Source: Gammaproteobacteria bacterium (GTDB lineage Bacteria > Pseudomonadota > Gammaproteobacteria > JASBUN01). Taken from it: a stretch of 64,000 nucleotides of DNA. Under the pieces are notes generated by a model, which did no database searches, had not been told where the DNA came from, and saw nothing but the letters and a program-made list of their open reading frames with translations. The position numbers were made by a program, and so were the translations under genes. Position 1 is the first letter of the stretch, and every line of letters begins with the position of its first letter. Shown piece by piece: positions 1-64,000 of the stretch. The stretch is taken from the NCBI GenBank assembly GCA_030147845.1, contig JASBUN010000022.1, forward strand, positions 6,152 to 70,151. Reading direction: 5' to 3'.

Positions 1-1063
1 TTCGTATGGGAATGGCGAGCGTTCGTGCAGCGCCAAGAGTCCGGAATGAAAATCGCGAGGCAGTGCGCTGTTGGCGCGTGCTGCATACATCATGCGGCGG
101 GCGACATCGGCCTCAGCGACAGCACAGCGGGCATGCGGGCTGACTTGTGTTGTGAGTATGTGGCGAATACCTAACTCCGATGCAATGCCGAAAAGAACGG
201 CATTGATGCCTGCGGTATCAGCATCCGTCAATTCGGTCACATTGCCGATTCCCATCAATATTTCAACGTCCGGATGTTTACGGCGTAAGTTCCGGTAACG
301 CACCAGCGATTCCGTAAAACCGTGTTGGATGGGGTCAAGTATGGGATCGACAATATAGCGCAATTGGTGTTGATCGAGCGCATTCATCGCCTCTGTTAAA
401 GAATCGAGATCGCCCGAAACGGCGGGAATTATAACCGGAATAGAAGGCACTTCGTGGGCGATCCACAGTGTCTTCGTGGTCAGACTGAGTAGATAGTCTG
501 CGCCCACATGGCCGCCGCGCAGCAGCTCGTCGGAATTCATCGAATCGACGCTGACGCGATATCCCTGTTCTCGCAGAGCGATCACGGATTGCTCGAGATG
601 TGGGAACGGCGTGTCGGGCAGACAGCCAATGTCAATGACATCCGCGCCGGCTGCGCCGTAACGTTCCGCTTGCGCCACGATCTCATCAATCGACATGTAC
701 GGTGCATCGACAATTTCCGCGAATATTGTCGTATCGTGACGGCTCAAATCAGGCTGTATTCGTTCATGACCAAAAAAAACCGGTATGTCTTTCAATTCAT
801 CCGGCCCGCGACGGACGGGTACGCCCAGTTTGCTTGACAGCGTATCGATATCGCCGCGGCAGCGTCCGGGGATGACAATGCCGTCGAACGCTGTCACTTC
901 GCCGATACGTCTGGCGATCATGTCCGTCGTCATCAAGGCGGCTACGCTTACACCTAGTTGCCGAATTTGATACGTAAAATCGCTACCCTGCATTTTCCCG
1001 AGAACCGAGCGCAAGTTATTTTCCGCGAGTTTGCCGGTCAGGAACAGCAGATGTTCAGACATT
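1..1063 (-). CDS. Pterin-binding DHPS-like protein (dihydropteroate-synthase-like; H4MPT/pterin biosynthesis-associated). 5' end complete (ATG at 1063), 3' end runs off the window
   Basis: Manual reverse-complement translation is open from the ATG at 1061-1063 (MSEHLLFLTGK...) to position 1, which is why it is absent from the ORF track. Contains a DHPS-like motif (GAAGADVIDIGCLPDTPFP). Co-oriented with PTPS-like and flavoprotein genes. Confidence 0.6.
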
Positions 1064-1676
1064 GTAGCCGCTCCGCAAGCGCCGACTCGAGATCATGTAA
1101 CGTGGTTATCACTTGTGTTCCAGAATGGCTGGATAATCTTTTCGTGTGCTCGAGATCGATAGGCCGCGGATAAACCGGTACCTCTTTTCCGGGTGCTTCG
1201 GTACGCATGATTGGTTGTGTATCGCAGGCGAAAACGAGGGAAGGAATGCGACATTTTCCGGCTTGCGCATAGATGTTGGTTACCAGAGTATCCGAAATTC
1301 CGAGTACGCATTTGGCTACCGTATTGGAGGTGGCGGGTGCGACGACCAAGGTATGGTAGTGGTTTTCATAAAAAAGACCGACGGGTGGAGCACTGGCCGC
1401 ATTGTCGCGAAATATTCTCACTTCTTTGCGCAGATGAGCCAGATCGTAACCGTATACCTGCAACACTTCGGCTCCGGCTTTGCTCAGGAACAGATCGACA
1501 TTTTTGGTTTTGCCGATCAGTTCCAGACACTCGCGTAGATAATGTCCAGAGCCGGTAATGGCCCACGCCAGTCGTGGCACTGTGTCGCTATTGTTCGGCA
1601 CCAACCCATCTCCGATAAACTCCCCACTGTTGATCGGCTTCCTCAACCGCGACTTGAACTTCAACCGCACGCCCAA
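1038..1676 (-). CDS. HFCD-family flavoprotein (flavodoxin-like, CoaC/AfpA-like); candidate dihydromethanopterin-reductase-type flavoprotein
   Basis: Motifs AITGSG...LVVAPATSNTVAKCVLGISDTLV are typical of HFCD flavoproteins. The ORF overlaps the upstream PTPS-like gene by about 89 nt, so the true start is probably an internal TTG/GTG near 1601-1604. Confidence 0.55.
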   Translation of the reverse strand: MGVRLKFKSRLRKPINSGEFIGDGLVPNNSDTVPRLAWAITGSGHYLRECLELIGKTKNVDLFLSKAGAEVLQVYGYDLAHLRKEVRIFRDNAASAPPVGLFYENHYHTLVVAPATSNTVAKCVLGISDTLVTNIYAQAGKCRIPSLVFACDTQPIMRTEAPGKEVPVYPRPIDLEHTKRLSSHSGTQVITTLHDLESALAERLQCLNICCS

Positions 1677-2169
1677 GTGCGTTGTTAGACTGCAGGCGAG
1701 CGATCAGGGAATCGGCAATGTAATAGGCGAGTAGTTCGGCAGTCGTATTCGCAATCGGTAATACGGCGCAGTTTTCGTCCGGGAAGTTGAACCGCTTTCC
1801 GTGGCTGTTAACCTCAATCATACCGTGCCGGCGCTCCAAGTTGACTTCGGCGCTACTTCCGGGCAGTAAAATGCGATCGTGTAACGTATCGCAAATTTCG
1901 GCTGCATAGCGTGTAAGCTGGACAAAATCCACAACAAAACCATCAGAATTGTTGTCGCCGTTCACGTCAACACGCACGTGAAAGTTATGACCGTGCAGAT
2001 TTTCGCAGGTGTCGTCAAAGGTGATGAAGTGCGCTGCGCTAAAGCGTAGTTCACCAGGGTGGACCGATACGGAAAAAGAATTTAACGATTGACGCACGAA
2101 CAGCTCCTCGACAATCCGGCTTGAATTCCAATGATAACGCAATTCGCGTGCCAGAGTGTATTTGGGCAC
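1588..2169 (-). CDS. 6-pyruvoyl-tetrahydropterin synthase (PTPS/QueD-like) family protein
   Basis: CENLHGHNF zinc/catalytic motif and length are typical of the PTPS family. Confidence 0.7.
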   Translation of the reverse strand: MPKYTLARELRYHWNSSRIVEELFVRQSLNSFSVSVHPGELRFSAAHFITFDDTCENLHGHNFHVRVDVNGDNNSDGFVVDFVQLTRYAAEICDTLHDRILLPGSSAEVNLERRHGMIEVNSHGKRFNFPDENCAVLPIANTTAELLAYYIADSLIARLQSNNALGRAVEVQVAVEEADQQWGVYRRWVGAEQ

Positions 2170-2234
2170 GACGTCGGGTTGCGACGAGCGCGCTCGAGGT
2201 CGTGGGCCCTAGCGTGGGTGTGCTGAAGATAGTG

Positions 2235-4205
2235 CTAACGTGGTGGTTTGATTCCGTATCGTTTCATTTTTCGATACAGGGTGTTCCGGCTCAGGCCGAG
2301 CTTGCGCGCCGCCTTGGCAATATTCCACCGTAAAGCTTCCAGTTCACGAAGTAGGGCCGTGCACTCGGCCATCGACAACGGGTCATCGAATGGCGTTTCC
2401 GGCTCAACTTGTTCAACCGTTTGTTCACTGGGCGCCGACAGAACGGTTGGTTGCTTTACCTCCGGCGGAAGATCGTCTACAGAAATGGCTTTACCGCCGC
2501 ACAAGGCGACCAGTGTCCTTAATATATTGCAGAGTTGCCGAATGTTGCCCGGCCAACTGTAGCGGGCAAGTATCTCCAAGGCTTCGTGGGTAATCGTCGC
2601 GTCGACATTGGCGCGATTTTGTTCCAACCAGAGCAATTTGGCGATGAGCTCGCGTTTATCGGTACGCGCTCGTAGCGCCGGCATGGTGATGCTCATTCCA
2701 TGCAAGCGGTAAAATAAATCTTCACGGAAGCGCCCGCTCTCCATTAATTCGGGCAAACTGCGGTGGGTGGCGCTTATGATGTTTACGTCGACTTTTTCAG
2801 GCGTTTCGCCACCAAGAGGTACGACTTCCTTTTCTTCCAGCACCCGCAATAATCGTGCTTGCAAAGCCAGCGGCATATCACCGATTTCGTCGAGAAACAG
2901 GCTTCCACCATTCGCCTGCGCAATTTTTCCTCGGCTACCTTTTCGGTTTGCGCCCGTAAATGCGCCAGGACGATAGCCAAACAGTTCACTTTCGATGAGC
3001 GATTCCGGAATGGAGGCGCAGTTCACAGCGATGAATGGCTTTCCTTGACGAACACTGCCATCGTGGAACGCTTTGGCAAATACGCCTTTGCCGGTACCCG
3101 TTTCGCCATATATGAGTAACGGGATATCCCGATCGGTGATCATGCGCGCGCGGCGGATATTTTCAGAAATTACGGCGTCGCTCGATTCCAAATGCTCGAA
3201 GCCGGCGCTTGTAGTGCGCTCGCGCTGCGGTCGTCCCTCGTCACTATCCCGCCTGGAGACCGGCGCGGGCGTTTTCAACGCGGCTTCCGGCAGTTGAACG
3301 ATACCGAAGAAGCGCCGGCCATCTTTGCTAGTGTGTATCGGCGTCGGATGGAAAGATTGACGTCGGCCGAGTGCGAGTAGTGCGTCGAGTGTGGTGTCGA
3401 ACACTTGGCTCAACGATTGACCCAGTACGTTGTCGCATTTGAGTCCGAGTTGGAACAGTGCGCTACGGTTGGCGCCAAGTACGTTGCCGGACCCGTCGAA
3501 CGCCAGCGCACCTTCGCCCAAGGTGCTAACAAATTCAGGCCGACTATGAAACCGCAGTATGAAGTCGTTTCGAAAGGCGCAAAGAAACAGGCGATTCTCG
3601 ATGGTCTGAGCCGACATGTTAACCAGTACCATCGTATGCTGCTGCGCCATACTGGACTCACTTGACGCATCTAATATCGCGATGGTCTTGCCGCGCGGAT
3701 CGACAATGGGCGCCGCCGAACACGTGAGGCCGGTATGCTGAGCGAGGAAGTGCGCCTCTTTGTGCACTACCAACGGTCTGCACTCGATTATGCAGGTTCC
3801 CATACCGTTGGTGCCTTGTGCCTCCTCGCTCCAGACCGCACCGTTTTGCAACCCGCTTCGGGCAGCGGCGTTGGTGAACAGTGGATCCCCTACATAGTTA
3901 AGTATCACGCCGTCCATGTCGGTAAGAAGAATGGCATAGCCGGAACCAGCCACTTGCTGGTAAAGACTGGTCATCTCATTCTTCGCCAATGCCAACAGGC
4001 GTGCCAAACGTTCTTGACGCTCATTGAGATCGGCGTGCGCGATGACGACCGGTTCGCGCCGGGCTAATGGGTCGAGTTGATAGTCGGCCGTACACCTTTG
4101 CCAGGATGTACGTACGGCGGGGTCCATTTGTGCAATTGCGTCTCGATTACCGGCTAGCACCGAATCGATTAACCGGATGTGTTCAGATGGCTGCGGATAT
4201 TGCAT
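2235..4205 (-). CDS. Sigma-54-dependent transcriptional activator, AcoR-like (N-terminal GAF-type sensor, AAA+ sigma-54 interaction domain, C-terminal Fis-type HTH)
   Basis: GETGTGKGVFAKAFH Walker A; ESELFGY...GAFTGA GAFTGA motif; C-terminal LSRNTLYRKMKRYGI HTH; 656 aa. Confidence 0.85.
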   Translation of the reverse strand: MQYPQPSEHIRLIDSVLAGNRDAIAQMDPAVRTSWQRCTADYQLDPLARREPVVIAHADLNERQERLARLLALAKNEMTSLYQQVAGSGYAILLTDMDGVILNYVGDPLFTNAAARSGLQNGAVWSEEAQGTNGMGTCIIECRPLVVHKEAHFLAQHTGLTCSAAPIVDPRGKTIAILDASSESSMAQQHTMVLVNMSAQTIENRLFLCAFRNDFILRFHSRPEFVSTLGEGALAFDGSGNVLGANRSALFQLGLKCDNVLGQSLSQVFDTTLDALLALGRRQSFHPTPIHTSKDGRRFFGIVQLPEAALKTPAPVSRRDSDEGRPQRERTTSAGFEHLESSDAVISENIRRARMITDRDIPLLIYGETGTGKGVFAKAFHDGSVRQGKPFIAVNCASIPESLIESELFGYRPGAFTGANRKGSRGKIAQANGGSLFLDEIGDMPLALQARLLRVLEEKEVVPLGGETPEKVDVNIISATHRSLPELMESGRFREDLFYRLHGMSITMPALRARTDKRELIAKLLWLEQNRANVDATITHEALEILARYSWPGNIRQLCNILRTLVALCGGKAISVDDLPPEVKQPTVLSAPSEQTVEQVEPETPFDDPLSMAECTALLRELEALRWNIAKAARKLGLSRNTLYRKMKRYGIKPPR

Positions 4206-5046
4206 AGGTCACCTAGTGCCGGACAGTAAAGAGGCAATCGAACGTTACCTTGTCAGGCGCGATTGCGCATTTATCGTTATGCGTTGGCGAAAAGGCTTCC
4301 TTGCAGCAACGCCGGCTAAATTCACGTGCAATATATAGGCCGAGTCTATGCTGGGGTGCTCGGGTCAGCGCACTACCAGCACGATAGGTGATCGGATCGC
4401 AAGCGAACCACTTGGTTCATCGGTTCCAACGTTCCGTCTCCTAGCCGCGCCCCCAATAAAACATACAAAAAACACGCTGTAAAGGAGCGGTTAATCGGTA
4501 GGCCTGCCGGCTTGTAAATTAATGTGTCAGTTTTGGCGCATTCCGGCTTATGTTGCCGTTACGGTCGCCAGTAAATTTTCGCACCGTCGTCCGTGATGCA
4601 CGGGGTCCGGGAGTTTCAGTCGGCGTTGGCCGTGCGTTGAACTCGAACGGGTAACGTGATCACCCGACTAGGCCAGCCAGCACGCGGTGCAGCAAAACCG
4701 TAACCGACTGTCGAGCCAGCTAGCATGCCGGTCGTATACCCGCATTGCGGTGCGTTGAGCGCGGCGAAATGAGGTTAGGTTTAGCGCGCTTACTGATCGA
4801 AACTCATTTTGTCAGTCGTGGTTAGCCGGTCGATGTCGTTACCAGTGGGTCTGCTACGGTGGGCGTGCCCATCACGCGCATCAGTATATAAGTACATTAA
4901 TGTATTGTCAGTTTTCGTACTGCTCGCGCTGCGCTTTTCGCCAGCATGGTGACGTCAATCGTGGCAACCGGAGTGCAATCGGCGGGCGTGTCGTACTTAT
5001 TTCCCGCTGTATCGATCGCACACTGTATCACCCAGGTGGCACTGTC

Positions 5047-5062
5047 GTTGCCGTTGTGCTGC
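5047..5062 (+). promoter_or_regulatory. Candidate sigma-54 (-24/-12) promoter TGGCAC-N5-TTGC
   Basis: TGGCACtgtcgTTGCC matches the GG-N10-GC spacing and the TGGCAC/TTGC consensus exactly. Lies about 370 bp upstream of the ABC operon start and divergent from the sigma-54 activator. Confidence 0.5.
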
Positions 5063-5217
5063 CGAGAAGAGACAGTTGAGTTCTCGTCCATTCCGCCGCA
5101 CCGGACGCGCGTTCGCGCAACAATGCATACCTATACCGACGGATCGTGCGTGTGCGGTACGTCAGGCGTGCAATGTGGATCAATTGTACGTTTAACATCG
5201 AAACCGTATTAACTCTT

Positions 5218-5233
5218 GGCACACCTCATGCAT
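5218..5233 (+). promoter_or_regulatory. Second candidate sigma-54 promoter (TGGCAC-N5-ATGCA)
   Basis: TGGCACacctcATGCA has correct GG-N10-GC spacing and a conserved -24 element, but ATGC instead of TTGC at -12. Lies about 195 bp upstream of 5427. Confidence 0.35.
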
Positions 5234-5426
5234 ACGCAGACCTAATACGAATTTTTCCGATGCACCGGATTGTCAGTCGCAAAGTAGGCACGCATTCGTT
5301 GTGTAGTCGATAAACGCGACGTGCGAGAAAAGCGAATCGGCACGTTAAAGGTGCGGCCAAAATTTTGGTCTCGTCCACGGTTTTGGATGAGGACGTAGTC
5401 GGCAGTCCGTCAGTTGGCCGCGGCAT

Positions 5427-6266
5427 TTGATTCGATCCGGAATTCAAAGAGCGACGTTTATGAATACAGTGGTGCGTAACGAAAAATATTGGCTCATGGC
5501 TGCCGGCTATATCGGCGCGATTTTTCTCTGGTACGCCAGCGTTAAGTGGTTACCAATAAGTTCGTTCAATAGACTTCCCGACCCGCTGTCGGTGATTCGC
5601 GAATGGCTTAGCCCGGACCCGAGCTACGGCATCTCCATTTTTACCAGCGACTACTACGTACATATTTGGTACAGCACCTATCGCGCCTTCACAGCATTTT
5701 TTCTCGCCGTTCTGCTCGGCGTTCCATTGGGAATCTTTATGGGGTGGAATGCGAAATTTCGTGAATTTTCCGGTGCCCTGGTGGGCTTGCTACGACCAAT
5801 ACCGCCCCTGGCATGGGTGCCTCTGGCTATTCTACTGTTTCCGGGTGTCGAGCCGGCGGTCATCTTCGTGACTTTTCTAGTGGCGTTCTTCGCCACCACG
5901 ATGAACACCCTGGTAGGCGTGAGATCCATCGACGAGGATTATTTCCGCGCTGCGCGTTGCCTTGGTGCCAGTCGGACCGACATCCTTCGTGACGTCATTG
6001 TCCCAGGAGCACTTCCGCATATTTTTACCGGTCTGCAAATCGCGATGGGAGCCGCGTGGTTCTCACTCGTCGCGGGCGAAATGATCGCTGCGCAATATGG
6101 GCTCGGATATGTGATTTGGGAAGCCTACAACTTGATCCAGTATCCAACTATTGTGATTGGCATGGCGACACTAGGGATTGTCGGATTTCTTAGCAGCGCT
6201 GCAATTCGATGGGTCGGTCAGCGGCTTATGCAGTGGCGTGAAGAATCGCTCGGCCTCGGAGGTTGA
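5427..6266 (+). CDS. ABC transporter permease, NitT/TauT family (nitrate/sulfonate/bicarbonate type), permease 1 of a hetero-oligomeric system
   Basis: Multi-TM protein with the conserved loop AARCLGASRTDILRDVIVPGALPHIFTGLQIAMGAAWFSLVAGEMIAA, typical of SsuC/TauC/NrtB-type permeases. Confidence 0.8.
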   Translation: MIRSGIQRATFMNTVVRNEKYWLMAAGYIGAIFLWYASVKWLPISSFNRLPDPLSVIREWLSPDPSYGISIFTSDYYVHIWYSTYRAFTAFFLAVLLGVPLGIFMGWNAKFREFSGALVGLLRPIPPLAWVPLAILLFPGVEPAVIFVTFLVAFFATTMNTLVGVRSIDEDYFRAARCLGASRTDILRDVIVPGALPHIFTGLQIAMGAAWFSLVAGEMIAAQYGLGYVIWEAYNLIQYPTIVIGMATLGIVGFLSSAAIRWVGQRLMQWREESLGLGG

Positions 6267-6270
6267 CGGC

Positions 6271-7155
6271 ATGGAACAGGTAATGAAGCGCGATCGGGGC
6301 TCGAACAATAGCGAGGGATTGGCGCCAAGACCCGAGTTCGGGAAACTGTCGATCCGGAACGCGGGAAAAACGTATGACCCACAGGGTTCGGCCGTCGTCG
6401 CCGTGCATGATTGCAGCATTGAGATAGAGGCCGGCGATTTTGTAGCGATTGTCGGCCCCTCGGGGTGTGGCAAGAGCACTTTAATGAATGTGCTTGCGGG
6501 ATTCGATAACGTCACGAGTGGCGAAGTGTATCTTGACGACTCCTTGCTTGCGTCTCCGCGACAAGCTCCAAGCCCAGGGGCAGATCGCGTCGTGGTGTTT
6601 CAAAACGGAGCTTTATTTCCTTGGAAAACGGTGCTTGAAAATGTCACCTATGGATTACTAAAGACGAACGCGATGAGCCGCGCTTCCGCCGAAGAGAAGG
6701 CGAAGGATTTTCTAAGCCGTTGCGGTGGGCTCGATAAGGTAATGCGCTCATACCCGGCACAACTTTCGTCCGGCATGCAGCGGCGTGTGGAAATTGTACG
6801 TGCCTTGGTCAACGAACCCAGAATCCTGCTATTGGATGAGCCGTTTCGTGCGATGGACACCATTTCAAAAACGACCATGCATCAGCACCTTCTGAAAATG
6901 TATAGCACATGCCGAAGAACGATCGTGTTTATCACACATGATTTGGAAGAGGCGATTTATTTGTCAGATAAAGTCATTGTCATGACGACTCGTCCGGGGA
7001 CGGTGAAGCTGGAGTTAACGGTTCCGTTGCCAAGGCCAAGGACGCCGGAGATGACGGCTTCGGTCGAATACATGGACCTAAAAAAAGAAGCAATAGAATC
7101 GGTGCATGAAGAAGCGAAAAAGGCGTTTGAACGTGGTGAGCGAGAATTGGCGTAA
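6271..7155 (+). CDS. ABC transporter ATP-binding protein, NitT/TauT family (ATPase 1)
   Basis: Walker A GPSGCGKST, signature LSSGMQRRV, Walker B LLLDEP. Start taken at the internal ATG at 6271 with a GGAGG RBS; the ORF-track start at 6178 would overlap the permease. Confidence 0.85.
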   Translation: MEQVMKRDRGSNNSEGLAPRPEFGKLSIRNAGKTYDPQGSAVVAVHDCSIEIEAGDFVAIVGPSGCGKSTLMNVLAGFDNVTSGEVYLDDSLLASPRQAPSPGADRVVVFQNGALFPWKTVLENVTYGLLKTNAMSRASAEEKAKDFLSRCGGLDKVMRSYPAQLSSGMQRRVEIVRALVNEPRILLLDEPFRAMDTISKTTMHQHLLKMYSTCRRTIVFITHDLEEAIYLSDKVIVMTTRPGTVKLELTVPLPRPRTPEMTASVEYMDLKKEAIESVHEEAKKAFERGERELA

Positions 7156-7166
7156 GGGGAGTTGAT

Positions 7167-8012
7167 ATGCCGGATGTGGAAGAATCCATCAGAGCCGCGC
7201 ATGCAGTGAAGTCGGAGCGCTCGACGAACAACACCAAGCGTGCGTTTCGGCTGAGAATTCCACGCATTCGATGGCGCGGCGCGCTTGCTATCGTTGGATT
7301 TTTTATTCTGTGGGATCTATTGGTACGTAACCAAGCCCCGGGGTTTGATTCGATTCCGTCGCCACTGGCTGTGATTCAGATATTTTTTAAGCAGTTTGCT
7401 TTCACGGCGACATATTGGCATTCGTGGTTTGTTAGTTTTCAGCGGGTAATGTATGGCTTCATCCTGGCGCAGCTTTTGGGCATCCCGTTGGGTTTGATTT
7501 TGGGAACACGAAAGAGAGTAAATTATCTACTGTTTCCGATTATCGAACTGCTCCGGCCGATCCCACCGTTAGCGTGGGTGCCGCTATCAATTTTGTTTTG
7601 GCCGACGAACGAACTGAGCATCGTCTTCATCACATTCATTGGCGCCTTCTTCATTATCGTCATCAATGTCTATGACGGCGTCAGAACGATAAGAAAAGAA
7701 CACTTCTGGTTGGCCCAATCGTTGGGTGCATCGCAGAGCACCATATTTCGTCGAATTATTATCCCATCCGTAATTCCCTCGATCGCGGTGGGCATGACGC
7801 TCGGAATAGCCGTGACCTGGAACGTTGTTATTGCAGCCGAAATGATCGCTAGCGATAGCGGACTGGGTCGTCTCACCTGGGAAGGCTATGTTAGCGGCTC
7901 GCCGTCGATCGTTGTCGTGGGCATGATCAGCATCGGCATAGCGGGATATCTCTCGACCATCATCGTTGATTACATTGAAAAGCGAATGATGCCTTGGAAA
8001 CAACTTTCGTAA
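7167..8012 (+). CDS. ABC transporter permease, NitT/TauT family (permease 2)
   Basis: Paralogous to the 5427 permease (LRPIPPLAWVPL, AQSLGAS..FRRIIIPS, AAEMIAS motifs); GGGGAG RBS. Confidence 0.8.
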   Translation: MPDVEESIRAAHAVKSERSTNNTKRAFRLRIPRIRWRGALAIVGFFILWDLLVRNQAPGFDSIPSPLAVIQIFFKQFAFTATYWHSWFVSFQRVMYGFILAQLLGIPLGLILGTRKRVNYLLFPIIELLRPIPPLAWVPLSILFWPTNELSIVFITFIGAFFIIVINVYDGVRTIRKEHFWLAQSLGASQSTIFRRIIIPSVIPSIAVGMTLGIAVTWNVVIAAEMIASDSGLGRLTWEGYVSGSPSIVVVGMISIGIAGYLSTIIVDYIEKRMMPWKQLS

Positions 8013-8053
8013 CAAAACCTGTGAGCGAGCGTGGCGGCCGGACGGAGAAGCAC

Positions 8054-8860
8054 ATGAATACGACGAGCGGGGCGTTGGTGGGCAAGAATATTTCGAAGAC
8101 CTACGCCGTCAAGGGTAGGGCGGATGCGGTGGCGCTGAAGGATTGCACGTTCCACTTTGAAGCAAACAAGCTGAACGTAGTCATGGGCACGTCGGGCTGC
8201 GGTAAGTCAACGCTCGCGTATATTCTCGCCGGCTACATTGCGCCGGACGAAGGTAATTTGACCTTGGATGGTCAGCCGGCAAAGGGACCGATCGGTAACC
8301 GGTTAATGGTATTCCAAGAGACCGCGTTGTGGCCGTGGATGACGGTTGAAGACAACGTTACTTTCGGCCCCGTTGTTAGAGGTACGCTCTCACGCGCTCG
8401 CGCCAAGGCGCGCTCGCACGAGTTGTTGGACAAATTTGGGCTCGGTGATTTCAAAACCAAGTATCCAGAGCAGCTATCAGGTGGCATGAAACGGCGCGCG
8501 GAGCTCGCGCAAGCGCTAATCAACAGTCCGGATGTCATGGTTCTCGACGAGCCTTTTCGCGGTCTCGACGTAATGAGTCGGGAGCTGATGCAAGAGTATT
8601 TTCTGCGCCTATTTGAAGACACTGGCCTGACGACGATATTCATCACCTCGGAACTAGAGGAAGCGATTTTTCTTGCTGATCGAATTTACATCATGTCGGA
8701 TGCGCCAGGACGTATAGTGGATGTAATTGAAGTGGACTTACCAAGACCAAGGGAAGTTTCCTGTTTGACCACGGAAAGATACAGAGAGTTGAAGGAAATC
8801 GCGCTGAAATCGCTCTACGGACACATAAAGACGGAAGAGAACGATTTTGCGATAAGTTAG
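8054..8860 (+). CDS. ABC transporter ATP-binding protein, NitT/TauT family (ATPase 2)
   Basis: GTSGCGKST Walker A, LSGGMKRRA signature, VLDEPF Walker B. Internal ATG at 8054 with a GGAG RBS preferred over the track start at 7994. Confidence 0.85.
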   Translation: MNTTSGALVGKNISKTYAVKGRADAVALKDCTFHFEANKLNVVMGTSGCGKSTLAYILAGYIAPDEGNLTLDGQPAKGPIGNRLMVFQETALWPWMTVEDNVTFGPVVRGTLSRARAKARSHELLDKFGLGDFKTKYPEQLSGGMKRRAELAQALINSPDVMVLDEPFRGLDVMSRELMQEYFLRLFEDTGLTTIFITSELEEAIFLADRIYIMSDAPGRIVDVIEVDLPRPREVSCLTTERYRELKEIALKSLYGHIKTEENDFAIS

Positions 8861-8914
8861 CCCGATTTAACAGCCGGAAAAACAACTACTACAGATATAA
8901 AACGAGGAGCGGCT

Positions 8915-10006
8915 ATGAACAAAGTTTCCAAATTAGTGATCGGCGTACTCGGTGTATTTGCCGTACACGCTGCGGCTTATGCCGCTGACCCCGTCCATAT
9001 AACTTACGGTTATCATCCCTATTGGACCGGAGGTTGGAACGGTGTCATCATCAAGGCAAAAGGATTGTGGAAAAAATATCTCCCGCCTGGTAGCACCGTT
9101 AAATTTGAGCCGCATCTGACCGGTCCACCGATGGTGAATGCACTGCTCGCAAATAAGATGCAGATTGGCACCATGGGAGACATGCCGTCGCTAGTCGCGA
9201 CAACGAAAAAAAATATCGCAGATATACGTTTGGTTTCGGTTCCGATGTTTAGTGATGGGCAGAACTGCAACAAGATCGTGGTGCGGAAGGACGCACCCAA
9301 CTTCAAAGACGTAAAACAGGCCATGAAATGGCTGAATGGCAAGAATTTTGCCGTGCATCGTGGCACCTGCGCCAATCGATTTGTAAAATCGATCATCGAG
9401 AAAGGCGCTTTCACTCCCAAACGTGTGATGTATATGCCAATCGAAGTGATTGCCAGCAACTTTGAAGCGGGCAAGTTGGATGCCGCCGCAATGTGGGAGC
9501 CGCATGCTCGAAGGGTGGTCGAGAAAGGTTTTGCAAAGTACGCGGCTACTGGCGCGCCTTGGAACGAGACCGACGCCGATTTCACTCTCATGCGGGAAGA
9601 TTTTATTAAACAACATCCGGAAGCCGCAGTTGGTTGGATGAAGGCGGAAATCGAAGCGGTGCGGTTTATGGCCGAGCATCCGAAACAGACCGCCGAAATC
9701 ATGGCGAAAGAGCTTGTCAACTATACGCCGGAGATGGCGTGGACGGCCTTGTATGAGAAAAACCCGAAGAGCATAGGCGGCGCAAAAGTAAACTACATCG
9801 GTAAGATGGTGTTCGATGCGCAAGCGCTGGACTTGATGAAGAAAGGTTATGCGTTCTTATATAAGATGAAGGTGTTGAAGTCACCTGACATGCCTAAAAA
9901 CGCTTACGATCCGGGCCCGATTAATACGGCGCTGAAGGAGCTGGGCATGAAGGCGCCGGTTGGCGAGATTGTAGGCCGGCCGCGCGCGGACATGCCCAAG
10001 TTTTAA
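8915..10006 (+). CDS. ABC transporter periplasmic substrate-binding protein, NitT/TauT (NMT1/SsuA-like) family
   Basis: N-terminal signal peptide MNKVSKLVIGVLGVFAVHAAAYA; 363 aa; last gene of a permease-ATPase-permease-ATPase-SBP operon; GAGGAG RBS. Confidence 0.75.
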   Translation: MNKVSKLVIGVLGVFAVHAAAYAADPVHITYGYHPYWTGGWNGVIIKAKGLWKKYLPPGSTVKFEPHLTGPPMVNALLANKMQIGTMGDMPSLVATTKKNIADIRLVSVPMFSDGQNCNKIVVRKDAPNFKDVKQAMKWLNGKNFAVHRGTCANRFVKSIIEKGAFTPKRVMYMPIEVIASNFEAGKLDAAAMWEPHARRVVEKGFAKYAATGAPWNETDADFTLMREDFIKQHPEAAVGWMKAEIEAVRFMAEHPKQTAEIMAKELVNYTPEMAWTALYEKNPKSIGGAKVNYIGKMVFDAQALDLMKKGYAFLYKMKVLKSPDMPKNAYDPGPINTALKELGMKAPVGEIVGRPRADMPKF

Positions 10007-10030
10007 TCACGGGCGCTAAGTGCTGACGCG

Positions 10031-10079
10031 AAGACGTACACCCAAGCGGGTTTGGAGTTGGTGCATGGGTGTACGTCTT
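10031..10079 (+). terminator. Candidate intrinsic terminator / stable hairpin after the SBP gene
   Basis: 14-bp perfect stem AAGACGTACACCCA...TGGGTGTACGTCTT with a 21-nt loop, followed by the T/A-rich TTATATACAC. Confidence 0.4.
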
Positions 10080-10140
10080 TATATACACTGAAATTGGCGT
10101 AGTGCATTTCTGAATCGGAGTCCCCGAGGATACAACCGAC

Positions 10141-10539
10141 ATGGACAAAGAACACTATGGCGTGTGCCGCTGGGACAAAAATGGCTATGAGTCGTGGACG
10201 CCTTTTGGCAAGATAAATATGTTCGATAGTGGCGGCCAGAGGGCGGTTGAACTATTTCTGCTGTCGGCGGCCGCCTGTTTGAATTTCTATTTGGTCGAGT
10301 ACGTGCGCAATCGTAACTTACCGGTGCGTGAACTTCACGTGCGCTGCGATGGCGATATGCTCAAGGCCCCGGAACGTGTTGGAAAAATGACTACGGTTGT
10401 TCGGATTGATGCGGATCTGTCCGATAAAGATCGCGCCAAGATGGTGAAGATGTGCGAGCGCGCATGTAAAGTGATGAACACGCTCAAGGATAGCCCGACG
10501 ATCGAGGTTGTAATACAGGCGATTGACACGCAAAGGTAG
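10141..10539 (+). CDS. OsmC/Ohr-family protein (OsmC-like peroxiredoxin fold)
   Basis: 132 aa; size and pattern (AAACLNFY ... CERACKV, two Cys) are consistent with the OsmC family; weak recognition only. Confidence 0.5.
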   Translation: MDKEHYGVCRWDKNGYESWTPFGKINMFDSGGQRAVELFLLSAAACLNFYLVEYVRNRNLPVRELHVRCDGDMLKAPERVGKMTTVVRIDADLSDKDRAKMVKMCERACKVMNTLKDSPTIEVVIQAIDTQR

Positions 10540-11061
10540 AGCGGCCGGAAGCGCTCAGATGACGCTCTTCCTCAAGCAATGTTCGTCGCCGGTGATTGTA
10601 AATCAAGCCAGTCCTGCACGCTTTAGATGTGCGTGTGTGGGGAGGCTGCCAGAGTGCTCTCCGCCCCAATCATGGACAAATCCTGATACTTCGCGCCGAT
10701 TGTTATAACGGCTCACGGCTGGCGTGCCCGGCGCTGGACAGTGGTGTCTCCGGAAAGTGTCCGTTCTTGTGACACACTGTTGCAACCGGCGAGCGCATCA
10801 CCCGGCTCGAGACCAAACGTGAGCGTAACTCCGGCGTGTTCCGAGCACGGTCGCGGTTTGCAACTACCGTCCGCGCTGGTGCGAGTAGCTCAATATGCGC
10901 TGCTGAACCGTTGTTTTTCCCGTATCTAACTGTTTTGATGAAAATAATGTAAGTGGCGCGGCCGGCTTATAGATCGTCTGTAGCGGCATACTCCGATTTT
11001 ACTCCCCTGCTCACCGAGATAAGCTTCCGGTTGTCGAAATGCTTGTCCCATCGCATACCGG

Positions 11062-11077
11062 TGGCACGACATTTGCT
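11062..11077 (+). promoter_or_regulatory. Candidate sigma-54 promoter TGGCACG-N4-TTGCT (perfect consensus)
   Basis: GGTGGCACGACATTTGCTCT has canonical -24 TGGCACG and -12 TTGC with correct spacing. Intergenic, about 400 nt upstream of the secreted DsrE-like gene. Confidence 0.5.
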
Positions 11078-11476
11078 CTGTTGACTGGAGGACGGTGCGG
11101 ACGACTTTCGCAACGTTATGGTGCCGCTCCGACAGGGCATCTGGAAAAATGGAAGCTATTTACATAAATGGCCTCCGAAATGATTGGTTTACCGAGCAGC
11201 AATAAGACTGAGCACGACTATGTGCAATCATCGTTGCTTTTTCGTTCGCAGACTTCGCAGGTCTTAGGGTCGGCGGTGCATTACACGGCACGTCCCAACT
11301 GCGACGCACTTTGATACGCAACTTAGTTTATCGATGCATGAATATACGTTGCATGACTCGATACGTGGAGAACGACTGGAAAGGGATAGCGTGTACGTAG
11401 AGGATGGCTGTTCATGCGTGATGCATTGGCGGCTTTTTCGCAAATTATAAATTTAGAACATCGGGAGGAGATCCAC

Positions 11477-11992
11477 ATGCTTACAAGCAAGCTAAGTAAA
11501 GTATGTACGAGCGCTATCTTTGGTCTGGTCGCAATGATGATTGGAGCAAGCAGTTACGCCGGTAGTGAACCGAACGATGCGCGCGCATTACACGGTTTGA
11601 CCTCGGCCAAGGCTATCTTCGACATTACCACCGCAAATCCGAAGAAACTGTATTTCTATTTGAACCTGATTGAGGCGACGGCGAAATCGATGGAGGCGCA
11701 AGGCGTAAAGCCGAAGTTCGTATTGGCGTTTCGTGGACCGGCGACATTCTATATGAGTAGTGACCGCAGTAAGATCAAACTCGAGGACGGCGAGATCGCG
11801 GATAAGATCGAGAAAAAGATCACCGAGCTCGGGCATGACCCAAATTTACATTTGGAGCAATGTTCCGTCGCTGCCCACGCCCTGCATGTCGACAAAAAAT
11901 CCATATATCGCCCGATCAAAGTCATCGGCAACAGTTGGATCTCGTTGATCGGATATGAAAACAGAGGTTACGCCATCGTTCCAGTGCGGTAG
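11477..11992 (+). CDS. Secreted DsrE/DsrF-like (YchN-like) family protein, paralog of 60820..61320
   Basis: Signal peptide MLTSKLSKVCTSAIFGLVAMMIGASSYAG; strong RBS GGGAGGAG 7 nt upstream of the ATG at 11477; conserved Cys context EQCSVAAHALHV and C-terminal VIGNSWISLIGYENRGYAIV are shared with the 60820 ORF. Family assignment is tentative. Confidence 0.45.
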   Translation: MLTSKLSKVCTSAIFGLVAMMIGASSYAGSEPNDARALHGLTSAKAIFDITTANPKKLYFYLNLIEATAKSMEAQGVKPKFVLAFRGPATFYMSSDRSKIKLEDGEIADKIEKKITELGHDPNLHLEQCSVAAHALHVDKKSIYRPIKVIGNSWISLIGYENRGYAIVPVR

Positions 11993-12179
11993 TATTCGAG
12001 CTAGCGTACAAGGTAGGCAGCGGGTCCATGCGCGGTGCGGCTTATGTTTAGTGCGGGTTTGGTGTTTAGGCTGAGCACTGATATTGGGCCGTACCGCCGG
12101 GGCAAAAGGGGTGGCGGATGCTGCCAATTGATCCGACTATCCACGATCTTAAGATGATCCAACCACGATTAAGTGAGAC

Positions 12180-12809
12180 ATGACAGAACGCAACTCCCAT
12201 ACAACTCAATTCGCACGGTGCCTCGGATTGGGTGCTTTGCTTATTTCGATACTCGGCTGCTCTACCGTAGTACACGACGAGACACAGCAGCGCAAAATCC
12301 TACAGGATAAGGTTGTAGGAAGTTACCGTTGGATAATGACGGCGCCGTCCGGCGTGAATTTCACGCTTGCTCAGCGGCTTCCCGATCAGACGCGCTCGTT
12401 TTATCTCGCGCGCGGCTTCTCATCCGCTGCCGCCAATAGTTATGCGATTTCATGCGTATTTCAGACCATCGTCCATAACGACACGAAAAAAAGCGTCGTT
12501 GCCTTCAATCTGGCCGATTGGCGAATTATCGAAAATGGACACGAGCGTCCACTGAAACTTACCTCGCAATGGCAGCAGGATTGGAAAAAAATGGGTCTAC
12601 CAAAAAGCGCACAAATTGCGTTTCAGTGGTCACAATTCCCAACTATACAGAAGCACAATCCGGGCGATTGGTTTCAAGGGATGATTGCTGCAGGACTGCC
12701 GCCCGGCTCCACGTTTGGAGTAAAGATCGTTTGGACTCAAGACGGTGTGCCGCATCAGGCCAAGATGACCGATATACAGTGTCCGAAAGACCGGACAATA
12801 AAGAGGTAA
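12180..12809 (+). CDS. Hypothetical lipoprotein
   Basis: Lipobox LISILGC at the N-terminus; gene-like codon usage; no recognisable domain. Confidence 0.5.
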   Translation: MTERNSHTTQFARCLGLGALLISILGCSTVVHDETQQRKILQDKVVGSYRWIMTAPSGVNFTLAQRLPDQTRSFYLARGFSSAAANSYAISCVFQTIVHNDTKKSVVAFNLADWRIIENGHERPLKLTSQWQQDWKKMGLPKSAQIAFQWSQFPTIQKHNPGDWFQGMIAAGLPPGSTFGVKIVWTQDGVPHQAKMTDIQCPKDRTIKR

Positions 12810-12815
12810 TTAGAC

Positions 12816-13346
12816 ATGCTGAAGAAGATACCGCTGGCGATCATTTTTGCTGTTGCGCTTGTATTCGGTACGGGTGGTACCGCGGGTGCGGCGGAAATGC
12901 AGACAATACAGGCCGTTCCGCAAAAGCCCGCTGCGCCGAATTTTACGTTGAAGGATTTGAACGACAAAACGCACAGTTTGTCTGATTTCCGCGGCAAGGT
13001 GGTTGCGGTAAATTTTTGGGCGACATGGTGCCCGCCATGCCGGAAAGAACTGCCGTCCATGCAGCGGGCCTATAAGGATTATCACAAAAAAGGTTTCGTT
13101 ATTCTCGGTGTCAACGAAGGCGAGGATTGGGATACGATCGCGCCCTTTCTTGAGAATTTCTCGCTGACCTATCCTATTTTGCTCGACAAGGAATCAACGG
13201 TTATCGGCAAGTGGAAAGTACTCGGTTTGCCAACCACGTTTATCGTCGATCGAAAGGGAAGAATCACACATCGAATCAATGGTGGGCGTGATTGGGATGA
13301 TCCCGCGTTCCGCAAGGCGTTGGAAGCCGCTATTGACGGTGATTGA
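12816..13346 (+). CDS. Periplasmic thiol:disulfide oxidoreductase, TlpA/ResA/CcmG-like thioredoxin family
   Basis: Signal peptide plus VNFWATWCPPCRKELP (the WCPPC active site typical of TlpA-like reductases). Confidence 0.85.
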   Translation: MLKKIPLAIIFAVALVFGTGGTAGAAEMQTIQAVPQKPAAPNFTLKDLNDKTHSLSDFRGKVVAVNFWATWCPPCRKELPSMQRAYKDYHKKGFVILGVNEGEDWDTIAPFLENFSLTYPILLDKESTVIGKWKVLGLPTTFIVDRKGRITHRINGGRDWDDPAFRKALEAAIDGD

Positions 13347-13515
13347 GTAACTCCTGTCAGCCATAACTACAGCTAAGTCGCAGCGGCTATCAGCCCGCTT
13401 TAGCGCGATTAGGTGGGTGGCTCGACAATGTCTTTGGGCTTGCGCCGATTCGGACGATAATTTCGCCGTCGGCGCCGGGCGTACTCGGGGGATTCAGGTG
13501 AAGATACAGAAATTT

Positions 13516-15375
13516 ATGGCGATGGTTGGCGCCGTCGTCATTGCAAGTACGATATGGGCGCTGCCGCTAAGCGCAGCGCACGCGGATTTTTTACCTCCTG
13601 AACAGGCCTTCGTGCTGGCGCAGCCGACGGTGGTGGATGGCGGGAAAGCGATCCTGTTGCAATGGAAAATCGTCGATGGTTATTACCTCTACCGCGATAA
13701 AATAAAAGTACGGGCTGGCGGCGAAGATCACGGTTTTAAGCTGGGCACGCCGGTAATGCCGGCCGGAAAAACGCACAAGGATCCAAGTTTTGGCACCGTG
13801 GTGGTTTACTACCATGAACTCCGTGCGCAGGTTCCGGTGTCGGGCGCTGCGGCCGGTTCGACCGTATTGCTTAAGGTGCGTTATCAGGGGTGCGCGGATG
13901 CAGGGTTATGCTATCCACCACAGACGCGCACGGTAAGTGTCTCAATGCCATCTGTGGGGGGAGGTGCGTCGACTGCCGCTGTGGCCACTTCGACGCCCGC
14001 GCCACCGTCGGGTACTGTGAGTCGGTCGCCCGCGGCACCCAGTGCCGGCACGCCCCCGGAGTCAGAGCAAGGGAAATTGGTCGAGCTGCTCAAGAACGGC
14101 AGCGCGCTGGCGATTATAGGCGCGTTCTTTCTTGCCGGTTTGGGCTTGTCATTAACGCCGTGTGTGTTCCCGATGATCCCCATTTTGTCCGGAATAATCG
14201 TCGGGCAAGGCGAAGGTATTACTACCAAGCGCGCATTCGGATTGTCGGCGATCTATGTCTTCTCGATGGCTGCTACGTATACGGTCGCCGGCGTTTTGGC
14301 CGGACTATTCGGCAAGAACTTACAGGCCAGTTTGCAGAATCCATGGGTGATCTCGGCGTTCGCCGCCATATTTATTGCGCTGGCTCTATCCATGTTTGGA
14401 CTTTACAACCTGCAATTACCTGCGAGTTGGCAAAGTCGTCTGACCGAAGCGAGTAATCGACAACGCGGCGGTACCCTGATTGGCGTCGGTGTCATGGGGT
14501 TTCTGTCAGCATTAATCGTGGGTCCCTGTGTCGCGGCGCCGATCGCTGCGGCCCTGATCGTTATCGGTCAGAGCGGTGATCCCGTGCTTGGCGGAGAGGC
14601 CTTGTTTGCCCTTAGTCTCGGCATGGGGGCGCCGTTGCTCCTGATTGGTACCAGCGGCGGAAAGCTGCTTCCACGCGCCGGCGCATGGATGAACACCGTC
14701 AAGGCTGTGTTTGGCGTGGTTATGTTGGGCGTAGCGATCTGGATGCTGGAGCGGATACTGCCAGGTCCGTTGACACTCGTGCTGTGGGGCCTGCTGCTGC
14801 TGGTAAGCGCGGCTTATCTTGGTGCTTTTGATGCGCTACCAGAGAAGATGAGAGGCTGGAGAACCCTCTGGAAAGGTTTTGGTATTGCTCTGGCGCTCTA
14901 CGGAGCGGCGTTGCTGCTCGGGGCATCGCTAGGTAGTGATGATCCATTGCAGCCGCTTGCGAGATTAGGCGCGGGCGGGATTGCCACGGCAACTGCCGAG
15001 CCGAGCCATGGGTTAAGCTTCGCTCGAGTTCGAAACTTGACCGATTTGCAAGCGAAGGTAAAAGCCGCGGCAAGTGAGGGGCGAATTGTTATGCTCGATT
15101 TCTATGCCGACTGGTGCGTGTCATGCAAGGAGTTAGAGCGAAACACATTCACGGATCCCGCCCTGCGTGCGCAACTGTCGAACGCAGTATTACTGCAAGC
15201 CGATGTAACCAAAAACAGTGCCGACGACATCGCACTGATGCGGGCTTATCATGTCATCGGACCACCAACGGTACTATTCTTTGGCGCCAACGGTAACGAA
15301 CGCTATAACCTTCGGGTAGTCGGATACCTCGACGCAAGCCAGTTTCGGGCCCGAGTGAACCGCGTAATCAATTGA
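13516..15375 (+). CDS. dsbD: Thiol:disulfide interchange protein DsbD (DipZ)
   Basis: N-terminal periplasmic domain, central membrane domain with CVFPMIP and GPCVAAP cysteine motifs, C-terminal thioredoxin domain DWCVSCKE. Start taken at the MAMVGAVVIAS signal peptide rather than the track start at 13417. Confidence 0.85.
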   Translation: MAMVGAVVIASTIWALPLSAAHADFLPPEQAFVLAQPTVVDGGKAILLQWKIVDGYYLYRDKIKVRAGGEDHGFKLGTPVMPAGKTHKDPSFGTVVVYYHELRAQVPVSGAAAGSTVLLKVRYQGCADAGLCYPPQTRTVSVSMPSVGGGASTAAVATSTPAPPSGTVSRSPAAPSAGTPPESEQGKLVELLKNGSALAIIGAFFLAGLGLSLTPCVFPMIPILSGIIVGQGEGITTKRAFGLSAIYVFSMAATYTVAGVLAGLFGKNLQASLQNPWVISAFAAIFIALALSMFGLYNLQLPASWQSRLTEASNRQRGGTLIGVGVMGFLSALIVGPCVAAPIAAALIVIGQSGDPVLGGEALFALSLGMGAPLLLIGTSGGKLLPRAGAWMNTVKAVFGVVMLGVAIWMLERILPGPLTLVLWGLLLLVSAAYLGAFDALPEKMRGWRTLWKGFGIALALYGAALLLGASLGSDDPLQPLARLGAGGIATATAEPSHGLSFARVRNLTDLQAKVKAAASEGRIVMLDFYADWCVSCKELERNTFTDPALRAQLSNAVLLQADVTKNSADDIALMRAYHVIGPPTVLFFGANGNERYNLRVVGYLDASQFRARVNRVIN

Positions 15376-15386
15376 TTGCGATGATA

Positions 15387-15408
15387 ACGGCGCCGACTCG
15401 CCGTTTTT
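15387..15408 (+). terminator. Rho-independent terminator after dsbD
   Basis: ACGGCG-ccgact-CGCCGT hairpin followed by TTTTT. Confidence 0.6.
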
Positions 15409-15522
15409 CGCCGGCTAAATGGCATCGGCTGGCCACCGCATCGGCGATGCCATGTATGTCTCGCGGCGGCAGTGTTGACGCCGGGCGGCGGTGGCGGCTG
15501 CGTTCCAACTAAACCGTGACGA

Positions 15523-16284
15523 TCAGCCTTGCAAACTTTCCTGCATTTCAGCGCAGTATTGCTCCAAATGCTCCGGTACGTCAGGCGGACAAACACCGCA
15601 TTGACGATTACCAGGTACTGCGTAATCAATGAACTTCGGGTAGGCAAGATCCATTTCTTCCATAATCCGGACGAACTCGTCTAGCGGCTTATCGTTTCCA
15701 AGCCGCGGGTTGCGTATTTTTTCCTGGCCTATGCTGGTGACGCGTCGGCCTTCGTAGTCGTGCGCGGGAAACACCAAGCTGTCATCCGGTAACGAGAACA
15801 GTTTGTCGTGGATACTTCTGTAGAGTGTCCGCGCATCGCCGTTTTGAAAATCCGTTCGGCCGCAGGCCTCGATCAAAAGCGCATCGCCGCTGAATACGCG
15901 ATCGCTCAAACCGTCTTGAACGCGATAGGCATGATGGCCGTCAGTATGCCCTGGCGTGAATAGCGGATCGAGGCGGATGCTGCCCATTTCGAACGGTTTC
16001 CCGTCTTCGATCTCGATATCGACACACGGAAGTTTGTCGACCCCCGGATGTGCGATACGGCTGCCGGCCTCACGACGTAAAGTCAGCGCAGACGTGATGT
16101 GGTCGGCGTGGATATGGGTGTCGAGCGTGAAGGCGAGCTTCAACTTGAGCTCATTGATAATTCCGAGATCGCGTTCCCATGTCGGCAGCACCGGGTCGAT
16201 GAGTAGTGCCTGGCCCGTATCCTCGCAGGCGAGGAGATAGGTATAGGTGCTGGATATTGGTTCAAAGAGCTGACGAAAAATCAT
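15523..16284 (-). CDS. MBL-fold metallo-hydrolase, persulfide dioxygenase (ETHE1/Blh)-like
   Basis: HxHxDH motif THIHADHIT, GHTDGH, about 250 aa with a Cys-containing C-terminal extension. Start taken at the internal Met (MIFRQLF) rather than the track start at 16353. Confidence 0.7.
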   Translation of the reverse strand: MIFRQLFEPISSTYTYLLACEDTGQALLIDPVLPTWERDLGIINELKLKLAFTLDTHIHADHITSALTLRREAGSRIAHPGVDKLPCVDIEIEDGKPFEMGSIRLDPLFTPGHTDGHHAYRVQDGLSDRVFSGDALLIEACGRTDFQNGDARTLYRSIHDKLFSLPDDSLVFPAHDYEGRRVTSIGQEKIRNPRLGNDKPLDEFVRIMEEMDLAYPKFIDYAVPGNRQCGVCPPDVPEHLEQYCAEMQESLQG

Positions 16285-16704
16285 GTAAGAATTCCTTTGC
16301 AACGATCGATGTACTACACGGCAGTTTAGCAGCCATACGCGCATCGGCAGCATGTGACCATTATTTCATGCCCGCTCAGTGGCCTGACGCCGGGACCTTG
16401 CCGATATGCGTAGAGGCATTAAGGAGTATTGAAACGACGGTCCGCAGGACGGCTGCCGAGCGCGAGTGTATGTAGCCGTCAGCCGTGTTGGTCACCGCCA
16501 AAAAATACGCCAGCGAAGCACATCAGGCAAGGCGCGCAAAGGCCACGCCAACGGCTTTGCGCCGCTAGCGATGTTGCTCCAGCGTGCGCCGGCCCGCAGT
16601 CGCCACCATAGGCCGACGCGCAGCTTAGGTGCCCGATATAGTCGCTTCTGTGGTCCGTACAACGATTTATTTGTTGGTTTTATTGAACAATTAGGGTCGA
16701 GCGC

Positions 16705-16732
16705 TTGACAGCACCAAAATTGGATTTATACT
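16705..16732 (+). promoter_or_regulatory. Sigma-70-type promoter TTGACA-N16-TATACT for the GntR-family gene
   Basis: Exact -35 hexamer and a 5/6 -10 hexamer with a 16-bp spacer, immediately upstream of the gntR-like ORF. Confidence 0.45.
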
Positions 16733-16764
16733 GGATTCATAATGAATGCAATTGAATCCAATTT
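16717..16764 (+). promoter_or_regulatory. Nested palindromic operator-like element (AAATTGGATT...GGATTCA-N13-TGAATCC...AATCCAATTT)
   Basis: 10-bp outer and 7-bp inner inverted repeats overlapping the -10 hexamer and the 5' end of the GntR-family gene; plausible autoregulatory operator. Confidence 0.4.
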
Positions 16765-16774
16765 AGAGAGTCGA

Positions 16775-17461
16775 ATGGCGATGAATTCGCAGGAACGCGC
16801 GTACAAGTACATCAAGGATGAAATTATCGGCTATCGATTGAAGCCGAACGAGCGTCTTACTGCAGCGTCATTGGCGTCGATACTCAATATCAGCCGCACC
16901 CCAGTCCGCGAAGCGCTGAGCCGCTTGGAACAAGAACGGTTGGTGGTACGCGAATCTGGCTGGGGCTATGTCGTTCGGCCCATGACGTTTGCCGATGTGG
17001 CCAATATATTTCGCGTTCGCGAGGCTCTTGAAATTGAAGCGGCCTATGAGGCGCTGCCGAATCTCGATGACGGAGCGGCAGATTTTATGAGTGCGTTGTT
17101 GGCGCGTGCGGAGGAGTTGCTGGCCGAGAATGAAGTTTCGGAATTCCTGCGCATAAACCGGCAGTTTCACAACACCTTCGCGGAATACAGTGGCAATTGG
17201 GTGTTGCAGGACATGTTGCAGATGATCACCGATCGCATACAGATCGTCGGCGCTTTGGTTATTGATCGTTATCCGCAACGCGCGGTCGAAATATTGCAGG
17301 AAAATAAGCGCATTCTAGCTGCGGTACGCACTAAGAATGCGAATCTGGTAGACACCGAGCTGCGCGCCCATATCCGCCGAGCACGTGAGCGTGTAAGTAC
17401 ATTTTTAAAGCAGGAGTCACGGCATTTTTATCTGGGGGATGGTGCACGCTATCCCGTCTAA
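16775..17461 (+). CDS. GntR-family transcriptional regulator (FadR/FCD subfamily)
   Basis: N-terminal wHTH (LTAASLASILNISRTPVREALSRLEQERLVV) plus a C-terminal FCD-like helical domain. ATG at 16775 has an AGAGAG RBS; the track start at 16742 is in frame. Confidence 0.8.
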   Translation: MAMNSQERAYKYIKDEIIGYRLKPNERLTAASLASILNISRTPVREALSRLEQERLVVRESGWGYVVRPMTFADVANIFRVREALEIEAAYEALPNLDDGAADFMSALLARAEELLAENEVSEFLRINRQFHNTFAEYSGNWVLQDMLQMITDRIQIVGALVIDRYPQRAVEILQENKRILAAVRTKNANLVDTELRAHIRRARERVSTFLKQESRHFYLGDGARYPV

Positions 17462-17832
17462 CCAGGAAGCGATAGGCATTACGTCTCGCCCACGAGACAG
17501 CATACACGCGGTCAGTTAGCAGTCGGCCACAATAGATATAACTATAAAACAGTCCGAGTTGTTGAGAAGTTCGGCTCAACACGACAGGAGGATGGACCAT
17601 GTCCGTCACACCGCCTAGAACATGCGTATCCGCCATTCTGTATTTGGCGCGCCTTCATTGCCCGTTCTCTATGTACGTGTCCGTAGTCGGGCCTCCCGGA
17701 AAGTCATCTGAAGTTTCGTAGTTGGCAGTAATTTCTTGACGCACTAGTAGCGCGCCAATCTGTCGCCGACCGCGCGCTACCGACTTTTCTGGTTCGCCAG
17801 GGGGGTTGCTGCCGTATCCACAGGAGACTCGG

Positions 17833-18723
17833 ATGTTAACTACCTTCTTCGAATCCCGCTCAAATGGCTATTCGAAACAACGTGCACCGACCGAGAATGG
17901 TGGGTTGCATGCACTTGTTACACAAATTCGCGCCGTCGGCATCACCAAGATATTCCAAGCGGTAGATGGCAGTGAAGTGGTGGCCTTGGACGGATTGGAC
18001 CTGGACATTCGCCCCGGAGAATTTGTATGCGTCGTCGGTCCGTCTGGATGCGGAAAATCCACTTTTCTGTCGATGATGGCGGGACTGGAAACACCTACCG
18101 AGGGCACGATTGCAATCAAAGACACCGTGATCAGCTCGCCGCATCCAGACGTCGCTATGGTATTTCAGGAACATTCGTTGTTTCCCTGGAAAACGGTGCT
18201 GCATAACGTAGCGGTGGCGCAAAAGGCGCGCGGCATGCCACGCAAGCAACGCGAACAGCGCGCACGCGAAATTATTGCCATGGCAGGTCTCTCAGGTTTT
18301 GAGGACAAGCATCCATGTGAATTATCGGGCGGTATGCGCCAACGTGTCGGGATCGCGCGAGCGCTGGCGGCTGAGCCGGAGGTGCTGTTGATGGATGAAC
18401 CGTTCGGTGCACTTGACGCTCAGACGCGAAAACTGTTCCAGGAAGAACTCTTGAGGATCTACGACCAGTTTGGGAAAACCATTGTGTTTGTTACGCACAG
18501 CGTGGAAGAGGCGGTGTTTCTCGCCGACCGCGTTGTGGTCATGACTTTTCGTCCTGGACGAATAAAAAAGGTGTTCGATGTACCGATCGAACGGCCGAGA
18601 ACGCTGGATATTTTGAACGATGAAATATTTCAAGAAATACGAACAGAGGTTTGGGAGAGTTTGAAGGAGGAAGCCAGCCTGGCGTTTGAGGCCTTGGGTA
18701 ACCGAGCGGGGCGTTGCAAATGA
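17833..18723 (+). CDS. ABC transporter ATP-binding protein, NitT/TauT family (MsmG-like)
   Basis: GPSGCGKSTFLSMMAGL, LSGGMRQRVGIARAL, LLMDEPFGALD; GGAG RBS before the ATG at 17833; first gene of the transporter-msmABC block. Confidence 0.85.
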   Translation: MLTTFFESRSNGYSKQRAPTENGGLHALVTQIRAVGITKIFQAVDGSEVVALDGLDLDIRPGEFVCVVGPSGCGKSTFLSMMAGLETPTEGTIAIKDTVISSPHPDVAMVFQEHSLFPWKTVLHNVAVAQKARGMPRKQREQRAREIIAMAGLSGFEDKHPCELSGGMRQRVGIARALAAEPEVLLMDEPFGALDAQTRKLFQEELLRIYDQFGKTIVFVTHSVEEAVFLADRVVVMTFRPGRIKKVFDVPIERPRTLDILNDEIFQEIRTEVWESLKEEASLAFEALGNRAGRCK

Positions 18724-19568
18724 ACCTTACCACACTTGCCGGGTCGCGAAGGACCGTTAGCGGAAACTCCGGCGCGTCGCACAGACGCATAATTGGCTAC
18801 AGGACACGGGAATTTTTTCTGTTTCTACTCCCGATTGCCGCCTTTGTCTTGATTTGGGAAATTGCCACGTTGGTGGCGAAATGGCCGCCATACTTACTTC
18901 CCGGTCCTGCCAAAGTTGCCGAAACATTTTGGGCGCTGTTGATCAATGGCGATCTTTTGCGCTATCTGCGCGACAGCGTTGGGCGTCTGATGTTAGGCAG
19001 TGTCACGGCATTTTTTGTCGCGGTGCCGATGGGCTACCTGATTGCCACCTCCAGGTTTGCCGATCGGGCGTTTTCACCGCTGATTGCCATGACGCAACCG
19101 ATTCCCGGCATCGCCTGGATTCCACTGGCAATTCTTTGGTTTGGTCTAGGGCCCGCGGCAGTCGGTTTTATTATTTTTCTATCGGCGTTTTTCCCCATTC
19201 TGATTAATACCGTAGCCGGTGTACGTGCTGTCGGAAAGGATTTACGCCGGGTGGCGCAGGTGTTCCATTTTCCGCGCCGTATGTTGCTATTCGACGTGAT
19301 GTTGCCGGGCGCCCTCCCGTACATCGTTACCGGAACGCGGCTCGGATTCGGGTACGGATGGCGCGCGCTGGTGGCGGGCGAAATGATCGCGGCCAGTAGC
19401 GGGCTGGGTTACATGATATTTGATGCGAGGAACTATTTGAAAACCGACGAAGTCATCGTCGGCATGCTTACAATTGGCCTGTTTTGGGCATTCGTGGAAC
19501 GTGTCGCCCTGCGCCCAATTGAGCGCTGCACTGTCGAACGCTGGGGAATGGTGACGAGTGCAAATTGA
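18720..19568 (+). CDS. ABC transporter permease, NitT/TauT family (MsmF-like)
   Basis: ATG overlaps the ATPase stop (ATGA coupling; the track uses TTG at 18714); conserved AQVFHFPRRMLLFDVMLPGALPYIVTG and AGEMIAASSGLGY motifs. Confidence 0.8.
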   Translation: MNLTTLAGSRRTVSGNSGASHRRIIGYRTREFFLFLLPIAAFVLIWEIATLVAKWPPYLLPGPAKVAETFWALLINGDLLRYLRDSVGRLMLGSVTAFFVAVPMGYLIATSRFADRAFSPLIAMTQPIPGIAWIPLAILWFGLGPAAVGFIIFLSAFFPILINTVAGVRAVGKDLRRVAQVFHFPRRMLLFDVMLPGALPYIVTGTRLGFGYGWRALVAGEMIAASSGLGYMIFDARNYLKTDEVIVGMLTIGLFWAFVERVALRPIERCTVERWGMVTSAN

Positions 19569-19614
19569 ATTATAACGATAGCAAAATTCCGGTCCCACCG
19601 GGGAGGGCGATATT

Positions 19615-20640
19615 ATGATCAAGCTATTTACGGTTGCAGTGCTGGCACTGCTAACGAGTCAAGCGATGTATCTGCCGAGCGCAAATGCGTCGGATGTTGA
19701 GTTGCGGTTTGCGACATTGACGTCGATTAGTAAGGCACCACCGGGTGTGGTCGCCGAGACACACAATCTATTCGAAAAAGAGGGTGTGCACGTCAAAATG
19801 AAGCTGTTCACCTCGGGTAAGGCAGCCGTCGAATCATTGGCCTCGGGGCAATTCGACATCGCCATGATCGGTGATATTCCGGCGCTGGCTCTTTTAGGTC
19901 AGGGCTATCCAGGTAAGATCATCGCCGCCGGTCTCGGCGGACCGAAGCGCCAGTCCGTTTTGGTAAAACGGGATTCCCCGTACAAAACGGTCGAAGATCT
20001 TAAGGGCAAGCGGATTGGGCTGACGAAAGGGTCGACCGACGATATCGCCTTGGGGGCGACGTTCAAGAAACATAATATCAAGTGGTCGGATGTTACGGTC
20101 GTCAATCTGCGCCCACCGGCGAAGGCGGCGGCGTTGGAGACCGGCGCGGTGGACGCTGTCGAAGGCTGGGAGCCGGTGCCGGCGATTATCGTTACCAAGG
20201 GTATAGGGCGCCGGCTATTTAGTGCGGACGGCGACATTCCCGACATCGTTGGTGTAATTGTCGCCAGCGACAAAATTCTCCGTGAGCATCCTGATGCGGT
20301 CGTGCGTTTTCTACGTGCAATCCATGGCGGCGCAAGTTATGCGCGCGCCCATCCTGATGAAATGGTTGACCTATTGTCGAAGCGCCTTGGCTTGGATAGG
20401 AAAATATTAATCGATGCGATTCCGACACAGTGGTGGTATGTCGAGGTGTTCAGCGACACGATCTCCGATTGGCAGCGATCCGCCGACTTGTTGTTCGGCC
20501 TGAAGCGCTTGGCTTCGCGCCCCGATGTCGCCGGATTGGTGGACTTATCGTATCTGTCCAAGGCGTTGGGTAAAAAATATCCACGCGGCGAAAGTGCAGC
20601 CGATGTAATGAAATATCCGACCGTGTCCATCACACAATAG
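19615..20640 (+). CDS. ABC transporter periplasmic substrate-binding protein, NitT/TauT (NMT1-like) family (MsmE-like)
   Basis: Signal peptide MIKLFTVAVLALLTSQAMYLPSANA; 341 aa; immediately upstream of the Rieske oxygenase genes. Confidence 0.75.
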   Translation: MIKLFTVAVLALLTSQAMYLPSANASDVELRFATLTSISKAPPGVVAETHNLFEKEGVHVKMKLFTSGKAAVESLASGQFDIAMIGDIPALALLGQGYPGKIIAAGLGGPKRQSVLVKRDSPYKTVEDLKGKRIGLTKGSTDDIALGATFKKHNIKWSDVTVVNLRPPAKAAALETGAVDAVEGWEPVPAIIVTKGIGRRLFSADGDIPDIVGVIVASDKILREHPDAVVRFLRAIHGGASYARAHPDEMVDLLSKRLGLDRKILIDAIPTQWWYVEVFSDTISDWQRSADLLFGLKRLASRPDVAGLVDLSYLSKALGKKYPRGESAADVMKYPTVSITQ

Positions 20641-20728
20641 ATGCGTAGGCGCGGGCCGGTTTTGTTACGTGCGGTCTGTATTGTTAATACGCCGAATATT
20701 TTTTTATCGATTTGGAGGTGAAGCAAAC

Positions 20729-22009
20729 ATGTCTACCGTGGCTGGAGAAAGTCCACAGGCAAAGCAATCCGCCGACAATGAAGTTACCGGGCGTTTGTCC
20801 AAACAATGGTCGGCGCGTCTGCCGCTACCCGACAGTCATCTTGTTGACACCCGCATTTACACGGATCCAGCGATATTCGAGCAAGAGATTGAACGCATCT
20901 GGCATAAGACCTGGCTGCCGGTTTGCCACGAAAGTGAGCTCGCCAATCCGCTGGACTTTCGTTCTTCCGGCATTGCCGGTGATGTGCCTATTGTGATAGT
21001 GCGAGGCACGGACGGTAAGGTAAGGACATTCCTGAACGTATGCCCGCATCGCGGGAACCTGATTGTACGTAAGGCGCGCGGAAATTTATCCGTGGCCGAA
21101 CCATCCGGAAATTCCAATCATATGACCTGCATGTTTCACGGTTGGCAATTTAATGCCGAAGGTCGCTGTGTGGAGATACCCCGAGAACGCGCCGGATATC
21201 AAGACCGGGTGTGTAAGGCAGGCATGGGTTTGCGTCAAATCAGAACCGAGGTCGCTTATGGCGGCTTTGTCTGGGTCAATCTCGACGATGACGGAGAATC
21301 TCTGGACGACTATATGGGCGGTATTTTCGACTACATGAAAGTTGAACTGGAAAGCGAGCCTTTGGAGGTATTTCACTACCAAAAGGTCGTTATCAACACC
21401 AACTACAAATATTTTCACGAGACCGGGCGAGAGTTTTATCACGACTTTTTGCATTATCACAACCGACAAACAGGGATGATGCAGAAAGGCTATTTCGATC
21501 GAAAATATGTCCCGTATAAGAATGGACATTGTTTGATCGGACTGACTATTTCTCAATATAAGGCGTATCAGGGCTACGAGGATCGCGGCTTGACGTTTCC
21601 CGGCATGCCAAAGAATGGCTGGAAGGGTATCGGTCTGTTTCCGGGAATTACGTTCAATTTACGCTCGTCCTGTCTGCGGGTTAATTTCATGACGCCGATC
21701 AGCGAGAATCGCGTTCTCATTGAGGTGCGTGGCCTGGGTTTGAAGCGGGATGATGACGAGACCCGGGCGTCGAGAATCCGTGATTTCAACACCATATGGG
21801 GGCCGTTTGGCCGCAACGCACACGAGGACTTCTTGGCCATACAGACTCAGGCGGTGGCGGTGCGACCGGGTTCCGGCGCGAAATACTGTGTCATGGCGCG
21901 TGAGGAAGACGACACCACTCACGACGAGATCGGCCTGCGTTGCTACTACAGTGAGTGGAGTCGGCGTATGGGCCGGTTGGCTAGCGATCCGACTCGCACT
22001 CACCCATAG
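20729..22009 (+). CDS. msmA: Rieske non-heme iron oxygenase alpha (hydroxylase large) subunit, MsmA-like (methanesulfonate monooxygenase-type) with CXH-X26-CXXH Rieske motif
   Basis: CPHRG...(26 residues)...CMFHGW: the two ligand pairs are separated by 26 residues instead of the usual 15-17, the hallmark reported for MsmA. 426 aa; GGAGG RBS before the ATG at 20729. Confidence 0.65.
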   Translation: MSTVAGESPQAKQSADNEVTGRLSKQWSARLPLPDSHLVDTRIYTDPAIFEQEIERIWHKTWLPVCHESELANPLDFRSSGIAGDVPIVIVRGTDGKVRTFLNVCPHRGNLIVRKARGNLSVAEPSGNSNHMTCMFHGWQFNAEGRCVEIPRERAGYQDRVCKAGMGLRQIRTEVAYGGFVWVNLDDDGESLDDYMGGIFDYMKVELESEPLEVFHYQKVVINTNYKYFHETGREFYHDFLHYHNRQTGMMQKGYFDRKYVPYKNGHCLIGLTISQYKAYQGYEDRGLTFPGMPKNGWKGIGLFPGITFNLRSSCLRVNFMTPISENRVLIEVRGLGLKRDDDETRASRIRDFNTIWGPFGRNAHEDFLAIQTQAVAVRPGSGAKYCVMAREEDDTTHDEIGLRCYYSEWSRRMGRLASDPTRTHP

Positions 22010-22184
22010 TCGGCAGGTATGGCAGTGAGTGGGCGGGTCGCCGCGCAACCTCCTGCCTAGCCCGATAGCCAGTCCGAGGTTTGTTGACAGGAGACTATGT
22101 CGGACTCAATGCGATCGCGTCCAACTGATTTGTCGAATGTGCTAGTTGAAATTGATGACCAATAGAACCAGTGAGGAGTCGAGC

Positions 22185-22694
22185 ATGTCCGCAGTATTGG
22201 CAGTGCCGCAAGATATACGAAATCGGGTCCATGACCTGATTTATGAGAGCTGTCTGCTCTTGAATGAAGAGCGCTGGGACGATTTTTTGGATTTATGCGA
22301 TTCGGAAACGTTTCGATATGTAATAGGAAACTACAGCCCGGAGATTGGGAAAGAACAATTTTGGCTGGATATCGACTTTGCCGGGATGAAGCATATGTTT
22401 GAGATGCTGCCAAAACACAATACCGACCATGCGCAGCTCACACGTCAATCGACGGTCTATCGCCTTGAGTATGCGCCGGAAAATGAGGTAATAACCGCGA
22501 CCACCGGTTTTACTATTTATCGCACCCACGAAGATGGTGGTTATGCACATCTCGATGGTGGCAGCACGTGTTTGTATGTCGTTGGACAATATATTGATCG
22601 CGTGGCGTTGCGCCCGGACGGTGACAAATTAACGCAACGTACGGTGTGGACCAATACACGGCAACTGGACATCGGATCACACTATCCATTTTAA
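22185..22694 (+). CDS. msmB: Ring-hydroxylating oxygenase beta (small) subunit, NTF2/SnoaL-like (MsmB-like)
   Basis: About 170 aa, typical beta-subunit size and position immediately downstream of the alpha subunit; GAGGAG RBS. Confidence 0.6.
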   Translation: MSAVLAVPQDIRNRVHDLIYESCLLLNEERWDDFLDLCDSETFRYVIGNYSPEIGKEQFWLDIDFAGMKHMFEMLPKHNTDHAQLTRQSTVYRLEYAPENEVITATTGFTIYRTHEDGGYAHLDGGSTCLYVVGQYIDRVALRPDGDKLTQRTVWTNTRQLDIGSHYPF

Positions 22695-22746
22695 ATTTGT
22701 TTTCGTAGTCAAAGAGCTGGGCCGTAACCTTTATTTGGAGCCGATC

Positions 22747-23079
22747 ATGTCGTGGAAAAGTGTATGCAAATTGGATGATTTACCGCTCGGTGGCCTTACC
22801 GTGGTGACTATCGACGGCGTGGAAGTGCTGTTGGCGCGGTCTGATAAATGCGTGACGGCAATGCCGCCGCTTTGTCCACATATGAAAGAGCCATTGGTCA
22901 ACGGCGTATTTGATGGTGAAAATTTAACTTGCCTGAAACACCTGTGGCAGTGGGATGTTAAGACCGGCGAAAGTCTAGGCGAGGCGGAAAAGCCGTTATG
23001 CCAATATCAATTACGTGTGACTGATGGTCACGTTGATATCAATATGGCGGAAGAATTGAAATATGAATACGAAGCCTAA
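22747..23079 (+). CDS. msmC: Rieske-type [2Fe-2S] ferredoxin (MsmC-like electron-transfer component)
   Basis: CPH (LCPHMKEP) and CxxH (CLKHLWQW) with 17-residue spacing; about 110 aa; GGAG RBS. Confidence 0.7.
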   Translation: MSWKSVCKLDDLPLGGLTVVTIDGVEVLLARSDKCVTAMPPLCPHMKEPLVNGVFDGENLTCLKHLWQWDVKTGESLGEAEKPLCQYQLRVTDGHVDINMAEELKYEYEA

Positions 23080-23100
23080 CGCGTCAGGAGTATTGCGGTA

Positions 23101-24585
23101 ATGACTACTATTGTTGCGAGTGAGAACAAGCCTGTAAGGACTGTGTTCGAAGCACACGATTACGGTCGCGCTCTGTATATTAGTGGCGAATTCGTGAGCG
23201 CCGCGAGCGGCAAGCGAATCGATGTGCTTAATCCTGCTAAGGGAGAAGTATTTCAGTCGGTAAGCTATGGCGATATCGATGACGTTGATCGTGCGCTATC
23301 GTCGGCCGAAGCCGCGTTTCCGAGTTGGTCGCGGTCATCGATACGCATGCGCGCGGATCTTCTCAATGAGGTTGCCCGTTTGCTCCGCAATCGCAAAGAA
23401 GTTATTGGTGCGATACTGTGCCAAGAGTCTGGAAAGCGCCGTGTCGAAGCTATTGCCGAAGTGAACTTCGCTGCGGAATACTTTCAATGGTTTGCCGAGG
23501 AGATCCGCAGACCATGTGGGTCAATCATCTCCGGCGACTCTGCCAGCCGGCGGCAATGGGAGATACATGAACCGTGCGGCGTTGTGGGGTTGTTGACGCC
23601 TTGGAATTTTCCGATATCTATACAAGCGCGTAAGCTTGCGCCGGCCCTTGCCGCCGGCTGCACCGTCGTCTCGCGCCCGAGTGAAAAGGCGCCATGCTCG
23701 GTGGTAGAGCTGTTCCGCTGTTTACACGATGCTGGGATTCCTGCGGGTGTTGCGCAGCTTGTTTTGGGTCCACCGGCCGAGGTCACACAACGAATTTTTT
23801 CCCATTCTGCGGTGCGCTTGGTCAGCTTCACGGGTTCTACCGGCGTGGGCAAACAGTTGATGCGCTTGGCCGCCGACCGCGTCGTTAGATTGTCGCTTGA
23901 ATTGGGAGGAAATGCCGCGTTCATCGTTCATAGTGACGCCGATATCGATGCGGCGGTAGACGGAGCGGTGATGGCGAAGTTTCGCAATAATGGCCAATCG
24001 TGTATAGCGGCCAACCGGTTACTGATCCATGAAAATTGTTACCGAGAGTTCGTGAATAAATTTGTGAGTAGGGTAGAGCGCTTGAGGGTTGGTAACCCCA
24101 TGGACGATGATGTCGATATTGGTCCGCTGATCGACGCATCGAGTCAGGATAAATTGGAACGTGCAGTGCGCGCAGCTATCGCCGAAGGCGCGGAAGTTCT
24201 CAATACGGAAATGAGAGCGCCGGAGGAGGGATCGTACGTGGTGCCACGTGTTTTGGCGCACACCCCGATAAACACATTTTTGGGTTGTGAGGAGATCTTT
24301 GGCCCGATTGCAGTCGTTTCATCTTATACCGATATCGACGAAGTGATCGAGATGGCCAACCGGCCCAACGTTGGATTGGCGAGTTACGCTTATACCCGCG
24401 ATTTACGCCTCGCCACTCGACTAACCGAGGCGCTTCGGGTGGGGATAGTAGGTCTCAACAACGCCTTGCCCGCGGCTGTGTTCGCACCTATGGGCGGTAT
24501 GAAAGAAAGCGGCTTCGGGAGAGAGGGGGCACAGCACGGCTTGCGAGAATTTCAGGAAATAAAATACGTATCGATGGAATTGTGA
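23101..24585 (+). CDS. NAD(P)-dependent aldehyde dehydrogenase (ALDH superfamily, GabD/succinate-semialdehyde-DH-like)
   Basis: Catalytic Cys motif FRNNGQSCIAANR, LELGGNAAFIV, EEIFGPIAVV; 494 aa; 21-bp gap after msmC. Confidence 0.8.
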   Translation: MTTIVASENKPVRTVFEAHDYGRALYISGEFVSAASGKRIDVLNPAKGEVFQSVSYGDIDDVDRALSSAEAAFPSWSRSSIRMRADLLNEVARLLRNRKEVIGAILCQESGKRRVEAIAEVNFAAEYFQWFAEEIRRPCGSIISGDSASRRQWEIHEPCGVVGLLTPWNFPISIQARKLAPALAAGCTVVSRPSEKAPCSVVELFRCLHDAGIPAGVAQLVLGPPAEVTQRIFSHSAVRLVSFTGSTGVGKQLMRLAADRVVRLSLELGGNAAFIVHSDADIDAAVDGAVMAKFRNNGQSCIAANRLLIHENCYREFVNKFVSRVERLRVGNPMDDDVDIGPLIDASSQDKLERAVRAAIAEGAEVLNTEMRAPEEGSYVVPRVLAHTPINTFLGCEEIFGPIAVVSSYTDIDEVIEMANRPNVGLASYAYTRDLRLATRLTEALRVGIVGLNNALPAAVFAPMGGMKESGFGREGAQHGLREFQEIKYVSMEL

Positions 24586-24658
24586 GTGCGCCGATGATCG
24601 ACGCCGCGCGAGCGCAGATATCGGCTTAGCCGTTTACTGTGGAGTCTTTTGGCTTGAT

Positions 24659-25588
24659 ATGAGCATGCGCATCTTGATTATCGGTGGTACCGGGCAAATC
24701 GGCGCAAGGATTTCACGCCATCTATGTCAGCGCGGCGACGACGTTTACGTTTTCGGTAGAAGGCCACCGGGCGATGCCGCGGTTCACCACGCGCGTACTA
24801 ATTTCCACTGGGTGCAAGGCGATGTGCGTGATGCAATCAAGGTTCGCGAAGCGGTCAAGGCGATTCGGCCGATTAAAATAATACATCTTGCGGCGCTGCT
24901 GCAGTTTGCCTGCGATGTTGATCCGGCGCAGGCGATTGAAGTCAACGTTGTAGGCACGTTGAACGTGCTAGAGGCGGCGCGCGAATTTGGCGTGGCGCGT
25001 GTATTATTCGGCAGCAGCGTTGCGGTCTACGGCCAGCAGCGCGCCTTACTTCGAGAGGACGGCGCGGTCGGCGCCGACGTCTCGTTGTATGGCGAGACTA
25101 AGCTCATGGGAGAAAAGCTCGGAGCGCAGTATGCAAAAAATTACGGCTTTGAGTTCATCGCGCTGCGCTTTTGCGGCATATTTGGCAGCGGAGCGCCACA
25201 GAGCCGGGGTATGGCCTGGGTGAGGCGCCAAATTGAAAGCTCGGTAAATGGCGAGCGAGTCCTGATAGAGGACGCGTCAGGCGACGAGCGTGTGCAACTA
25301 ACGTATGTTGCCGATGCGGCGGACGCATCGGTGGCATTGCTCGATCACGCGCAGCCGACGTTCGGCGTTTACAATATCGCGGCAGGGCACGAGAACTACA
25401 TTAGCTTGCGTCAATTTCATGCATTGATCAAGAGTGTGGCGCCAGGCGCGGGTGACGTGGAGTTCGTCGGCTGCGGTCGCGATATGGCGCTGGTCAGCAT
25501 CGATCGATTGCATGCGCTTGGCTTCCAACCAAGATATTCGGTTGTCGACGGCATCCGTGCCTCGCTGGAGGCGCTTCAGGGGCAGTAG
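24659..25588 (+). CDS. NAD-dependent epimerase/dehydratase family protein (extended SDR)
   Basis: N-terminal Rossmann ILIIGGTGQIGARI, catalytic YGETK; 309 aa. Confidence 0.7.
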   Translation: MSMRILIIGGTGQIGARISRHLCQRGDDVYVFGRRPPGDAAVHHARTNFHWVQGDVRDAIKVREAVKAIRPIKIIHLAALLQFACDVDPAQAIEVNVVGTLNVLEAAREFGVARVLFGSSVAVYGQQRALLREDGAVGADVSLYGETKLMGEKLGAQYAKNYGFEFIALRFCGIFGSGAPQSRGMAWVRRQIESSVNGERVLIEDASGDERVQLTYVADAADASVALLDHAQPTFGVYNIAAGHENYISLRQFHALIKSVAPGAGDVEFVGCGRDMALVSIDRLHALGFQPRYSVVDGIRASLEALQGQ

Positions 25589-25853
25589 ACGCGGCTCGCG
25601 CCGTCGGCGGACCGGAACCGGCGTTGGTCTGTGGTAAAGTCCGCAGTGACGCCCACTTAACCCGCTGTGACCACGTGACCGCGCGCATCGCTACAACCGG
25701 TATTTTACCTCTATTTTGCCTCATCGCCGTTAAAACGCCATTACTGGAGGCTGGCCCGGCTGCGCTGCGGCGTCCCTGTCGCAGGTTAAATCCTCATGAA
25801 ACTAGTGATTTACCTGCGCGACGGTTCCATACTATGGTATACCACACGCGACG

Positions 25854-27899
25854 TTGGGAGCTTTGCGCAGAGCGATGCAAGTAGACGTAATTCGTATCCT
25901 CCTGGTTGAAGACAACCCTGCTGACGCGCGGCTGGTCGAGTGGGCGTTGTCCGAGGTCGTCGGTTGCCGCTTCGACGTGATTCGAGCCGAGCGTCTTTCC
26001 GAGGCGTTGCAATGCCTCGATGGCCCGCGCTTCGACGCCATTCTGCTTGATCTATCACTGCCCGATTCTTTCGGCCTGGATACCATTTCGCAAATTGGGA
26101 TTGTTGCGCCAACCGTTCCGATCGTGGTGCTAAGCGGTCTACTGGACGACGAGCTTGCTTTTGAGGCCGTCAAGGGCGGTGCGCAGGACTATCTCGTCAA
26201 AGGTCAGGGCGACGGCTATTTGATCGCGCGTTCGGTTCGCTACGCGATGGAACGTAAGCGTGCCGAAGAGGCGTTGCGAGAGAGCGAGCGTATGCTCGAG
26301 CAGGCGCAACGCATCGCACACGTTGGACACTGGGTGTGGGATATCGCCTCGGGACATTTGTGCTGGTCCGACGAGGTATATCGGATCTATGGATATCAAC
26401 CGCAGGCTTTTACGCCGACGTACGAGCTGTTCCTTGCCGCTGTCGCGGTGGAAGACCGACAACGTATGGTGGACTCAATCGACGCTAGCTTGCGCGGTCG
26501 TGGACCGCTTGCGTTCGAGCACGGTATCGTGCGCACCGACGGTACACTTCGTACCGTCGAGGAGCGTGGCGAGATGGACTTTAATGCCGCCGGCAACCCG
26601 GTTCGCATGCGGGGCACGGTGCAGGATGTTACTACCTTTAAAGAAGTAGAGACTGAATTACGTCGCGCGCGCGATGATCTGGAACTCCGCGTCGAGGTTC
26701 GCACTGCGCATCTAGCCGAAGCCAACCGGCGCCTTGAGCATGAGGTTGTGCAGCGTACACGCACCGAGGAAATATTGCGTGGCGAACGCGACTTTATCGC
26801 CGCCGTTTTGGATACGGTCGGCGCACTAGTCGTTGTATTGGACGGCAAGGGGCGCATTATTCGATCCAATCGCGCCTGCGAGCAAACGACCGGTTACTCA
26901 TTCGAAGAAGTGCGCGGAAAGCCCGTCTGGGAGATATTTGTAGCGCCAGACGAGCGCCGCGGTGTGAAGCAGATATTCAATCAATTGTTGAACGTACGGT
27001 CGCCCAGCGAGTATCAAAATTACTGGGTTACCCGCAGTGGCGAAAGGCGCATGATCGCCTGGTCGAATACGGTATTACCGGCGCGCAATGGGGCCGCCGC
27101 GCATGTGATTGCAACCGGTATCGATATAACCGATCAGCGTAAGGCCGAGGAGCACGAGCGGCAGCGCATGCTGGAGTTGGCCCACGTCGGCCGCCTGAGC
27201 ACGATGGGCGAGATGGCTACGGAGATCGCCCACGAACTCAATCAGCCGTTGACCGCCATCGCGAGCTATAGCGATACGTGCAACCGTATTATGAAACTGC
27301 CGACCTGGAATGTGGATGAGGTACATGAAATTCTCGGAGAAATTTCCGGGCAAGCACATCGTGCCGGCGAAATCATTCGGCGCTTGCGAAGTTTTGCGCG
27401 TAAAGAAGACTCGCAACGTGCGTCAGTCGATGTCAACGAATTGGTCAAGGATATGGTCTACTTGACCGAGGCGGAGGCGCGCTGGCATGACGTGACCGTG
27501 TTACTCGAGCTGGCTGATCGCTTACCGTCGGTGGTAGCGGACCGAATATTGATCGAACAAGTAATGATCAACCTAGTGCGTAATGCTATTGATGTTTTAG
27601 GTAGCGATCAGTCCGTACAAAAGCGCGTGCTGGTGCAGACCTGGGTCAATGATCGAAATATGGTTGAGGTTGCGGTGAGTGACACTGGGCCTGGTTTGTC
27701 GGCCGACGCGGTGAAGCGAGTTTTCGAGCCATTTTACACAACCAAGTCCAGCGGTATGGGCATGGGTTTGTCCATCAGTCAATCCATTATTGAATCTCAC
27801 GATGGTGAACTATGGGTAACATCGCAGCCGGGACAGGGGGCGACCTTTGGTTTCGTGCTGCCTTTAGAGACGGAGGTGGAGGTCAGTAATGCGGTCTGA
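25854..27899 (+). CDS. Response-regulator-receiver / PAS / histidine kinase hybrid sensor (REC-PAS-PAS-HisKA-HATPase_c), FixL-like
   Basis: N-terminal REC (ILLVEDNPADARLV...ILLDLSLPD), PAS repeats, H-box EIAHELNQPLTAI, HATPase TGPGLSADAVKRVFEPFYTTK...GMGLSISQSII. Alternative ATG at 25875. Confidence 0.8.
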   Translation: MGALRRAMQVDVIRILLVEDNPADARLVEWALSEVVGCRFDVIRAERLSEALQCLDGPRFDAILLDLSLPDSFGLDTISQIGIVAPTVPIVVLSGLLDDELAFEAVKGGAQDYLVKGQGDGYLIARSVRYAMERKRAEEALRESERMLEQAQRIAHVGHWVWDIASGHLCWSDEVYRIYGYQPQAFTPTYELFLAAVAVEDRQRMVDSIDASLRGRGPLAFEHGIVRTDGTLRTVEERGEMDFNAAGNPVRMRGTVQDVTTFKEVETELRRARDDLELRVEVRTAHLAEANRRLEHEVVQRTRTEEILRGERDFIAAVLDTVGALVVVLDGKGRIIRSNRACEQTTGYSFEEVRGKPVWEIFVAPDERRGVKQIFNQLLNVRSPSEYQNYWVTRSGERRMIAWSNTVLPARNGAAAHVIATGIDITDQRKAEEHERQRMLELAHVGRLSTMGEMATEIAHELNQPLTAIASYSDTCNRIMKLPTWNVDEVHEILGEISGQAHRAGEIIRRLRSFARKEDSQRASVDVNELVKDMVYLTEAEARWHDVTVLLELADRLPSVVADRILIEQVMINLVRNAIDVLGSDQSVQKRVLVQTWVNDRNMVEVAVSDTGPGLSADAVKRVFEPFYTTKSSGMGMGLSISQSIIESHDGELWVTSQPGQGATFGFVLPLETEVEVSNAV

Positions 27900-28494
27900 A
27901 GCAACTATCTACATAGTCGACGACGATGAGGCAATAAGAAAGTCGTTGGCGTTGCTAATGAGGTCGGAAGGCTATCTGGCTAAGACTTGTTCATCGGCGC
28001 AGCAATTTCTAAAATCGTATGTCCCTGCTGTGCCGGCGTGCGTGGTGTTGGATGTGCGCATGCCGGGAATGAGTGGCATGGAACTACAGGACCTACTGAT
28101 AAAACGTGAAATTCATGTTCCAGTTATTATTATGACGGGACATGGTGATATTTCCATGGCTGTTAGAGCAATGAAAGCCGGCGCCTGCGATTTCATCGAG
28201 AAGCCGTTCGAGAACCAGCTATTGCTAGGACGTATCGAGGAGGCTCTCCATGACGCCATGGATGAATTGCGGCGCGACGGTGAGGCAGCTCATGCCCGTG
28301 AGCGTCTTGAGCTACTGACACCTCGAGAACGCGAGACGCTGGAACTGCTCGTTGTTGGTAAGCTCAACAAACAAGTCGCCTCTGATCTCAATATCAGCGT
28401 CCGTACGGTAGAGGCGCACCGAGCCAAAATCATGGAGAAGCTCGAGGTTCGCTCATTGTCCGAACTGGTTAGGCTTGCCTTGCTGGCGAACTGA
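27889..28494 (+). CDS. Two-component response regulator, FixJ/NarL (LuxR-type HTH) family
   Basis: REC domain IYIVDDDEAIRKSL...MPGMSG, C-terminal LuxR HTH LTPRERETLELLVVGKLNKQVASDLNISVRTVEAHR; overlaps the upstream kinase by 11 nt. Confidence 0.85.
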   Translation: MRSEATIYIVDDDEAIRKSLALLMRSEGYLAKTCSSAQQFLKSYVPAVPACVVLDVRMPGMSGMELQDLLIKREIHVPVIIMTGHGDISMAVRAMKAGACDFIEKPFENQLLLGRIEEALHDAMDELRRDGEAAHARERLELLTPRERETLELLVVGKLNKQVASDLNISVRTVEAHRAKIMEKLEVRSLSELVRLALLAN

Positions 28495-28803
28495 TCTGCC
28501 CATTCATCAAGTCTATAGGGGTTTACACGTACTAGCGTGTAATGCTCTTGTAACCATTCCGTAAGGTACCGCTCCCCGCCGTACTATCGCGCCTTTCCCG
28601 CGTGTCGTCCATGAACGGATGTTTCTTTTGCCGGTCTTTCGACCGATATCCGCCGTGTATTGGTAGAACTACGGATTTCGGCCCACCCCACACTGCCGTA
28701 TAACAACCCCAACATAGTGATCTGGCATCGCATAGTCATTGCACGGATTTTTGATTAAGCGAACGTTAGTGCCATCTATTTTCATCGAATCGAAAGGACT
28801 TCC

Positions 28804-29802
28804 ATGACTACGTTAAGCTCTGTTGAGACGAATAAGACCCAAGTAAAAATTCCCCGTGGATACGAAGCCGAAGATGAAGTCGAGTCAGCGGTCATTGATA
28901 CGCACGAGGATGTTTCGGAAGACGATGCGTCCGAAGAAGTGACGTATTCGGCCGACGAGGCTGATCTTGATGTCGAGCGGTTATATTTTCGCGAGGTAGG
29001 CCGACATCCGTTGCTTCGCGCCGACGATGAGGCGCGCCTCGGCAGGTTGGTACAAAATGGCGACATGGACGCCAGACAGCGTATGATCGAATGCAATCTG
29101 CGTTTAGTTGTGAAAATGGCGAGACGCTACGTATATCGCGGATTGCCGCTTATGGATCTTATTGAAGAAGGCAATCTCGGCTTGATTCGTGCGGTTGAAA
29201 AATTCGACCCTGAACGGGGATTCCGCTTCTCCACTTACGCCACATGGTGGATCCGCCAAGCCATGGAGCGGGCGATCATGAACCAGAGTCAGACTATTCG
29301 TATCCCGGTTCATGTGGAAAAAACCATTAGTCGTTATCAACGTACCGCATACCAACTCAGTCAAGCCAACGACCGGGAAGTCAAGCCGGAAGACATTGCA
29401 GACGCATTAGATGAGTCACCCGATAATGTCCGCTATCTGATGAGCTTGAAGGGCAAGGTCACGTCGCTGGAATCGTTCTCGGATGGCGATAATGGTCAGT
29501 CATTACTGGATGTCATTCCGGATGAAAGCTCTGGACCCGAGGAAACCTTGGCGGATGATGAAGAAAAGGGCGACATCGCGTTCTGGTTGTCACATTTGAA
29601 TAAGCGCGAACAAGAGGTGGTAGCTCGCCGGTTTGGGCTCGGCGGCCAGGACCGTGCTACGTTGGAAGAAATCGGTACCACTATCGGCATCAGTCGCGAG
29701 CGTGTACGTCAGGTGCAAAGCAGTGCCCTCAAGCGTCTTCGCGGTTTGATCGAAAGCGGCGTAGTGCCGCCGCGGCGTTCCGCAAACAGTATGGTTCGCT
29801 AG
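28804..29802 (+). CDS. rpoS: RNA polymerase sigma factor, sigma-70 family group 2 (RpoS-like)
   Basis: Acidic N-terminal region; region 2 ([37 protein letters not shown]) and regions 3-4 conserved; 332 aa, close to RpoS size. Confidence 0.6.
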
Positions 29803-29946
29803 TCCTCCAGCGCACGCTTTCTGCGTACAGTTGGGAATTTTTGCTGCGGCTCGCGCGTCTGGTGTTCTATGGCGGTATCTGTGGACCGACGTCCTCACAC
29901 CGACCGTGGTCGTCTGCTTCCGGCAGCGATCGTGAGCTGTCAGTAG

Positions 29947-31098
29947 ATGCGGCGGAGCAGGCTGAACATGCACGATCGGAGTTTACAATCGGGCGCACAT
30001 GACAATTCAGCGGAATGGTACATCTCGTTAGGCCAGTGGATTGAGGCCGTGCCCAACGCCGTAGTGGTTTCAAATTCGCGCGGAATCATCGTGCTATGCA
30101 ACCGTGAGATCGAGTCCCTGCTTGGTTATTCCACTAACGAGCTGGTGAACGAATCGATTGACCTACTCGTTCCGGAGCGCTTCCGCGCGGATCACGTACG
30201 GAAGCGCTCATCTTACTATGATGCTCCCGAATCTCGCCGTGTTGGGGAAGCGCGTCCGTTGTTTGCACGGCGTAAAGATGGTGCCGAGATAGCGGTCGAA
30301 ATCACGCTCAGTTCAGTCGACAGCGGAGGGAACATATTGGTCGTCAGTATGATCCGCGATGTTAGCGAGCGGACGCGATTTGAAGCCGCGTTGGAACAGC
30401 GAACGCGGCAATTGGAACAGTCCAATTTAGAACTTCAGCAGTTCGTTTACGCTGCGTCGCATTATCTCCAAGAACCACTGCGCATCATTACCGGCTACGC
30501 CAAACTGCTCGATCGTCGTTATCGGGAATATTTTCAGGCCGACGGCCGCGAATTTATCGAATTCATTGTCGATGGCACCGCGCGCATGCAAGAGCTAATC
30601 GACGACTTGATGGAATTTTCTCGTATTGGGACGCGCGCCAAGCCGTCCATACCGGTGCGATTGTCGGACGCAGTCGAGCAGGTGATAAGCGGGCTCCGGC
30701 CTGCTATTGAGGAATCTGGCGCGACCATATCAACGGATGAGGGCAGGATGTCTGTAATTGCAGACGAAGCGCAACTGGTACAAGTTCTGCGTAACTTGAT
30801 ATCCAATGCGCTAAAATTTCGCCGCCGCGAGCCGCCGGTGGTGACGGTCTCCTGGCTACAGCAGGGCGATCAGGTCATCGTATCGGTGGCCGATAATGGT
30901 ATCGGTATAGAATCTCGACACCACGTTCGAATTTTTCAATTGTTTCAGAAGCTACATACGAAACGCGAATATCCGGGTACCGGCATGGGTCTCGCCATCT
31001 GCAAAAGGATTGTCGAACGCCATGGCGGGCGTATTTGGGTGACAAGTGATCCCGGGAAAGGCGCTACGTTTCAGTTCTCCCTGCCGGTCGTGAGTTGA
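29947..31098 (+). CDS. PAS-domain sensor histidine kinase
   Basis: PAS, H-box AASHYLQEPLR, HATPase VADNGIGIE...GTGMGLAICKRIVERHGGRIWV. Confidence 0.8.
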   Translation: MRRSRLNMHDRSLQSGAHDNSAEWYISLGQWIEAVPNAVVVSNSRGIIVLCNREIESLLGYSTNELVNESIDLLVPERFRADHVRKRSSYYDAPESRRVGEARPLFARRKDGAEIAVEITLSSVDSGGNILVVSMIRDVSERTRFEAALEQRTRQLEQSNLELQQFVYAASHYLQEPLRIITGYAKLLDRRYREYFQADGREFIEFIVDGTARMQELIDDLMEFSRIGTRAKPSIPVRLSDAVEQVISGLRPAIEESGATISTDEGRMSVIADEAQLVQVLRNLISNALKFRRREPPVVTVSWLQQGDQVIVSVADNGIGIESRHHVRIFQLFQKLHTKREYPGTGMGLAICKRIVERHGGRIWVTSDPGKGATFQFSLPVVS

Positions 31099-31229
31099 TC
31101 GGTAGGAAATCTTTTTGATCGAAGCTCGGCCAAGGATACACTCGGCCGGATTGGCGCCGCCCGAAAGTGCTGACTTGTAAGGGTAGCCGGGAAATGCGAA
31201 CGGCCAAAAGCCGTAATCGATGGAACCGC

Positions 31230-33377
31230 TTACGCAGCGCCGAGCGTATCGCTTTCGCACGTCAGTGCGGGATGACGCATACCGTGCGGAAAGTCGTCGG
31301 CCGGGCAGGCGGGACAGAGGAAATTGCCCTGCCCCTGGTCGCAGCCCTGGTCGCGTAACATTTCCAGTTGTCGCCTATTCTCAACGCCCTCGGCGATGAC
31401 GCGCATGCCAAGACTTTTGGCCATTGAAACGATGGCAATTGCGATCTGTGCGCCATCATCGCCGGGAAGGTCGCGGACAAAGGATTTGTCGATTTTCAGA
31501 CCATGTATTGGTAGATGTCGCAGTACGCTCAGTGACGAATGGCCGGTTCCGAAATCGTCGACGGTTACGGCTATTCCCATATTGCCGAGAGAGCGTAGCG
31601 CTGTGGCGGCTTGTTCGAGATTATCCATGACCGCGCTTTCAGTCACTTCTAACTCAAGTAGCGTCGGCTCCATATCAGTTTCGCGTACGATTTGTTGTAT
31701 TCTCGATAAAAGATTATCTTGACCAAGTTGGATGGGGGACAGATTGACACTGATGCGAAGCTCGCGCTTACCTTCTTTTTTCCATTGGGCACGCTGTTTA
31801 CAGGCCGTACGTATCGCCCATTCGCCGACTTGAACAATCAATCCCGTTTCCTCCAGGATAGGCACAAAATCTTGCGGCGCCACGAGTCCGTGAGCAGGAC
31901 GAGACCAGCGAATCAACGCTTCGCATCCAGACATGCCGCCTGTCTTTAGATCGAATTGTGGCTGATAGTAGAGCACGAACTCCTCACGTTCGACCGCTCG
32001 GTGCAGTGCTTGCTCAAGCTGCCGACGTTCGTCTAGATGAGCGTTCATGTCATTGCGATAAAATTGATAAGTATTTTTACCGCGCTCTTTCGCCGCGTAC
32101 ATGGCAACGTCGGCATTTTTTAGCAACTGTTCCGGGCTGGAGCCGTCATCAGGAAAACAGCTGATGCCGATGCTGCATGTCACGTAGACTTCTTCGCTAC
32201 CGATGACAACGGGCTGGGAAAGATTATGTAAAACTTTTTCCGCCACCATTGCTGCCTCATCGACCGAAGACATACGATCAATAATAGCAATGAATTCATC
32301 GCCACCGAGACGCGCGGCGACATCATGTTCGCGGATACAGTGGCGCAGCCGTTTGCCGATCGAGTTCAATAGAGCGTCGCCGACATCGTGGCCCATGGTA
32401 TCGTTGATGAATTTGAAGCGATCCAAATCAAGAAACATTACCGCCGACATCGGCCGTTCGGAATCGGGTCTGCGCCGTATGATGTCGCGCAGACGTGTTT
32501 CTAACAAATTGCGGTTCGGGAGGCCGGTTAGTGTGTCGAAATGGGCCATTTTAGCCAGGCGCTGCTCGGCCTCTTTATGGGCGCTGACGTCAACCATAAC
32601 CCCGCGCAGCTGTATCGGACGCGAGTGCTCGTCACGCACTACCCGGATGGTATCGCGAATCCAGATAAACCGATCCTCGGCGTGACGCGCGCGATATACG
32701 ATGGATTGGCTTTCGCGATTCTCCAGTACCTTGCTATAAACTTCCATGCTGTACTGCCGGTCCTCGGGATGTATCAGATTGGAGAGAAAATTCCGGTCGT
32801 CGTGCCATTGTTCGACTTGATAGCCTAAGATGTTTTCGGCTTGCTGGCTGACGAAGGAAAATTGCTGATCCAGGACGTCATATTCCCAGACCACGGCGTC
32901 GAGCCCTTGAACGAGGTCATAGAATCGCTTCTCAGAGGCCATCGCTGATCGTCGAAGGGCTTCGCGTTGCTGCATTATTTCGACGTTTTTCTCGTATAAG
33001 TCGACGAATACCATCACTTTGGAGCACAACACTTCGGGCATAACCGGCTTGACCATATAGTCGACCGCACCGACTTCATAGCCCTTGAATACGTATGTGT
33101 CTTCGGCGCTTTTCCCGGTGAGAAAAATGATGGGAGTCCGATAAGATCGGCGCCTTTCACGAATTAATGCCGCGGTCTCGAAGCCGTCGAGACCAGGCAT
33201 CTTCACGTCGAGAATGATCAGCGCGAATTCATATTCGAGTACTTTTCGAAGCGCTTCCTCGCCCGAGGTGACCGTCATAATACGTGGCCCGAGCTTTTCG
33301 AGCAGCGCAGACAACGCAGCCGCGCCGGACGGATCGTCATCGACGATTAAAATACAAGTATCGTTCAAGCGCGGCAT
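31230..33377 (-). CDS. Response-regulator-receiver / PAS / GGDEF / EAL protein (c-di-GMP cyclase/phosphodiesterase)
   Basis: N-terminal REC (ILIVDDDPSGA...ILDVKMPGLDG), PAS, GGDEF (RLGGDEFIAII), EAL (CEALIRW ... DDFGTGHSSL). Start is 25 nt downstream of the giant kinase stop on the same strand. Confidence 0.85.
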   Translation of the reverse strand: MPRLNDTCILIVDDDPSGAAALSALLEKLGPRIMTVTSGEEALRKVLEYEFALIILDVKMPGLDGFETAALIRERRRSYRTPIIFLTGKSAEDTYVFKGYEVGAVDYMVKPVMPEVLCSKVMVFVDLYEKNVEIMQQREALRRSAMASEKRFYDLVQGLDAVVWEYDVLDQQFSFVSQQAENILGYQVEQWHDDRNFLSNLIHPEDRQYSMEVYSKVLENRESQSIVYRARHAEDRFIWIRDTIRVVRDEHSRPIQLRGVMVDVSAHKEAEQRLAKMAHFDTLTGLPNRNLLETRLRDIIRRRPDSERPMSAVMFLDLDRFKFINDTMGHDVGDALLNSIGKRLRHCIREHDVAARLGGDEFIAIIDRMSSVDEAAMVAEKVLHNLSQPVVIGSEEVYVTCSIGISCFPDDGSSPEQLLKNADVAMYAAKERGKNTYQFYRNDMNAHLDERRQLEQALHRAVEREEFVLYYQPQFDLKTGGMSGCEALIRWSRPAHGLVAPQDFVPILEETGLIVQVGEWAIRTACKQRAQWKKEGKRELRISVNLSPIQLGQDNLLSRIQQIVRETDMEPTLLELEVTESAVMDNLEQAATALRSLGNMGIAVTVDDFGTGHSSLSVLRHLPIHGLKIDKSFVRDLPGDDGAQIAIAIVSMAKSLGMRVIAEGVENRRQLEMLRDQGCDQGQGNFLCPACPADDFPHGMRHPALTCESDTLGAA

Positions 33378-33401
33378 CCAAAGTATCCTCGGTTATTTAT
33401 T

Positions 33402-36400
33402 TTATTGTACCGGCCGGCGAAGCCACACGCGCAGCAACGCTAGCAGCTGCGCAACATCAATGGGCTTTGCCATGTAGTCAGATGCACCCGCTTCAATGCA
33501 CTTTTCCCTGTCGCCCTTCATGGCCTTGGCGGTGATTGCGATCATCGGTAGATGTTCAAAGTTGTCCAGCGAGCGAATGGCCCGCATGGTATCGTAGCCA
33601 TCCATATCGGGCATCATCACGTCCATTAGTACGACATCGATGCTAGGATTGCTTTTAAGCATAGTGACGGCGTCGTTGCCGTTTTCCGCGTATACCACTT
33701 CCATTTCCTGCTCTTCCAGTACACAGGTCAGCGAAAAAATGTTGCGTATGTCATCGTCGACGATGAGCGCTTTTTTCCCGGATAGCACGTGGTCGGTATG
33801 ACTGAGTTGCCTGATCATATCCTGCTTATCCGGGAGCATTTTGCTTACCGGGACGTGCATGAGGAGAGCAGTCTCACTGACCAGCCGCGCCGGAGAGCTG
33901 GCGTCCTTGGTGATCACCGATTCAGCGTGGTCCCACAAAGCGCTTCGGTCGGCCTGGTTTAACTCCTTTGCCGTGTAGATGATCATCGGCACCGATTTCA
34001 ACTTCTTATTTTCGCGTAGCGCCTTTAGTAGCTCCAGCCCGTCCATATCCGGTAAGGTAAGATCGATCACAATACAATCGTAGCTTTTTGTTCGCAGTGC
34101 TTGAATGGCGTCCGCGGCGGTTCCTACTCCTTCGGCGACCGTTTGATTAGCAGTTAACAAGGAACTGAGGTATTCGCGTTGAATATCTTGATCTTCAATG
34201 ATCAAAATCCGCCGCTCGGCGCGCTCGTAAAGCGCTTTTAGATTTTTGAGTATACTAGCAATCTCCGCTTTACCAGCCTTTTTCCGAGTGCATCCCGCAG
34301 CGCCTTTCATGAGGCCACGCGGAATGTTGGTACGAGTGGAAATCATCTGCACGGGAATGTGCCTCTTTGCCAGATCGTGCTTGAAAAGATCGAGCACGGC
34401 CCAGCCGTCCATGTCGCTGATGCTTGAGTTGAGAAAAATTGCCGATATCACGTACTTGGCGGACAGCGACAGGGCTGCGGTACCGGTCCATGCGATAAGG
34501 ACTTTCATGCCGAGCGTATGAGCTATAGTTCGGACCTTTTCACAAAATTCTTTATCGCCATCGATAATAAGAAGAACGGTGTCGCCATCACGCAGCGAGG
34601 TACGGTCGTCTGCCGGTATGTCGTCGTGTTCGATGCGAAGCTCCGGTGCCTCGACCGTTTCTTCTATGACGATGTCACGGGCGGACGAAAATGCCGATTG
34701 CACGTCTACGTGCGTACTATTTCCCGTAATCAATGGCAAAAACAATGTGAAGGTGCTCCCTTGATTAGGCGCGCTGGTTACGGTCAGCTCACCACCCAGT
34801 CGGCGTGCGATCTCTCGGCTAATGGACAGTCCAAGCCCGGTACCGCCGTATTTACGGCTGGTGGTGCCATCGGCCTGCTGAAAGGCTTCAAAGATAATCA
34901 TTTGTTTGTCGGCCCGAATGCCGATACCGGTGTCCGATACCGCAAATGCAACGATCGAATCGGCCGATTTCAGAATTTCATTGTCTGCGGACCAACCATG
35001 CGATGCCAATTCCATACGCAGACTGACGGAGCCTTTTTCGGTAAATTTGAAGGCGTTGGAAAGCAGATTTTTAAATATTTGCTGTAGTCGTTTGGCGTCG
35101 GTCTGGATTGTAGGCGGCAAGCGATTGTCGATCTTGATGGAAAAATCGAGTTGCTTGTCATGAGCGAGTTGCCGAAAGGTGCGCTCGACATAGTCGCGCA
35201 TGTCTTCGAAGCGTTCATTGCCCATTTCCAGCGTAAACGTGCCCGACTCGATTTTGGAAAGATCAAGAATGTCGTTGATCAGTGCCAGTAGATCTGATCC
35301 GGCCGAATGGATCGTCTTGGCAAATTCCACTTGCTTGGGTTGCAAATTGTTGGCCGGGTTGTCGGAAAGCAGGCGCGCCAAGATCAGCAAACTGTTTAAG
35401 GGAGTCCGAAGTTCGTGCGACATATTGGCCAAAAATTCGGATTTGTACTTGGAAGCCAGCGCCAGCTGCTCGGCTTTTTCTTCCAACGCAACCTTGGCCA
35501 GTTCGACCTCGCGGTTTTTCAACTCCACCTGTGCTTTCTGTTCAGATAGCAGACGGGCTTTCTCTTCCAGCTCGCTATTGGTCGTTTGCAACTCTTCCTG
35601 TTGCGCCTTTAACAATTCCTCCGACTTACGAAGATTTTCGGCTTGCTGTTCCAGCCGATCATTCGTGTTTTTGAGCTCCTGCTGCTGACTTTGCAGTTCC
35701 GCCGTGAGCGACTGCGATTGTGTAAGAAGATCCTCCGTACGCATATTGGCTTCGATGGTATTCAATACGATGCCAATACTCTCCATGAGTTGGTCGAGAA
35801 ATGATTGATGGGTTTCGCTGAAGGCGCCAAACGAGGCCAGTTCGATTACAGCTTTTACTTCGCCTTCAAACAGCACCGGCATGACAATAATATTGCGCGG
35901 CGTGCTTTCACCGAGACCGGAGTGGATCTTGACGTAGTCGCTCGGCACCTTATCCATGAAAACACGTTTCTTTTCGTAGGCGCACTGACCGATAAGTCCT
36001 TCTCCGAGCTGAAAGCGATTCGGAACCGCATTCTTGCCCTTATAGGCATAGGAGGCCTGCAATTCCAGCGCCGCTTCTTTGCCATAGACTTTAGTGATAT
36101 AGAATACGCCGTGCTGTGCGTTCACCAACGGTGCGAGTTCCGATAGCACCAAGCGGCAGACGGTCAGCAGGTCGCGCTGTCCCTGCAGCATTTTGGTAAA
36201 TTTGGCGACGTTCGTCTTGAGCCAATCCTGTTCGGTATTTTTTAACGTCGTTTCGCGCAGGTTACTGATCATCTCGTTGATGTTGTCTTTCAACGAGGCG
36301 ACTTCACCGGAGGCCTGTACGGTGATGGAACGCGTCAAGTCGCCCTTGGTCACCGCAGTGGCGACTTCGGCGATGGCGCGAACCTGTGTGGTGAGGTTGG

Positions 36401-38966
36401 CGGCAAGCTGATTGACGTTGTCGGTCAGGTCGCGCCACAGGCCAGCGGCGCCCGGCACCTTGGCTTGTCCGCCGAGTTTTCCTTCGATACCGACTTCACG
36501 CGCGACGTTGGTTACCTGGTCTGCAAACGTCGCTAGCGTATCGATCATGCCGTTGATCGTGTCGGCCAGGGCGGCGATCTCGCCTTTCGCTTCCACCGCC
36601 AACTTGCGCTTCAAGTCACCATTGGCCACGGCGGTCACGACGTCGGCGATGCGTCGTACTTGGTTGGTCAAGTTGGCGGCCATGGAGTTTACGTTGTCGG
36701 TCAGATCTTTCCAGATGCCGCCGACACCGAGAACGTTGGCTTGGCCGCCGAGCTTGCCTTCGGTGCCGACCTCGCGCGCCATGCGCGTAACTTCCGAGGC
36801 GAACGACCCGAGCTGATCGACCATGGTGTTGATGGTGTTCTTGAGCTCCAGAATTTCGCCCTTTACGTCCACCGTGATTTTTTTGGAGAGATCGCCGCGC
36901 GCCACTGCCGTGGTTACGTCGGCTATATTGCGCACCTGTCCGGTCAGGTTGCTGGCCATGGCGTTGACGTTGTCGGTTAAATCTTTCCATGTGCCTGCGA
37001 CGCCACGCACTTGCGCCTGTCCGCCGAGCTTGCCTTCGGTGCCGACTTCACGCGCGACACGTGTCACTTCCGAAGCAAACGAGTTGAGCTGATCGACCAT
37101 GGTGTTGATGGTGCTCTTCAGCTCCAGAATTTCGCCCTTTACATCCACTGTGATTTTTTTGGAGAGGTCACCGCGCGCTACCGCCGTGGTCACTTCGGCG
37201 ATGTTACGCACCTGACCGGTCAGATTTCCGGCCATGGAGTTGACGTTATCAGTGAGGTCCTCCCAGATCCCATCCACGCCGGGAACGTTGGCCTGTCCAC
37301 CCAATTTGCCTTCGGTGCCGACTTCGCGCGCTACGCGTGTGACCTCCGAGGCGAACGAATTGAGCTGGTCCACCATCGTATTGATGGTGTTTTTCAATTC
37401 CAGGATTTCACCTTGGACATCGACCGTGATTTTCTTCGATAAATCGCCACGCGCCACGGCGGTGGTTACATCAGCGATGTTGCGCACTTGGCCGGTAAGG
37501 TTGCGCGCCATGGCGTTAACGTTATCGGTCAGGTCCTTCCACGTCCCGGCGACGCCACGCACCTCCGCCTGTCCGCCGAGCTTGCCGTCGGTACCCACTT
37601 CGCGCGCAACACGCGAGACTTCAGACGCGAATGAGCTGAGCTGATCCACCATCGTATTGATGGTATTTTTTAGCTCCAGAATTTCGCCTTTCACGTCTAC
37701 CGTGATTTTTTTTGATAAATCGCCGCGTGCCACGGCGGTGGTCACATCGGCGATGTTACGTACCTGACCGGTGAGGTTGCCGGCCATGGAATTGACGTTA
37801 TCGGTCAGGTCTTTCCAGGTGCCGCCGACGCCGGCGACGTTGGCTTGGCCACCGAGTTTGCCCTCCGTGCCGACTTCGCGCGCAACGCGCGTGACTTCCG
37901 AGGCGAAGGAATTGAGCTGGTCGACCATCGTGTTGATGGTGTTCTTCAATTCGAGAATTTCGCCTTTGACGTTGACGGTGATTTTTTTCGACAGATCGCC
38001 GCGCGCCACGGCGGTGGTCACATCGGCGATGTTACGCACCTGCGATGTCAGATTGGCGGCCATCGAGTTGACATTGTCGGTAAGGTCTTTCCAGATGCCG
38101 CCCACGCCGCGCACGTCGGCTTGGCCGCCGAGTTTGCCTTCGGTGCCGACTTCGCGCGCGACGCGCGTGACTTCCGAGGCGAACGAGCCGAGCTGGTCGA
38201 CCATCGTATTAATGGTGCTTTTCAACTCCAGAATTTCGCCTTTGACGTCGACCGTGATTTTCTTCGACAAATCGCCGCGCGCCACCGCAGTGGTGACCTC
38301 GGCGATATTGCGCACTTGATCACGCAGATTGGCGGCCATCAAATTTACGCTGTCGGTGAGATCCTTCCAGGTGCCGGCCACACCCTTGACCTTGGCTTGC
38401 CCGCCGAGCTTACCTTCGGTACCGACTTCGCGCGCGACGCGGATGGTTTCCGTAGTGAAGGAGTTGAGCTGATCAGCCATGGCATTGACCACTTTGCCGA
38501 TGCGCAGAAACTCACCTTGGAGTGGATAGCCGTCGATTTCCAGTTGCATGCGCTGACTCAGGTCACCCTTGGCCACCGCGCCGATAACGCGCGACATTTC
38601 ACTGGTCGGTTTGACCATGTCGCTGATGAGGTTGTTGATGGAATCGATGCCATCGGCCCATGCGCCGGTGACGTTACCGATGCGCGCGCGCTGTGAGATC
38701 ATGCCCTGCTTGCCGACCACGAGGCTGACGCGCGCCAGCTCTTTGCCCATCATATCGTTGAGTTCGACGACATCGTTGAAGGCGTCCGCCAGTTCCTGGC
38801 CCAGAGCGGAGTCGGTACTCGGCATATGGACCGAGAAGTCGCCGCGCTTGAGTGCTTTGAGCGCTCTGAGTAACTGGCGGGCGTGGTTTGCATCGACGCC
38901 GGCTGATTCGCTGAAATGCGTTGCCAACTCGGCCTGGGCGGTGGCACTCAGGTCTTCTCGTGTCAT
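33402..38966 (-). CDS. Giant soluble hybrid sensor histidine kinase: poly-HAMP array (about 10 HAMP-like units including eight 92-aa tandem repeats) - GAF - coiled coil - HisKA - HATPase_c - three receiver domains
   Basis: 1854 aa with no TM segment. Eightfold repeat [18 protein letters not shown]...[59 protein letters not shown] domain ([13 protein letters not shown]). H-box [12 protein letters not shown]. HATPase VSDTGIGI...[22 protein letters not shown] domains ([10 protein letters not shown]..., [10 protein letters not shown]... and one degenerate). Confidence 0.85.
36190..38440 (-). repeat. About eight tandem 276-bp (92-codon) repeats inside the giant kinase CDS, roughly 85-90% nucleotide identity by eye
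   Basis: Recurrent DNA blocks such as GAGCTGATCGACCATGGTGTTGATGGTG...CAGAATTTCGCCCTTTAC...GTGATTTTTTTGGAGAG/CGACA. This also produces long antisense ORFs in the track (for example 36412..38696 +). Confidence 0.8.
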
Positions 38967-39249
38967 TATTTTATATTCCTATAATCAAATAGATACAATA
39001 TTATTGTGATGTAAAATATAAGAAATTTACGCACTTCCCCTATTGAGGTTAGTGCGCGCCTGTGGCCGGCGCCAGCGTTATCCGTTAGAAAGCGCGCGTC
39101 GCGTAAGCCCAACATGCACACAGGCGCGAATTGGAAACTGCAGCACGCATCCGTCGTTCGAATAGCGACAGCGGGAGGACTTAACCCACCGTGCGCCATC
39201 CAGCCACATCGTAAAAATAAGCCACCCATACCGATCTGTTAACATTTTA

Positions 39250-39319
39250 TTTTTTGCCGAGGGACCCGCCCATCCAAGTGTATGTTTTTTGCCGAGGGAC
39301 CCGCCCATCCAAGTGTATG
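39250..39319. repeat. Perfect 35-bp tandem direct duplication TTTTTTGCCGAGGGACCCGCCCATCCAAGTGTATG x2 in a divergent promoter region
   Basis: Exact repeat read directly, between the giant kinase start (38966, minus) and the uup start (39474, plus). Confidence 0.9.
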
Positions 39320-39473
39320 CGCTGTTTGACGCAGAGCGATGGGTTTCGCAATGTCAACGTGGGTCGACCCGCAACGTTGGGGTGGGCGTGCCCCGGCGCA
39401 CATGGTATTCGAGGTATAATGCTCCGTTGCAGCGCCGACCCGGCGCTCCGGCCTGATCGGAAAGCTTGTCTCT

Positions 39474-41366
39474 ATGCCTGTCATCTCCCTCGAAAATGTG
39501 TCTATGGCCTACGGCCACGTGGCTTTGCTCGACGCCGTGTCGCTGCAACTGGAAGCCGGTGAGCGCGTCTGTCTGGTGGGCTGCAATGGCACCGGCAAAT
39601 CGACCTTGATGCGTGTGCTGAGCGGTGCCGTGCTGGCCGATGACGGTAGCGTCTGGCGGCAGCCGGGCATTCGGGTCGCGCACTTGGAGCAGGAGGTGCC
39701 GGTTGACGAGCAGCGCTCGGTGTTCGATGTAGTCGCAGAAGGGCTGGGAAATTTGGCTGCGCATATCTCTGCCTATCACCGCACCACGGTCGAACTTGAG
39801 CGCGAACCGTCGGATGAGCTGGTACAGCAGTTGGCGCATTTGCAGATGGCGCTCGAAGCCGAAGACGGTTGGCGTTTGCAGCAACGCGTGGAAACGGTGC
39901 TTACGAAGTTGGGATTGCCGGCCGATCAAACGGTGTGTTCGTTGTCAGGTGGCGCCAAACGTCGAGTCCTGATGGCGCGCGCGTTAGTGGTCGAGCCGGA
40001 GCTTTTGTTGCTCGATGAGCCGACCAATCACCTCGACATCGATACGATCCAGTGGCTCGAAGAGGTACTGCTCGCCTATTCGGGCGCGTTGCTGTTTATC
40101 ACCCATGATCGGGCGTTTCTACAGCGCTTGGCCACCCGTATCGTTGAATTGGACAGGGGGTCGTTGACTTCGTGGCCCGGCGATTATGAGCGCTATATCG
40201 CCCTACGCCAGGAGCGGCTGGAGGTCGAGGCGCAGCACCGGGCTAAATTTGAAAAAAAGCTGGCTCAAGAAGAGACCTGGATCCGTCAGGGGATCAAGGC
40301 GCGCCGTACGCGCAACGAAGGTCGTGTGCGTGCTTTGGAGGCGTTACGCCAGGAGCATGCGCGACGCCGCGAGCTGCGCGGCAACGCGCGCTTGTCACTG
40401 GACCGTGGTGATACATCCGGCAAATTAGTGCTGGAAGCGGAGCACGTTAGCTTTGGCTATGAAGGTGCGACCATAGTTAAGGATTTTTCGACGCGCATCT
40501 TGCGCGGCGATCGGGTCGGCGTCATAGGGCCGAACGGCTGCGGCAAAAGCACGCTTATCAAGCTGTTATTGCAACGATTGGCGCCCGATGCCGGAGCGGT
40601 GCAACACGGTAGTCGACTCGATGTGGCCTTCTTCGATCAGGAGCGCGCCCAGCTCGATTTGAACAAATCCGTAGTCGACAACATTGGCGCCGGCAGTGAC
40701 ACGGTAACAATCAACGGACAATCAAAGCACGTCATGAGTTATCTGCGTGATTTTCTGTTTCCGGCTGAACGTGCGCAATCGCCGGCGCGCTCGTTGTCGG
40801 GCGGCGAACGAAATCGCCTGTTGCTGGCGCGGCTATTTACGCGCCCGGCCAACCTTCTGGTGCTGGACGAGCCGACCAATGATCTCGACATGGAAACGCT
40901 CGAACTGCTGGAGGAACTGTTGGCTGACTACGACGGTACGCTGATATTGATCAGTCATGATCGGCGCTTTCTCGACAATGTCGTGACCAGCACGCTGGCA
41001 TTCGAGGGCGAGGGCCGTTTCGTCGAATATGTCGGTGGTTATCGCGATTGGCTGCGCCAACGTCAGCCTCTACCTGCTGACGCGCCGCAGATACCCCGGA
41101 ATGCTCATTCAAATGCGCCGCCGCCGGCGCCGCCCGCGCCCAAGCCACGTAAACTCAGCTACCGCGAACAGCGTGAACTCGATGCGCTGCCGCGCGCCAT
41201 CGAGCAACTGGAAGCAGAACAGTCGGCCTTGCAGGCGCGTATCGCAGAGCCGCAATTTTACCGCGGCGCCGCCGCCGACGTCGCCACCGCCGTGCAGCGC
41301 CTGGAGGAGCTTGGGCAGCAACTGCAGCGCTCCTACGATCGTTGGCAAGAGCTTGATGAACGCTAG
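39474..41366 (+). CDS. uup: ABC-F family ATPase Uup (two ABC domains plus C-terminal coiled-coil domain)
   Basis: Two Walker A sites (GCNGTGKST, GPNGCGKST), two signatures (LSGGAKRRV, LSGGERNRLLLARL), the WIRQGIKARRTRNEGRVRAL inter-domain linker typical of Uup; 630 aa. Confidence 0.85.
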   Translation: MPVISLENVSMAYGHVALLDAVSLQLEAGERVCLVGCNGTGKSTLMRVLSGAVLADDGSVWRQPGIRVAHLEQEVPVDEQRSVFDVVAEGLGNLAAHISAYHRTTVELEREPSDELVQQLAHLQMALEAEDGWRLQQRVETVLTKLGLPADQTVCSLSGGAKRRVLMARALVVEPELLLLDEPTNHLDIDTIQWLEEVLLAYSGALLFITHDRAFLQRLATRIVELDRGSLTSWPGDYERYIALRQERLEVEAQHRAKFEKKLAQEETWIRQGIKARRTRNEGRVRALEALRQEHARRRELRGNARLSLDRGDTSGKLVLEAEHVSFGYEGATIVKDFSTRILRGDRVGVIGPNGCGKSTLIKLLLQRLAPDAGAVQHGSRLDVAFFDQERAQLDLNKSVVDNIGAGSDTVTINGQSKHVMSYLRDFLFPAERAQSPARSLSGGERNRLLLARLFTRPANLLVLDEPTNDLDMETLELLEELLADYDGTLILISHDRRFLDNVVTSTLAFEGEGRFVEYVGGYRDWLRQRQPLPADAPQIPRNAHSNAPPPAPPAPKPRKLSYREQRELDALPRAIEQLEAEQSALQARIAEPQFYRGAAADVATAVQRLEELGQQLQRSYDRWQELDER

Positions 41367-41538
41367 AAAGGCTTGGATGAGTGCGCGGCAGCAGCGTTGA
41401 TCGCCGTGAAAAGCGGTCCAGAATGCTCGTCATAGCGCCTGTAAACCGGACTGGGTTACCGCCATCCGCCGCGCCTTCGTACTGTTGATTGCAGCAAGCA
41501 AAGAAGTGCTCGTTGGTCCGATGCCTCGATCGCAAACT

Positions 41539-42282
41539 TCAATTCGGTTCGTTGTAGCTCATACAGCGCAGGGCGGTCGCGCCACCGCGCACGGCAATGC
41601 AAGCGGCGTAATCGGGTATCGGCGGTAGATCGCGTGCGCGGCACGGCTTTAAGCCGTCCTCGCTGGTTTGCCAGATACTATCGGGCGCGGCATGGACGGG
41701 TGTATAGATTCGGCCCAGTCCGCCTTTGCGTATGCCCTCGCCAGTGCCTTTGAGTAGTGCTTCTTTTCGCGTCCAGGAGAGGAAAAACGCCTGTCGTCGT
41801 TCGGCCGGTGATATTGTCTCCAAGGCATCGGCTTCGGCCTTCAGAAAGAAGCGCCGGGCCAATTTCAAGGCGGCAATGTTGTCGCGCATGTACTCTAGAT
41901 CGACGCCGACTTCGCAATTCGCTGATACCGCAAGTAGCGCCACGTCAGCGGAGTTGGATAAATTGAACTGCAACACGTGCGCGCCGGCTAAATAGGGCTT
42001 ACCGTAGATGCCGCGATCAAACTCCACATCGGCGGCATTGCCGCCCAGGTAAGCCGCTAACAGCGTGCGCATCATACCGTGTGAGACGATATGCCGCCGC
42101 CGTGCGTCGTCGCGCGTAAGCCGTTGCGCACGGCGAAGCTCGTCGGCGTTCAAGCAGCGCTTTAACTCGGCGACTCGATCCGCCGAGTGACGCAGCGAAA
42201 AACGCCAAACGTGTATTTCGTCGGCGTTAAGCTGTGGTGGCCTGCTGGTCGGAATCCAGTGCTCTTGCGCGTGTGTCGACAT
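41539..42282 (-). CDS. 4'-phosphopantetheinyl transferase, Sfp/EntD-type
   Basis: FNLSNSADVALLAV and WTRKEALLKGTGEGI PPTase motifs. Start taken at the internal Met (MSTHAQEHW), about 247 aa, rather than the track start at 42423. Confidence 0.7.
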   Translation of the reverse strand: MSTHAQEHWIPTSRPPQLNADEIHVWRFSLRHSADRVAELKRCLNADELRRAQRLTRDDARRRHIVSHGMMRTLLAAYLGGNAADVEFDRGIYGKPYLAGAHVLQFNLSNSADVALLAVSANCEVGVDLEYMRDNIAALKLARRFFLKAEADALETISPAERRQAFFLSWTRKEALLKGTGEGIRKGGLGRIYTPVHAAPDSIWQTSEDGLKPCRARDLPPIPDYAACIAVRGGATALRCMSYNEPN

Positions 42283-42414
42283 GATGGGCAGAAGCCGTGT
42301 CTGATGAAAAGATACGCCAATTGTACACAACCAAAACCGATCGCGGCGGTGCCAACTTGGCGCCAGCGGAGTTACCATGGCCTCCAGCCCTGGCAACAGT
42401 GTGGAGATGCAACG

Positions 42415-43896
42415 ATGAGGCACCTGAAATCGGCAGGTATGCTGCTAATCGCAGCCGCTGCGTCAGCGATCGCCGTGCCCGGCTCGGCGGCCGATTCTTT
42501 GACTATTTATAGCAGCGGTAATCGAAGCGCTATGGCGCAGCCATCCGGTGTCGGCGGCTTGGCAGTGGTACGCCAGGAGCATGAGTTCACATTATCGCAA
42601 GCACACGATACGGTGCGTCTGGTCGGGGTAGCGGCGCGCATCGATCCGACGACGGTAACGTTTCATTCGTTGACCGATCCATCGACGCGCGTGACCGAGC
42701 AGCGCTATCGTTACGACATGGCGCGCGGATCCAGCCTGTTGAATCGCTATCTTGGCCGCACGGTGACGGTCGACCAAATTCGCGGCAACCAAGTCGTATC
42801 AACGACCGGCACTCTGCTAAGCACGCACGACGGTGTTGTCTTACGCGACGCCGACGGCGGCATACAGCTCATACGACGCTACGCGAATCTACACTTGCCG
42901 CCGCCGGCGGTGGCGCTGGTGACGCAGCCGACGTTGGTCTGGAAAGTGGCGGCTTCTCACCCCGGCCCCAAACGCGTACGCGTGAGCTATCAGACGGCAG
43001 GCATGAACTGGTGGGCGGATTATATCTTGCGCTATCGTGACGATGGCGATGACGGCCGCTGCAGTGCAGATCTCGACGCCTGGGTGAGCGTCGCCAACCA
43101 ATCCGGTGCGAGTTATAAAGGCGCGCAACTGAAGTTGGTGGCCGGTGATATACATCGCGCTAAGCAAGTCATGCCAATCGCCCGGCGCGCCATGGCGGCC
43201 GCCGAAAGTGGTATCTCGTCAGCGGGGTTTCAGCAAAAATCATTGTTCGAATACCACCTTTATACGCTCGGCCATCGAATTACGCTGCCTGACGATACTA
43301 CGACGCAAGTCGAATTTATGCCGACCGCCAAGGCGATTCCGTGCGCGAAACGATGGGTCTACCACGGCTATACGCCGCGCTATCGGGGTACTAGCGGCCG
43401 GCCGTTGCTCGATCAAAACCCCGCGCCGCAGCCTGACGCCGGCGTCAAGGTGTATCTCGAATTCCGCAATGACAAGGCCAGCCACTTGGGATTGCCGTTG
43501 CCAGCCGGCCTGGTGCGTGTGAACAAAGTCGATAACAAGGCTGGCGATGAGGAGTTTATTGGCGAAGATCGCATTGGCCCGACGCCAAAAGATGAGCCGA
43601 TTCGACTTCAGGTGGGTAACGCATTCGATGTCGTTGGCGCAAGAAAACAGCTCGCATTCCACATCGATTCGGCGCACAAACGAGTCGACGAAGAAATCGA
43701 GATCACGCTGCGTAATCACAAGCCGCGGCCGATCAGCATCATGGTAGTGGAAAGTCTCTACCGCACCGCCGACTGGGCGATCATCAAGAGTAACCACGAA
43801 TTTCAGAAAACCGATGCCGGGACGATCCAGTTTCCCACCACGGTTGGCGCGGATAAAAAAGTTACCGTGCGCTATACGGTGCGTTATTCATGGTAA
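42415..43896 (+). CDS. Secreted DUF4139-family protein (MuiA-like conserved hypothetical)
   Basis: Signal peptide MRHLKSAGMLLIAAAASAIAVPGSAA; about 493 aa; the 42187 extension is rejected because it overlaps the divergent PPTase gene. Confidence 0.5.
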   Translation: MRHLKSAGMLLIAAAASAIAVPGSAADSLTIYSSGNRSAMAQPSGVGGLAVVRQEHEFTLSQAHDTVRLVGVAARIDPTTVTFHSLTDPSTRVTEQRYRYDMARGSSLLNRYLGRTVTVDQIRGNQVVSTTGTLLSTHDGVVLRDADGGIQLIRRYANLHLPPPAVALVTQPTLVWKVAASHPGPKRVRVSYQTAGMNWWADYILRYRDDGDDGRCSADLDAWVSVANQSGASYKGAQLKLVAGDIHRAKQVMPIARRAMAAAESGISSAGFQQKSLFEYHLYTLGHRITLPDDTTTQVEFMPTAKAIPCAKRWVYHGYTPRYRGTSGRPLLDQNPAPQPDAGVKVYLEFRNDKASHLGLPLPAGLVRVNKVDNKAGDEEFIGEDRIGPTPKDEPIRLQVGNAFDVVGARKQLAFHIDSAHKRVDEEIEITLRNHKPRPISIMVVESLYRTADWAIIKSNHEFQKTDAGTIQFPTTVGADKKVTVRYTVRYSW

Positions 43897-44148
43897 TCGT
43901 GACGGCTTGTGATGGGCGTGGTCGGTGCTGCACAGGAATTGTGTAACTATCGATGGCCACGCCCGCGCGCTCCCGCCGCGCTCGTACCGGATGGCTGCTG
44001 GAAGCCGGCTGGTCGATTGCATGGTGTGCGCTTCTGCGGTACTCTGTCGCGCCTGCAGCCGCCGGATGATCGATTTCGGGTTATTCAGGGCTTCGCTAGC
44101 GGTCGGCAATGCGCTGCTATGTCGAGCCGGCGGACGGCGGGAGTTTTT

Positions 44149-44239
<91 letters not shown>

Positions 44240-44443
44240 AACCGTTTGTAGGCGAAAGCGCTGGGCCATGGCGTTTTCGTCTGAGTGGCGGATTCGAGCC
44301 GTCGGTTTCGATTGATTGGTTCGGCCGATTGATTCGGTAAGCGGTGTCGCCTAACGCGAGCAATCCATCCCGCGCTGCCGCCGAGCATTGCTGATTTTGG
44401 CTGACATGGTCACGATCGACGTCTTAAACTAAAGGTACCGCTC

Positions 44444-44564
<121 letters not shown>

Positions 44565-44715
44565 AAGCCGGCCCAGGCCTGCAATAATCAATGACTTGCC
44601 GTGATTCGCGCCGGTTTGGGCTGCGGTAACGGTTTCTCGCCAGCAGTGTTTCCGATATCATTTCCCGATCTGTTTGAAGCGCCCCGCGAGCCGTTCTGGA
44701 GAGTATTCCAATATC

Positions 44716-46368
44716 ATGAGCTATCAGGTGTTGGCCCGAAAATGGCGCCCACGCAATTTCGGTGAGATGGTCGGTCAGGAGCATGTGCTGCGTGCCCTGG
44801 TCAATGCGCTGGACCATGACCGTCTGCACCACGCGTTCTTGTTTACCGGTACGCGCGGGGTGGGCAAGACCACGATTGCGCGTATCTTGGCCAAATCACT
44901 CAACTGCGAGGCAGGCGTGAGTTCGTCGCCATGCGGCCGGTGTTCCTCTTGCTGCGAGATCGACGAGGGACGTTTTGTCGATCTCATCGAGGTCGACGCC
45001 GCTTCGCGCACCAAGGTCGAGGACACGCGCGAGCTGTTGGAGAATGTGCAATACGCGCCCAGCCGTGGACGCTACAAGGTCTATCTGATCGACGAAGTGC
45101 ATATGCTTTCCGATCACAGCTTCAATGCTTTGCTGAAGACGCTCGAAGAACCACCGCCACACGTTAAATTCTTGTTGGCGACTACGGATCCGCAAAAACT
45201 GCCGATTACGATTTTGTCGCGGTGTCTGCAGTTCAGTCTCAAGCGCCTGCCGATACGATTGATCGCCGATCACCTGACCGAGATCATGCGGCGTGAAGAG
45301 ATCGCTGCCGATGCGCCAGCGCTGCAAGAGATCGCGCGCGCGGCTGACGGCAGCATGCGTGACGCTCTCAGTCTGCTCGATCAGGCCATTGCCCACGGTG
45401 GCGGTCGCGTTGTTGATCAGGATGTGCGCGACATGCTCGGCACCATCGAGCGCGGCCAGGTTTTCGATCTGCTGCATGCGCTGGCCGCCAGTGACGGCCA
45501 GGCTGTGTTGGAGGTGGTCGAGACGCTGGCGCAGCAGGCGCCGGATTTCGAAGCCGTGTTGGCGGAGCTGACTTCGGTGTTGCATCGGGTGGCAGTCGCG
45601 CAAGCAGTACCCGGCGCAGTGGACGACAGCCTCGGCGACGCCGATGCAGTGCGCAAACTGGCCGGCCTGGTCGGCGCCGAAGATCTGCAATTGTTTTATC
45701 AGATCGCATTGATCGGCCGCCGCGATCTGCCGTTGGCGCCGGATCCGCGCAGTGGATTGGAAATGGTGTTGCTGCGCATGTTGGCCTTCCGCCCCAGCGC
45801 GATGCCGGGTCCGGCGCTGACGTCGGCAGTGGAACAAAACGCCGCGCGCAATTCCGCTGTGGCCACGCCGGCGGCCTCGCCAAGCCGGACGCCAAGCCGG
45901 ACGCCAAGCGCACGTCCGGCGCCCGTCGAGGCGAAGCACCCCGCGCCATTGTCATCGTCAGCGCCAGCGGCGGCGCCATTGAGCGAAACGAGCGATGAGT
46001 GGGGCGGCATTGTCGCCGCCCTCGGATTACGCGCGGCGGCGCGCGAGTTGGCGGTCAATTGCGCGCTCGTAAGTCGCGACGACAAGCGTATTGTGCTGGC
46101 GCTCGATCCGGTGCACGAGCAACTGGCCGGCAACAACGTACGTCAGCGCTTGGAGCAGGCCTTGCAACAGCATTTCAATGCACCGATCAAGCTCGATATC
46201 ACGATTACCAAACCGGATGCTGAAACGCCGGCGACGCGCCGGGCGCGATTGCAGGACGAGCGACACCAGGCTGCGGTGCAGTCCATAGAGGACGACGCTG
46301 TGGTCAAAAATCTACGTGACGTATTCAATGCTGAGGTCCGGCCGGACCTGATTCAGCCGGTTGATTGA
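44716..46368 (+). CDS. dnaX: DNA polymerase III subunit tau/gamma
   Basis: [24 protein letters not shown] Walker A, zinc module [13 protein letters not shown], Pro/Ala/Ser-rich linker. 550 aa from the ATG at 44716. Confidence 0.9.
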
Positions 46369-46409
46369 AACAGCTCCGTATAGCAACCCAGACGACGAGG
46401 AATACAGAC

Positions 46410-46733
46410 ATGAAAGGCGGTCTCGGAAACTTGATGAAGCAGGCGCAGAAGATGCAGGAGGACATGCAGAAGGCGCAGGCGGAGTTGGCGCAAATGGAAG
46501 TGACCGGCGAAGCCGGTGGCGGACTGGTGCGCATAGTCACCAATGGCCGTCACGAGGTCAAGCGCGTTACGCTGGATGACAGTCTGCTGCAGGAGGATCG
46601 CGACATGCTCGAGGATCTGATCGCCGCGGCCATTAACGATGCCGTGCATAAGGTTGAAAAAACCACCCAGGAAAAAATGTCATCGTTGACGTCCGGACTG
46701 CCGCTACCGCCTGGAATGAAGTTGCCGTTTTAA
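46410..46733 (+). CDS. ybaB: Nucleoid-associated protein YbaB/EbfC
   Basis: [21 protein letters not shown]...LPPGMKLPF is near-identical in pattern to E. coli YbaB; GAGGAA RBS. Confidence 0.9.
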
Positions 46734-46734
46734 T

Positions 46735-47331
46735 ATGGGTTATTCGCCACTGATCGACCGGCTTGTCGAGTCGCTGCGTTGTTTACCCGGCGTTGGGCCG
46801 AAATCGGCGCAGCGCATGGCCTTTCACCTATTGGAGCGCAACCGCGAAGGTGCTTTGGCGCTGAGCGACAATCTGCGCCAGGCGGTGGAGGGTATCGGCA
46901 ATTGCCGCTCGTGTCGCACGCTGACCGAACATGACCAGTGCAGCTTGTGTGCCAGTGACCGTCGTGATCGCACCGTGCTGTGCGTGGTGGAGACGCCCGC
47001 TGATGTATTGGTGTTGGAGAAAGCGACCGGCTTCCGGGGCTTGTACTTCGTGCTCATGGGCCACTTGTCGCCGCTCGATGGGATTGGGCCGAAAGAACTC
47101 GGCATGGACCTGCTGCTCGATCGCTTGGATCAAGGTGAGATCGTCGAAGTGATCTTGGCGACTAACGCTACCGTCGAAGGTGAGGCGACGGCCCATTATA
47201 TCAGCCAGGCGGCGCGCAGCCGGGGCATCCGCTCGACGCGCATTGCGCACGGCGTACCGCTGGGCGGCGAGTTGGAATATATTGATGGTGGTACGCTGTC
47301 GCACGCATTTGCCGATCGCCGCGAGACTTAG
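46735..47331 (+). CDS. recR: Recombination protein RecR
   Basis: C4 zinc finger [16 protein letters not shown], Toprim domain; 198 aa; ybaB-recR gene order. Confidence 0.9.
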
Positions 47332-47510
47332 CCGGTAAGCGACTGCGCCCGGGAGGCGGCTCCGAGCGTTACGCCGACTTTCGTCGGCTGTAGCGATTTC
47401 CAGGCAAATTCCGTCACTTGTGCTATTCTACTGGAGTTCCGGTCGCTTGCGGTGTGCGACTGATCGATTGATCAATTACTCCGGTGCCGTGTTGATCGGC
47501 GACATTCCCG

Positions 47511-47837
47511 ATGGAAATAGGCTCGCTCCCCACATTGGTGTCACCGCGCCCCGCGACCACGCGCTCGGGAGTCGGCGGCGTGCGCGCGTCGTCCGCACAA
47601 ACCAACAATGGGCCGGTCCTGCACGGTGAGCTGCTGCGGCGCGAACGCCAGCAGGGCGAGCAGTTCAACGCCAAAGCAGAGGTGATAAAAGCGCGCCGGC
47701 GCGACGATCACCCGGCTTTTCAGCGCCGTCATGATAACCCTAATTACACCCAGCGACTCGCCATGCAAGCCTACCAAGCGCACACCTCAATAGCGCAGCA
47801 AGGCAACGCCCGCGGGCGCGTCGACTATTTCGCATAG
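47511..47837 (+). CDS. Hypothetical small protein (about 108 aa), no recognisable domain
   Basis: Gene-like GC3-rich codon usage in an otherwise unassigned 570-bp gap between recR and the HIT gene; start uncertain. Confidence 0.25.
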   Translation: MEIGSLPTLVSPRPATTRSGVGGVRASSAQTNNGPVLHGELLRRERQQGEQFNAKAEVIKARRRDDHPAFQRRHDNPNYTQRLAMQAYQAHTSIAQQGNARGRVDYFA

Positions 47838-47954
47838 CGGTTTTAGCCTGATCTGGCCGGGTCATTACTGGCACGGCGCGGGGACGAGTGTCGACGATTT
47901 ATTATGGCGCGCGTAGGTGCCTTGATCTCAGCTGCGAGGAAGGAGAATAAGAGC

Positions 47955-48299
47955 ATGAACGATTGTGTTTTTTGTCGCATGGTCAGCGGCGAGATTAAAC
48001 CCGACATCGTCTACGAAGACGAATGGGTATTGGCCTTCCGCGATCTTAATCCGAAGGCGCCGACGCACGTACTGGTCGTTCCGCGCGAGCATATTGCCAC
48101 CCTCAATGATCTGGAACAGAAACACGCGGAGCTGGTTGGGCGCATGTATTTGGCCGCGAAGTACGTCGCCGAACAGGATAACATCGCCGAGCCTGGTTAT
48201 CGGACGGTTATCAACTGTAACGCCGAGGCCGGTCAAAGCGTATATCACTTACATCTGCATGTGCTCGGCGGACGTACCATGACATGGCCGCCGGGCTGA
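47955..48299 (+). CDS. HIT-family (histidine triad, Hint-like) nucleotide hydrolase
   Basis: HLHLHVLGG histidine triad, N-terminal CVFCRMVSGEI; AGGAG RBS before the ATG at 47955. Confidence 0.85.
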   Translation: MNDCVFCRMVSGEIKPDIVYEDEWVLAFRDLNPKAPTHVLVVPREHIATLNDLEQKHAELVGRMYLAAKYVAEQDNIAEPGYRTVINCNAEAGQSVYHLHLHVLGGRTMTWPPG

Positions 48300-48317
48300 G
48301 TAAGCGACCACTGATCA

Positions 48318-48950
48318 TGCGTGCATGGGTTTGGTTCATCCATACATGGCCGAAAACGCATAAAGCCGATGTTTTCTTTGCGAGCTTGGCGGCTTTGCGA
48401 GAGATTAAGGTTTGGTCAACACAAATGATGCTCTCGCAAAGACGCGGAGCCCGCCAAGGTGAATTAGGTCGCCTCATGTCGTGACTTCCGAATGATGCAC
48501 GGATGAATCCGTGCCTACAAAATCAAGCGGCCGTGCATGACACCTCCAGCCGAAGAAATCCCCACCTTGTAGGCACGGCTTCAGCCGTGCACGGGTCTGC
48601 TTTGGTCCAGCCATGCATCGTTGAAAACACATAAAACTGTCCCTTCTTTGCGCGCTTGGCGGCTTGGCGAGAGATTAAGGTTTGGTCAACACGAGGTGAT
48701 GCTCTCGCACAGACGCGGAGCCCGCCAAGGTGAATTAGGTCGCCTCATGTCGTGACTTTCGAATGATGCACGGATGAATCCGTGCCTACAAGATAGGCGG
48801 CGATATTCAAACGCATCTGCCGCGCTCGAGCGTGTTCATTTTGATTTTGTAGGCACGGTTTTAACCGTGCATGGGTTTGGTCCAGCCATGCATCGTTGAA
48901 AACGCATAAAACTGTCCCTTCTTTGCGCGCTCGGCGGCTTTGCGACAGGT
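48318..48950. repeat. Cluster of about 2.5 composite intergenic repeats (about 200-230 bp units) containing GTAG-headed REP-like hairpins (GCACGG-loop-CCGTGC)
   Basis: Unit ...GAAAAC(A/G)CATAAAACTGTCCCTTCTTTGCGCGCTTGGCGGCTTGGCGAGAGATTAAGGTTTGGTCAACAC...GATGCTCTCGCA...GCCAAGGTGAATTAGGTCGCCTCATGTCGTGACTT.CGAATGATGCACGGATGAATCCGTGCCTACA is repeated at 48318-48510 and 48567-48791 and partially at 48847-48950; related to repeats at 62990-63495. Confidence 0.85.
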
Positions 48951-49048
48951 TCGTTACGCTGAAACTGACCCCACTGAAAACGATGCCGGGTTGCCAGGAA
49001 TAGTCATAAAACTTCGCGCGATGGGGCTGGATCGTCGCGTACCAGGGG

Positions 49049-50134
49049 TTACGAAAAAATATCTTTGGTTTCTTCTTTTACGGCTTCCATGATGAGCTGG
49101 TAGCTCTGTAAGCGATGGCGGTCTACTTGTCCGGCCGCTACCGCTTCGAGCAGGGAACAGCCTGGTTCCATGCTGTGCGTGCAGTTGCTGAATTTGCAAG
49201 TGCCGAGAAACGGGCGAAACTCGATAAAGCCGTGGGCGATACGCTCGGCTTCGATGTGCCAAACGCCGAAGTCCCGCACGCCGGGTGAGTCGATCAGTTG
49301 GCCGCCCGACGGCAACTGGTATAAAGCCGACGTGGTGGTTGTATGGCGCCCCCGCTGGGCTTTCGACAGCGCGCCGACACGCACATCTTCATGCGGCAGA
49401 AGTGCCTGCACCAGCGATGACTTCCCAACGCCGGACTGACCCACCAGAATGCTGGTGCGGTCGTTGAGTTGTTGGCGTAAATCATCCAGCCCATGTTCCA
49501 CTTTGACACTGGTGAGCAGAACACGATAACCAATATCGCGGTAAGCTTGCAGGTGTTTGGTGAGTCCGGTGTTGGCCTGGGAGCCGAGTAAATCGGTTTT
49601 ATTGATGACGATTACCGGTGTGATGCCAATGCTCTCGGCGGTCAACACGTAGCGGTCGATCAGCTGTCTGCCCGGCAACGGTTCGCCGGTAGCGACAATG
49701 ACGATCTGATCGATGTTGGCCGCCACCGCCTTCTGTTGTCTGCCCGCGTCAGGGCGTGAGAGTAGGGTCTTGCGCGCCAGCACCGCTACCACTACACCAT
49801 CTTCGCCGCCGCTCGCTTGCCACACCACACGGTCACCGCACACCAGCGCGCCGAGATTCTGTCTGCTCACACAGCGAACGATTTCGCCATCGTCGCTGCG
49901 TATGTCAGCGCTGTTTCCGTAACGGCATATCACCCGACCGTGGCGTTCGGCACCGAGGGATTCAGCTTGCTGGGGTTGCGGGTCATGGCTGGCGTCGCGC
50001 GCACGCGTGGCACGCGCGTTCTGCCGTTGTTTAATTCGCCCCCGCTGCTGGTCGCTAAGCCTACGGTTGCTCATCGGCACGGCAGGCAAGTTTGGTGCGG
50101 CAATGGCGCGGGCGTTGCGTTTGGCTCGGTTCAT
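49049..50134 (-). CDS. rsgA: Ribosome small-subunit-dependent GTPase A (RsgA/YjeQ)
   Basis: GQSGVGKSSL G1 motif, circularly permuted GTPase (VINKTDLL precedes G1), C-terminal zinc knuckle CKFSNCTHSMEPGC. Confidence 0.85.
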   Translation of the reverse strand: MNRAKRNARAIAAPNLPAVPMSNRRLSDQQRGRIKQRQNARATRARDASHDPQPQQAESLGAERHGRVICRYGNSADIRSDDGEIVRCVSRQNLGALVCGDRVVWQASGGEDGVVVAVLARKTLLSRPDAGRQQKAVAANIDQIVIVATGEPLPGRQLIDRYVLTAESIGITPVIVINKTDLLGSQANTGLTKHLQAYRDIGYRVLLTSVKVEHGLDDLRQQLNDRTSILVGQSGVGKSSLVQALLPHEDVRVGALSKAQRGRHTTTTSALYQLPSGGQLIDSPGVRDFGVWHIEAERIAHGFIEFRPFLGTCKFSNCTHSMEPGCSLLEAVAAGQVDRHRLQSYQLIMEAVKEETKDIFS

Positions 50135-50247
50135 GCGGTTGTACTGCCACGGAACCCGCGTCCGCGCCAGTAGCGCTATAGCCGCGGTTTTTCGGCATAC
50201 ACGTGGGCCGGTGAACTTTGCCTGGCGTTACAACGCCAGGCGACGAC

Positions 50248-51510
50248 TCAGTGGGCCGCAGCAGCATGCGCTACCTTATCCAGTAGATGATTGACGCGTA
50301 TCGGGGCCGGGGGATGCGAATCATAAAAGCCCGAATAGACCGGATCGGGTGTCAGCGTACTGGCATTTTCCTGGTACATTTTCACCAAGGCCTGCACGAG
50401 CGTGCGACCGTCGCGTTTATCGGCGGCGTAGGCATCGGCTTGAAATTCGTGCTTGCGTGACAGCCACGACATGGTGGGCGTCAGTAAGAAACCAAAAACC
50501 GGTGCGGTCAACATGAACAGCAACAGCGCAACGTACTTGGATGGTTGCAGCACGCCCAGTCCGCTGTAAAACCATGGTTGTCCGATTAGCCAGCCGAGCA
50601 GGGCGAGGCTGAACAGACTTAGCGCACCCATAATGAGCAGGCGCTTACGGATGTGATGCAGCCGGAAGTGGCCCAACTCGTGCGCAAGCACGGCTTCGAT
50701 CTCATCGCCGTTGAGTTGCTTGAGCAGGGTATCGAAAAACACGATGCGCTTGTTGTTGCCAATGCCGCCAAAATAGGCGTTGCCGTGGCTGGAACGGCGT
50801 GAACCATCCATGACGAATACGCCGTTGCTCTTAAAGCCACACTGCGTCAGTAGCCGGTCGATGCGCTGGCGTAATTCCTGGTCCTGGAGTGGCTCGAACT
50901 TATTGAACAACGGCGCGATGACAGTCGGGTAGGCCCACATCATCAGCAGGCTGAAGCCAAACCAGACTACCCAAACATAAAGCCACCATAGACTGCCGGA
51001 GCCTTGCATGATCCAGAGTACGATCCAGGCGAGCGGGATGCCGAGCACAATCATAACTAAGCCGCCCTTGGCGAGATCGGCGATAAAGGTACTCGGGCGA
51101 ATGCGGTTAAAGCCGAAACGTTGTTCGATAACGAAGGTACGGTAGGCGCTCATTGGCAATTCGAGTAGCGACGTCAACAGGACGGCGCTGACCAACAGTG
51201 CGGTACCGGTTGCGACCGGGCCCCAGCCGGCGGCGCGCCAGGCGCGATCGAGCAAGTCGATGCCGCCGCCAAAGGTCCACAGCAATAAAAGAATAGTGCT
51301 GTAGGCGAGGTCGACGGGCGAAAAGCGGGTACGGGCAACGGTGTACGCGGCGGCATTTTGGTGTGCATCAAGCGAAATACTGTCGCGGAATGCTTCCGGG
51401 ACGCGATCGCGGTGCGCGCGCACGTGGTGGACCTGGCGGCGCGCCAGCCACAGCTGCACGGCTACGGTTAGGGCCAAAACGCCTAGAAATATATAGCTGA
51501 ATGTATTCAT
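50248..51510 (-). CDS. M48-family zinc metalloprotease (Ste24/HtpX-like), integral membrane
   Basis: HELGHF zinc-binding motif, multiple TM segments. Start taken at the internal ATG (MNTFSYIFLG). Confidence 0.75.
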   Translation of the reverse strand: MNTFSYIFLGVLALTVAVQLWLARRQVHHVRAHRDRVPEAFRDSISLDAHQNAAAYTVARTRFSPVDLAYSTILLLLWTFGGGIDLLDRAWRAAGWGPVATGTALLVSAVLLTSLLELPMSAYRTFVIEQRFGFNRIRPSTFIADLAKGGLVMIVLGIPLAWIVLWIMQGSGSLWWLYVWVVWFGFSLLMMWAYPTVIAPLFNKFEPLQDQELRQRIDRLLTQCGFKSNGVFVMDGSRRSSHGNAYFGGIGNNKRIVFFDTLLKQLNGDEIEAVLAHELGHFRLHHIRKRLLIMGALSLFSLALLGWLIGQPWFYSGLGVLQPSKYVALLLFMLTAPVFGFLLTPTMSWLSRKHEFQADAYAADKRDGRTLVQALVKMYQENASTLTPDPVYSGFYDSHPPAPIRVNHLLDKVAHAAAAH

Positions 51511-51693
51511 GTTGTTCCCGGATTTGGGCGATATAGCGCCTTGTCTTTGAACCGGCACGCATACGCGTTCTACAATGTAGCCATGCTAAGTATACGCTTG
51601 CTGGGAATTTACGGGCAGGTTAGGGCATTTTAGCCGCTGGGGCGCGATTAGCGCTACAAACATAGTCAGAACCATGTTTTGAAAGGAATTTGC

Positions 51694-52266
51694 GTGGCAC
51701 AGGACCCTACACATTTGATTTGGATTGACCTGGAAATGACCGGCTTGGACACGCAGAACGATTCGATCATCGAAATTGCGACAATCGTTACCGATTCGAA
51801 TCTGAACATTATTGCCGAAGGACCAATGTTGGCAATGCATCAGAGCGACGAGGTACTCGATCGTATGGATGACTGGAACAGAAACCAACATGGCGGGTCC
51901 GGTTTGCTGGAGCGCGTACGCTCCAGTCACATACATGAGATCGAGGCGCAAATGCAGACGCTGGCGTTTCTTCAGCAGTACGTACCGGCGGGTAAGTCGC
52001 CGATGTGTGGCAACAGCATCTGCCAGGACCGCCGCTTCTTAGCCCGCTGCATGCCCGACCTTGAACGCTATTTTCACTACCGTAATCTCGATGTCAGCAC
52101 CATCAAGGAATTGGCGGCGCGTTGGTATCCCAATGTGGCGCAGGATTTCAGAAAAAATTCGAGTCACTTGGCGCTGGACGATATTCGCGACTCCATTCGC
52201 GAACTGCAGTTCTATCGCGAGCGATTGTTCAAAGCGCCTGCGACGGTGAGCAGCGGCGCGGGGTAG
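51694..52266 (+). CDS. orn: Oligoribonuclease
   Basis: [12 protein letters not shown] DEDDh exonuclease motif I; about 190 aa. GTG at 51694 with an AAGGAA RBS preferred over the track TTG at 51679. Confidence 0.85.
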
Positions 52267-52278
52267 GCCGTGCGGCCA

Positions 52279-53097
52279 TCAATTGGCGATAGGAGTACTG
52301 GTATCGTTGCCCCAATCGGACCATGCGCCGGCATAACCTCTGACTCTGGGATAGCCCAGCGATTTCAGTACGACGTAGGTGTGAGCCGAACGGTGATGGG
52401 ATTGGCAGTACGTGATCACTTCTCGATCGGGGGTAATGTGCTGTTGTTCGAACAGCTCACGCAGTGCGGGTTCCGGCAGAAGACGCATATTGCGATCGCG
52501 ATCCAGTGTTAACTGCCAGTCCGAATTGACCGCACCCGGAATATGGCCGCCGCGCGCCGACAGGCGCTTGGCGCCGCTGTACTCCTCGGCGCTGCGTGCA
52601 TCCAATAGTGCGACCTCGGTATCGTCGAGATGATCGAGGATGTATTTCTTGTCGGCGATTTCAGTCTCGGTAAAACGACATTGAAAATCGGCTCGGCGCG
52701 GTTCCGAGGCATGCGCATCTAGCCGGTGATGTTCATTGGCCCAGGCATAGAGACCGCCGTTGAGTAACGATGCCGAAGTGTGGCCGAGGACATGCAGCGT
52801 CCATATTAGGCGTGCGGCCTTTCCGCCGCCTTCATCGTCGTAGGCGACTACGTGCGTGTCGGCGTCGATGCCTAGTTGGCCGAATAGCGTGCATAGGTAG
52901 TGTTCATCCGGTAGTAGGCCGACGACCGGTTTATTACTGCGAACGATGCGCGGGAACTCGAGATGAACCGCGCCCGGCACGTGCGCCTGCACGTGGGTCT
53001 CGGCTTTTGAAAGATCAATAACCAGCAACTTTTCCCGACCAAGTTGCGCTTCGAGTGTATCCGGTTCCAGTATGTACGGAAGATCTACTGCTGTCAT
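52279..53097 (-). CDS. Rhodanese-family sulfurtransferase (tandem rhodanese domains; thiosulfate/3-mercaptopyruvate sulfurtransferase-like)
   Basis: Two rhodanese domains; active-site Cys context YCQSHHRSAHT; 272 aa. Confidence 0.7.
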   Translation of the reverse strand: MTAVDLPYILEPDTLEAQLGREKLLVIDLSKAETHVQAHVPGAVHLEFPRIVRSNKPVVGLLPDEHYLCTLFGQLGIDADTHVVAYDDEGGGKAARLIWTLHVLGHTSASLLNGGLYAWANEHHRLDAHASEPRRADFQCRFTETEIADKKYILDHLDDTEVALLDARSAEEYSGAKRLSARGGHIPGAVNSDWQLTLDRDRNMRLLPEPALRELFEQQHITPDREVITYCQSHHRSAHTYVVLKSLGYPRVRGYAGAWSDWGNDTSTPIAN

Positions 53098-53249
53098 AAT
53101 TGAGTTACCTCGCGCCGTATGGGTTGGCGGGCCAAAGCATAGTTGAACATCGCGGCGGTTTGTAGCACAGAACTGTATGGTTATTCTGGCTCGGCAGTAT
53201 TCGAGGACGCCGGCGGCGGCGCCTGTTCCGGGCTGGCGAATAGCGGGAG

Positions 53250-54464
53250 CTAATGTTGCAGTAGTTCGATCCAGTGGACTACCGGTACGCGTGCGCGCTT
53301 GCGTAGCTCCAATAGACAGCCGATGTTGGCGGTTACGATCATTTCCGGGGCGTCCGATTGCAAGGCAGCGACTTTATTGTCGCCCAGTTGCGTTGACAGT
53401 TCGGCTTGCAGGATGGAGTAAGTGCCGGCCGATCCGCAACACAGATGCGCATCCGGTACGCTCGCAAGCTCGAAGCCGAGTTGGCGCAATACTGCTTCCG
53501 TAACACCGCCTAAGCGCATGCCGTGCTGCAGCGTGCATGGGGCGTGAAACGCGATACGCGGCCGGCGCCCGGGGGGCTGTTGGCGCAGCGCGTCGAGGTT
53601 TTCTACGTGCAGGATTTCGCTGATGTCTTTCGCCATGGCCGAGACACGCGCGGCCCGCTCGGCGTAGTTCGGGTCGTGGGCCAGTAGCCGGCCGTAGTCT
53701 TTAACGGTCACGCCGCAACCGCTGGCGGTAATTACGATCGCCTCCGCCCCGGCTTCGATATGCGGCCACCAGGCGTCAATGTTGCGCCGCATGAAGTCCG
53801 CGGATTCCTCCGTGGCGCCCAAATGCAAGCTTACTGCGCCGCAGCAGCCGGCCTCGGGCTCGGCGATGACGCGGATACCCAGACGATCGAGCACCTGCGC
53901 GGTGGTTCGATTGATTTCCGGCGCCAGGGCCGGCTGTACGCAGCCGGATAACATCAGCATGCTGCGTGCATGCTGATTGTCAGGTATCGCCACGCGGCGT
54001 TGCCGGCGCGGTAACACGCGCCGAAATTTGCCGGGAAGCAGCGGGCGCAGCAATTGGCCGGCCCGTACCAACGGCGTGAAGCGTGAGCGGTAGGGTAGGA
54101 TGCGTCGCAGGGCCAGCCGCAGCAGGCGCTGGTGCCAGGGTCGTGCCACTCGTTGCTCGACCATATCGCGGCCGATTTCCAGTAATTCGCTGTAGCGGAC
54201 GCCGGACGGGCAGGTGGTCTCGCAGTTGCGGCAGGTCAGGCAGCGATCAAGGTGCAGCTGCGTACGCGAGGTCACCGCGTTGCCTTCCAGCATCTGCTTC
54301 ATGAGGTAAATGCGCCCGCGCGGGCCATCGAGTTCGTTACCTAGCAGCTGGTAGGTCGGGCAAGTGGCGTTACAAAAGCCACAGTGTACGCAGCTACGCA
54401 GAATACGGTCGGCTGCTTGTCCTTCCGCGGTGTCGAGAATCGATTGTAACAGTTGTGTTTGCAT
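53250..54464 (-). CDS. glcF: Glycolate oxidase iron-sulfur subunit GlcF
   Basis: Two 4Fe-4S ferredoxin motifs CVHCGFCNATCP and CLTCRNCETTCP plus CCG domains; downstream of glcD-glcE on the same strand. Confidence 0.85.
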   Translation of the reverse strand: MQTQLLQSILDTAEGQAADRILRSCVHCGFCNATCPTYQLLGNELDGPRGRIYLMKQMLEGNAVTSRTQLHLDRCLTCRNCETTCPSGVRYSELLEIGRDMVEQRVARPWHQRLLRLALRRILPYRSRFTPLVRAGQLLRPLLPGKFRRVLPRRQRRVAIPDNQHARSMLMLSGCVQPALAPEINRTTAQVLDRLGIRVIAEPEAGCCGAVSLHLGATEESADFMRRNIDAWWPHIEAGAEAIVITASGCGVTVKDYGRLLAHDPNYAERAARVSAMAKDISEILHVENLDALRQQPPGRRPRIAFHAPCTLQHGMRLGGVTEAVLRQLGFELASVPDAHLCCGSAGTYSILQAELSTQLGDNKVAALQSDAPEMIVTANIGCLLELRKRARVPVVHWIELLQH

Positions 54465-54492
54465 GTCGGTGGCTGCCGCTTACATAGAACGA

Positions 54493-55563
54493 CTAGAGGT
54501 CCGCATATAACCGGCCGGGATTGAGCAAGCGCAGCGGATCGAAGGCATCCTTGAGACGTTGATGCAATGCCATGATACTGGGCGCGGGTGTCTGGAACAC
54601 CTCGCCGCCACGGTTGCCGCCGCGGAAAATGGAGGCGTGGCCGCCGGCTTGCAGCGCGGCTTTGTGTATCGCCTCATCGCTAACCGACGTGCGCAACCAG
54701 CGCTGCGCGCCGCCCCAGTCCAAGATCCATTTGCCGGGTAGTTTGAGTTCCGGTGTATTCGGCGCCACTGCAATACGCCAAAGTGGACTGTCCGCGGCAA
54801 AAAAATCGAGCCGATGCTCGCGCAGATCGGACCAGAATGCGGCGCTCTCGCCATGCTCCTCGCCGCCCAGGCGCGCGCGCGTAGCCGACACGGCCGAGCT
54901 GGCGCCGGAGAGCCGGATATGTAATCGCTGACCATCGTGGCACAGGGCGCTGAGCGGCAACGGCTTAGCACTCCAGGCGCTCATGGCGGCGATGGCCTCG
55001 GGCGCGGACATGTCCTGCGACAGCGTGACTTCACGCACCGGCACCGGCAGTACTTTTATCGAGATCTCTAGCAACACGCCCAAACTGCCCAAGGCGCCGC
55101 ACATCAGACGCGAGACATCATAGCCGGCTACATTCTTCATGACTTGGCCACCGAACTGCAGAATTTCGCCTTTGCCGTTCAGTATTTTTACGCCTAAAAC
55201 GAAATCGCGTGTGGAACCGCAAAAGGGTCTGCGCGGACCCGACAGGCCGCAGGCCACGGCCCCGCCCAGCGTGGCCTTATCACCAAAGTGGGGTGGCTCG
55301 AACGGCAGCATCTGCTTGTGTTGGCCGAGCAGCGTTTCGATTTCGTCGAGCGGCGTTCCGGCGCGCGCGGTCAATACCAGCTCGGTCGGTTCATAACTGA
55401 CGACGCCGCGGTGGCCGCTGATCGGCAGTGGCTCACCGCTGGCGGCACGGCCGTAAAACGCCTTGCTGTCGCCGCCGATTATGCGTAACGCAGTGCCTGA
55501 GCTGGCGGCCGCCATAATTCGGTCCTGCAACATTTTGCTTTCATCGGTGTCGTCGGTGCTCAT
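54493..55563 (-). CDS. glcE: Glycolate oxidase FAD-binding subunit GlcE
   Basis: FAD-binding PCMH domain (LRIIGGDSKAFYG). Start taken at the internal Met (MSTDDTDESK) rather than the track start at 55671, which overlaps glcD. Confidence 0.75.
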   Translation of the reverse strand: MSTDDTDESKMLQDRIMAAASSGTALRIIGGDSKAFYGRAASGEPLPISGHRGVVSYEPTELVLTARAGTPLDEIETLLGQHKQMLPFEPPHFGDKATLGGAVACGLSGPRRPFCGSTRDFVLGVKILNGKGEILQFGGQVMKNVAGYDVSRLMCGALGSLGVLLEISIKVLPVPVREVTLSQDMSAPEAIAAMSAWSAKPLPLSALCHDGQRLHIRLSGASSAVSATRARLGGEEHGESAAFWSDLREHRLDFFAADSPLWRIAVAPNTPELKLPGKWILDWGGAQRWLRTSVSDEAIHKAALQAGGHASIFRGGNRGGEVFQTPAPSIMALHQRLKDAFDPLRLLNPGRLYADL

Positions 55564-55624
55564 AGGATCGCGCGCATAGTGCAGTCGAATGAATTCGATG
55601 ATCGGAATATCATGGATACGTGTT

Positions 55625-57118
55625 CTAGAATCGTTCGATGTCGGGAAATGCCAGTTGGCCGTGATGTACATGCATCGCGCCGAATTCCGCGCAGCGTGTC
55701 AATGTCGGTACCGCCTTACCTGGATTAAGCAGCCCGAGCGGATCGAAGGCGGCTTTGACGGCGTGGAATTGGCTCAATTCCGCGGCCTGAAACTGCACGC
55801 ACATGTGGTCGATTTTTTCGACACCAACGCCGTGTTCGCCGGTGATCGTGCCTCCCACCTGGACACATAATTCGAGAATTTTTCCTCCCAGTTCCTCGGT
55901 GCGTTCAAGCTCGCCGGGGCGATTGGCATCGTACAGAATGAGCGGGTGCAGATTGCCATCCCCGGCGTGGAAGACATTGGCGATCGGTAAGTTGAACTGT
56001 TCCGAGAGTTCGGTCATGCGTGTCAACACGTGCGACAGCTCGCGGCGCGGGATGGTCCCGTCCATGCAGTAATAGTCGGGTGAAATGCGCCCGACGGCGG
56101 GAAACGCGGCTTTACGGCCGTGCCAGAAGCGCTGGCGCTCCTGCTCGTCGCGGGAAGTACGTACTTCGGTTGCGCCGAACTGCTCGAGCAGTTGGCGAAC
56201 TTGCAATATCTGCTCAGAGACTTCCTCGTTGGTTCCATCGAGTTCGCACAAAAGAATGGCCAGAGCGTCGACTGGATAGCCGGCGTGGACGAAATCCTCC
56301 GCCGCTCGAATGGCCGGATTGTCCATCATCTCCAGGCCGGCCGGAATGATGCCGGCCGCAATGATCCCGGCTACCGCCGCGCCGGCCTTGTCGACCGAAT
56401 CGAAGGCGGCGAGCATCACTTGCGCGCGTTCGGGCTTCGGTAACAGTTTGACGCAGACCTCGACGATCACGCCCAGCATGCCCTCCGAGCCGGTCATCAA
56501 CGCCAACAGGTCATAGCCGGGCGAGTCGGGCGCCAGCCCGCCGATAGTGAGGATGTCGCCCTCCATGGTGACCACGGTCAGTTCCAAAATATTATGTACG
56601 GTCAGTCCATACTTCAGGCAATGCACGCCGCCGGAATTTTCGGCGACGTTGCCGCCAATACTGCAGGCGATCTGTGACGACGGATCCGGCGCGTAGTAAA
56701 GATTGTAGGCGGCCGACGCTTCAGAGATCGCCAGGTTACGCACGCCCGGTTGAACCCGGGCATAGCGGTTGAGAGGATCGATTTCGACAATGCGATTGAA
56801 GCGCGCCAAGCTCAATAATACGGAGTCAGAGCGAGGCAGGGCGCCGCCGGATAGCCCGGTGCCGGCGCCGCGCGCGATAACGGCTACGCGCATTTGGCTG
56901 CAAATACGCAGAGCAGCCTGCACTTGCGCTACGGTTTCCGGCATTAACACTAACAACGGCAGTTCGCGATAGGCGGACAGACCATCACACTCGTAAGGCC
57001 GCATGTCTTCCGGCTCTTGCAGAATAGATTGTTCGGGAAGATGGCGGCGCAATTCACGCAAAAGCGCCGTTCGGTCCGTGTCGACGGCCGTATTGCCTGT
57101 AGATGGCGCAGTACTCAT
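55625..57118 (-). CDS. glcD: Glycolate oxidase subunit GlcD (FAD-linked oxidase)
   Basis: 497 aa FAD-linked oxidase with C-terminal VAO-type domain; gene order glcD-glcE-glcF. Confidence 0.85.
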   Translation of the reverse strand: MSTAPSTGNTAVDTDRTALLRELRRHLPEQSILQEPEDMRPYECDGLSAYRELPLLVLMPETVAQVQAALRICSQMRVAVIARGAGTGLSGGALPRSDSVLLSLARFNRIVEIDPLNRYARVQPGVRNLAISEASAAYNLYYAPDPSSQIACSIGGNVAENSGGVHCLKYGLTVHNILELTVVTMEGDILTIGGLAPDSPGYDLLALMTGSEGMLGVIVEVCVKLLPKPERAQVMLAAFDSVDKAGAAVAGIIAAGIIPAGLEMMDNPAIRAAEDFVHAGYPVDALAILLCELDGTNEEVSEQILQVRQLLEQFGATEVRTSRDEQERQRFWHGRKAAFPAVGRISPDYYCMDGTIPRRELSHVLTRMTELSEQFNLPIANVFHAGDGNLHPLILYDANRPGELERTEELGGKILELCVQVGGTITGEHGVGVEKIDHMCVQFQAAELSQFHAVKAAFDPLGLLNPGKAVPTLTRCAEFGAMHVHHGQLAFPDIERF

Positions 57119-57407
57119 GATCGAAAACTCGTAATCGAAGGGCCGATTCGCCCAACAACGCGGAAGGTTGCGGTGTGCGCGCCAGCGTAGTTGCTGTAGC
57201 GCGATCCATATGCGCTACTTTAATCAATTTACGCCGTCATGGGAATGATTACACCCGACTTCATGCCGTCGTAGCGGCAGGCACGCGGCGAAATATTCGA
57301 TTCAGCGCCGGAAGACCGCGCGATAACGCTCGAGACAGACGGCAAATGACGAACGAACGAGCTAAGGCGCCTGTCGGCGCCGCTTCCGCAGATCGATCAG
57401 CGCTTCC

Positions 57408-59114
<1,707 letters not shown>

Positions 59115-59144
59115 TCAAACACGGGTACGGTATGTTATTATCAT

Positions 59145-59654
59145 CGCATGATTACTGCGAAGCGCAATCTGCTGGAGATGTTGCTCAAACGTCGGCAATT
59201 CACCGGACTCATGGAATTGTATGAAATTAATTATCGTTTGCTGCATAAGCTGATTCCTGCCCTCGAAGCCATTTCGTCTTCGGCGGTGTCACACGTTTCC
59301 GGTTCGCCGGATCTGCATCTCCGAGTCGAGCAACGATGCAAGTTCACCACCATGTTATCGCTCACTTACTATTTTGACTCCGAGGCGGGCGATGCGGTGT
59401 GCAACCCGGATTTGCGGATCCGCATGTATCACGACGCCCGTTTGGCCGAGGCCATGACCGGTCGGTCGGGTGACTTTCCGTTGATGACGCTGCCGGATAG
59501 CGGCGAACCAGGCGCGGTCGGGCGCAAATGGGATGGCAACTTGTTCCTCGAGAAATGGCTAGTCTACACGCTGGCGCAAGGTCACCGGTTTGGCCTTGAT
59601 GATGTGATCGACGACGCCCACGAGGCGTCCGACGAGCGTCTTGAGACGAGTTAA
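59145..59654 (+). CDS. DUF1249 (YqiB-like) protein
   Basis: ELYEINYRLLHKLIP ... IRMYHDARLAEAMTG ... LEKWLVYTLAQGHRF parallel E. coli YqiB blocks. The track start at 58950 overlaps pgm and is rejected. Confidence 0.6.
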   Translation, partial: RMITAKRNLLEMLLKRRQFTGLMELYEINYRLLHKLIPALEAISSSAVSHVSGSPDLHLRVEQRCKFTTMLSLTYYFDSEAGDAVCNPDLRIRMYHDARLAEAMTGRSGDFPLMTLPDSGEPGAVGRKWDGNLFLEKWLVYTLAQGHRFGLDDVIDDAHEASDERLETS

Positions 59655-59933
59655 ACTTAAGCTTGCCGCCGCCGCGTACAAAATTAGCAATTATTAATAA
59701 ACCTTAATAAAATACCGCGCTATCAGATACCCACAACGCTGCTAAGTGTCCTAAACTTTCAATCATGTGGTATGCACGTGTTCCCGTCCCCCGCCCGCAT
59801 ATATCCCTTTCGGCGGCTAGGTCCTGAGACGTCTACTACAGTCGGGTCACGCAAAATAGTACCTATTTAACAATGGGTTGTGTGATTGGCTGATTCTGAT
59901 CCCATAGTATTTGTTTAACATTTTGTAACCAAA

Positions 59934-59959
59934 TATTCTTGACTAAATTAGTCAGGATA
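59934..59959 (+). promoter_or_regulatory. IscR type-1-like palindromic operator (ATTCTTGACTAAATTAGTCAGGATAT) overlapping a sigma-70-like promoter
   Basis: About 20/25 match to the IscR type-1 consensus ATASYYGACTRWWWYAGTCRRSTAT. Core inverted repeat TTGACTAA-ATT-AGTCAgg. Lies 75 bp upstream of the Rrf2 gene in an AT-rich region. Confidence 0.5.
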
Positions 59960-60033
59960 TAGATACTTCTGGACAGGTTACGAATACTTTTATTTATCTG
60001 GTTAACGTCTAAAAATCCTGAGGAGGCGGACTT

Positions 60034-60516
60034 ATGAAACTGTCAACGAAGGCCCGCTATGCGGTCACTGCAATGATGGATCTTGCATTGCACGAGAAGT
60101 CCCACCCGGTAACCTTGGCGGATATTTCCCATTATCAGGGAATTTCGCTCTCGTATCTGGAGCAGCTGTTTGCCAAGCTGCGCAAGAAGGGGCTTGTTAG
60201 TGGGGTGCGGGGCCCAGGTGGTGGTTACCGATTGGCCCGCCCTGCCAGCGAAATCAGCATTGCCGAAGTGGTAGCGGCGATCAATGGTACCGAGGAACAG
60301 GTGTTCAAGGGTGACGCTCCTGCGAATGAACCGAACAATGATCGGGACAAGCTCGAGGTCATGTGGAGCAATCTGAGCAACAAGATTTACGACTTCCTCG
60401 ATGACATCACTCTGGACGAATTTGTGCAGGGCGGTCACACGGAATCTGCGGGAGGCACTGAACCGCGACAAAGCTATGGTGACGCGACGCACCACGGAAG
60501 GTCCGAAGCGGCGTGA
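60034..60516 (+). CDS. Rrf2-family transcriptional regulator, IscR-like but lacking all Fe-S-ligating cysteines
   Basis: N-terminal 85 aa closely parallel E. coli IscR (KARYAVTAMMDLAL...LADIS..QGISLSYLEQLF.KLRKKGLVSGVRGPGGGYRLAR), yet the protein contains no Cys at all. No iscSUA genes follow; GAGGAGG RBS. Confidence 0.75.
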   Translation: MKLSTKARYAVTAMMDLALHEKSHPVTLADISHYQGISLSYLEQLFAKLRKKGLVSGVRGPGGGYRLARPASEISIAEVVAAINGTEEQVFKGDAPANEPNNDRDKLEVMWSNLSNKIYDFLDDITLDEFVQGGHTESAGGTEPRQSYGDATHHGRSEAA

Positions 60517-60819
60517 AAGTAGTGGCTCAACCGAGCGCATGGTTGACGCCGGGATCGATGTTTCCCGGCGTCGCCGTCGGTGGGTTGACGCCCGCTCCAT
60601 TTTCGCCTGTCTAAGCCGTCGGTTCACCCACGCTGGCCGTGCTTACCCGTTGAAAGACCTCATCCACTCCTGCCCCAGCAGACCCAATCCGCGTTTTGTC
60701 GCCGCATTCGTCGATACCCGTCGATGAGTTTTTACTTGTGCGTTGCAGCGTGCTTCGCACTTGCTCGCGCGCGAATGTGACACTACAGTGTCATTCTTAC
60801 CTCAGAAAAAGGATGGCTA

Positions 60820-61320
60820 GTGATGTCGACTCGATGGCTGAATATTGGCGCGGCGATTCTGTTGTTACTGATGTTGGCGCCTATGGCGCACGCGACAGAC
60901 AGCAGCGACACCCTGGTCGAAGCTATGATTCGCGCCGAACAGCCACCCGAAGGCGTAGTGTTCGAAGTCGTTAGTAGCGACCCCAGTGGCCTGCAGTGGG
61001 CCTTGCCGCGCATTCGTGACTACGTCAAGCGCTTGCGTGCACGTTTTCCTGGCCTGGAGATGGCCGTGGTCACGCACGGGCGAGAAGAGTTTTCGTTGCA
61101 AACGAAAATGAACGAGCGTTACGCCGAAGTGCACGGCGAGGTTCGCAGCTTGGTGCAAGATAGTGACGTGCCGGTACATGTGTGCGCGGCCTACGCTGAG
61201 ACGCGCGGTGTAGAGCCACAAGATTTCCCCGACTACGTCCAAGTGGCTCCGCATGGACCGATTCAGATTCAAAATTATGAGGCGCTAGGCTATACCCTCG
61301 TTCGCGTACAAAAGCCATAG
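60820..61320 (+). CDS. Secreted DsrE/DsrF-like family protein, paralog of 11477..11992
   Basis: Signal peptide MMSTRWLNIGAAILLLLMLAPMAHA; conserved VPVHVCAAYAETRGV Cys context and C-terminal VQVAPHGPIQIQNYEALGYTLVRV align with the 11477 ORF. Confidence 0.45.
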   Translation: MMSTRWLNIGAAILLLLMLAPMAHATDSSDTLVEAMIRAEQPPEGVVFEVVSSDPSGLQWALPRIRDYVKRLRARFPGLEMAVVTHGREEFSLQTKMNERYAEVHGEVRSLVQDSDVPVHVCAAYAETRGVEPQDFPDYVQVAPHGPIQIQNYEALGYTLVRVQKP

Positions 61321-61346
61321 CGCGGCGTCGCCCGCACGTGGTCCCA

Positions 61347-62537
61347 CTAGAGACGCATGCGCACGATCTGGCCGATTTCCGCGTCCGTGAGTACGATCGG
61401 ATTGGTCTTCATGCTGCTACCGCGGCTGTGCTCAACGATGTGCTTCAGGTCGGTATCGGCGACACCATAGGCAGACAGTCGCTGCAGATGTAATTGCTCG
61501 GTCCATTGCTCCAATACTTTCAGCAATGCCTCGTGGGCGTGTTCATCGGTGCCGACATCGTGTGAGGCCAACAGGGCGCCCAGGCGCGCGTATTTTGTCA
61601 GCGCCGGATTATCGGCATCGCGTTGTCGCAGAGCTTCAATATTGATACGCGTGGCCGCAGCGACCAGCGTACCGCAGACGACGCCATGCGGGATGGGAAA
61701 GAATGCACCCAGCGGTGACGCCAAGCCATGCACCGAGCCAAGGCCGGTCTGCGCCAGGGTTATGCCGGATAACATGGACGCATAGGCCATGCCCCGTCGC
61801 GCGGCGGTTTGCTTGGCGCCGCCTTGGTAACACGCCATTAGACTATCGCGTGCTGCTTCGATGCCGCTCAGCGCCAAGGCATCCGTGAGCGGGTTGGCGC
61901 GCGTCGACAGATAAGACTCCATTAATTGTGTAAGCGCATCCATGCCGTTGGCGGCGATCAGCGCCGCCGGGCACGTGGCCAGGAATGCCGGGTCGACGAT
62001 GGCTACTGCCGCGACCAATTGCTCGTCGCGAAACGACTTTTTGAACCCATCGCGGCCTTGTTTGCTGAGCACCGCGTTCTTGGTGGCTTCGCTGCCCGTA
62101 CCGGCGGTGGTCGGTACGGCAATAAAGGGTAGTGGCGGGCCGACGTAAGGCCGTTCCGGGCCGACACCCTCGAGATGATCCATGACCGAATTCCCGCACG
62201 TTAGCAGGCCGGCGACAGCTTTGGCCGCGTCCAGCACACTGCCGCCACCGATGCCAACGACTACCTCCGTTCCGCCACCAGTATGGTCAGCGACGATGGC
62301 ATCGACCAGTTCGGGCGATGGCTCGCCACGCACGCGTACCCGTTGCCAATCGATACCGTGCCTTTGTAACGCATTGACGAAGGGCGGCCACTGCGGCGCG
62401 GCGTCCAGCGATGAGCCGCCGGTTACCAGTAGTACGCGTTTTCCATAGCCGCGGATTACGTCCGGCAGACGGTCGAAGGCGCCATCGCCGAACTCGATGT
62501 GCGGCAGCCTGGCGATGGCAAAAGGCGGAATTACCAT
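61347..62537 (-). CDS. Iron-containing (group III) alcohol dehydrogenase family protein
   Basis: GGGSVLDAAKAVA NAD-binding motif and His-rich metal site. Start taken at the internal Met (MVIPPFAI) for about 396 aa; the track start at 62621 is a non-ATG codon. Confidence 0.75.
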   Translation of the reverse strand: MVIPPFAIARLPHIEFGDGAFDRLPDVIRGYGKRVLLVTGGSSLDAAPQWPPFVNALQRHGIDWQRVRVRGEPSPELVDAIVADHTGGGTEVVVGIGGGSVLDAAKAVAGLLTCGNSVMDHLEGVGPERPYVGPPLPFIAVPTTAGTGSEATKNAVLSKQGRDGFKKSFRDEQLVAAVAIVDPAFLATCPAALIAANGMDALTQLMESYLSTRANPLTDALALSGIEAARDSLMACYQGGAKQTAARRGMAYASMLSGITLAQTGLGSVHGLASPLGAFFPIPHGVVCGTLVAAATRINIEALRQRDADNPALTKYARLGALLASHDVGTDEHAHEALLKVLEQWTEQLHLQRLSAYGVADTDLKHIVEHSRGSSMKTNPIVLTDAEIGQIVRMRL

Positions 62538-62839
62538 TGCCGGGCATCGGCGGGCATCAGACCCTTGTGGAGTACCGCCTTCCGCGGTGAGGCCATCCAG
62601 TCGGTGACGGCATCGCGCCAAGCCAGGTAGTGCGCGGTCTGCTTGTGCGCAGCGGCGGCCTCGGCGTTGGCGTAGACCTCATAGAATACGAATCGGGTCG
62701 GATCATCGGCTTGCTGGGCGATATCGAAGCGCAGATTGCCCGGCTCTTTGACCGAGCCGAGATGATTTTTGCGCGTCGCGGCAATGAAGTCATCGAGGTT
62801 TTCTGCCCGAACGTGTACGTGTACTACTGTGACGTGCAT
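62531..62839 (-). CDS. ABM-domain (antibiotic biosynthesis monooxygenase / YgiN-like quinol monooxygenase) protein
   Basis: About 100 aa ferredoxin-like ABM fold pattern (VTVVHVHVRAENLDDFI...FVFYEVYANAEAAAAHKQTAHY). Confidence 0.6.
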   Translation of the reverse strand: MHVTVVHVHVRAENLDDFIAATRKNHLGSVKEPGNLRFDIAQQADDPTRFVFYEVYANAEAAAAHKQTAHYLAWRDAVTDWMASPRKAVLHKGLMPADARQW

Positions 62840-62989
62840 GGTGTGCTCCTGTCCGCGCGCGGTACGGCGCGCCTTGGGTTATGCAATTGTAGCGCCCGCC
62901 GGGCACTGACAAAAGCGCGCATTGCCACGGTGACAGGCATATTCACCGTGCCGCTACCGTACGCTGTAGCAAGCTGCCGCGCGATATTT

Positions 62990-63495
62990 TGTAGGCACGG
63001 ATGAATCCGTGCCTACAAAACCCTGCCACAATCGGCCACGTACCGTATGGTGTTGTAGGCACGGCTGAAAACGCATGCGGCCGATGTTTCTGTTGCGTGC
63101 TCGGCGTCTTGGCGAGAGCCAGCGAGTTAGCCAAATTGCATGAAACTCTCGCCAAGGCGCAAAGCACGCCACGAAGAATAGATTCCTGATGTTGCGACTT
63201 TGAGTGAGGCACGGATGAATCCGTGCCTACAAAACCCTGCCACAATCGGTCACGTACCGTATGGTGTTGTAGGCACGGCTTTAGCCGTGCATCGGTGTCC
63301 GGTGTGGCAACCGACGCATGGCTGAAAACGCATAAGGCCGATGTTTCCTTTGCGTGCTCGGCGTCTTGGCGATAGCTTGGGAGTTAGTCAATTGCATGAA
63401 ACTCTCGCCAAGGCGCTAAGCACGCCAAGAAGAATAGATCCGTCATGTTGTGACTTTGAGTGAGGCACGGATGAATCCGGGCCTACGAAACTGCT
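62990..63495. repeat. Two tandem about 240-bp composite repeats with GTAG-headed REP-like hairpins, same family as 48318-48950
   Basis: Perfect hairpins TGTAGGCACGGATGAATCCGTGCCTACA at 62991 and 63207 and a degenerate one at 63457; shared module GAAAACGCAT..GGCCGATGTTTC.TTTGCGTGCTCGGCGTCTTGGCGA.AG...CTCTCGCCAAGGCGC.AAGCACGCCA.GAAGAATAGAT. Confidence 0.85.
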
Positions 63496-63538
63496 CGCGA
63501 TCGCATGGCCGCGATGCGTGGTGCCCTACAAGGATCCT

Positions 63539-64000
63539 TCAACGCCTTACCCGGCGTACACGGAAGCGGCGGATCAAGCCGCGCAGTTTGTGTAGCTGTG
63601 CCGCGTTTGGCGTCGGGCCATAACGCAAGGCAATGTATAACTGGGTGATGCGGCGCGCGCGGCCGGCCAACTCTGGACGTGCGCGCGTAACGCGTCGGAC
63701 ATAGTCGAGCGGTCCTTCCTGCGCTGCGCGCGCCAGGCCGCGGCGTTCGAGCTTGCGGCAAAAGCGTTGATAGGCATCGCGCACGCGGTCGCGGTTGGCG
63801 CCACGTTGTCGGAGCGTCAGGTAGCCGAACAACACGATCAAAGCGCCGCTGACCGTCAGCGCCAGGGCACTCGCCAACCATTGCCATGAGGCGTTGCCCA
63901 GCCCGAGTTGCGACCACAAGCGTGTCTGGCGGTTGTTGTCATAGCCCAACACCCATTGATTCCAGCCGTTGTTGAGCGAATCCCACATCAGCGCAACATG
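63539..64000 (-). CDS. C-terminal part of a DUF4129-like (transglutaminase-associated) membrane protein; gene continues beyond the window end
   Basis: C-terminal pattern RKLERRGLARAAQEGPLDYVRRVTRARPELAGRARRITQLYIALRYG resembles the DUF4129 C-terminus; reading frame open to position 64000. Confidence 0.35.
   Translation of the reverse strand, partial: HVALMWDSLNNGWNQWVLGYDNNRQTRLWSQLGLGNASWQWLASALALTVSGALIVLFGYLTLRQRGANRDRVRDAYQRFCRKLERRGLARAAQEGPLDYVRRVTRARPELAGRARRITQLYIALRYGPTPNAAQLHKLRGLIRRFRVRRVRR

Follow-up and report, generated by a model that had tools for sequence, protein, structure and literature searches.

The five genes at positions 5460 to 10006 of the window, meaning the whole 64-kb stretch of DNA that was analyzed, raise the question of whether two permeases, two ATPases and a single binding protein form one importer of the NitT/TauT family and, if so, which class of compound it carries. 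Members of this family typically have a single gene each for permease and ATPase, although this is not strictly defining. Sequence comparison indicates that the cassette is a real, widely conserved five-protein importer and the sister of the methanesulfonate transporter.

Gene Organization and Family Assignment

Five co-directional ORFs on the plus strand encode in order a permease, an ATPase, a permease, an ATPase and a binding protein, followed by an OsmC-like gene, and this layout, proposed in a first-pass annotation of the DNA, is borne out by the ORF calls and Pfam.

5460..6266, +, permease 1 (TMD-A); BPD_transp_1, E 4.5e-27 (Pfam); positional equivalent of MsmF
6271..7155, +, ATPase 1 (NBD-A); ABC_tran (Pfam)
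7167..8012, +, permease 2 (TMD-B); BPD_transp_1, E 1.5e-26 (Pfam); positional equivalent of MsmH
8054..8860, +, ATPase 2 (NBD-B); ABC_tran (Pfam)
8915..10006, +, periplasmic substrate-binding protein; NMT1_2/NMT1 (Pfam); Sec signal peptide; SsuA/TauA fold
10141..10539, +, cytoplasmic OsmC-family thiol protein; OsmC, E 7.5e-13 (Pfam)

The start of permease 1 is likelier at ATG 5460 than at TTG 5427, as judged from the length of the orthologues. The gaps within the cassette are 4, 11, 41 and 54 bp, so that the spacing of 4-12 bp given in the first-pass annotation is true for just the first two junctions and not for the others; the third can also be read as a 19-bp overlap with TTG 7994 as the start. 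A further 134 bp separate the binding-protein gene from the OsmC gene. All five genes are full length when compared with about 75 orthologues, the window and median lengths being 268 and 268, 294 and 291.5, 281 and 273, and 268 and 265 amino acids for permease 1, ATPase 1, permease 2 and ATPase 2, respectively. Neither permease-ATPase pair is thus a pseudogene, a state that had been named as one that would count against a hetero-oligomer.

The best NCBIfam matches are NitT/TauT members (SaoP/SaoA, TauC/TauB, NtrB/NtrCD and SsuA_fam), all under the curated cut-offs (154 versus 342 bits for TauC, 192 versus 357 for TauB, 129.6 versus 163.5 for SsuA_fam and 147.5 versus 209 for NtrB), and no cassette protein reaches an NCBIfam equivalog or subfamily cut-off for SsuABC, TauABC or NrtABCD, the shortfall being large for the SsuABC and TauABC equivalogs. 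Membership of the family (TC 3.A.1.16/17) is nevertheless evident in each subunit. Both permeases carry the BPD_transp_1 domain and an EAA loop with best matches to NtrB, TauC and SsuC, both ATPases have NtrCD, TauB, SsuB, CmpD and NrtD as their nearest matches in NCBIfam and the PDB, and the binding protein is secreted and has the NMT1/SsuA fold. The departure from the usual make-up, in which single permease and ATPase genes give homodimers, lies in the conserved presence of two of each. A tblastn search of the window with all components yields just two binding proteins for three permease/ATPase pairs and therefore two NitT/TauT systems, the cassette and one at 17806-20640, rather than the three within 15 kb that had been counted earlier.

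Conservation and Phylogeny

The four core genes keep a fixed order (permease 1, ATPase 1, permease 2 and ATPase 2), each orthologous to the gene in the same position, at some 75 loci that belong to Alpha-, Beta- and Gammaproteobacteria, Desulfarculaceae and Nitrospirota. This constancy across several phyla supports the earlier reading of an obligate hetero-oligomeric NitT/TauT importer with C1/C2 sulfonates among its candidate substrates, a reading with which all the computational tests run here agree. The binding-protein gene is placed first or last among the orthologous cassettes. Identity of the subunits with their own counterparts is 52-80%, with permease 1 at 62-80% and permease 2 at 52-74%; the two permeases are 37% identical to each other, and each has its own conserved EAA loop (RAA-CLGa...PGAlP-IFTG in permease 1). 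In an ATPase tree with an outgroup of three sequences, the ATPase 1-type sequences form one clade (100/100 bootstraps) and the ATPase 2-type sequences another (63/100), and the two halves hold the same subclades. The cassette lies in an old permease-ATPase-permease-ATPase ("P-A-P-A") clade of the NitT/TauT family together with the msm-linked transporters.

Asymmetry of the ATPases

The Walker A/B motifs, Q-loop and H-loop of ATPase 1 are canonical, and its signature is deviant (LSSGM) with the serine at the first glycine of SGG in the alignment with CmpD. The form xSSGM occurs in 71/73 sequences, the two exceptions being from a paralogue cassette, and hence in 71/71 true orthologues, and the H-loop histidine is kept in 73/73. 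ATPase 2 has the canonical LSGGM signature (74/74) and Walker A/B motifs, and the H-loop histidine is replaced by serine, its ITSELEEA aligning on ITHDIDEA of CmpD. This histidine is absent in 74/74 sequences, with serine most frequent, then alanine and threonine. The same asymmetry is found in paralogue cassettes, and in three-gene NitT/TauT systems the ATPases have canonical motifs.

The composite-site definition of a degenerate nucleotide-binding site (PMC7756269) places the H-loop deviation of ATPase 2 and the signature deviation of ATPase 1 in the same site, which is degenerate in these two respects and not by replacement of the Walker B catalytic glutamate, retained by both ATPases (DEPF). 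The comparison of degenerate and consensus sites suggested in the first-pass annotation thus gives a positive and coherent result. Because the two defects share one composite site, an obligate heterodimer is predicted in which one site is consensus and the other degenerate, and the cassette ATPases probably have only one working ATP site. Site 1, formed by the Walker A/B motifs, Q-loop and H-loop of ATPase 1 with LSGGM of ATPase 2, is the consensus site at which ATP would be hydrolyzed. Site 2, formed by the Walker A/B motifs of ATPase 2 lacking the H-loop histidine with LSSGM of ATPase 1, would bind ATP and hydrolyze it poorly; since ATPase 2 keeps the catalytic glutamate, some activity may remain there. 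Each transport cycle would then consume a single ATP, in the manner of the asymmetric ABC exporters.

The exporters TM287/288, TAP1/2, BmrCD and CFTR likewise combine a deviant H-loop in one NBD with a deviant signature in the partner (PMC7756269). They differ in transport direction, in TMD fold and in having TMD and NBD fused, whereas the cassette encodes a type I importer, and their Walker B glutamate is often replaced, whereas here it is retained. The likeness is best regarded as a functional analogy with no homology beyond the NBD. The substitutions of the H-loop histidine by serine, threonine or alanine and of the signature glycine by serine are milder than the changes seen in many exporters.

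Within the NitT/TauT family, NBD heterodimers have already been seen in the cyanobacterial nitrate and bicarbonate transporters NrtBCD and CmpBCD, whose CmpD/NrtD chains are the closest solved structures to both ATPases (PDB codes 8wm7 and 9u9z; E 1e-43 to 1e-52). These systems have a single permease gene (homodimer), and an NrtA-like regulatory domain, absent from the 294- and 268-residue ATPases here, is fused to one of their two ATPases (chains of 665-690 amino acids); CmpD is canonical in its SGG signature and H-loop histidine at the positions that deviate in the cassette. The DppABCDF/OppABCDF importers also have two permeases, two ATPases and one binding protein, but they belong to another ABC importer family with Fe-S C-terminal domains on the ATPases, and the mechanism proposed for them has ATP bound and hydrolyzed by both ATPases (PMC12136057).

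Structure of the Binding Protein

A signal peptide was read off the sequence of the binding protein, and the AlphaFold model (pLDDT 90) has its best Foldseek matches in SsuA and TauA (TM 0.63-0.78, 17-20% identity). The first-pass annotation had noted that robust clustering with a characterized homodimeric system would speak against a hetero-oligomer; SsuA, TauA and NrtA match at E 1e-8 or weaker with 14-20% identity, and no such clustering is seen. SsuABC and TauABC, the aliphatic sulfonate and taurine systems, share the binding-protein fold and the permease and ATPase families with the cassette but encode a single permease and a single ATPase. The Gly/Ser-Thr helix-dipole site for the anion is conserved in part, with TGPP, GTMGDMP and GTC aligning with the sulfonate site of SsuA, and the sulfonate-binding glutamine of Xanthomonas citri SsuA is replaced by tryptophan or threonine (PMC3839906). 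The protein also contains many invariant methionine, histidine, cysteine and tryptophan residues.

Neighboring Genes and Substrate Class

The OsmC-family gene is the most constant neighbor of the cassette, adjacent in about 50 related loci, and its product has conserved cysteines. The gene could also be a mere antioxidant companion. Further downstream in the window lies an operon for periplasmic thiol and sulfur functions.

11414..15375, +, putatively co-regulated periplasmic thiol/sulfur operon (Pfam, NCBIfam), comprising the next four genes
11414-11992, +, DsrE-like exported protein; weak DsrE match of the T. thioparus homologue, signal read from sequence
12180-12809, +, lipoprotein of a family without assignment; lipoprotein sequence read
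12816-13346, +, TlpA/ResA-like thioredoxin (Pfam/NCBIfam)
13417-15375, +, DsbD (Pfam/NCBIfam)

All four of these genes occur near the cassette in two related loci (L014 and L015) and three of them in another (L010), and TlpA-like and lipoprotein genes are found near it in L004 and L005. Besides OsmC, the recurrent sulfur-related neighbors include GcvH with a bona fide lipoamide dehydrogenase, rhodanese, TusA and DsrE-like proteins, MtoX/SCO1/MauG, MetY, TauE, a TusA-MetE-like fusion, and corrinoid methyltransferase sets with RACo and DUF1638. These neighbor genes point to a small organosulfur anion tied to methanethiol chemistry. Judged from them and from the SsuA-like anion site, the substrate is probably a sulfonate or thiosulfonate, a small organosulfur oxyanion akin to methanesulfonate yet distinct from it. 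Its processing in the cytoplasm would involve the OsmC-family thiol protein. The lineage dependence of the neighbors could also mean that there are several substrates, or that the genes belong to sulfur islands of a general kind, instead of indicating one compound. For nitrate, bicarbonate and cyanate, listed earlier as candidates by family, the general survey of gene contexts gives no pointer.

Relation to the Methanesulfonate Transporters

MsmEFGH systems are described from Methylosulfonomonas methylovora M2, Filomicrobium and Ca. Puniceispirillum. They resemble the cassette in belonging to the NitT/TauT family and in encoding a binding protein, a permease, an ATPase and a permease with a second ATPase downstream; the Filomicrobium gene table lists this second ATPase directly downstream without a name (PMC4433239). 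The comparison made here covers msmA-linked metagenome loci and the published gene table. The complete five-gene cassette is present in 15 metagenome loci with an msmA of Rieske spacer 26 and partially, at the contig end, in about 8 more. In the 15 loci the subunits best match their positional counterparts in the window, at about 54, 49, 46 and 52% identity. The msm-linked ATPase 1 has the signature [IV]SSGM in 21/21 sequences, and ATPase 2 has LSGGM in 21/21 and lacks the H-loop histidine in all 20 readable sequences. The five-gene layout is therefore not without precedent, since msm-linked loci have the same genes and the same asymmetry, and the description of the importer as atypical is overstated. 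In contrast to MsmEFGH, the cassette is not beside msmABCD, its binding-protein gene is last in the window rather than first, and its constant partner is the OsmC-family gene rather than a monooxygenase.

Assembly, Substrate and Alternative Readings

The reading considered fairly likely is of one binding-protein-dependent type I ABC importer with asymmetric ATP sites and an organosulfur substrate. Its translocator would unite the two permeases and the two ATPases, one copy of each, in an obligate heterotetramer, a stoichiometry that we infer, and would work with a single SsuA-like binding protein in the periplasm. The cassette might instead encode two separate homodimeric transporters that share the binding protein, or one pair might be a redundant or regulatory spare. 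To our knowledge the NitT/TauT systems characterized so far have a permease homodimer, and the two pairs are 37-39% identical to each other, as distant as they are from the second system of the window. Such an arrangement is nonetheless highly improbable, because either ATPase as a homodimer would carry its own defect at both sites, the missing H-loop histidine in the case of ATPase 2 and the deviant signature in that of ATPase 1; only the heterodimer cancels the defects into one clean site. The pairs are moreover never apart, and their order is constant, in the approximately 75 loci anchored on the binding protein wherever the DNA suffices; at msmA-anchored loci the cassette, where present, also has five genes, and the split between ATPase 1 and ATPase 2 is older than the radiation of the clade.

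With regard to what the heterotetramer carries, the layout and ATPase asymmetry shared with the msm-linked cassettes would fit methanesulfonate itself, with the cassette as the host's MsmEFGH equivalent. The window encodes a Rieske protein that resembles MsmA and has the 26-residue spacer regarded as diagnostic (PMC4433239), together with an MsmB-like subunit, at 20669-22694, an oxygenase 10.7 kb downstream that the cassette would feed; an orthologous cassette lies 4.5 kb from an msmA-like gene in L133, and upstream H4MPT-type genes suggest a methylotroph. This assignment is rated unlikely. The msmAB-like genes directly adjoin a different, three-gene NitT/TauT system both in the window and in L090, and the binding protein is 37-40% identical to the msm-linked proteins compared with 57-80% within its own group, falling into a separate cluster at 50% identity, which makes it a paralogue of these proteins and not an MsmE orthologue. 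The recurrent neighbor families in 83 loci anchored on the binding protein, msmA not being a query, include no Rieske oxygenase, and an oxygenase would be unusable by strict anaerobes. Import of thiocyanate or cyanate, or acquisition of copper for periplasmic copper enzymes, is suggested by published loci and judged quite unlikely. The thiocyanate dehydrogenase (TcDH) gene of Thioalkalivibrio adjoins four ABC subunits (two permeases and two ATPases) and a sigma-54 two-component system, scnABC of T. thioparus is followed by NitT/TauT subunits, a peroxiredoxin, a TusA-related gene and SQR, and copper acquisition was suggested for two-permease, two-ATP-binding ABC genes beside thiocyanate dehydrogenase and thiocyanate hydrolase (Berben et al. 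2017, PMC5328954). The cassette family is present in T. thioparus and a Thiohalobacter MAG, its neighbors include copper-enzyme genes (MtoX, SCO1) and TlpA/DsbD, and the invariant methionine, histidine, cysteine and tryptophan residues of the binding protein would suit this proposal. However, the published transporters are no more than possible orthologues of the cassette, no scn genes are found among the scanned ORFs of the T. thioparus DSM 505 locus, and thiocyanate hydrolase, TcDH and cyanase are absent from the annotated recurrent neighbor families. The binding protein keeps the SsuA-like oxyanion dipole site, and its nearest relatives are linked to methanesulfonate genes, an association that is untypical of metal binding.

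Regulation

A divergent activator gene lies upstream of the cassette, and two candidate sigma-54 promoters were located.

2235..4205, -, sigma-54 enhancer-binding activator (GAF-PAS-AAA+-HTH), divergent, putative regulator; Sigma54_activat, GAF, PAS and HTH_8 (Pfam)
5217..5232, +, candidate sigma-54 (-24/-12) promoter TGGCACACCTCATGCA, located 228 nt before the ATG of permease 1
11062..11077, +, the other candidate sigma-54 promoter TGGCACGACATTTGCT, in front of the operon with the DsrE-like, TlpA and DsbD genes

The activator reaches no NCBIfam equivalog cut-off. The pattern TGGCAY-N5-WTGCW has only two matches in the window, with 0.26 expected, and both are in front of operons. A candidate promoter of the TGGCAC-N5-TTGCW type together with an enhancer-binding activator gives the cassette the sequence hallmarks of a sigma-54 operon, and its expression is probably driven from this promoter by the adjacent GAF-PAS activator. 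The two promoters and the activator suggest that the cassette is co-regulated with the DsbD/TlpA operon; a search for a shared activator-binding site before the two promoters found none. The cassette locus of T. thioparus has a PAS kinase and a LuxR-type regulator, and as the regulators vary by lineage sigma-54 control is not universal. Sigma-54 activators adjoin the cassette in 23 related loci, and a looser sigma-54 motif is present upstream of it in 28 of the 73 loci, largely those with such activators nearby.

Arrangement and Recurrence of the Cassette

Positions 5427-10006 hold five open reading frames, all on the + strand: two permease and two ATPase genes in alternation, followed by the gene of a single binding protein.

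5460-6266, +, permease 1 (Pfam BPD_transp_1)
6271-7155, +, ATPase 1 (Pfam ABC_tran)
7167-8012, +, permease 2 (Pfam BPD_transp_1)
8054-8860, +, ATPase 2 (Pfam ABC_tran)
8915-10006, +, binding protein with a Sec signal peptide (Pfam NMT1_2/NMT1)
10141-10539, +, OsmC-family gene (Pfam), directly 3' of the five cassette genes

The gene lengths agree with the medians of ~75 orthologues, which favors starts at ATG 5460 and ATG 8054, and with these starts the intergenic gaps are 4, 11, 41, and 54 bp, with a further 134 bp to the OsmC gene. All top-scoring NCBIfam models belong to the NitT/TauT family (SaoP/SaoA, TauC/TauB, NtrB/NtrCD, and SsuA_fam), yet every cassette protein scores far under the curated cut-offs, so that the family is clear and there is no characterized equivalog; membership of the SAO system (SaoP/SaoA/SaoX) is rejected on the same scores. 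The two permeases share 37% identity and the two ATPases 39%, each pair having diverged as much as from the second system at 17806-20640, and each permease retains its own conserved EAA coupling loop. A tblastn search of all components against the window returns three permease/ATPase pairs and only two binding proteins, and the window therefore holds two NitT/TauT systems.

A large protein collection contains 561 homologues of the binding protein, the best 120 of which are all 64-80% identical. Searched exhaustively, 1.84 billion cluster representatives (50% identity clusters) yield 99 matches at E <=1e-30 and 268 at E <=1e-10, and the group is a small, sharply bounded branch of the NMT1/SsuA superfamily. 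Eighty loci from a scan of one genome per species and three from contig look-ups were retrieved, and all of their open reading frames were searched again with the window proteins. The order permease 1-ATPase 1-permease 2-ATPase 2 is found in every locus with enough DNA, and each reading frame matches its positional counterpart in the window best, with identities of 62-80% for permease 1, 54-73% for ATPase 1, 52-74% for permease 2, and 52-72% for ATPase 2; the juxtaposition of these genes is more than chance. The binding-protein gene closes the cassette in sulfur-oxidizing Beta- and Gammaproteobacteria and in sponge symbionts and opens it in many Alphaproteobacteria, Desulfarculaceae, and Thermodesulfovibrio/Nitrospirota. 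Among the named hosts are Thiobacillus thioparus DSM 505, Thiogranum, Thiohalobacter, Acidiferrobacter, Hyphomicrobium, Microbaculum, Arenicellales, and 'Ca. Poriferihabitaceae'. A conserved and uncharacterized subfamily within a very common importer family is thus defined, predicted to be an obligate five-component machine.

Complementary ATPases

Motifs were counted in alignments of 72-75 sequences per subunit. Walker A, the Q-loop, and Walker B (DEPF) are canonical in both ATPases, and the differences lie in two other motifs. The signature of ATPase 1 is xSSGM in 71/73 sequences, the two exceptions belonging to the paralogue cassettes of loci L059 and L064, and that of ATPase 2 is LSGGM in all 74. 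The H-loop histidine is present in ATPase 1 (73/73) and absent from ATPase 2 (74/74), where serine is commonest, followed by alanine and threonine. HMMER alignment to the solved CmpD structure places the ATPase 2 segment ITSELEEA on CmpD ITHDIDEA and the ATPase 1 segment LSSGMQRR on CmpD ISGGMKQR.

Each nucleotide-binding site combines Walker A/B, the Q-loop, and the H-loop from one nucleotide-binding domain (NBD) with the signature of its partner (PMC7756269), and the deviations of ATPase 1 and ATPase 2 consequently fall in one and the same composite site. The other composite site is consensus throughout. If either ATPase formed a homodimer, both sites would be defective, and only the heterodimer would provide one clean site, a pattern that is the sequence hallmark expected of obligate asymmetric NBD heterodimers. 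The first-pass annotation had proposed an obligate hetero-oligomeric NitT/TauT importer and had pointed to degenerate versus consensus nucleotide-binding sites as a check. That proposal is largely borne out by the fixed gene order, the positional counterparts, and the complementary ATPases, all read from sequence; its count of three such systems within 15 kb is not. The possibility that one permease/ATPase pair is a pseudogene is ruled out by full length and conservation.

The conserved pairing of a consensus with a degenerate ATP site appears to be a new point, and the cassette may be a case of this design in a binding protein-dependent type I importer. To our knowledge the design has been studied almost exclusively in exporters, so the cassette would offer a simple bacterial system for the role of a degenerate site in importers. 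The closest solved structures, NrtBCD and CmpBCD, likewise contain an ATPase heterodimer but have a single permease in place of the two in the cassette. An arginine directly follows the Walker B DEPF in both ATPases (DEPFRAMD in ATPase 1 and DEPFRGLD in ATPase 2); elsewhere the position is alanine in the one three-gene-system ATPase examined (DEPFAALD, locus L086) and glycine in CmpD. Across the ATPases of the permease-ATPase-permease-ATPase clade this arginine is a clade-specific change at the point where the D-loop begins.

Paralogues and Relation to the Methanesulfonate Transporter

Several loci contain paralogous cassettes, all of which keep the two-permease, two-ATPase content.

L059, L064, L087, and L088: tandem second cassette interrupted by a DsrE-like gene
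L084 (Syntrophobacteraceae): two tandem cassettes
L085: paralogue cassette adjoining a Rieske oxygenase
L086 (Methylovirgula): paralogue cassette

Identities of the paralogue binding proteins are 34-48% to the paralogue query and ~40% to the window protein where measured. The first ATPase of these cassettes has xSSG in nearly all cases (L059 and L064 deviate with LSAGM and LSGGM), and the H-loop histidine is gone from most of the second ATPases. In L059, L064, L087, and L088 the tandem cassette follows the orthologous one and runs ATPase 1', permease 1', permease 2', binding protein' (~40% identity to the window protein), a 143-amino acid protein, and ATPase 2'. The 143-amino acid protein has no Pfam match and is 30-33% identical to the DsrE-like reading frame of the window. 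In L064 the tandem cassette is followed by genes for rhodanese, OsmC proteins, SBP56/MtoX, and SCO1.

A second gene cluster in the window, at 16742-25588, brings in genes related to methanesulfonate (MSA) degradation.

16742-17461, GntR/FCD regulator
17806-18723, ATPase of a three-gene NitT/TauT system
18714-19568, permease of the same system
19615-20640, binding protein of the same system
20669-22009, Rieske oxygenase (MsmA-like)
22146-22694, MsmB-like small subunit
downstream end of the cluster, aldehyde dehydrogenase and epimerase

The MsmA-like protein has the motif CXH-X26-CXXH, and according to PMC4433239 the 26-residue Rieske spacer is what distinguishes true MSA monooxygenases. Genes for the ferredoxin and reductase, msmC and msmD, are not adjacent to the Rieske and MsmB-like genes of the window. 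Locus L090 has the same arrangement as the window cluster, with an MsmA 83% identical, and in both the msmAB genes adjoin the three-gene transporter, which has a canonical ATPase.

In the literature msmEFGH of MSA degraders encode a binding protein, a membrane protein, an ATPase, and a permease, and a fifth gene of the transport operon is present without a name in the Filomicrobium gene table (PMC4433239, Table 1); the layout is the five-gene layout of the window cassette. A metagenome scan with the MsmA-like protein as query gave 52 loci. Fifteen with the 26-residue spacer have a complete five-gene cassette beside msmAB, and in ~8 more the cassette is partial, at a contig end. The first ATPase of these msm-linked cassettes reads [IV]SSGM in 21/21 with the histidine kept, and the second reads LSGGM in 21/21 with threonine or serine for the histidine in all 20 readable sequences, an asymmetry identical to that of the window cassette. 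Identities to the window are ~38% for the binding protein, ~54% for permease 1, ~49% for ATPase 1, ~46% for permease 2, and ~52% for ATPase 2, which makes the window cassette a paralogue of the MSA-type transporter and not its orthologue. The published msmEFGH operon is probably short of its fifth gene, a second ATPase without the H-loop histidine. This unnamed ATPase is found in the 15 complete msmA-linked cassettes and in several partial ones (metagenome loci L098-L135).

In a neighbor-joining tree the ATPase 1-type proteins form one clade (100/100 bootstraps) and the ATPase 2-type proteins another (63/100); the two halves hold identical subclades, and the ATPases of three-gene systems lie outside. 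This mirrored topology places the ATPase duplication before the split into substrate subfamilies. The clade is ancient, wider than the orthologue group of the window, and inclusive of the methanesulfonate transporter, a further new point.

Gene Neighborhood

All neighboring reading frames were clustered and representatives annotated. The most constant partner of the cassette is an OsmC-family gene, which occurs in two types in ~50 loci, and the other recurrent neighbors differ with the lineage.

GcvH-like lipoyl proteins, lipoamide dehydrogenase, and rhodanese: T. thioparus and Gammaproteobacteria
SBP56/MtoX methanethiol oxidase, SCO1, and MauG: 11 loci
MetY with a CoA-binding protein, CBS/PALP enzyme, and class V aminotransferase: sponge symbionts and others
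complete corrinoid methyltransferase set (URO-D, B12-binding/corrinoid protein, MtrH-like pterin-binding protein, and RACo): Desulfarculaceae and relatives
TusA-MetE-like fusion, directly 3' of the binding-protein gene: six betaproteobacterial loci
TusA, DsrC, TauD, and CysG: L087 and L088
TusA and rhodanese: L089

The lipoamide dehydrogenase scores above the equivalog cut-off (463.7 versus 408.8 bits), and the corrinoid set is accompanied by DUF1638 and TauE genes co-directional with the cassette. The fusion protein (L017:1436-2971 and five other betaproteobacterial loci) has 511 amino acids, joins a TusA-like domain to Meth_synt_2, the catalytic domain of cobalamin-independent methionine synthase, and begins ~18 bp (median) past the binding-protein gene. 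The common denominators of these neighbors are sulfur, thiol/disulfide, and methyl-thiol chemistry, and the consistent OsmC and sulfur context of the cassette is a new point. The family is common in sulfur oxidizers (Thiobacillus thioparus, Thiogranum, and Acidiferrobacter), Hyphomicrobium, sponge symbionts, and Desulfarculaceae. Since it always stands in sulfur or methyl-sulfur neighborhoods, knowing its substrate could bring to light an organosulfur compound missed so far in the sulfur cycle.

In the window, 15523-16353 (-) encodes a metallo-β-lactamase-fold protein resembling hydroxyacylglutathione hydrolase and the dioxygenase part of Blh, a bifunctional sulfur transferase/dioxygenase. This protein may act as a persulfide dioxygenase, and L022 and L060 carry weak homologues close to the cassette. 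At 1038-2169 (-) an archaeoflavoprotein/dihydromethanopterin reductase-like gene overlaps a gene of the 6-pyruvoyl-tetrahydropterin synthase family, which suggests tetrahydromethanopterin-linked C1 metabolism and hence that the source is probably a methylotroph.

Binding Protein and Candidate Substrates

By sequence the binding protein is a remote relative of SsuA (E 1e-8), TauA, and NrtA, and its AlphaFold model (pLDDT 90) superposes best on SsuA/TauA with TM 0.63-0.78 at 17-20% identity. In Xanthomonas citri SsuA the sulfonate oxygens are bound by the backbone NH groups of Gly-68, Gly-86, and Ser-141, and by Gln-36, at helix N termini (PMC3839906). The segments matching this site in an alignment with Escherichia coli SsuA (TGPP 69-72, GTMGDMP 85-91, and GTC 150-152) are invariant or nearly so, the position of the SsuA glutamine is occupied by Trp/Thr, and the remaining invariant residues include many Tyr, Trp, His, Met, and Cys. 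From these residues we infer an oxyanion head-group site combined with a small, soft or hydrophobic pocket.

Nitrate, bicarbonate, and cyanate are set aside as substrates, the annotated recurrent neighbors being sulfur-related. Berben et al. reported four ABC subunits, two permeases and two ATPases, beside TcDH in Thioalkalivibrio as well as NitT/TauT genes after scnABC in T. thioparus, and proposed a role in copper acquisition (PMC5328954); no scnABC or TcDH genes were seen in the contexts of the loci found with the L064 paralogue binding protein. Gene context favors a small organosulfur anion as the substrate and hints at a connection to methanethiol; the methanethiol oxidase papers PMC5739008 and PMC6548844 make no mention of a cassette-type transporter. 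A more specific proposal, to which we give little credence, is that the OsmC-linked importers of this type take up a new methyl-sulfur oxyanion that is cleaved in the cytoplasm by thiol chemistry. The compound may then be S-methyl thiosulfate, methanethiosulfonate, or a methylthio- or mercapto-alkanesulfonate such as (methyl-)coenzyme M. The OsmC-family protein would carry out this step, with lipoyl-GcvH and lipoamide dehydrogenase restoring its reduced state, to yield methanethiol or a methyl group together with sulfite or sulfane sulfur. Such a methyl-sulfur oxyanion would account for the different enzymes beside the cassette in each lineage, namely MtoX/SCO1/MauG, MetY, corrinoid methyltransferase sets, the TusA-MetE-like fusion, TauE, and rhodanese/TusA/DsrE-like proteins, and, if real, would add a new node to the organic sulfur cycle, common to sulfur oxidizers, methylotrophs, sponge symbionts, and sulfate reducers.

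Regulatory and Non-coding DNA

The cassette is preceded by a divergent activator gene, and both the cassette and a downstream operon have candidate σ54 promoters.

2235-4205, -, GAF-PAS σ54 activator, upstream of the cassette across a 1.2-kb spacer
5217-5232, candidate σ54 promoter 1, before the cassette
11062-11077, candidate σ54 promoter 2, near-consensus (TGGCACGACATTTGCT), before the 11414-15375 operon
11414-15375, operon for an exported DsrE-like protein, a lipoprotein (no family match), a TlpA/ResA-like thioredoxin, and DsbD

The motif TGGCAY-N5-WTGCW has only these two matches in 64 kb against 0.26 expected. A looser σ54 motif precedes the cassette in 28/73 related loci, largely those with a σ54 activator nearby. 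L014 and L015 (T. thioparus) have all four operon genes near the cassette and L010 (Thiogranum) has three, and two alphaproteobacterial loci (L004 and L005) have the TlpA-like and lipoprotein genes near it. The paired motifs and the recurrence of the DsbD/TlpA set make it plausible that the importer, the OsmC gene, and the periplasmic thiol-reductant operon are co-regulated. A shared activator site upstream of both promoters was not found (no common words of at least 10 nt and no 7-nt palindromes), and in an alignment of three candidate activator segments the third is unconvincing.

Two non-coding spacers, 4206-5459 (1.25 kb) and 10540-11413 (0.87 kb), are unusually long and have no Rfam match. 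Terminator and σ70 promoter scans of 4200-11500 gave counts at chance level, and an Rfam scan that covered all of the window places no known RNA, riboswitches included, in the 1.2-kb leader; its sole matches are one tRNA gene and a bacterial small SRP RNA (44149-44236 and 44456-44552). The first spacer contains a repeated element, ATTAATGT(N0-3)TGTCAGTTTT, at ~4517-4537 and 4896-4919, and its two copies could be activator-binding sites.

Follow-up and report, generated by a model that had tools for sequence, protein, structure and literature searches.

The methanesulfonate monooxygenase system MsmABCD and its importer MsmEFGH, known from Methylosulfonomonas methylovora M2 and Filomicrobium Y, combine a two-subunit Rieske/mononuclear-iron hydroxylase bearing a CXH-X26-CXXH motif with a Rieske-type ferredoxin and a NitT/TauT-family importer encoded alongside the oxygenase genes, features which recur in the locus described here. 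The MsmA protein of Marinosulfonomonas methylotropha TR3 is reportedly 82% identical to that of M2, a value attributed to Baxter et al. 2002. In TR3, msmABC and msmABD form separate operons, and the reductase for a hydroxylase-ferredoxin operon without a reductase gene of its own is supplied from another locus (PMC4433239), an arrangement like that of the present locus. TR3 differs in being a methylotroph with a canonical MsmA and no known short-chain dehydrogenase/reductase (SDR) or dehydrogenase partners. Both msmA and the X26 Rieske spacer serve as functional markers for counting methanesulfonate degraders in environmental data.

An SsuA/TauA-type ABC importer is coupled to oxygenolytic desulfonation in SsuEADCB and TauABCD, as it is here; these systems, which are controlled by sulfur starvation (CysB/Cbl), differ in employing flavin- or alpha-ketoglutarate-dependent enzymes and in lacking enzymes that process the carbon skeleton. 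In the literature consulted, the oxygenolytic routes for larger organosulfonates employ flavin-dependent or alpha-ketoglutarate-dependent enzymes. Sulfo-ASMO (SquD/SmoC) and sulfo-ASDO (SqoD) share the aldo-keto reductase SquF/SmoB; C-S cleavage yields sulfite and an aldehyde, whose carbon skeleton is then salvaged by the NADPH-dependent reductase, a logic that is also proposed below for the present locus. These sulfoquinovose pathways are under the control of GntR-type regulators and couple oxygenases that are not homologous to one and the same downstream enzyme (PMC10507154). The present locus departs from them in that its putative reductase is an extended SDR, a family other than that of SquF/SmoB, its oxygenase is of the Rieske type, and a sulfoquinovosidase and sugar transporter are absent.

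Extent and conservation of the locus

The window, i.e., the whole 64-kb stretch of DNA that was analysed, harbors on its + strand, between positions 17833 and 23079, the six genes for an importer ATPase, permease and binding protein and for a Rieske alpha subunit, beta subunit and Rieske ferredoxin (Table 1), each of which lies where the preliminary description had placed it. The interval given there for the locus was, however, too narrow, as the conserved unit runs from the GntR/FCD gene at 16742 to 25588, past the aldehyde dehydrogenase and SDR genes; the gene list was thus correct for its six members but overlooked these three genes, which hold most of the functional information. The resulting nine-gene unit comprises a GntR/FCD regulator, a three-gene SsuA-type importer, the oxygenase genes A-B-C, an SSADH-like aldehyde dehydrogenase and an extended SDR of predicted NADP type.

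Table 1. Features of the nine-gene unit and its leader
Feature	Coordinates	Strand	Basis
GntR/FCD-family transcriptional regulator, first gene of the module	16742..17461	+	Pfam GntR and FCD domains
Conserved leader element GAGTTGTTGAGAAGTTCGGCTCAAC, inverted repeat GTTGAG/CTCAAC	17556..17580	+	Match in L085
ABC transporter ATP-binding subunit, NitT/TauT family	17833..18723	+	Pfam ABC_tran
Single ABC permease, TauC/SsuC-like	18720..19568	+	Pfam BPD_transp_1
Periplasmic binding protein, SsuA (aliphatic sulfonate) family	19615..20640	+	TIGR01728 SsuA_fam
Rieske non-heme-iron oxygenase alpha subunit, MsmA family, clade G1	20729..22009	+	Pfam Rieske and Ring_hydroxyl_A
Oxygenase beta (small) subunit, MsmB homologue	22185..22694	+	Methylocella match
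Rieske-type [2Fe-2S] ferredoxin, MsmC homologue	22747..23079	+	Pfam Rieske and Rieske_2
Aldehyde dehydrogenase, SSADH/SLADH type, both anion-binding Arg	23101..24585	+	Pfam Aldedh 3.9e-150
Extended SDR, epimerase/dehydratase fold	24659..25588	+	Pfam Epimerase 1.5e-43

All nine genes recur in the same order amid unrelated flanking genes in L085/L086/L088 (alpha subunit 83% identical), so that a second genome has the complete unit in another setting. The more distant L084 (alpha subunit 79% identical) retains the GntR gene, the importer, A-B-C and the SDR gene together with an FNR-type reductase gene, directly after which the contig ends. The regulator gene keeps its position in L001, in L085/L086/L088 (64% identity) and in L084 (59%). 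Downstream of it, the leader element matches that of L085 at 23 of 25 bases despite divergence of the surrounding intergenic DNA, and is a candidate operator or hairpin; it is followed on its 3′ side by AGGAGG and a 40-codon open reading frame (17599-17721), and is absent in L084.

The oxygenase alpha subunit

The Rieske motif of the alpha subunit, CPH-RGNLIVRKARGNLSVAEPSGNSNHMT-CMFH, has exactly 26 residues between its ligand pairs, a spacer found in 231 of the 252 aligned sequences (X17 in the other 21, outgroup L139 among them). With BphA (2xsh) and terephthalate dioxygenase (7q04) as alignment references, rather than from coordinates, the Rieske ligands were assigned to C105, H107, C134 and H137 (P0001 numbering) and the iron ligands to H238, H242 and D367, with E235 as the bridging residue; the 2-His-1-carboxylate motif that the preliminary description had marked for inspection is, therefore, present, and none of the Rieske ligands, iron ligands or E235 varies across 251 sequences. 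The subunit shares 49 to 68% identity, over at least 90% of its length, with family members named by JGI as methanesulfonate monooxygenase large subunits, and 51 to 52% with the alpha subunits of the Methylobacterium and Methylocella msmABCD loci, which, together with a Hyphomicrobium locus, were used as proxies for M2 msmABCD (51 to 52% identity). Its earlier placement in the MsmA family on the basis of the X26 hallmark is thereby borne out. Comparison with GbcA/CntA/Stc2-type oxygenases placed it outside these types: its score with the GbcA model was 86 bits, where 670 is required, and the match to CntA (6y8j) was confined to the Rieske domain (E = 2e-21).

Within the family, the subunit belongs to a distinct and rare clade, G1 (neighbor-joining bootstrap, 96/100), whose relationships to clades G2 and G3 receive a support of 58 or less in the tree. 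The clade is marked by YFFAFVT in place of the canonical LWHLLMI at positions 228, 229, 353, 364, 368, 378 and 397, a near-invariant pattern present in 184 of 212 sequences outside G1 and G2 but lacking in the window alpha subunit. A364 and F368 flank the ligand D367, and Y228 and F229 come just before the His ligands; a location of the seven residues in the active-site pocket is suggested by this closeness in sequence rather than by coordinates.

Beta subunit, ferredoxin and reductase

The beta subunit, for which a Pfam scan gave no match, is 38% identical (E = 1e-38) to the protein that the Methylocella msmABCD cluster encodes at the place of msmB, and a profile built from nine homologues identified ring-hydroxylating dioxygenase beta subunits as the top matches among solved structures (3eby at 5e-4, 2b1x_B and 8k0a_B). 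The ferredoxin shares 42% identity with Methylocella MsmC (E = 1.5e-24), and the proposed identity of the two proteins as MsmB and MsmC homologues is upheld by these matches.

As had been stated previously, msmD is absent from the whole window: tblastn searches of the 64 kb with the reductases of Methylocella L056 and of L084 gave a best E value of 0.3, and Pfam scans of the other large open reading frames in the window revealed neither an FNR-type nor a glutathione-reductase-type reductase. An FNR-type reductase was likewise not found within 10 kb in L085, while the relative L084 has one. The significance formerly attached to this absence could not be sustained, since 15 of 53 well-flanked family loci have no reductase nearby and the TR3 operons are split; the lack of an adjacent reductase is common in the MsmA family and not special. 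SquF, the reductase common to SquD and SqoD, represents a published parallel to such shared-reductase logic (PMC10507154).

The importer

The highest-scoring NCBIfam models for the ATPase, whose start codon is preceded by an AGGAG ribosome-binding site, were nitrate, SaoA and taurine ATPases, none of which reached its cut-off, and those for the permease (282 amino acids in the L001 gene call) were SaoP, TauC and SsuC, also with scores under their cut-offs. The binding protein passes the SsuA_fam model (210.8 bits against a cut-off of 163.5). It was rejected as an MsmE orthologue at 24 to 26% identity to MsmE-like proteins, compared with 59 to 66% within its own clade and 46 to 71% within the MsmE-like group. 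The view that the importer mirrors msmEFGH is, therefore, not retained: MsmEFGH includes two permeases and is encoded divergently from msmA, whereas the window importer consists of three co-directional genes with one permease.

The aldehyde dehydrogenase and SDR

The aldehyde dehydrogenase has E. coli GabD (3jz4; E = 4.7e-114) as its top solved relative and RlGabD (8c54) among its best. The context of the catalytic Cys and Glu is the same in all three, as are the two Arg positions that bind anions. The window enzyme differs from the other two in reaching no curated equivalog cut-off (SSADH models TIGR01780 and GabD, 459 bits against 646 and 424 against 828; SafD, 287 against 700). Its motifs WNFPISIQAR and FRNNGQSC place Arg residues at Asn+8 and Cys-6. 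In human SSADH the carboxylate is bound at these positions, for which a role in sulfonate binding has been proposed in RlGabD (PMC10599462). The enzyme is 67% conserved in L085, and the Arg pair, kept in all module dehydrogenases, implies that the molecule bears a further anionic group; the substrate sulfonate possibly carries a carboxylate.

The SDR, which displays the motifs GGTGQIG and YGETK and a basic G/S-R-R after beta-2, is probably NADP(H)-dependent. Its family is sharply bounded (40 to 60% identity inside, the next matches falling to 33%) and is the most constant partner of the G1 oxygenases, occurring in all three G1 lineages.

Is methanesulfonate the substrate?

The homologies above would be accommodated by a genuine methanesulfonate monooxygenase. 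On that reading, imported methanesulfonate would yield formaldehyde and sulfite; the dehydrogenase would protect a non-methylotroph from the formaldehyde by converting it to formate, and the SDR would play an accessory part. Methanesulfonate could still be a substrate because identity to the canonical clades is high (up to 68%); the MsmB and MsmC homologues and the TR3 precedent for a split or absent reductase agree with this, as does the X26 spacer, so far present in every proven methanesulfonate degrader (PMC4433239). Its retention in the window alpha subunit was counted against a non-methanesulfonate reading. The spacer also occurs in the G2 clade, however, and is thus a lineage marker rather than a substrate marker. 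The locus departs further from MsmABCD/MsmEFGH in its separate alpha clade, with seven near-invariant positions altered, two of them beside the iron-binding Asp, in a binding protein with only some 25% identity to the MsmE-like group, in the lack of msmD and in the additional conserved GntR/FCD, dehydrogenase and SDR genes; neither this SDR nor such a dehydrogenase was present in any of the canonical msmABCD loci examined (0 of approximately 130 further loci of the family that have msmD and a transporter of the MsmE type). The Arg pair suits aldehydes with an anionic group, not formaldehyde, and the related G2 clusters have TctC-type transporters. We consequently regard methanesulfonate as an unlikely, if credible, substrate. 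The partner genes, the importer and the residues beside the iron ligands point instead to another sulfonate, and the variant substrate entertained in the preliminary description is rated as likely.

A different order of events, with the oxygenase acting last, would have the SDR oxidise a hydroxyalkanesulfonate (isethionate, 3-hydroxypropanesulfonate or DHPS) to a sulfo-aldehyde and the dehydrogenase convert this to a sulfo-carboxylate (sulfoacetate, 3-sulfopropanoate or sulfolactate), which the Rieske enzyme desulfonates. An Arg pair corresponding to that proposed to bind sulfonate in the sulfolactaldehyde dehydrogenase RlGabD, the position of RlGabD among the best solved relatives, the SafD score of 287 bits and a binding protein suited to a simple sulfonate are all in keeping with such a route. 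However, several related clusters (L145/L146 and L149/L150) keep the SDR without the dehydrogenase, which would break a linear chain, and the G2 TctC transporters suggest that the imported compound already has a carboxylate. The S/G-R-R motif, moreover, suggests NADPH, which among SDRs is more typical of reductases. This order is considered improbable.

Association of the SDR family with other oxygenase classes

Clade G2, a second MsmA-like clade, shares W229F, H353Y, M378I and I397V. Its loci always include a member of the SDR family together with GntR/FCD and TctC(BA), and in many cases the dehydrogenase as well. The SDR family also adjoins oxygenases of other classes: in L152, an SsuD/MsuD-like monooxygenase with flavin reductase, dehydrogenase, TctCBA and GntR/FCD, and in L147 and L151, TauD-family hydroxylases. 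Across these oxygenase types, TctC is 50 to 75% identical and GntR up to 73%. The SsuD-like enzyme is nearer to MsuD/SsuD than to SmoC. The window regulator shares 37 to 44% identity with the GntR/FCD proteins encoded in G2 Rieske clusters and in the SsuD-type one; as G1 module components in general are just 37 to 47% identical to their counterparts there, the substrate may differ from that of these clusters.

The TauD-family partners look like FrbJ-type hydroxylases rather than TauD or SqoD and, with the function of clade G1 predicted from sequence, they lend some credence to hydroxylation or demethylation of another small polar compound, not a sulfonate, by the MsmA-like enzyme. Such a substrate nevertheless appears highly improbable, given a binding protein that passes the SsuA-family cut-off, C-S cleavage as the sole characterised activity of the MsmA family and a sister module whose SsuD/MsuD-like enzyme lies beside a sulfite-oxidase-like gene pair.

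Proposed pathway

On balance, we lean towards reading the locus as a catabolic operon under GntR/FCD control whose substrate is an aliphatic sulfonate, probably not methanesulfonate. From family assignments and characterized relatives, we infer the reaction chemistry, step order, cofactor preference and nature of the substrate as follows. The sulfonate would be imported by the SsuA-type ABC system and acted upon by a three-component MsmA-family Rieske monooxygenase (alpha-beta hydroxylase plus Rieske ferredoxin), to which an NAD(P)H reductase from another genomic locus is presumed to supply electrons. If the established MSAMO reaction applies, the sulfonate-bearing carbon would be hydroxylated and the resulting alpha-hydroxysulfonate would collapse to sulfite and an aldehyde. 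The NADP-type extended SDR may then reduce this aldehyde, the SSADH-like dehydrogenase may oxidise it, or both may act on it.

The sister clusters suggest that one conserved pathway, serving a sulfonate distinct from methanesulfonate, can exchange one oxygenase for another. We give an even chance to the broader proposal that the window encodes one version of a new oxygenolytic route dedicated to a particular sulfonate, perhaps a sulfo-carboxylate or hydroxy-sulfonate, in which a conserved core of GntR/FCD, NADP-type extended SDR, often the SSADH-like dehydrogenase, and a dedicated transporter is joined, depending on the bacterium, to one of three unrelated enzymes that cleave C-S bonds or hydroxylate (a Rieske enzyme of the MsmA type, a flavin-dependent one of the SsuD type or a TauD-family member).

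Should this proposal be correct, the substrate range of MsmA-type enzymes would exceed methanesulfonate, and X26 would be an unreliable marker of its degradation in metagenomes. If G1 and G2 act on other sulfonates, counts of methanesulfonate degraders based on msmA or X26 would be inflated, and Rieske oxygenases would join the turnover of larger organosulfonates. The conserved core of SDR, regulator and transporter provides a handle for identifying the substrate, and the pairing of the SDR core with differing oxygenases would be a naturally occurring example of a pathway whose key enzyme has undergone non-orthologous replacement.

Family membership of the oxygenase

All six oxygenase and importer genes claimed in the preliminary description were found on the forward strand, their coordinates agreeing with those proposed (see the table), and the assignment of the oxygenase to the MsmA type proved right at the family level, being supported by homology, ligand residues, the homologues of MsmB and MsmC, and the spacing of the Rieske ligand pairs. 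The alpha subunit shares 49 to 68% identity, along almost the entire chain, with hundreds of proteins; JGI names many of them methanesulfonate monooxygenase large subunit. Its motif CPH-RGNLIVRKARGNLSVAEPSGNSNHMT-CMFH bears out the reported CXH-X26-CXXH spacing, with 26 residues between ligand pairs, a spacing that characterizes the MsmA of all proven methanesulfonate degraders (Henriques and De Marco, PMC4433239). Comparison with the GbcA- and CntA-type oxygenases returned weak matches to the glycine-betaine/carnitine-type models (86 bits against a cut-off of 670 for GbcA), the CntA match being confined to the Rieske domain.

Alignment to biphenyl dioxygenase (2xsh) and terephthalate dioxygenase (TPDO; 7q04) located the Rieske ligands C105, H107, C134, and H137, the bridging acid E235, and the 2-His-1-carboxylate iron ligands H238, H242, and D367 (numbered on the window protein, P0001), all of which are invariant across 251 family sequences. 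D400 was considered as the iron-binding Asp and ruled out, as the TPDO alignment puts the ligand at D367. No solved MsmA structure was found, the best solved relatives being aromatic dioxygenases, whose similarity falls mostly in the Rieske domain, while the profile of the small subunit led to dioxygenase beta subunits among solved structures. Because a homologue search from Methylobacterium MsmA gave no entry named M2 or TR3, the MsmA proteins of M2 and TR3 were represented by msmABCD loci of methylotroph genera.

The absence of a reductase from the whole window was likewise confirmed: tblastn searches with two queries, the protein at the MsmD position in Methylocella (L056) and the reductase of the related locus L084, gave a best E value of 0.3, and Pfam scans of all other sizeable window open reading frames (ORFs) detected no FNR-type or glutathione-reductase-type protein. 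The lack of a neighboring reductase is not unusual in the family, since 15 of 53 long-flanked loci have none within 9 kb and since msmABC and msmABD form separate operons in strain TR3 (PMC4433239).

Features of the window
Feature	Position	Strand	Remarks
Second NitT/TauT system	5400-10006	+	Permease, ATPase, permease, ATPase, binding protein (8915-10006)
MBL-fold protein	15523-16353	-	Resembles glyoxalase II/sulfur dioxygenase; divergent from GntR gene
Leader	17556-17721	+	Between GntR and ATPase genes
ABC ATPase	17833-18723	+	ATG preceded by AGGAG ribosome-binding site
Permease	18720-19568	+	
Substrate-binding protein	19615-20640	+	SsuA family
Rieske alpha subunit	20729-22009	+	Rieske and Ring_hydroxyl_A domains (Pfam)
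Small (beta) subunit	22185-22694	+	Without Pfam match; 38% identity to Methylocella msmB-position gene
Rieske ferredoxin	22747-23079	+	42% identity to Methylocella MsmC
Histidine kinase/response regulator pair	25854-28494		
Hybrid histidine kinase	33402-38966	-	1854 aa; nine HAMP repeats, GAF, kinase core, three receiver-domain matches
tRNA-Ser(GGA)	44149-44239		Ahead of dnaX-ybaB-recR
SRP RNA	44456-44552		Ahead of dnaX-ybaB-recR
Two-domain rhodanese	52279-53097	-	
GlcDEF-like glycolate oxidase genes	53250-57118	-	FAD_binding_4/FAD-oxidase_C, FAD_binding_4, CCG/Fer4
DsrE-like ORF	60820-61320	+	Weak match
Iron-containing alcohol dehydrogenase	61347-62621	-	

A nine-gene unit

The real unit comprises nine genes, which in the window and in L001, from the same organism, follow the order GntR/FCD regulator, ATPase, permease, binding protein, alpha subunit (A), beta subunit (B), ferredoxin (C), aldehyde dehydrogenase, and extended short-chain dehydrogenase/reductase (SDR). 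The related loci L085, L086, and L088 (alpha subunit 83% identical) carry the nine genes in identical order between entirely different flanking genes, and this difference in genomic context suggests that the module moves as a unit. In L084 (alpha subunit 79% identical), GntR, importer, and A-B-C genes are followed by the SDR gene and then an FNR-type reductase gene; as this contig stops 150 bases past the reductase, a dehydrogenase gene may follow. When 5.8 billion protein clusters were searched, no relatives other than these lineages and that of the window exceeded 70% identity. The species is not represented in the set of genomes searched, the top match there being 66% identical.

The MBL-fold gene and the histidine kinase/response regulator pair were rejected as module members, being missing from the L085 version. 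The leader contains a 25-nucleotide block with the inverted repeat GTTGAG/CTCAAC, 23 of whose 25 bases are kept in L085, while the element is absent from L084. The block is followed by AGGAGG, an ATG, and a 40-codon ORF holding a second conserved block, GTCCGTAGYCGGGCCTCC, whose nucleotide conservation exceeds that of the flanking codons. A FadR-type pattern (T.GT..AC.A) yielded no consistent GntR operator, scan counts for promoters and terminators were not above those of shuffled sequence, and Rfam identified no RNA family in the locus.

As regards the surroundings, G+C content is 0.51-0.57 over window positions 1-36000, which include the sulfonate module, and 0.55-0.61 over 36000-64000. Of the other sulfur-related genes dispersed over the window (MBL-fold, rhodanese, and DsrE-like), none is conserved beside the module in L085. 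The GlcDEF-like and alcohol dehydrogenase genes encode possible users of a C2 product but are some 30 kb distant from the operon.

Comparison of the importer with that of msm loci

Among about 150 loci of family members collected and annotated by tblastn, the usual layout is A-B-C-D or A-B-D-C (D being the reductase gene), often accompanied by a NitT/TauT system of five genes (binding protein, permease, ATPase, permease, ATPase), whose binding proteins are 46 to 71% identical to one another across clades. The window binding protein is only 24 to 26% identical to this MsmE-like group, passes the curated cut-off of the SsuA-family model (210.8 against 163.5 bits), and is encoded with a single permease, co-directionally with the oxygenase genes. 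On these grounds the transporter is predicted to be of the sulfonate type and not an msmEFGH equivalent, and the earlier view that it mirrors msmEFGH does not hold. That the operon serves a non-sulfonate substrate is a reading to which we assign very little probability.

The binding protein of the second NitT/TauT system of the window shares 35 to 39% identity with the MsmE-like proteins encoded in canonical msm loci and thus resembles MsmE more than does the binding protein of the operon; it scores 129.6 bits on the SsuA_fam model, under the cut-off of 163.5.

Clades and signature residues of the alpha subunit

A neighbor-joining tree (52 representatives, 398 columns, 100 bootstraps) recovered the window clade, G1 (bootstrap 96), a second clade, G2 (100), and G3, a betaproteobacterial A-B-C-D clade (99). 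Their branching order is not settled by this tree, as the joint supports reach only 58 (G1+G2+G3) and 53 (G2+G3). Placement of G1 as sister to all others, upon rooting on a 26%-identical outgroup, was not robust (bootstrap 20/100).

Seven positions (228, 229, 353, 364, 368, 378, and 397), each at least 90% conserved in the 212 sequences that belong to neither G1 nor G2, distinguish the clades: the full pattern LWHLLMI occurs in 184 of these 212, YFFAFVT in all 10 G1 sequences, and LFYLLIV in most G2 sequences. Residues 364 and 368 lie on either side of the iron ligand D367, while 228 and 229 fall within NYK-x-x-HET-x-x-E-x-x-H, the segment leading to the His ligands; from this nearness to the ligands, the signature residues may be expected to line the substrate pocket. 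The X26 spacer is present in G2 too and would, therefore, mark lineage rather than substrate.

Other layouts were also encountered. Twenty family members have a Rieske spacer of 17 residues (L039, L049-L051, L055, L057, L062, L064, L067, L069, L072-L074, L080, L082, and L129-L132), and those with enough flank mostly show the order A-B-D-C, followed downstream by a five-gene transporter of the MsmE-like type; such sequences have been noted as annotated MsmA of unproven function (Henriques and De Marco, PMC4433239). Polyangia metagenome-assembled genomes (L033, L034, L047, L063, L070, and L083) show another non-canonical layout, namely, binding protein, permease, ATPase, A, and B, neither a ferredoxin nor a reductase being encoded within 10 kb. 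L014 (1455-12666) bears two tandem A-B-C-D copies on a single contig, separated by 6 kb; the contig was binned as Gaiellales, although the genes look betaproteobacterial.

The SDR family and its oxygenase partners

The SDR family is sharply bounded, with about 90 clusters at 40 to 60% identity followed by a drop to 33%. The contexts sampled, only a dozen, fell into three settings. In G2 Rieske clusters, GntR/FCD and A-B-C genes, sometimes a reductase gene, the SDR gene, and sometimes a dehydrogenase gene occur with TctC or TctCBA. In L152, GntR/FCD, SDR, and TctCBA genes accompany those for a dehydrogenase, a flavin reductase, and a luciferase-like monooxygenase, which among solved structures is most closely related to MsuD (E = 3e-75) and SsuD (E = 5e-69). 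Sulfite-oxidase-like molybdoenzyme and cytochrome c genes lie about 6 kb upstream of this SsuD-like module (L152 1-1134 and 12185-15326), which fits sulfite release by the module. In L147/L148 and L151, a ROK regulator, TctC, and the SDR occur with a TauD-family protein whose only solved relatives are FrbJ-type hydroxylases.

Across these settings, TctC identity is 50 to 75% (30 to 37% against an unrelated TctC of L147), that of GntR/FCD is up to 73%, and that of the SDR is 42 to 59%, a likeness suggesting that the TctC/SDR modules share a single ligand or a small set of ligands. The G1 components are more distant (GntR, 37 to 44%; SDR, 41 to 47%; dehydrogenase, 38 to 43%), and an ABC system replaces TctC as importer; the G1 substrate may thus be the same as that of the other modules or only related to it. 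A parallel is provided by the sulfoquinovose pathways, where one reductase, SquF, works with either a flavin enzyme (SquD) or a dioxygenase (SqoD) (PMC10507154), much as the SDR family here is combined with different oxygenase classes. Sulfoquinovose itself, considered as a substrate because of the extended SDR, ROK regulators, and SsuD/TauD parallels, gained no support, since the SsuD-like enzyme is nearer to MsuD and SsuD (E = 1e-69 to 1e-75) than to SmoC (1e-42 to 1e-44) and the TauD-family enzyme matches only FrbJ-type hydroxylases.

Proposed pathway and substrate

The aldehyde dehydrogenase is closest to Escherichia coli GabD (E = 4.7e-114) and falls under every curated equivalog cut-off. 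Like GabD, it has arginines at Asn+8 (WNFPISIQAR) and Cys-6 (FRNNGQSC). In human SSADH the carboxylate of succinate semialdehyde is bound at these positions, and a role for them in binding the sulfonate has been proposed for sulfolactaldehyde dehydrogenase (PMC10599462). Both arginines are kept in all module dehydrogenases, which implies that the pathway aldehyde would bear a second anionic group, either carboxylate or sulfonate. SDR and aldehyde dehydrogenase genes were absent, by tblastn annotation, from all canonical loci among the approximately 150 collected. A true methanesulfonate enzyme, accompanied by a dehydrogenase that removes formaldehyde, is an alternative that we regard as unlikely.

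All SDRs contain GxxGxxG, YxxxK, and a basic S/G-R-R motif past the second strand; the last presumably denotes NADP(H), and hence a reductive role. Oxygenase plus SDR is the smallest set conserved in related clusters (L145 and L149), which fits action of the SDR after the oxygenase. A linear route in which SDR, dehydrogenase, and oxygenase act in that order on a hydroxyalkanesulfonate is, in our estimation, quite improbable.

The open literature yielded no account of MsmA-type enzymes with SDR, dehydrogenase, and GntR partners, nor any Rieske or MsmA-type enzyme acting on C2-C4 sulfonates. With moderate confidence, we favor a pathway of sulfonate import, MsmA-type desulfonation, and handling of the aldehyde by the SDR and dehydrogenase. 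Following import, the MsmA-type enzyme, served by a reductase encoded elsewhere, would hydroxylate the sulfonate-bearing carbon, thus releasing sulfite and an aldehyde, which would be reduced by the SDR or, where the dehydrogenase is present, could be oxidized instead. The operon would then serve a sulfonate other than methanesulfonate, for which sulfoacetate, 3-sulfopropanoate, sulfolactate, cysteate, and sulfonated sugar acids are candidates that fit parts of the evidence.

Follow-up and report, generated by a model that had tools for sequence, protein, structure and literature searches.

A soluble poly-HAMP hybrid histidine kinase of the AskA type adjacent to a REC-PAS-GGDEF-EAL response regulator in a gammaproteobacterium

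A 64,000-nt stretch of gammaproteobacterial DNA (the window) encodes a 1854-aa hybrid histidine kinase (33402..38966) and, directly downstream, a 715-aa REC-PAS-GGDEF-EAL response regulator (31230..33377); all features of the two genes lie on the minus strand. The kinase is a typical representative of the AskA type, a large family of soluble poly-HAMP sensor kinases that has been described from bacteria before. Judging from the sequences, its single unusual trait is that the usual partner carries c-di-GMP-making and c-di-GMP-breaking domains, not a second kinase. We consider the two proteins probably to be a cognate system that leads from a poly-HAMP array to c-di-GMP, which is the best explanation of the data as a whole.

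Architecture of the poly-HAMP kinase

A previous sequence-only reading had proposed a soluble kinase of 1854 aa without a membrane anchor. The open reading frame has exactly this length, and no membrane segment was detected in the kinase by Kyte-Doolittle analysis, in which the highest 19-residue mean (1.57) falls inside the GAF domain. The kinase is presumably a soluble dimer. Pfam matched HAMP (E=3.8e-87, nine stretches), HAMP_2 (E=9.5e-80) and three stretches of Response_reg, and the eight 92-aa repeats are followed in order by GAF, a coiled coil, HisKA/HATPase and three receivers.

The array contains 19 HAMPs, one D1 HAMP and nine di-HAMP modules, and not the roughly ten units counted earlier. 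The D1-type HAMP (~aa 28-75; 38742..38885) aligns with the first HAMP of AskA, with approximate boundaries. It is followed by a diverged di-HAMP of one non-canonical and one canonical HAMP (~aa 76-175; 38442..38741), which was placed by alignment with structure 9trk and shares 59% identity with a regular unit in tblastn. Eight di-HAMP modules of exactly 92 aa, again non-canonical plus canonical, form the remainder (aa 176-911, 16 HAMPs; 36234..38441). These modules, delimited by register, TRF, identity and Pfam, begin exactly in register at aa 176, 268, 360, 452, 544, 636, 728 and 820, and the underlying DNA has a 276-nt period in TRF. The earlier description of eight near-identical 92-aa repeats thus stands in number and length, whereas near-identity applies to units 1-6 only, which are mutually 87-95% identical in the amino acid identity matrix; unit 7 shows 67-74% identity to the other units and unit 8 57-60%. 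The HAMP rod protein is 99.2% identical between the window and an 83%-identical relative, the gammaproteobacterial MAG MFD01721.bin.1.106, and synonymous sites are heavily diverged.

In Pfam searches of single HAMPs, the canonical halves score 39.7 and 34.4 bits, above the HAMP cut-off of 25 bits; the D1 HAMP matches weakly (14.8 bits), and the non-canonical halves match no Pfam model. For the non-canonical halves and D1, HAMP status is assigned from the solved AskA array: aa 28-307 align gap-free with the 6-HAMP crystal structure 9trk (E=3.5e-117) and also with the 4-HAMP structure 9trj (PMC13446029). Furthermore, nine Trp residues correspond to the nine non-canonical HAMPs, at aa 103, 200 and then each 92 residues up to 844. 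Collectively, the gap-free alignments, the D1-C-D2 layout and these Trp residues place the kinase, at the level of sequence, in the kinase-associated poly-HAMP family (AskA/AskB type), whose members are also known as bacterial 'class III' hybrid histidine kinases.

Downstream of the array, Pfam agrees with the domains proposed before, while the coiled coil is presumed. The GAF domain (aa 931-1068; 35763..36176) matches GAF_2 (E=3.8e-19) and GAF (E=9.8e-11). The helical linker between GAF and DHp (~aa 1076-1170; 35457..35741), read from the sequence as free of Pro and Gly, is identical at 95/95 residues in the 83%-identical relative. The kinase core (34731..35444) comprises HisKA (aa 1175-1242) with His1184 and HATPase_c (aa 1290-1412) by Pfam, and the H-box His is invariant in all 78 relatives of the family alignment. 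In the same alignment, receiver 1 (~aa 1456-1580; 34227..34601) is degenerate, with Asn1513 in place of the phospho-acceptor Asp; this site is Asp in 73 of the 78 members and Asn only in the window kinase and two others (L002 and L059). Because the acceptor Asp was lost in this lineage, the internal relay would differ from that of most of the family. Receiver 2 (~aa 1581-1715; 33822..34226), a Pfam Response_reg match, retains Asp1635, Thr1665 and Lys1687. Receiver 3 (~aa 1730-1850; 33417..33779; best Pfam REC stretch 1734-1845) retains Asp1782, Thr1812 and Lys1834, and its D/T/K set is invariant in 78/78 relatives.

The partner regulator and its association with the kinase

For the downstream gene, the open reading frame and Pfam both agree with the REC-PAS-GGDEF-EAL organization given earlier. 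Its receiver (aa 9-121; 33015..33353) is of the partner type, AskC-like, as judged by identity to the receivers directly downstream of family kinases (median 53% identity, 134 bits) compared with other receivers (29-34%, 50-54 bits). It is 28-31% identical to other receivers of the window, which holds no second receiver of this type. The PAS domain (aa 152-264, PAS_3 175-261 by Pfam; 32586..32924) belongs with it: REC, linker and PAS form one contiguous block with the partner REC-PAS-kinases of 15 loci, at 35-40% identity. On these comparisons, the partner receiver shares common descent with the cognate receivers of poly-HAMP kinases.

The GGDEF domain (aa 278-435; 32073..32546; Pfam E=5.3e-50) has an intact GGDEF motif, and the EAL domain (aa 456-689; 31311..32012; Pfam E=4.1e-71) retains EAL, NLS, ExTE, DDFGTG, KID, EGVE and QG. 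The closest solved GGDEF-EAL tandem is MorA of Pseudomonas aeruginosa (4rnh, 4rnf), which aligns over aa 273-696 (4rnh, E=5.9e-121). All catalytic and signature motifs of both domains are shared with this bifunctional protein. The partner also has an intact RxxD (REHD), five residues ahead of GGDEF, at the position of QDDT in MorA; an N-terminal receiver, present in the window protein, is missing from the solved MorA fragment. The catalytic motifs of both domains are thus intact in the partner, although they do not settle which activity dominates.

The two genes are separated by a 24-nt spacer (33378..33401) with a GAGGA ribosome-binding site, so the close adjacency reported before is correct and the figure of 25 nt is not. 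No minus-strand terminator-like site occurs between them, and this, together with the short gap and the ribosome-binding site, suggests co-transcription. The same pair occurs in MAG MFD01721.bin.1.106, with an 11-nt gap and with entirely different flanking genes; there, the partner ortholog beside the related kinase is 77% identical without gaps. Moreover, a partner-type receiver lies within 1.8 kb downstream of the kinase in 65 of 80 related loci, usually fused to PAS/GAF-HisKA-HATPase as in AskC. The first ORFs downstream of related kinases encode mainly REC-(PAS/GAF)-HisKA-HATPase proteins; of 60 such ORFs, 31 contain HisKA and 12 CheR. Collectively, the 24-nt spacing, the retention of the pair amid different flanks and the receiver lineage in 65/80 loci make a functional link between kinase and partner plausible.

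GGDEF-EAL takes the place of the partner kinase only in the window and its 83%-identical relative. Two Oxalobacteraceae, Noviherbaspirillum malthae and a Massilia sp., encode a separate partner-type REC-GGDEF-EAL protein directly upstream of the kinase, which is an independent recurrence. The variant is narrow, since a GGDEF-EAL partner was found at only 3/80 loci and a poly-HAMP kinase at 0/71 metagenome loci with GGDEF-EAL relatives.

Proposed signal transfer from kinase to c-di-GMP

Published structures and models describe axial helix rotation along a HAMP rod (PMC13446029). By this means, the alternating canonical and non-canonical HAMPs of the 19-HAMP rod could pass a conformational signal through GAF and the coiled coil to the DHp/CA core, behind which the three receivers lie; the input may be sensed by the GAF domain or by the rod. 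Kinase activity would then set the phosphorylation of Asp57 in the partner receiver, whether His1184 donates the phosphate directly or receiver 2 or 3 relays it, and c-di-GMP synthesis versus hydrolysis would shift accordingly. The most likely reading is therefore that the cognate receiver, and with it the balance of c-di-GMP synthesis and breakdown, is under the control of the kinase; phosphotransfer, the direction of the effect and the input signal are what we infer. CfcA/CfcR of Pseudomonas putida follows the same logic, from a GAF hybrid kinase to a REC-GGDEF-EAL protein: the cyclase activity of CfcR needs Asp65 phosphorylation and CfcA, although CfcA is a multi-sensor CHASE3/GAF kinase and not a poly-HAMP protein (PMC6849547).

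The two genes had been read as a dedicated route to c-di-GMP. The link is plausible, but 'dedicated' goes too far, as neither protein contains an HPt domain by Pfam and phosphotransfer is an assumption. Hybrid kinases usually phosphorylate their own receiver and then require an HPt protein. A multistep phosphorelay, in which receiver 2 or 3 would signal through an unlinked HPt to the GGDEF-EAL partner and/or other regulators, the partner being one branch, is a rather improbable alternative. The three receivers after the core, with the invariant D/T/K of receiver 3, would suit such a relay, and fungal group III kinases, which have the same array type, signal via the HPt protein Ypd1 (PMC6433957). 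However, Pfam also found no HPt in the 60 ORFs downstream of related kinases or in nine neighbouring window ORFs scanned, and the conserved adjacency of one receiver lineage is explained more simply by a direct cognate pair.

Slightly less probable is docking of receiver 3 to the partner receiver, with allosteric control of GGDEF/EAL in a stable complex and no phosphotransfer. Receiver 3 is the best-conserved receiver between the two genomes (85% identity versus 66% and 71% for receivers 1 and 2), with invariant key sites. In Myxococcus xanthus, AskA Rec3 interacts with the AskC receiver in the two-hybrid assay and the full-length proteins bind at the micromolar level; the published data on AskA-AskC concern binding, measured by two-hybrid, MST, SPR and pull-down, and not phosphotransfer (PMC7643160). 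In contrast, the partner receiver keeps the complete phospho-acceptor set (DD, D57, T, K), which argues for its phosphorylation, and binding does not preclude phosphotransfer.

A main role of the kinase in DNA-associated regulation, next to a co-transcribed, functionally separate GGDEF-EAL gene, is quite unlikely. For AskB and AskA, binding of promoter DNA was found in vitro and a role at the mrpC promoter was proposed (PMC7643160), and the partial SpoIIID and HTH_6 Pfam matches behind that idea recur in the window HAMP units. However, no stretch of these matches passes alone, they overlap helices that form HAMP bundles in the AskA crystals (PMC13446029), the N-terminal 27 residues of the kinase are acidic rather than basic, and the two genes stay together as a unit in another genomic setting. 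Chance adjacency, with another kinase serving the partner, is less likely still: other two-component genes lie at 25854-31098 on the opposite strand and two PAS kinases within 6 kb, but the pair stays together amid different flanks, its receiver lineage is tied to poly-HAMP kinases in 65/80 loci, and the partner receiver is only 28-31% identical to the other window receivers.

Relation to known poly-HAMP systems

The nearest named systems are AskA (MXAN_0712), AskB (MXAN_6735) and AskC (MXAN_6734) of Myxococcus xanthus and Amb07 of Sorangium cellulosum (PMC7643160, PMC13446029). Like the AskA type, the window kinase is soluble and combines a D1 HAMP, near-identical C-D2 modules, GAF, DHp/CA and three receivers, with 19 HAMPs compared with 21 in AskA and 31 in AskB. 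The gene order also resembles askB-askC: askC lies directly downstream of askB and the AskC receiver binds AskA Rec3 (PMC7643160), and the window gene downstream of the kinase has the same receiver type. In contrast to the Ask systems, receiver 1 of the window kinase has no acceptor Asp, the partner bears PAS-GGDEF-EAL instead of a histidine-kinase core, and no CheR/CheB pair separates the genes. The window system comes from a gammaproteobacterium and has no tie to ambruticin or fruiting-body development.

The comparison of the HAMP/divergent-HAMP pairs with fungal group III kinases was well founded: both PMC13446029 and PMC7643160 state the kinship, and PMC13446029 suggests a shared origin of the kinase-type array. 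From the literature, Nik1/Os-1/TcsC are likewise soluble and carry 92-aa HAMP/divergent-HAMP pairs in an N-terminal array; they differ in being eukaryotic and having shorter arrays. Their output runs through Ypd1 to the HOG MAP-kinase pathway, not to c-di-GMP. The proposed Aer2-type likeness was not borne out. Aer2 (Pseudomonas aeruginosa, Vibrio soluble chemoreceptor) is also soluble, combines canonical and divergent HAMPs in tandem and shares the HAMP_2 match, but it is kept apart from poly-HAMP arrays as 'multi-HAMP', with five diverse HAMPs around a haem-PAS and a methyl-accepting output (PMC13446029). The window kinase has no PAS or MCP domain and reaches 222 bits with the NCBIfam Aer2 model, against a cut-off of 1200.

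Such kinases had been called rare and uncharacterised. Neither label is supported: relatives were found in at least 597 species genomes from many phyla. The protein search gave at least 8000 candidates, all with E<=1e-10 among the matches listed, and the relatives form 1342 clusters (50% identity, E<=1e-30); the best 120 of the candidates are mostly 2000-2900 aa, longer than the window kinase. Genetics and biochemistry of AskA, AskB and AskC are published (PMC7643160), as are crystal structures of AskA segments, yet bacterial poly-HAMP members are still functionally poorly characterised (PMC13446029).

In the window lineage, the AskC-type kinase effector has probably been exchanged for a MorA-like GGDEF-EAL pair, with REC, linker and PAS retained as the front end. 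What is new is thus an output variant of a known family, a finding of modest interest.

Architecture and family of the window kinase

The window kinase gene (33402..38966, minus strand) encodes a 1854-aa protein, and the gene of its partner (31230..33377, minus strand) encodes a 715-aa protein. The spacer between them is 24 nt long, with GAGGA as the ribosome-binding site, and is free of terminator-like sites on the minus strand. Based on Pfam matches, the kinase contains a HAMP array (E = 3.8e-87, nine stretches, with HAMP_2 matching as well), GAF_2 (aa 931–1068), HisKA (aa 1175–1242), HATPase_c (aa 1290–1412), and three Response_reg stretches, in this order, which is the layout expected of AskA-type kinases. 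Only 27 residues lie ahead of the first HAMP, and there is no input domain upstream. Additionally, no membrane segment was detected in the kinase; its highest 19-residue hydropathy (1.57) is located within the GAF domain. The ORF calls, Pfam, and hydropathy thus bear out the sequence-only reading with respect to both ORFs, their architecture, and the absence of a membrane anchor.

The array includes eight 92-aa units that start at aa 176 and follow one another at an exact spacing of 92 residues to aa 911; the 276-nt period was detected by TRF. Units 1–6 share 87–95% protein identity, while unit 7 is 67–74% and unit 8 is 57–60% identical to the others. The repeats had been called HAMP-like throughout, and the profile check agrees for one half of the unit: canonical half-units tested alone pass the Pfam HAMP cutoff of 25 bits (39.7 and 34.4 bits), whereas non-canonical half-units tested alone gave no Pfam match, as expected for group C. 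The first HAMP (D1) alone scores 14.8 bits against the same cutoff. The non-canonical halves can be assigned as HAMPs because aa 28–307 align without gaps to the six-HAMP crystal structure of AskA from Myxococcus xanthus (9trk, E = 3.5e-117; four-HAMP structure 9trj, E = 9e-67). The only Trp residues in aa 1–911 are 103, 200, 292, 384, 476, 568, 660, 752, and 844; each non-canonical HAMP thus has a single Trp, and these nine correspond to the conserved interface Trp reported for kinase-type HAMP arrays (PMC13446029). The Gly residues of GKLGGQA and the third-position Gly of the GVxGxW segment (G-V/A-x-G-x-W), placed by sequence as candidate HAMP-HAMP junction glycines, are the same in all eight regular units; at the opening position of GVxGxW, seven units have Gly and unit 5 has Asp. 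Collectively, the AskA-structure alignment, the scores of the canonical halves, and the nine Trp residues define an array of one D1 HAMP and nine C-D2 modules, that is, 19 HAMPs. Partial Pfam matches to SpoIIID, HTH_6 (RpiR), GatB_Yqey, and DUF1759 also fall within the HAMP units, and no stretch of any of them passes alone.

The kinase-associated poly-HAMP family consists of soluble proteins in which D1 comes first, followed by alternating group C and group D HAMPs, a GAF domain, DHp/CA, and at least one receiver (PMC13446029). The window kinase is a member of this family, with 19 HAMPs as compared with 21 in AskA and 31 in AskB. In M. xanthus, AskA and AskB act with AskC, a receiver-containing kinase whose gene is immediately downstream of askB, in the control of development and of the ambruticin/glycerol response (PMC7643160). 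The sequence-only reading had also likened the array to those of fungal group III kinases and Aer2. Fungal group III kinases carry an array of HAMP pairs and feed into the HOG pathway by way of Ypd1, an HPt protein. The kinship of the poly-HAMP family with these hybrid histidine kinases is stated in both PMC13446029 and PMC7643160, and we argue that the window kinase is a homologue rather than a member of the fungal group because of its bacterial context and the lack of an HPt domain in either window protein. An Aer2-type multi-HAMP chemoreceptor was considered and rejected: in Aer2-type proteins, a haem-PAS separates groups of HAMPs and the signaling domain is methyl-accepting, whereas the window kinase has no PAS or MCP domain and scores 222.3 bits for the NCBIfam Aer2 model NF041847 against a cutoff of 1200.

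The family is large. A search of 5.8 billion proteins returned at least 8000 scored candidates, all at E ≤ 1e-10. The best 120 of these (3750–5220 bits) are mostly 2000–2900 aa long, i.e., above the query length, with the query itself in 74th place; the phyla represented are Acidobacteriota, Verrucomicrobiota, Planctomycetota, Myxococcota, Gemmatimonadota, and Proteobacteria. In GTDB, with one genome per species, at least 597 species genomes contain a relative (597 of 600 pattern matches confirmed), and a HMMER scan with aa 28–307 against all 50%-identity representatives yielded 1342 clusters with a threshold of E ≤ 1e-30, or 4975 when this was relaxed to E ≤ 1e-10. Leaving aside two ORFs without the GKLGG motif, kinases in 80 surveyed loci have a median of 9 regular modules (range, 4–13), and the window kinase has 8. 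The proposal that such kinases are rare and of unusual size is therefore not supported, and their description as uncharacterized is only partly fair, since crystal structures of AskA and functional work on AskA, AskB, and AskC exist.

Ahead of the kinase gene, an intergenic region of 507 nt contains the 35/36-nt repeat ACATACACTTGGATGGGCGGGTCCCTCGGCAAAAAA twice in tandem (39250–39320, minus-strand reading; zero and one mismatch, none expected by chance), directly followed by a promoter-like site, TTAACA-17-TATTTT (39242–39214). The region ahead of the related kinase in locus L001 does not conserve this repeat. The upstream region did not align with that of the closest relative, and no common regulatory element was found between the two; Rfam gave nothing near the kinase and partner genes, and promoter and terminator consensus scans at the locus were at background level. 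A tRNA (44149–44236, plus strand) and a small bacterial SRP RNA (44456–44552, plus strand) lie just upstream of dnaX (44674–46368). The G+C content is approximately 0.50–0.55 over 1–36 kb, which includes the 3′ half of the kinase gene and the partner gene, and approximately 0.57–0.61 over 36–64 kb; it is higher in the HAMP array than in the rest of the kinase gene.

Conservation of the HAMP rod

The only close relative found is the gammaproteobacterial MAG MFD01721.bin.1.106 (locus L002), whose 1948-aa kinase shares 83% identity with the window kinase and has exactly one additional 92-aa module. The identity is unevenly distributed. The eight regular modules (36234–38441) share 99.2% of their amino acids with the relative (730/736) and the GAF-DHp coiled coil (35457–35741) shares all of them (95/95), as compared with 88.6% for DHp and CA and 65.6%, 71.1%, and 84.9% for receivers 1, 2, and 3, respectively. 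Approximately 48% of the codons for identical residues in the eight modules, and approximately 56% in the coiled coil, differ in DNA.

For every module of the window kinase, an ortholog is readily recognized in the relative, at 97–100% protein identity and only 80–86% DNA identity. Paralogous modules are 87–95% identical; modules within one protein differ by 5–13%, and the last two by 26–43%. Recent amplification or gene conversion of the repeats was rejected: window modules 1–6 are 93.4% identical at codon positions 1 and 2 and only 53.9% at position 3, orthologous units match across genomes, and the additional module of the relative shares no more than 88% DNA identity with the modules beside it. 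Based on the high protein identity with diverged synonymous sites and on the per-module orthologs, the repeats are old, their near-identity being maintained by purifying selection on the protein, with each position of the rod keeping its own identity. Furthermore, purifying selection on the rod and coiled coil is extreme and exceeds that on the catalytic core, which indicates that the sequence of the array, beyond its length, is functionally constrained.

The GGDEF-EAL partner and its pairing with the kinase

Pfam assigns REC, PAS_3, GGDEF, and EAL domains to the window partner. The receiver has a VDDD pocket, D57 in ILDVKMPG, the T in FLTG, and the K in VKP. The GGDEF-EAL part is nearest to MorA of Pseudomonas aeruginosa (4rnh, E = 5.9e-121), relative to which the partner keeps GGDEF, EAL, NLS, ExTE, DDFGTG, KID, EGVE, and QG; an RxxD motif (REHD) lies five residues ahead of GGDEF. 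The partner shares these receiver key residues and intact catalytic motifs with CfcR/PleD-like receiver-regulated GGDEF-EAL enzymes.

Among 60 ORFs immediately downstream of family kinases, 35 contain a receiver, 31 HisKA, 30 HATPase, 12 CheR, and one GGDEF/EAL. By tblastn, the receiver of the window partner (aa 1–135) matches the receivers just downstream of the kinases, in 54 loci, at a median of 134 bits and 53% identity, in contrast to 50 bits and 29% for the kinases' own receivers and 54 bits and 34% for other flank receivers. The few strong matches elsewhere lie slightly farther downstream or near the kinase upstream, some on the opposite strand. The partner receiver thus descends from this AskC-like lineage, a representative of which (at least 100 bits) is present no more than 1.8 kb downstream of the kinase in 65 of the 80 loci and, in the loci examined, is fused to PAS or GAF followed by HisKA-HATPase. 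The window operon resembles askB-askC in that the gene downstream of the kinase starts with a receiver of this type, but it differs in the effector: the partner carries GGDEF and EAL domains, while HisKA and HATPase are absent from it. In addition, aa 9–275 of the partner (REC-linker-PAS) align contiguously in 15 loci at 35–40% identity. Given the receiver lineage and this contiguous alignment, the simplest reading is that the cognate partner retained its receiver and PAS domain and swapped its kinase core for GGDEF-EAL.

In the relative, the partner is also 715 aa long, 77% identical without gaps, and 11 nt downstream of the kinase. The pair there is flanked upstream by IF2, PNPase, and thiolase genes and downstream by cytochrome c′ and PqiAB genes, whereas the window pair is flanked upstream by genes for an ABC-F ATPase, a PPTase, and DnaX and downstream by those for a PAS kinase in convergent orientation and an RpoS-like sigma factor. 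Kept together in two genomes with wholly different flanks, the kinase and partner genes travel as a unit. Besides the window, L002 is the only one of the 80 loci with a downstream GGDEF-EAL partner. A receiver-only protein search (aa 1–152) found PAS, HisKA, or HisKA_3, and no GGDEF or EAL, among the matches listed, which were mostly short fragments; this is consistent with the locus survey and is not a census. Neither a poly-HAMP kinase nor a partner-type receiver occurred in any of 71 metagenome GGDEF-EAL loci (at most 46% identity).

In both Noviherbaspirillum malthae (L057, 6064–7899) and Massilia sp. YIM B04103 (L058, 5989–7932), the poly-HAMP kinase gene is immediately preceded, on its own strand, by a gene for a REC-GGDEF-EAL protein with a partner-type receiver and no PAS domain. 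Their receivers are 42–49% identical to that of the window partner, and the GGDEF-EAL part in N. malthae is 42% identical. These genes apparently represent a second, independent link of the family to c-di-GMP enzymes, and coupling of a family kinase to such enzymes was found in 3 of the 80 loci.

In approximately 12 of 60 loci, a CheR gene and a gene for a receiver-less CheB methylesterase precede the partner receiver gene (e.g., L011, 11778–13210; L017, 11679–13201). Their position between the kinase and the REC-kinase partner suggests, by analogy with chemoreceptors, that soluble poly-HAMP kinases or their partners are reversibly methylated. No CheR/CheB pair is present in the window. A plus-strand signaling gene cluster (25854–31098) converges on the window pair. 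It encodes a 681-aa REC-PAS-PAS-HisKA-HATPase kinase (25854–27899), overlapped by 11 nt by a NarL-type REC-GerE regulator, as well as a PAS-HisKA-HATPase kinase and the RpoS-like sigma factor, which scores 378 bits where the cutoff of the NCBIfam RpoS model is 394. No partner-type receiver is encoded in this cluster; the 681-aa kinase was rejected as a displaced AskC-like partner, its receiver scoring only 36 bits at 31% identity against the partner receiver.

Proposed signaling from the kinase to c-di-GMP turnover

An alignment of 78 family members shows that the H-box His and the D, T, and K of receiver 3 are invariant. The acceptor of receiver 2 is Asp in 62 of the 78 and that of receiver 1 in 73. 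The latter is Lys in two Cellvibrionaceae and Asn in the window kinase (Asn1513; receiver 1, 34227–34601), L002, and L059, all Gammaproteobacteria; with the acceptor Asp replaced by Asn, receiver 1 of the window kinase is a lineage-specific pseudo-receiver.

We infer that the rod, GAF domain, and coiled coil would determine kinase activity, that the kinase would determine the phosphorylation of partner Asp57, directly or via receiver 2 or 3, and that the state of Asp57 would tip the partner between c-di-GMP synthesis and hydrolysis. Phosphorylation-dependent control of a cyclase/phosphodiesterase in the window partner might parallel CfcA/CfcR of Pseudomonas putida, the precedent for kinase to REC-GGDEF-EAL logic, in which a GAF hybrid kinase is needed by a REC-GGDEF-EAL cyclase that itself needs phosphorylation of Asp65 (PMC6849547). 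The sequence-only reading is right about the architecture, and the coupling to c-di-GMP turnover that it proposed is plausible, while the rarity and novelty attributed to the kinase were wrong.

Alternatively, the kinase and partner receivers might dock without phosphotransfer, and binding of the AskC receiver by AskA Rec3 is the sole type of interaction demonstrated for AskA/AskC (PMC7643160). A DNA-associated role, as suggested for AskB, finds an echo in the window kinase, where the partial SpoIIID and HTH_6 matches from which the DNA-binding idea for AskA/AskB originated (PMC7643160) recur; however, no such stretch passes alone, the matches fall on helices that form the HAMP bundles in the crystal structures, and they look like repeat-amplified artifacts. 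An HPt-mediated relay from the kinase is opposed by the absence of an HPt domain from the kinase, the partner, the nine neighboring window ORFs scanned, and the 60 ORFs that directly follow related kinases.

The window kinase is a newly described member of a known, structurally characterized family, and its operon is a narrow output variant of the usual two-gene module. The locus is otherwise ordinary, a two-component pair feeding c-di-GMP signaling in an uncultured gammaproteobacterium. A bolder and rather unlikely proposal is that the rod, far from relaying passively, acts as a position-coded sensor or scaffold with distinct module identities, joined to a family receiver rewired to c-di-GMP turnover; it draws on the near-identity of orthologous modules, their heavily diverged synonymous sites, and the larger differences among paralogous modules. 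If true, the bacterial/fungal family of class III kinases would have its first member read out by a simple enzymatic activity, along with a route towards the long-sought input signal of class III kinases. In fungi, these kinases are the route of action of fungicides such as fludioxonil and ambruticin. The output of most bacterial members is a second kinase, which makes the pathway hard to read, whereas a natural variant with a partner that makes or degrades c-di-GMP would give a directly measurable output in nucleotide level, biofilm, and motility. The window pair could thus act as a reporter of signals on the HAMP array, and although the interest is modest, the chief value of the operon lies in a tractable read-out for the poly-HAMP kinase family.

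Follow-up and report, generated by a model that had tools for sequence, protein, structure and literature searches.

The repeat array between the convergent HIT and rsgA genes of this uncultured gammaproteobacterium is an ordinary bacterial selfish or structural repeat of the REP/BIME/REPIN class. Judged by its sequence, it is a true mosaic of GTAG-tagged REPs and a second family of hairpins built from heptads, in which the boundaries of the mobile unit would be set either by the REPs or by the two arms of the heptad hairpin (A' and A). We consider it probable that the whole is a non-coding REP/BIME-type mosaic of these two families, spread by a RAYT and growing by recombination.

The array, hereafter cluster 1, occupies positions 48320–48946 of the window (the whole 64-kb stretch of DNA analysed) and sits in a 750-bp gap, beginning 20 nt past the HIT stop and ending 102 nt short of the rsgA stop. 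The repeat units noticed in the preliminary description are real, the REP pattern GTAGGCACGG-N(3–8)-CCGTGC having 8 matches in the 64-kb window against 0.00 expected from shuffled sequences, but their size, given there as 200–230 bp, is not: a repeat search returned direct-repeat families 270–275 bp apart, and the array holds about 2.3 units with a period of 271–275 bp. The same search found inverted repeats pairing the REP-like hairpins of cluster 1 with one another. Each unit has four parts, namely a REP (REP5'), a polar module that we call X, an inverted REP (REP3') and a variable linker of 50–59 nt. Together, REP5'-X-REP3' make up a conserved block of about 225 bp. X and the REPs are 93–97% identical between the units of cluster 1, and its two linkers (50 and 59 nt) are essentially unrelated in sequence. 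The first copy lacks most of its REP5'. TRF did not report the 271–275-bp array, probably because the linkers are non-homologous and the copies carry indels. The locus is laid out as follows:

47955–48299, + strand: HIT-family gene, left flank (Pfam HIT/DcpS_C, E 2e-28; 114 aa, also called on Logan contigs)
48320–48496, + strand: X copy 1, opening in the REP5' tail CGTGCATGGG; central hairpin at 48374–48459
48497–48518, - strand: REP3' #1, reading GCACGGATGAATCCGTGCCTAC on the + strand, with GTAG on the - strand
48519–48568, no strand: linker 1, on the GTAG side (TT spacer), containing the decayed REP5' tail GGCCGTGCATGA
48569–48590, + strand: REP5' #1, GTAGGCACGGCTTCAGCCGTGC
48591–48767, + strand: X copy 2, complete, 177 nt
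48768–48789, - strand: REP3' #2
48790–48848, no strand: linker 2, with a weak terminator-like hairpin and T-run at 48821–48834
48849–48870, + strand: REP5' #2, GTAGGCACGGTTTTAACCGTGC
48871–48946, + strand: X copy 3, stopping exactly where hairpin arm A ends
49049–50134, - strand: rsgA, right flank, convergent with HIT (Pfam RsgA_GTPase, E 2e-53)

Complete units carry a GTAG hairpin at each end, the two being inverted and of distinct subtypes; the hairpin that ends the unit had been recognised beforehand, but as a feature of one end only. REP5' has the form GTAGGCACGG-N6-CCGTGC with the loops CTTCAG, TTTTAA or CTTTAG, and the loop of REP3' is ATGAAT (ATAAAT in the MAG BWSM_144, see below). The stem, GCACGG/CCGTGC, extends into the loop to give 7–8 bp with a 4-nt loop, and single REPs fold with an MFE of -11 to -14 kcal/mol (z -2.7 to -4.7). 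GTAG stands beside the stem in all nine REPs of the window, which fall into two clusters. In size, stem, loop and unpaired GTAG these hairpins agree with the GTAG-type REPs defined in PMC3733652, palindromes of 20–40 bp with stems of 5–13 bp and a short loop.

The arrangement of the two subtypes is strict: REP5' is always found at the 5' end of X and REP3' at its 3' end, GTAG faces away from X, and this polarity relative to X holds in both genomes, that of the window and that of BWSM_144. In the nomenclature of PMC3733652, the REP5'-X-REP3' pair (GTAG outside, 163–177 nt apart) is an HH heterodimer and the REP3'-linker-REP5' pair (GTAG inside, 36–59 nt apart), which folds as one hairpin of -42 kcal/mol, is a TT dimer. 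HH dimers tend towards conserved spacers and TT dimers towards variable ones (PMC3733652), a pattern that cluster 1 follows. Both genomes show REP5' and REP3' alternating with X and short linkers, in keeping with the tandem organisation of BIMEs, and both clusters of the window are extragenic, cluster 1 between convergent genes and cluster 2 between co-directional ones.

The X module is polar, 163–177 nt long, and has as its core a long imperfect hairpin, each arm of which consists of three CTTKGCG heptads plus GAGAG. The internal inverted repeat that had been described in each unit was recovered by the repeat search at 48376–48403 / 48431–48458 (28 nt, 82% complementary), and the arm pattern TTGCGNGCTNGGCGNCTTNGCGA has 9 matches at up to 3 mismatches in the window against 0.04 expected. 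Folded as RNA, the hairpin at 48374–48459 reaches an MFE of -42.3 kcal/mol (z -5.7), and the whole REP5'-X-REP3' block around X copy 2 reaches -90.3 kcal/mol (z -3.5). Whole units form nested palindromes on either strand (z -3.5 and -5.0). Binding of IHF, DNA gyrase or Pol I marks the BIMEs of E. coli; inspection by eye of the X loop revealed no convincing WATCAANNNNTTR site. X had no match among plasmids, phages or E. coli genomes, and we found no mention of the heptad arm sequences in the literature; one pattern match in a viral contig was rejected as a chance match within coding DNA. The preliminary description had missed that the internal hairpin is a repeat family of its own, occurring without REPs in a distant relative (contig L128).

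The copies downstream of HIT are not the only ones, a possibility that the preliminary description had left standing. A second cluster at 62991–63486, some 14 kb from the first and of equal architecture, is flanked by two genes of the - strand, one with a DUF4129 and the other with an ABM domain:

62991–63016, no strand: fully palindromic REP with ATGAAT loop, GTAG tag on both strands
63017–63054, no strand: 38-nt GTAG-side linker, recurring at 63231–63268 with one mismatch; homologues in MAG BWSM_144
63055–63208, + strand: truncated REP5' (63055–63066) fused to X copy 1, of X subtype 2; hairpin at 63089–63175
63209–63230, - strand: REP3'
63231–63268, no strand: GTAG-side linker, repeat of 63017–63054
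63269–63290, + strand: REP5', loop CTTTAG
63291–63464, + strand: X copy 2, complete
63465–63486, - strand: REP3', one mismatch

The X copies of this cluster are only 66–73% identical to those of cluster 1, and the stem differences between the two are compensatory (TTTGCGAGAG/CTCTCGCAAA in cluster 1 becoming TTGGCGAGAG/CTCTCGCCAA in cluster 2); the hairpin at 63089–63175 has an MFE of -49.8 kcal/mol (z -7.4).

When GTDB species representatives were scanned with the 22-nt REP3', REP5'-X-REP3' clusters also came to light in the MAG Gammaproteobacteria bacterium BWSM_144, at two positions of contig JASBSR010000006.1 and in both orientations. One of them (L003) adjoins a large ORF, a putative clpB, and the copies of this genome include truncated and internally deleted ones. 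Cluster 1 copies are 81–83% identical to one BWSM_144 copy and thus closer to it than to cluster 2 of the window (66–73%), which points to X subfamilies common to both genomes and placed in differing gene contexts. The identity across the two genomes may reflect vertical descent, transfer or selection. The window and BWSM_144 had no genes in common in the blocks compared (15 kb of the MAG), and their tetranucleotide signatures were too noisy. With blastn and nhmmer over about 125 REP-seeded loci, X was found, among the matches listed, only in the source organism's own contigs and in BWSM_144; it may be more widespread than these REP-seeded matches. The GTAG tags, the alternating orientation, the extragenic position, the second locus and the occurrence in another genome bear out the REP-like, BIME/REPIN-like mosaic that was first suggested.

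The REPs themselves reach further. At least 120 metagenomic loci match GTAGGCACGG-N6-CCGTGC; many of these matches are single and may be due to chance. A recurrent form there is a compact TT heterodimer in which a REP with an ATAAAT-type loop is followed, after 5–24 nt, by a REP with a TTTYAA loop, that is, the two REP subtypes of the window in matching order and without X. On one metagenome contig from another organism (L109), three such REPs immediately precede an ORF with an HFH motif, whose match to Pfam Y1_Tnp (IS200-like; E 2e-7) exceeds the gathering score. By sequence and position, this contig ties the REP family to a putative RAYT-type gene in that organism. Two other loci, L111 and L067, proved to be false leads in the search for a RAYT. 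No RAYT/Y1 transposase ORF was detected in the 64-kb window or in 15 kb of BWSM_144 by an HUH/Y-motif regular expression and by phmmer with the Y1_Tnp of L097 as query.

The mechanism that we propose draws on what is known of RAYT/TnpA-REP and of REPINs (PMC3733652, PMC3116915). A RAYT (IS200-like Y1/HUH), acting in trans, would recognise GTAG together with the stem, and REP dimers would spread as single-stranded hairpin DNA that is cut and rejoined, by analogy with TnpA-REP of E. coli. Arrays would then enlarge by tandem duplication including flanks, as in the clusters of SBW25 (PMC3116915), and would be homogenised through unequal crossing-over and gene conversion. Local duplication, more than transposition, could account for the clustering of copies. 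REPs are known to favour convergent and unidirectional gene ends (PMC3733652); as a by-product, the stable stem-loops at the ends of the HIT and rsgA transcripts would probably stall 3' exonucleases and hinder read-through. Two observations speak against such a role, namely that no U-tract follows the big hairpins and that the X copies of cluster 2 are antisense to the genes on either side.

The history of the HIT-rsgA site can be followed in relatives at several distances. The closest RsgA homologues outside the source organism and its genus are 56–58% identical, and distant relatives keep the order glcDEF - RNase T gene - M48 protease gene - rsgA, convergent with HIT - recR - ybaB - dnaX. 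The gap between rsgA and HIT measures 18 nt in three contigs of such relatives (L131–L133), which makes the 750-nt gap of the window look like inserted DNA; it measures 188 nt in a further contig, L128, where it holds a different palindromic element. In a relative of 88–93% identity (Logan SRR24974063/64), homology to the window ends at 48327, beyond which come about 90 unrelated nt, then TTTTGTAGGCACGGTTTTAACCGTGC, and then the end of the contig. Its REP5' downstream of HIT equals REP5' #2 of the window, with the matching GATTTT flank, and the left junction differs; the presence of TTTTGTAGGCACGGTTTTAACCGTGC indicates that there, too, a REP array lies downstream of HIT and opens with a complete REP5'. 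The truncation of this REP5' in the window is probably the result of a deletion that joined two look-alike sequences, GCGTGCATG in unique DNA and CCGTGCATGGG in the REP tail.

Strains of about 98% identity (samples SRR13206479 and SRR13206476) keep both outer junctions of the window array, including the right junction at the end of arm A. Their array copies are chimeric between window copies 1 and 3, and one copy bears an 18-nt deletion between heptads in arm A; chimeras and deletion together point to unequal exchange or gene conversion inside the array. All the Logan contigs retrieved for this locus that extend into the HIT-rsgA gap break off within the repeats.

A somewhat unlikely alternative, though one with several observations in its favour, is a MITE that has the heptad arms as its terminal inverted repeats, is moved by an unknown transposase and merely carries a REP dimer inside. 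The unit would then read A' - 3' flank - REP3' - linker - REP5' - 5' flank - A, and the 27–28-nt "loops" of the X hairpins would be junctions of tandem elements. So delimited, the units 48431–48674 and 48703–48946 are both exactly 244 nt long, A' pairs with A when such a unit is folded as single-stranded DNA, and cluster 1 ends where arm A ends, in the window as well as in the 98% strain. Contig L128 holds, at 3460–3620, an element of about 150 bp without a REP (TCTCGCGCAAAGACGCAAAGGCGCCAAG + a core of about 75 nt + CTTGGCGTCTTTGCGCGAGA), bounded by arms in the "inside-out" order of A' then A, and an A'-like arm occurs in its rsgA-HIT gap too. Moreover, elsewhere the GTAG-inside REP dimer is the compact basic unit, and REP dimers inside longer palindromes have been documented (PMC3733652). 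Against a MITE, cluster 2 on both sides and locus L005 of BWSM_144 on its left are bounded by REP ends and not by arm ends, and cluster 1 appears to have begun, in its ancestral state, with a complete REP5'. Inverted termini exist whichever way the unit is delimited, but no copy shows a target-site duplication or flanking direct repeat. The 27–28-nt junctions are near-identical in cluster 1 and conserved in BWSM_144, which would be odd for target DNA, and the REP-free example is known only from L128. Since X arms occur without REPs in L128, X may have a history and a mobiliser of its own within the REP/BIME-type mosaic.

Could X instead specify a structured RNA under selection, as an sRNA or as an element of a 3'-UTR, with the REPs serving as processing or termination hairpins? 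The fixed polarity of X would suit such a role, as would the motifs GAAAACGCAT and CTCTCGC, nearly or fully invariant in the seven copies, several G-U pairs that favour the hairpin on the X-sense strand, and the fact that X follows two genes in sense orientation, HIT in the window and the putative clpB in L003. RNAalifold on the seven X copies keeps the central hairpin, with 6 predicted pairs changed on both sides; for the hairpin alone, 90.5% of cells are paired and four pairs show double changes, a value barely above that of shuffled sequences (38 of 500 reach it). This covariation is weak and fits a DNA or an RNA hairpin alike, and the opposite strand folds about equally well. Rfam 15 gave no match at the gathering score, and at E up to 10 only chance-level miRNA/snoRNA hits (E ≥2). 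Cluster 1 contains no sigma-70-like promoter, the big hairpins are not followed by a U-tract, and the + strand has only two terminator-like sites, a weak one inside linker 2 and another that precedes the HIT gene. Furthermore, both genes next to cluster 2 run antisense to its X copies, X lies upstream of a divergent gene in L005, and many copies are truncated, internally deleted or chimeric, as in decaying repeats. An RNA role is therefore distinctly unlikely in our view; without an Rfam match or promoter-like site, with inconsistent orientation to neighbours and weak covariation, the structured small RNAs first entertained find little to recommend them.

Equally improbable is that X is a functional, lineage-restricted device coupled to REP dimers, REP5'-X-REP3' being a REPIN class of about 225 bp under selection. 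The heptad arms could then be iteron-like protein sites, or X a structured RNA or single-stranded DNA cofactor of the RAYT, and such a device, if real, would explain why X is 81–83% identical between genomes and 66–73% between clusters of one genome.

Purely local tandem duplication of unique intergenic DNA, with no repeat family involved, is highly improbable. Copies within a cluster are indeed the most alike (88–89%), and the linker of cluster 2 has been duplicated almost perfectly. However, in cluster 1 modules of 93–97% identity flank linkers that are essentially unrelated, the REP family is widespread in metagenomes, and the second cluster 14 kb away and the homologous clusters elsewhere in BWSM_144 refute the idea. 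Finally, we give practically no credence to units that encode small proteins or form a CRISPR-like or integron attC array: ORFs of 52–88 aa do overlap the units and repeats do alternate with variable spacers, but six-frame translation showed no frame open across the seven X copies, which refutes a coding role, an X-derived 53-aa ORF has no relatives among 5.8 billion proteins, the repeats (about 225 bp, alternating in orientation) are unlike those of CRISPRs, no GTTRRRY/RYYYAAC core sites were seen by eye in the cluster 1 sequence, and the roughly 30 larger ORFs of the window that were scanned against Pfam include neither an integrase nor a cas gene.

The locus adds a REP/BIME system from a gammaproteobacterial lineage that has been poorly sampled, and in it REP dimers and a second family of hairpin repeats have been fused to form tandem units of about 270 bp. 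Such arrays break short-read assemblies, and tools that limit REPIN spacing to 130 bp would miss the conserved REP5'-X-REP3' pair. The locus alters no current concept; it is a case study of array dynamics, with junction change, gene conversion and deletion between strains.

Among known systems, the BIMEs of E. coli, especially BIME-2 with its Y and Z2 REPs, likewise have two GTAG REP subtypes alternating in orientation, two alternating classes of extra-REP linkers, an extragenic position and tandem reiteration at gene ends. The array differs in sequence, having no match in 5,426 E. coli genomes (sensitive blastn, 11-nt words), and in that one of its linker classes is 163–177 nt long with a 29-bp-arm hairpin of its own, whereas the linker motifs of E. 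coli BIMEs are only tens of bp long. ERIC/IRU and the Correia elements of Neisseria are also imperfect palindromes of 100–250 bp, intergenic and probably folding in transcripts, whose presence at a given site varies among relatives. To our knowledge neither family carries GTAG REPs as tags; Correia elements duplicate a TA, and in the array no target duplication is seen. PATEs, the non-autonomous derivatives of IS200/IS605, resemble it as polar elements with a hairpin at each end, no target duplication and a presumed Y1/HUH mobiliser working on single-stranded DNA; their two end hairpins, however, have the same handedness on one strand where those of the array are inverted, and no tnpA or tnpB remnants were detected.

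The GTAG-15 type of A. variabilis (Di Nocera et al. 2013, PMC3733652) shares with the array REP dimers tied to a second, longer palindrome, spacers that are conserved with GTAG outside and variable with GTAG inside, and a preference for convergent gene ends. It differs in the REP stem sequence and in the CTTKGCG heptad palindrome and tandem arrays found here. In P. fluorescens SBW25, REPINs are inverted REP pairs that form nested hairpins and occur as tandem, near-identical units including flanks, with a RAYT as presumed mobiliser; ordered tandem REPIN/REP arrays with two alternating spacings of 112 and 72 bp have been described there (Bertels & Rainey 2011, PMC3116915). The GTAG-inside pair of the array (36–59 nt) lies within the limit of about 130 bp and forms one hairpin, as REPINs do, whereas the GTAG-outside pair, at 163–177 nt, lies beyond the 130-bp RAREFAN limit and exceeds the 20–100 bp reported for REP dimers (PMC3733652), and its X spacer is polar, not symmetric as in classical REPINs. 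In its GTAG tags, size, alternating subtypes, extragenic position and inverted dimers, the array has the structure of a BIME/REPIN.

In a distant relative that retains the gene order (contig L128, GCA_975964935.1), the gap between rsgA and the HIT gene is filled by a different palindromic element, CCACAGAGATCACAGAGGCCACAGAGAAAA followed by its inverted copy (7018-7205). The same contig carries, between glcF-like and RNase T genes (3460-3620), a heptad-arm hairpin without REPs that is related to the arms of X, the module separating REP5' and REP3' in the window. Hairpin repeats seem to land repeatedly at convergent gene ends. Two further intergenic gaps of unusual length, at window 4206-4945 (about 740 nt) and 10540-11413 (about 875 nt), are both also found in an 89% identical relative, and neither contains a copy of REP or of X.

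Other features of the window, with their coordinates, are as follows.

33402-38966, minus strand: hybrid histidine kinase of 1854 aa, with nine HAMP domains, GAF, HisKA/HATPase and three receiver domains
44149-44236: long-arm tRNA, upstream of dnaX
44456-44552: small SRP RNA, upstream of dnaX
47511-47837: conserved hypothetical ORF of 108 aa, between recR and the HIT gene

The kinase ORF includes a coding tandem repeat of 276 bp (6.6 copies according to TRF, 36666-38488), which corresponds to its poly-HAMP array. The gap on the upstream side of the ABC-F ATPase gene (39474-41366) holds a perfect tandem duplication of the 35-bp unit TTTTTTGCCGAGGGACCCGCCCATCCAAGTGTATG (two copies, 39250-39319). 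The tRNA and the SRP RNA keep 92-94% identity even where the RsgA proteins of the relatives are only 56% identical. The 108-aa ORF had no match in Pfam; at its position an unannotated gene of 108-111 aa is called in close strains, and a putative counterpart of this size is called at the equivalent position in three contigs of distant relatives (L131-L133).

The 22-nt REP3', ATGAAT loop included, recurs as one exact copy each in two MAG sequences, L002 (6501-6533) and L004 (3346-3371), from MAGs labeled Brocadiaceae and Zixiibacteriota. Coincidence, contaminated bins or a very broad distribution of the REP could each account for their presence there.

REPs were also found beside Y1 transposase genes in metagenome contigs. 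In Ga0315314_1000293 (6064-6620), a tandem series of four REPs from another GTAG family (GGGCGAGCAAGCTCGCCCCTAC type) flanks a Y1_Tnp gene. The other contig, Ga0066637_10013701, carries at 4958-5268 three GTAGGCAC-type REPs immediately 5' of a partial IS200-like Y1 transposase ORF of the RAYT type, which matches Pfam Y1_Tnp above threshold. This locus looks like a REPtron of the GTAGGCAC-type REP family, in an AT-rich host organism.
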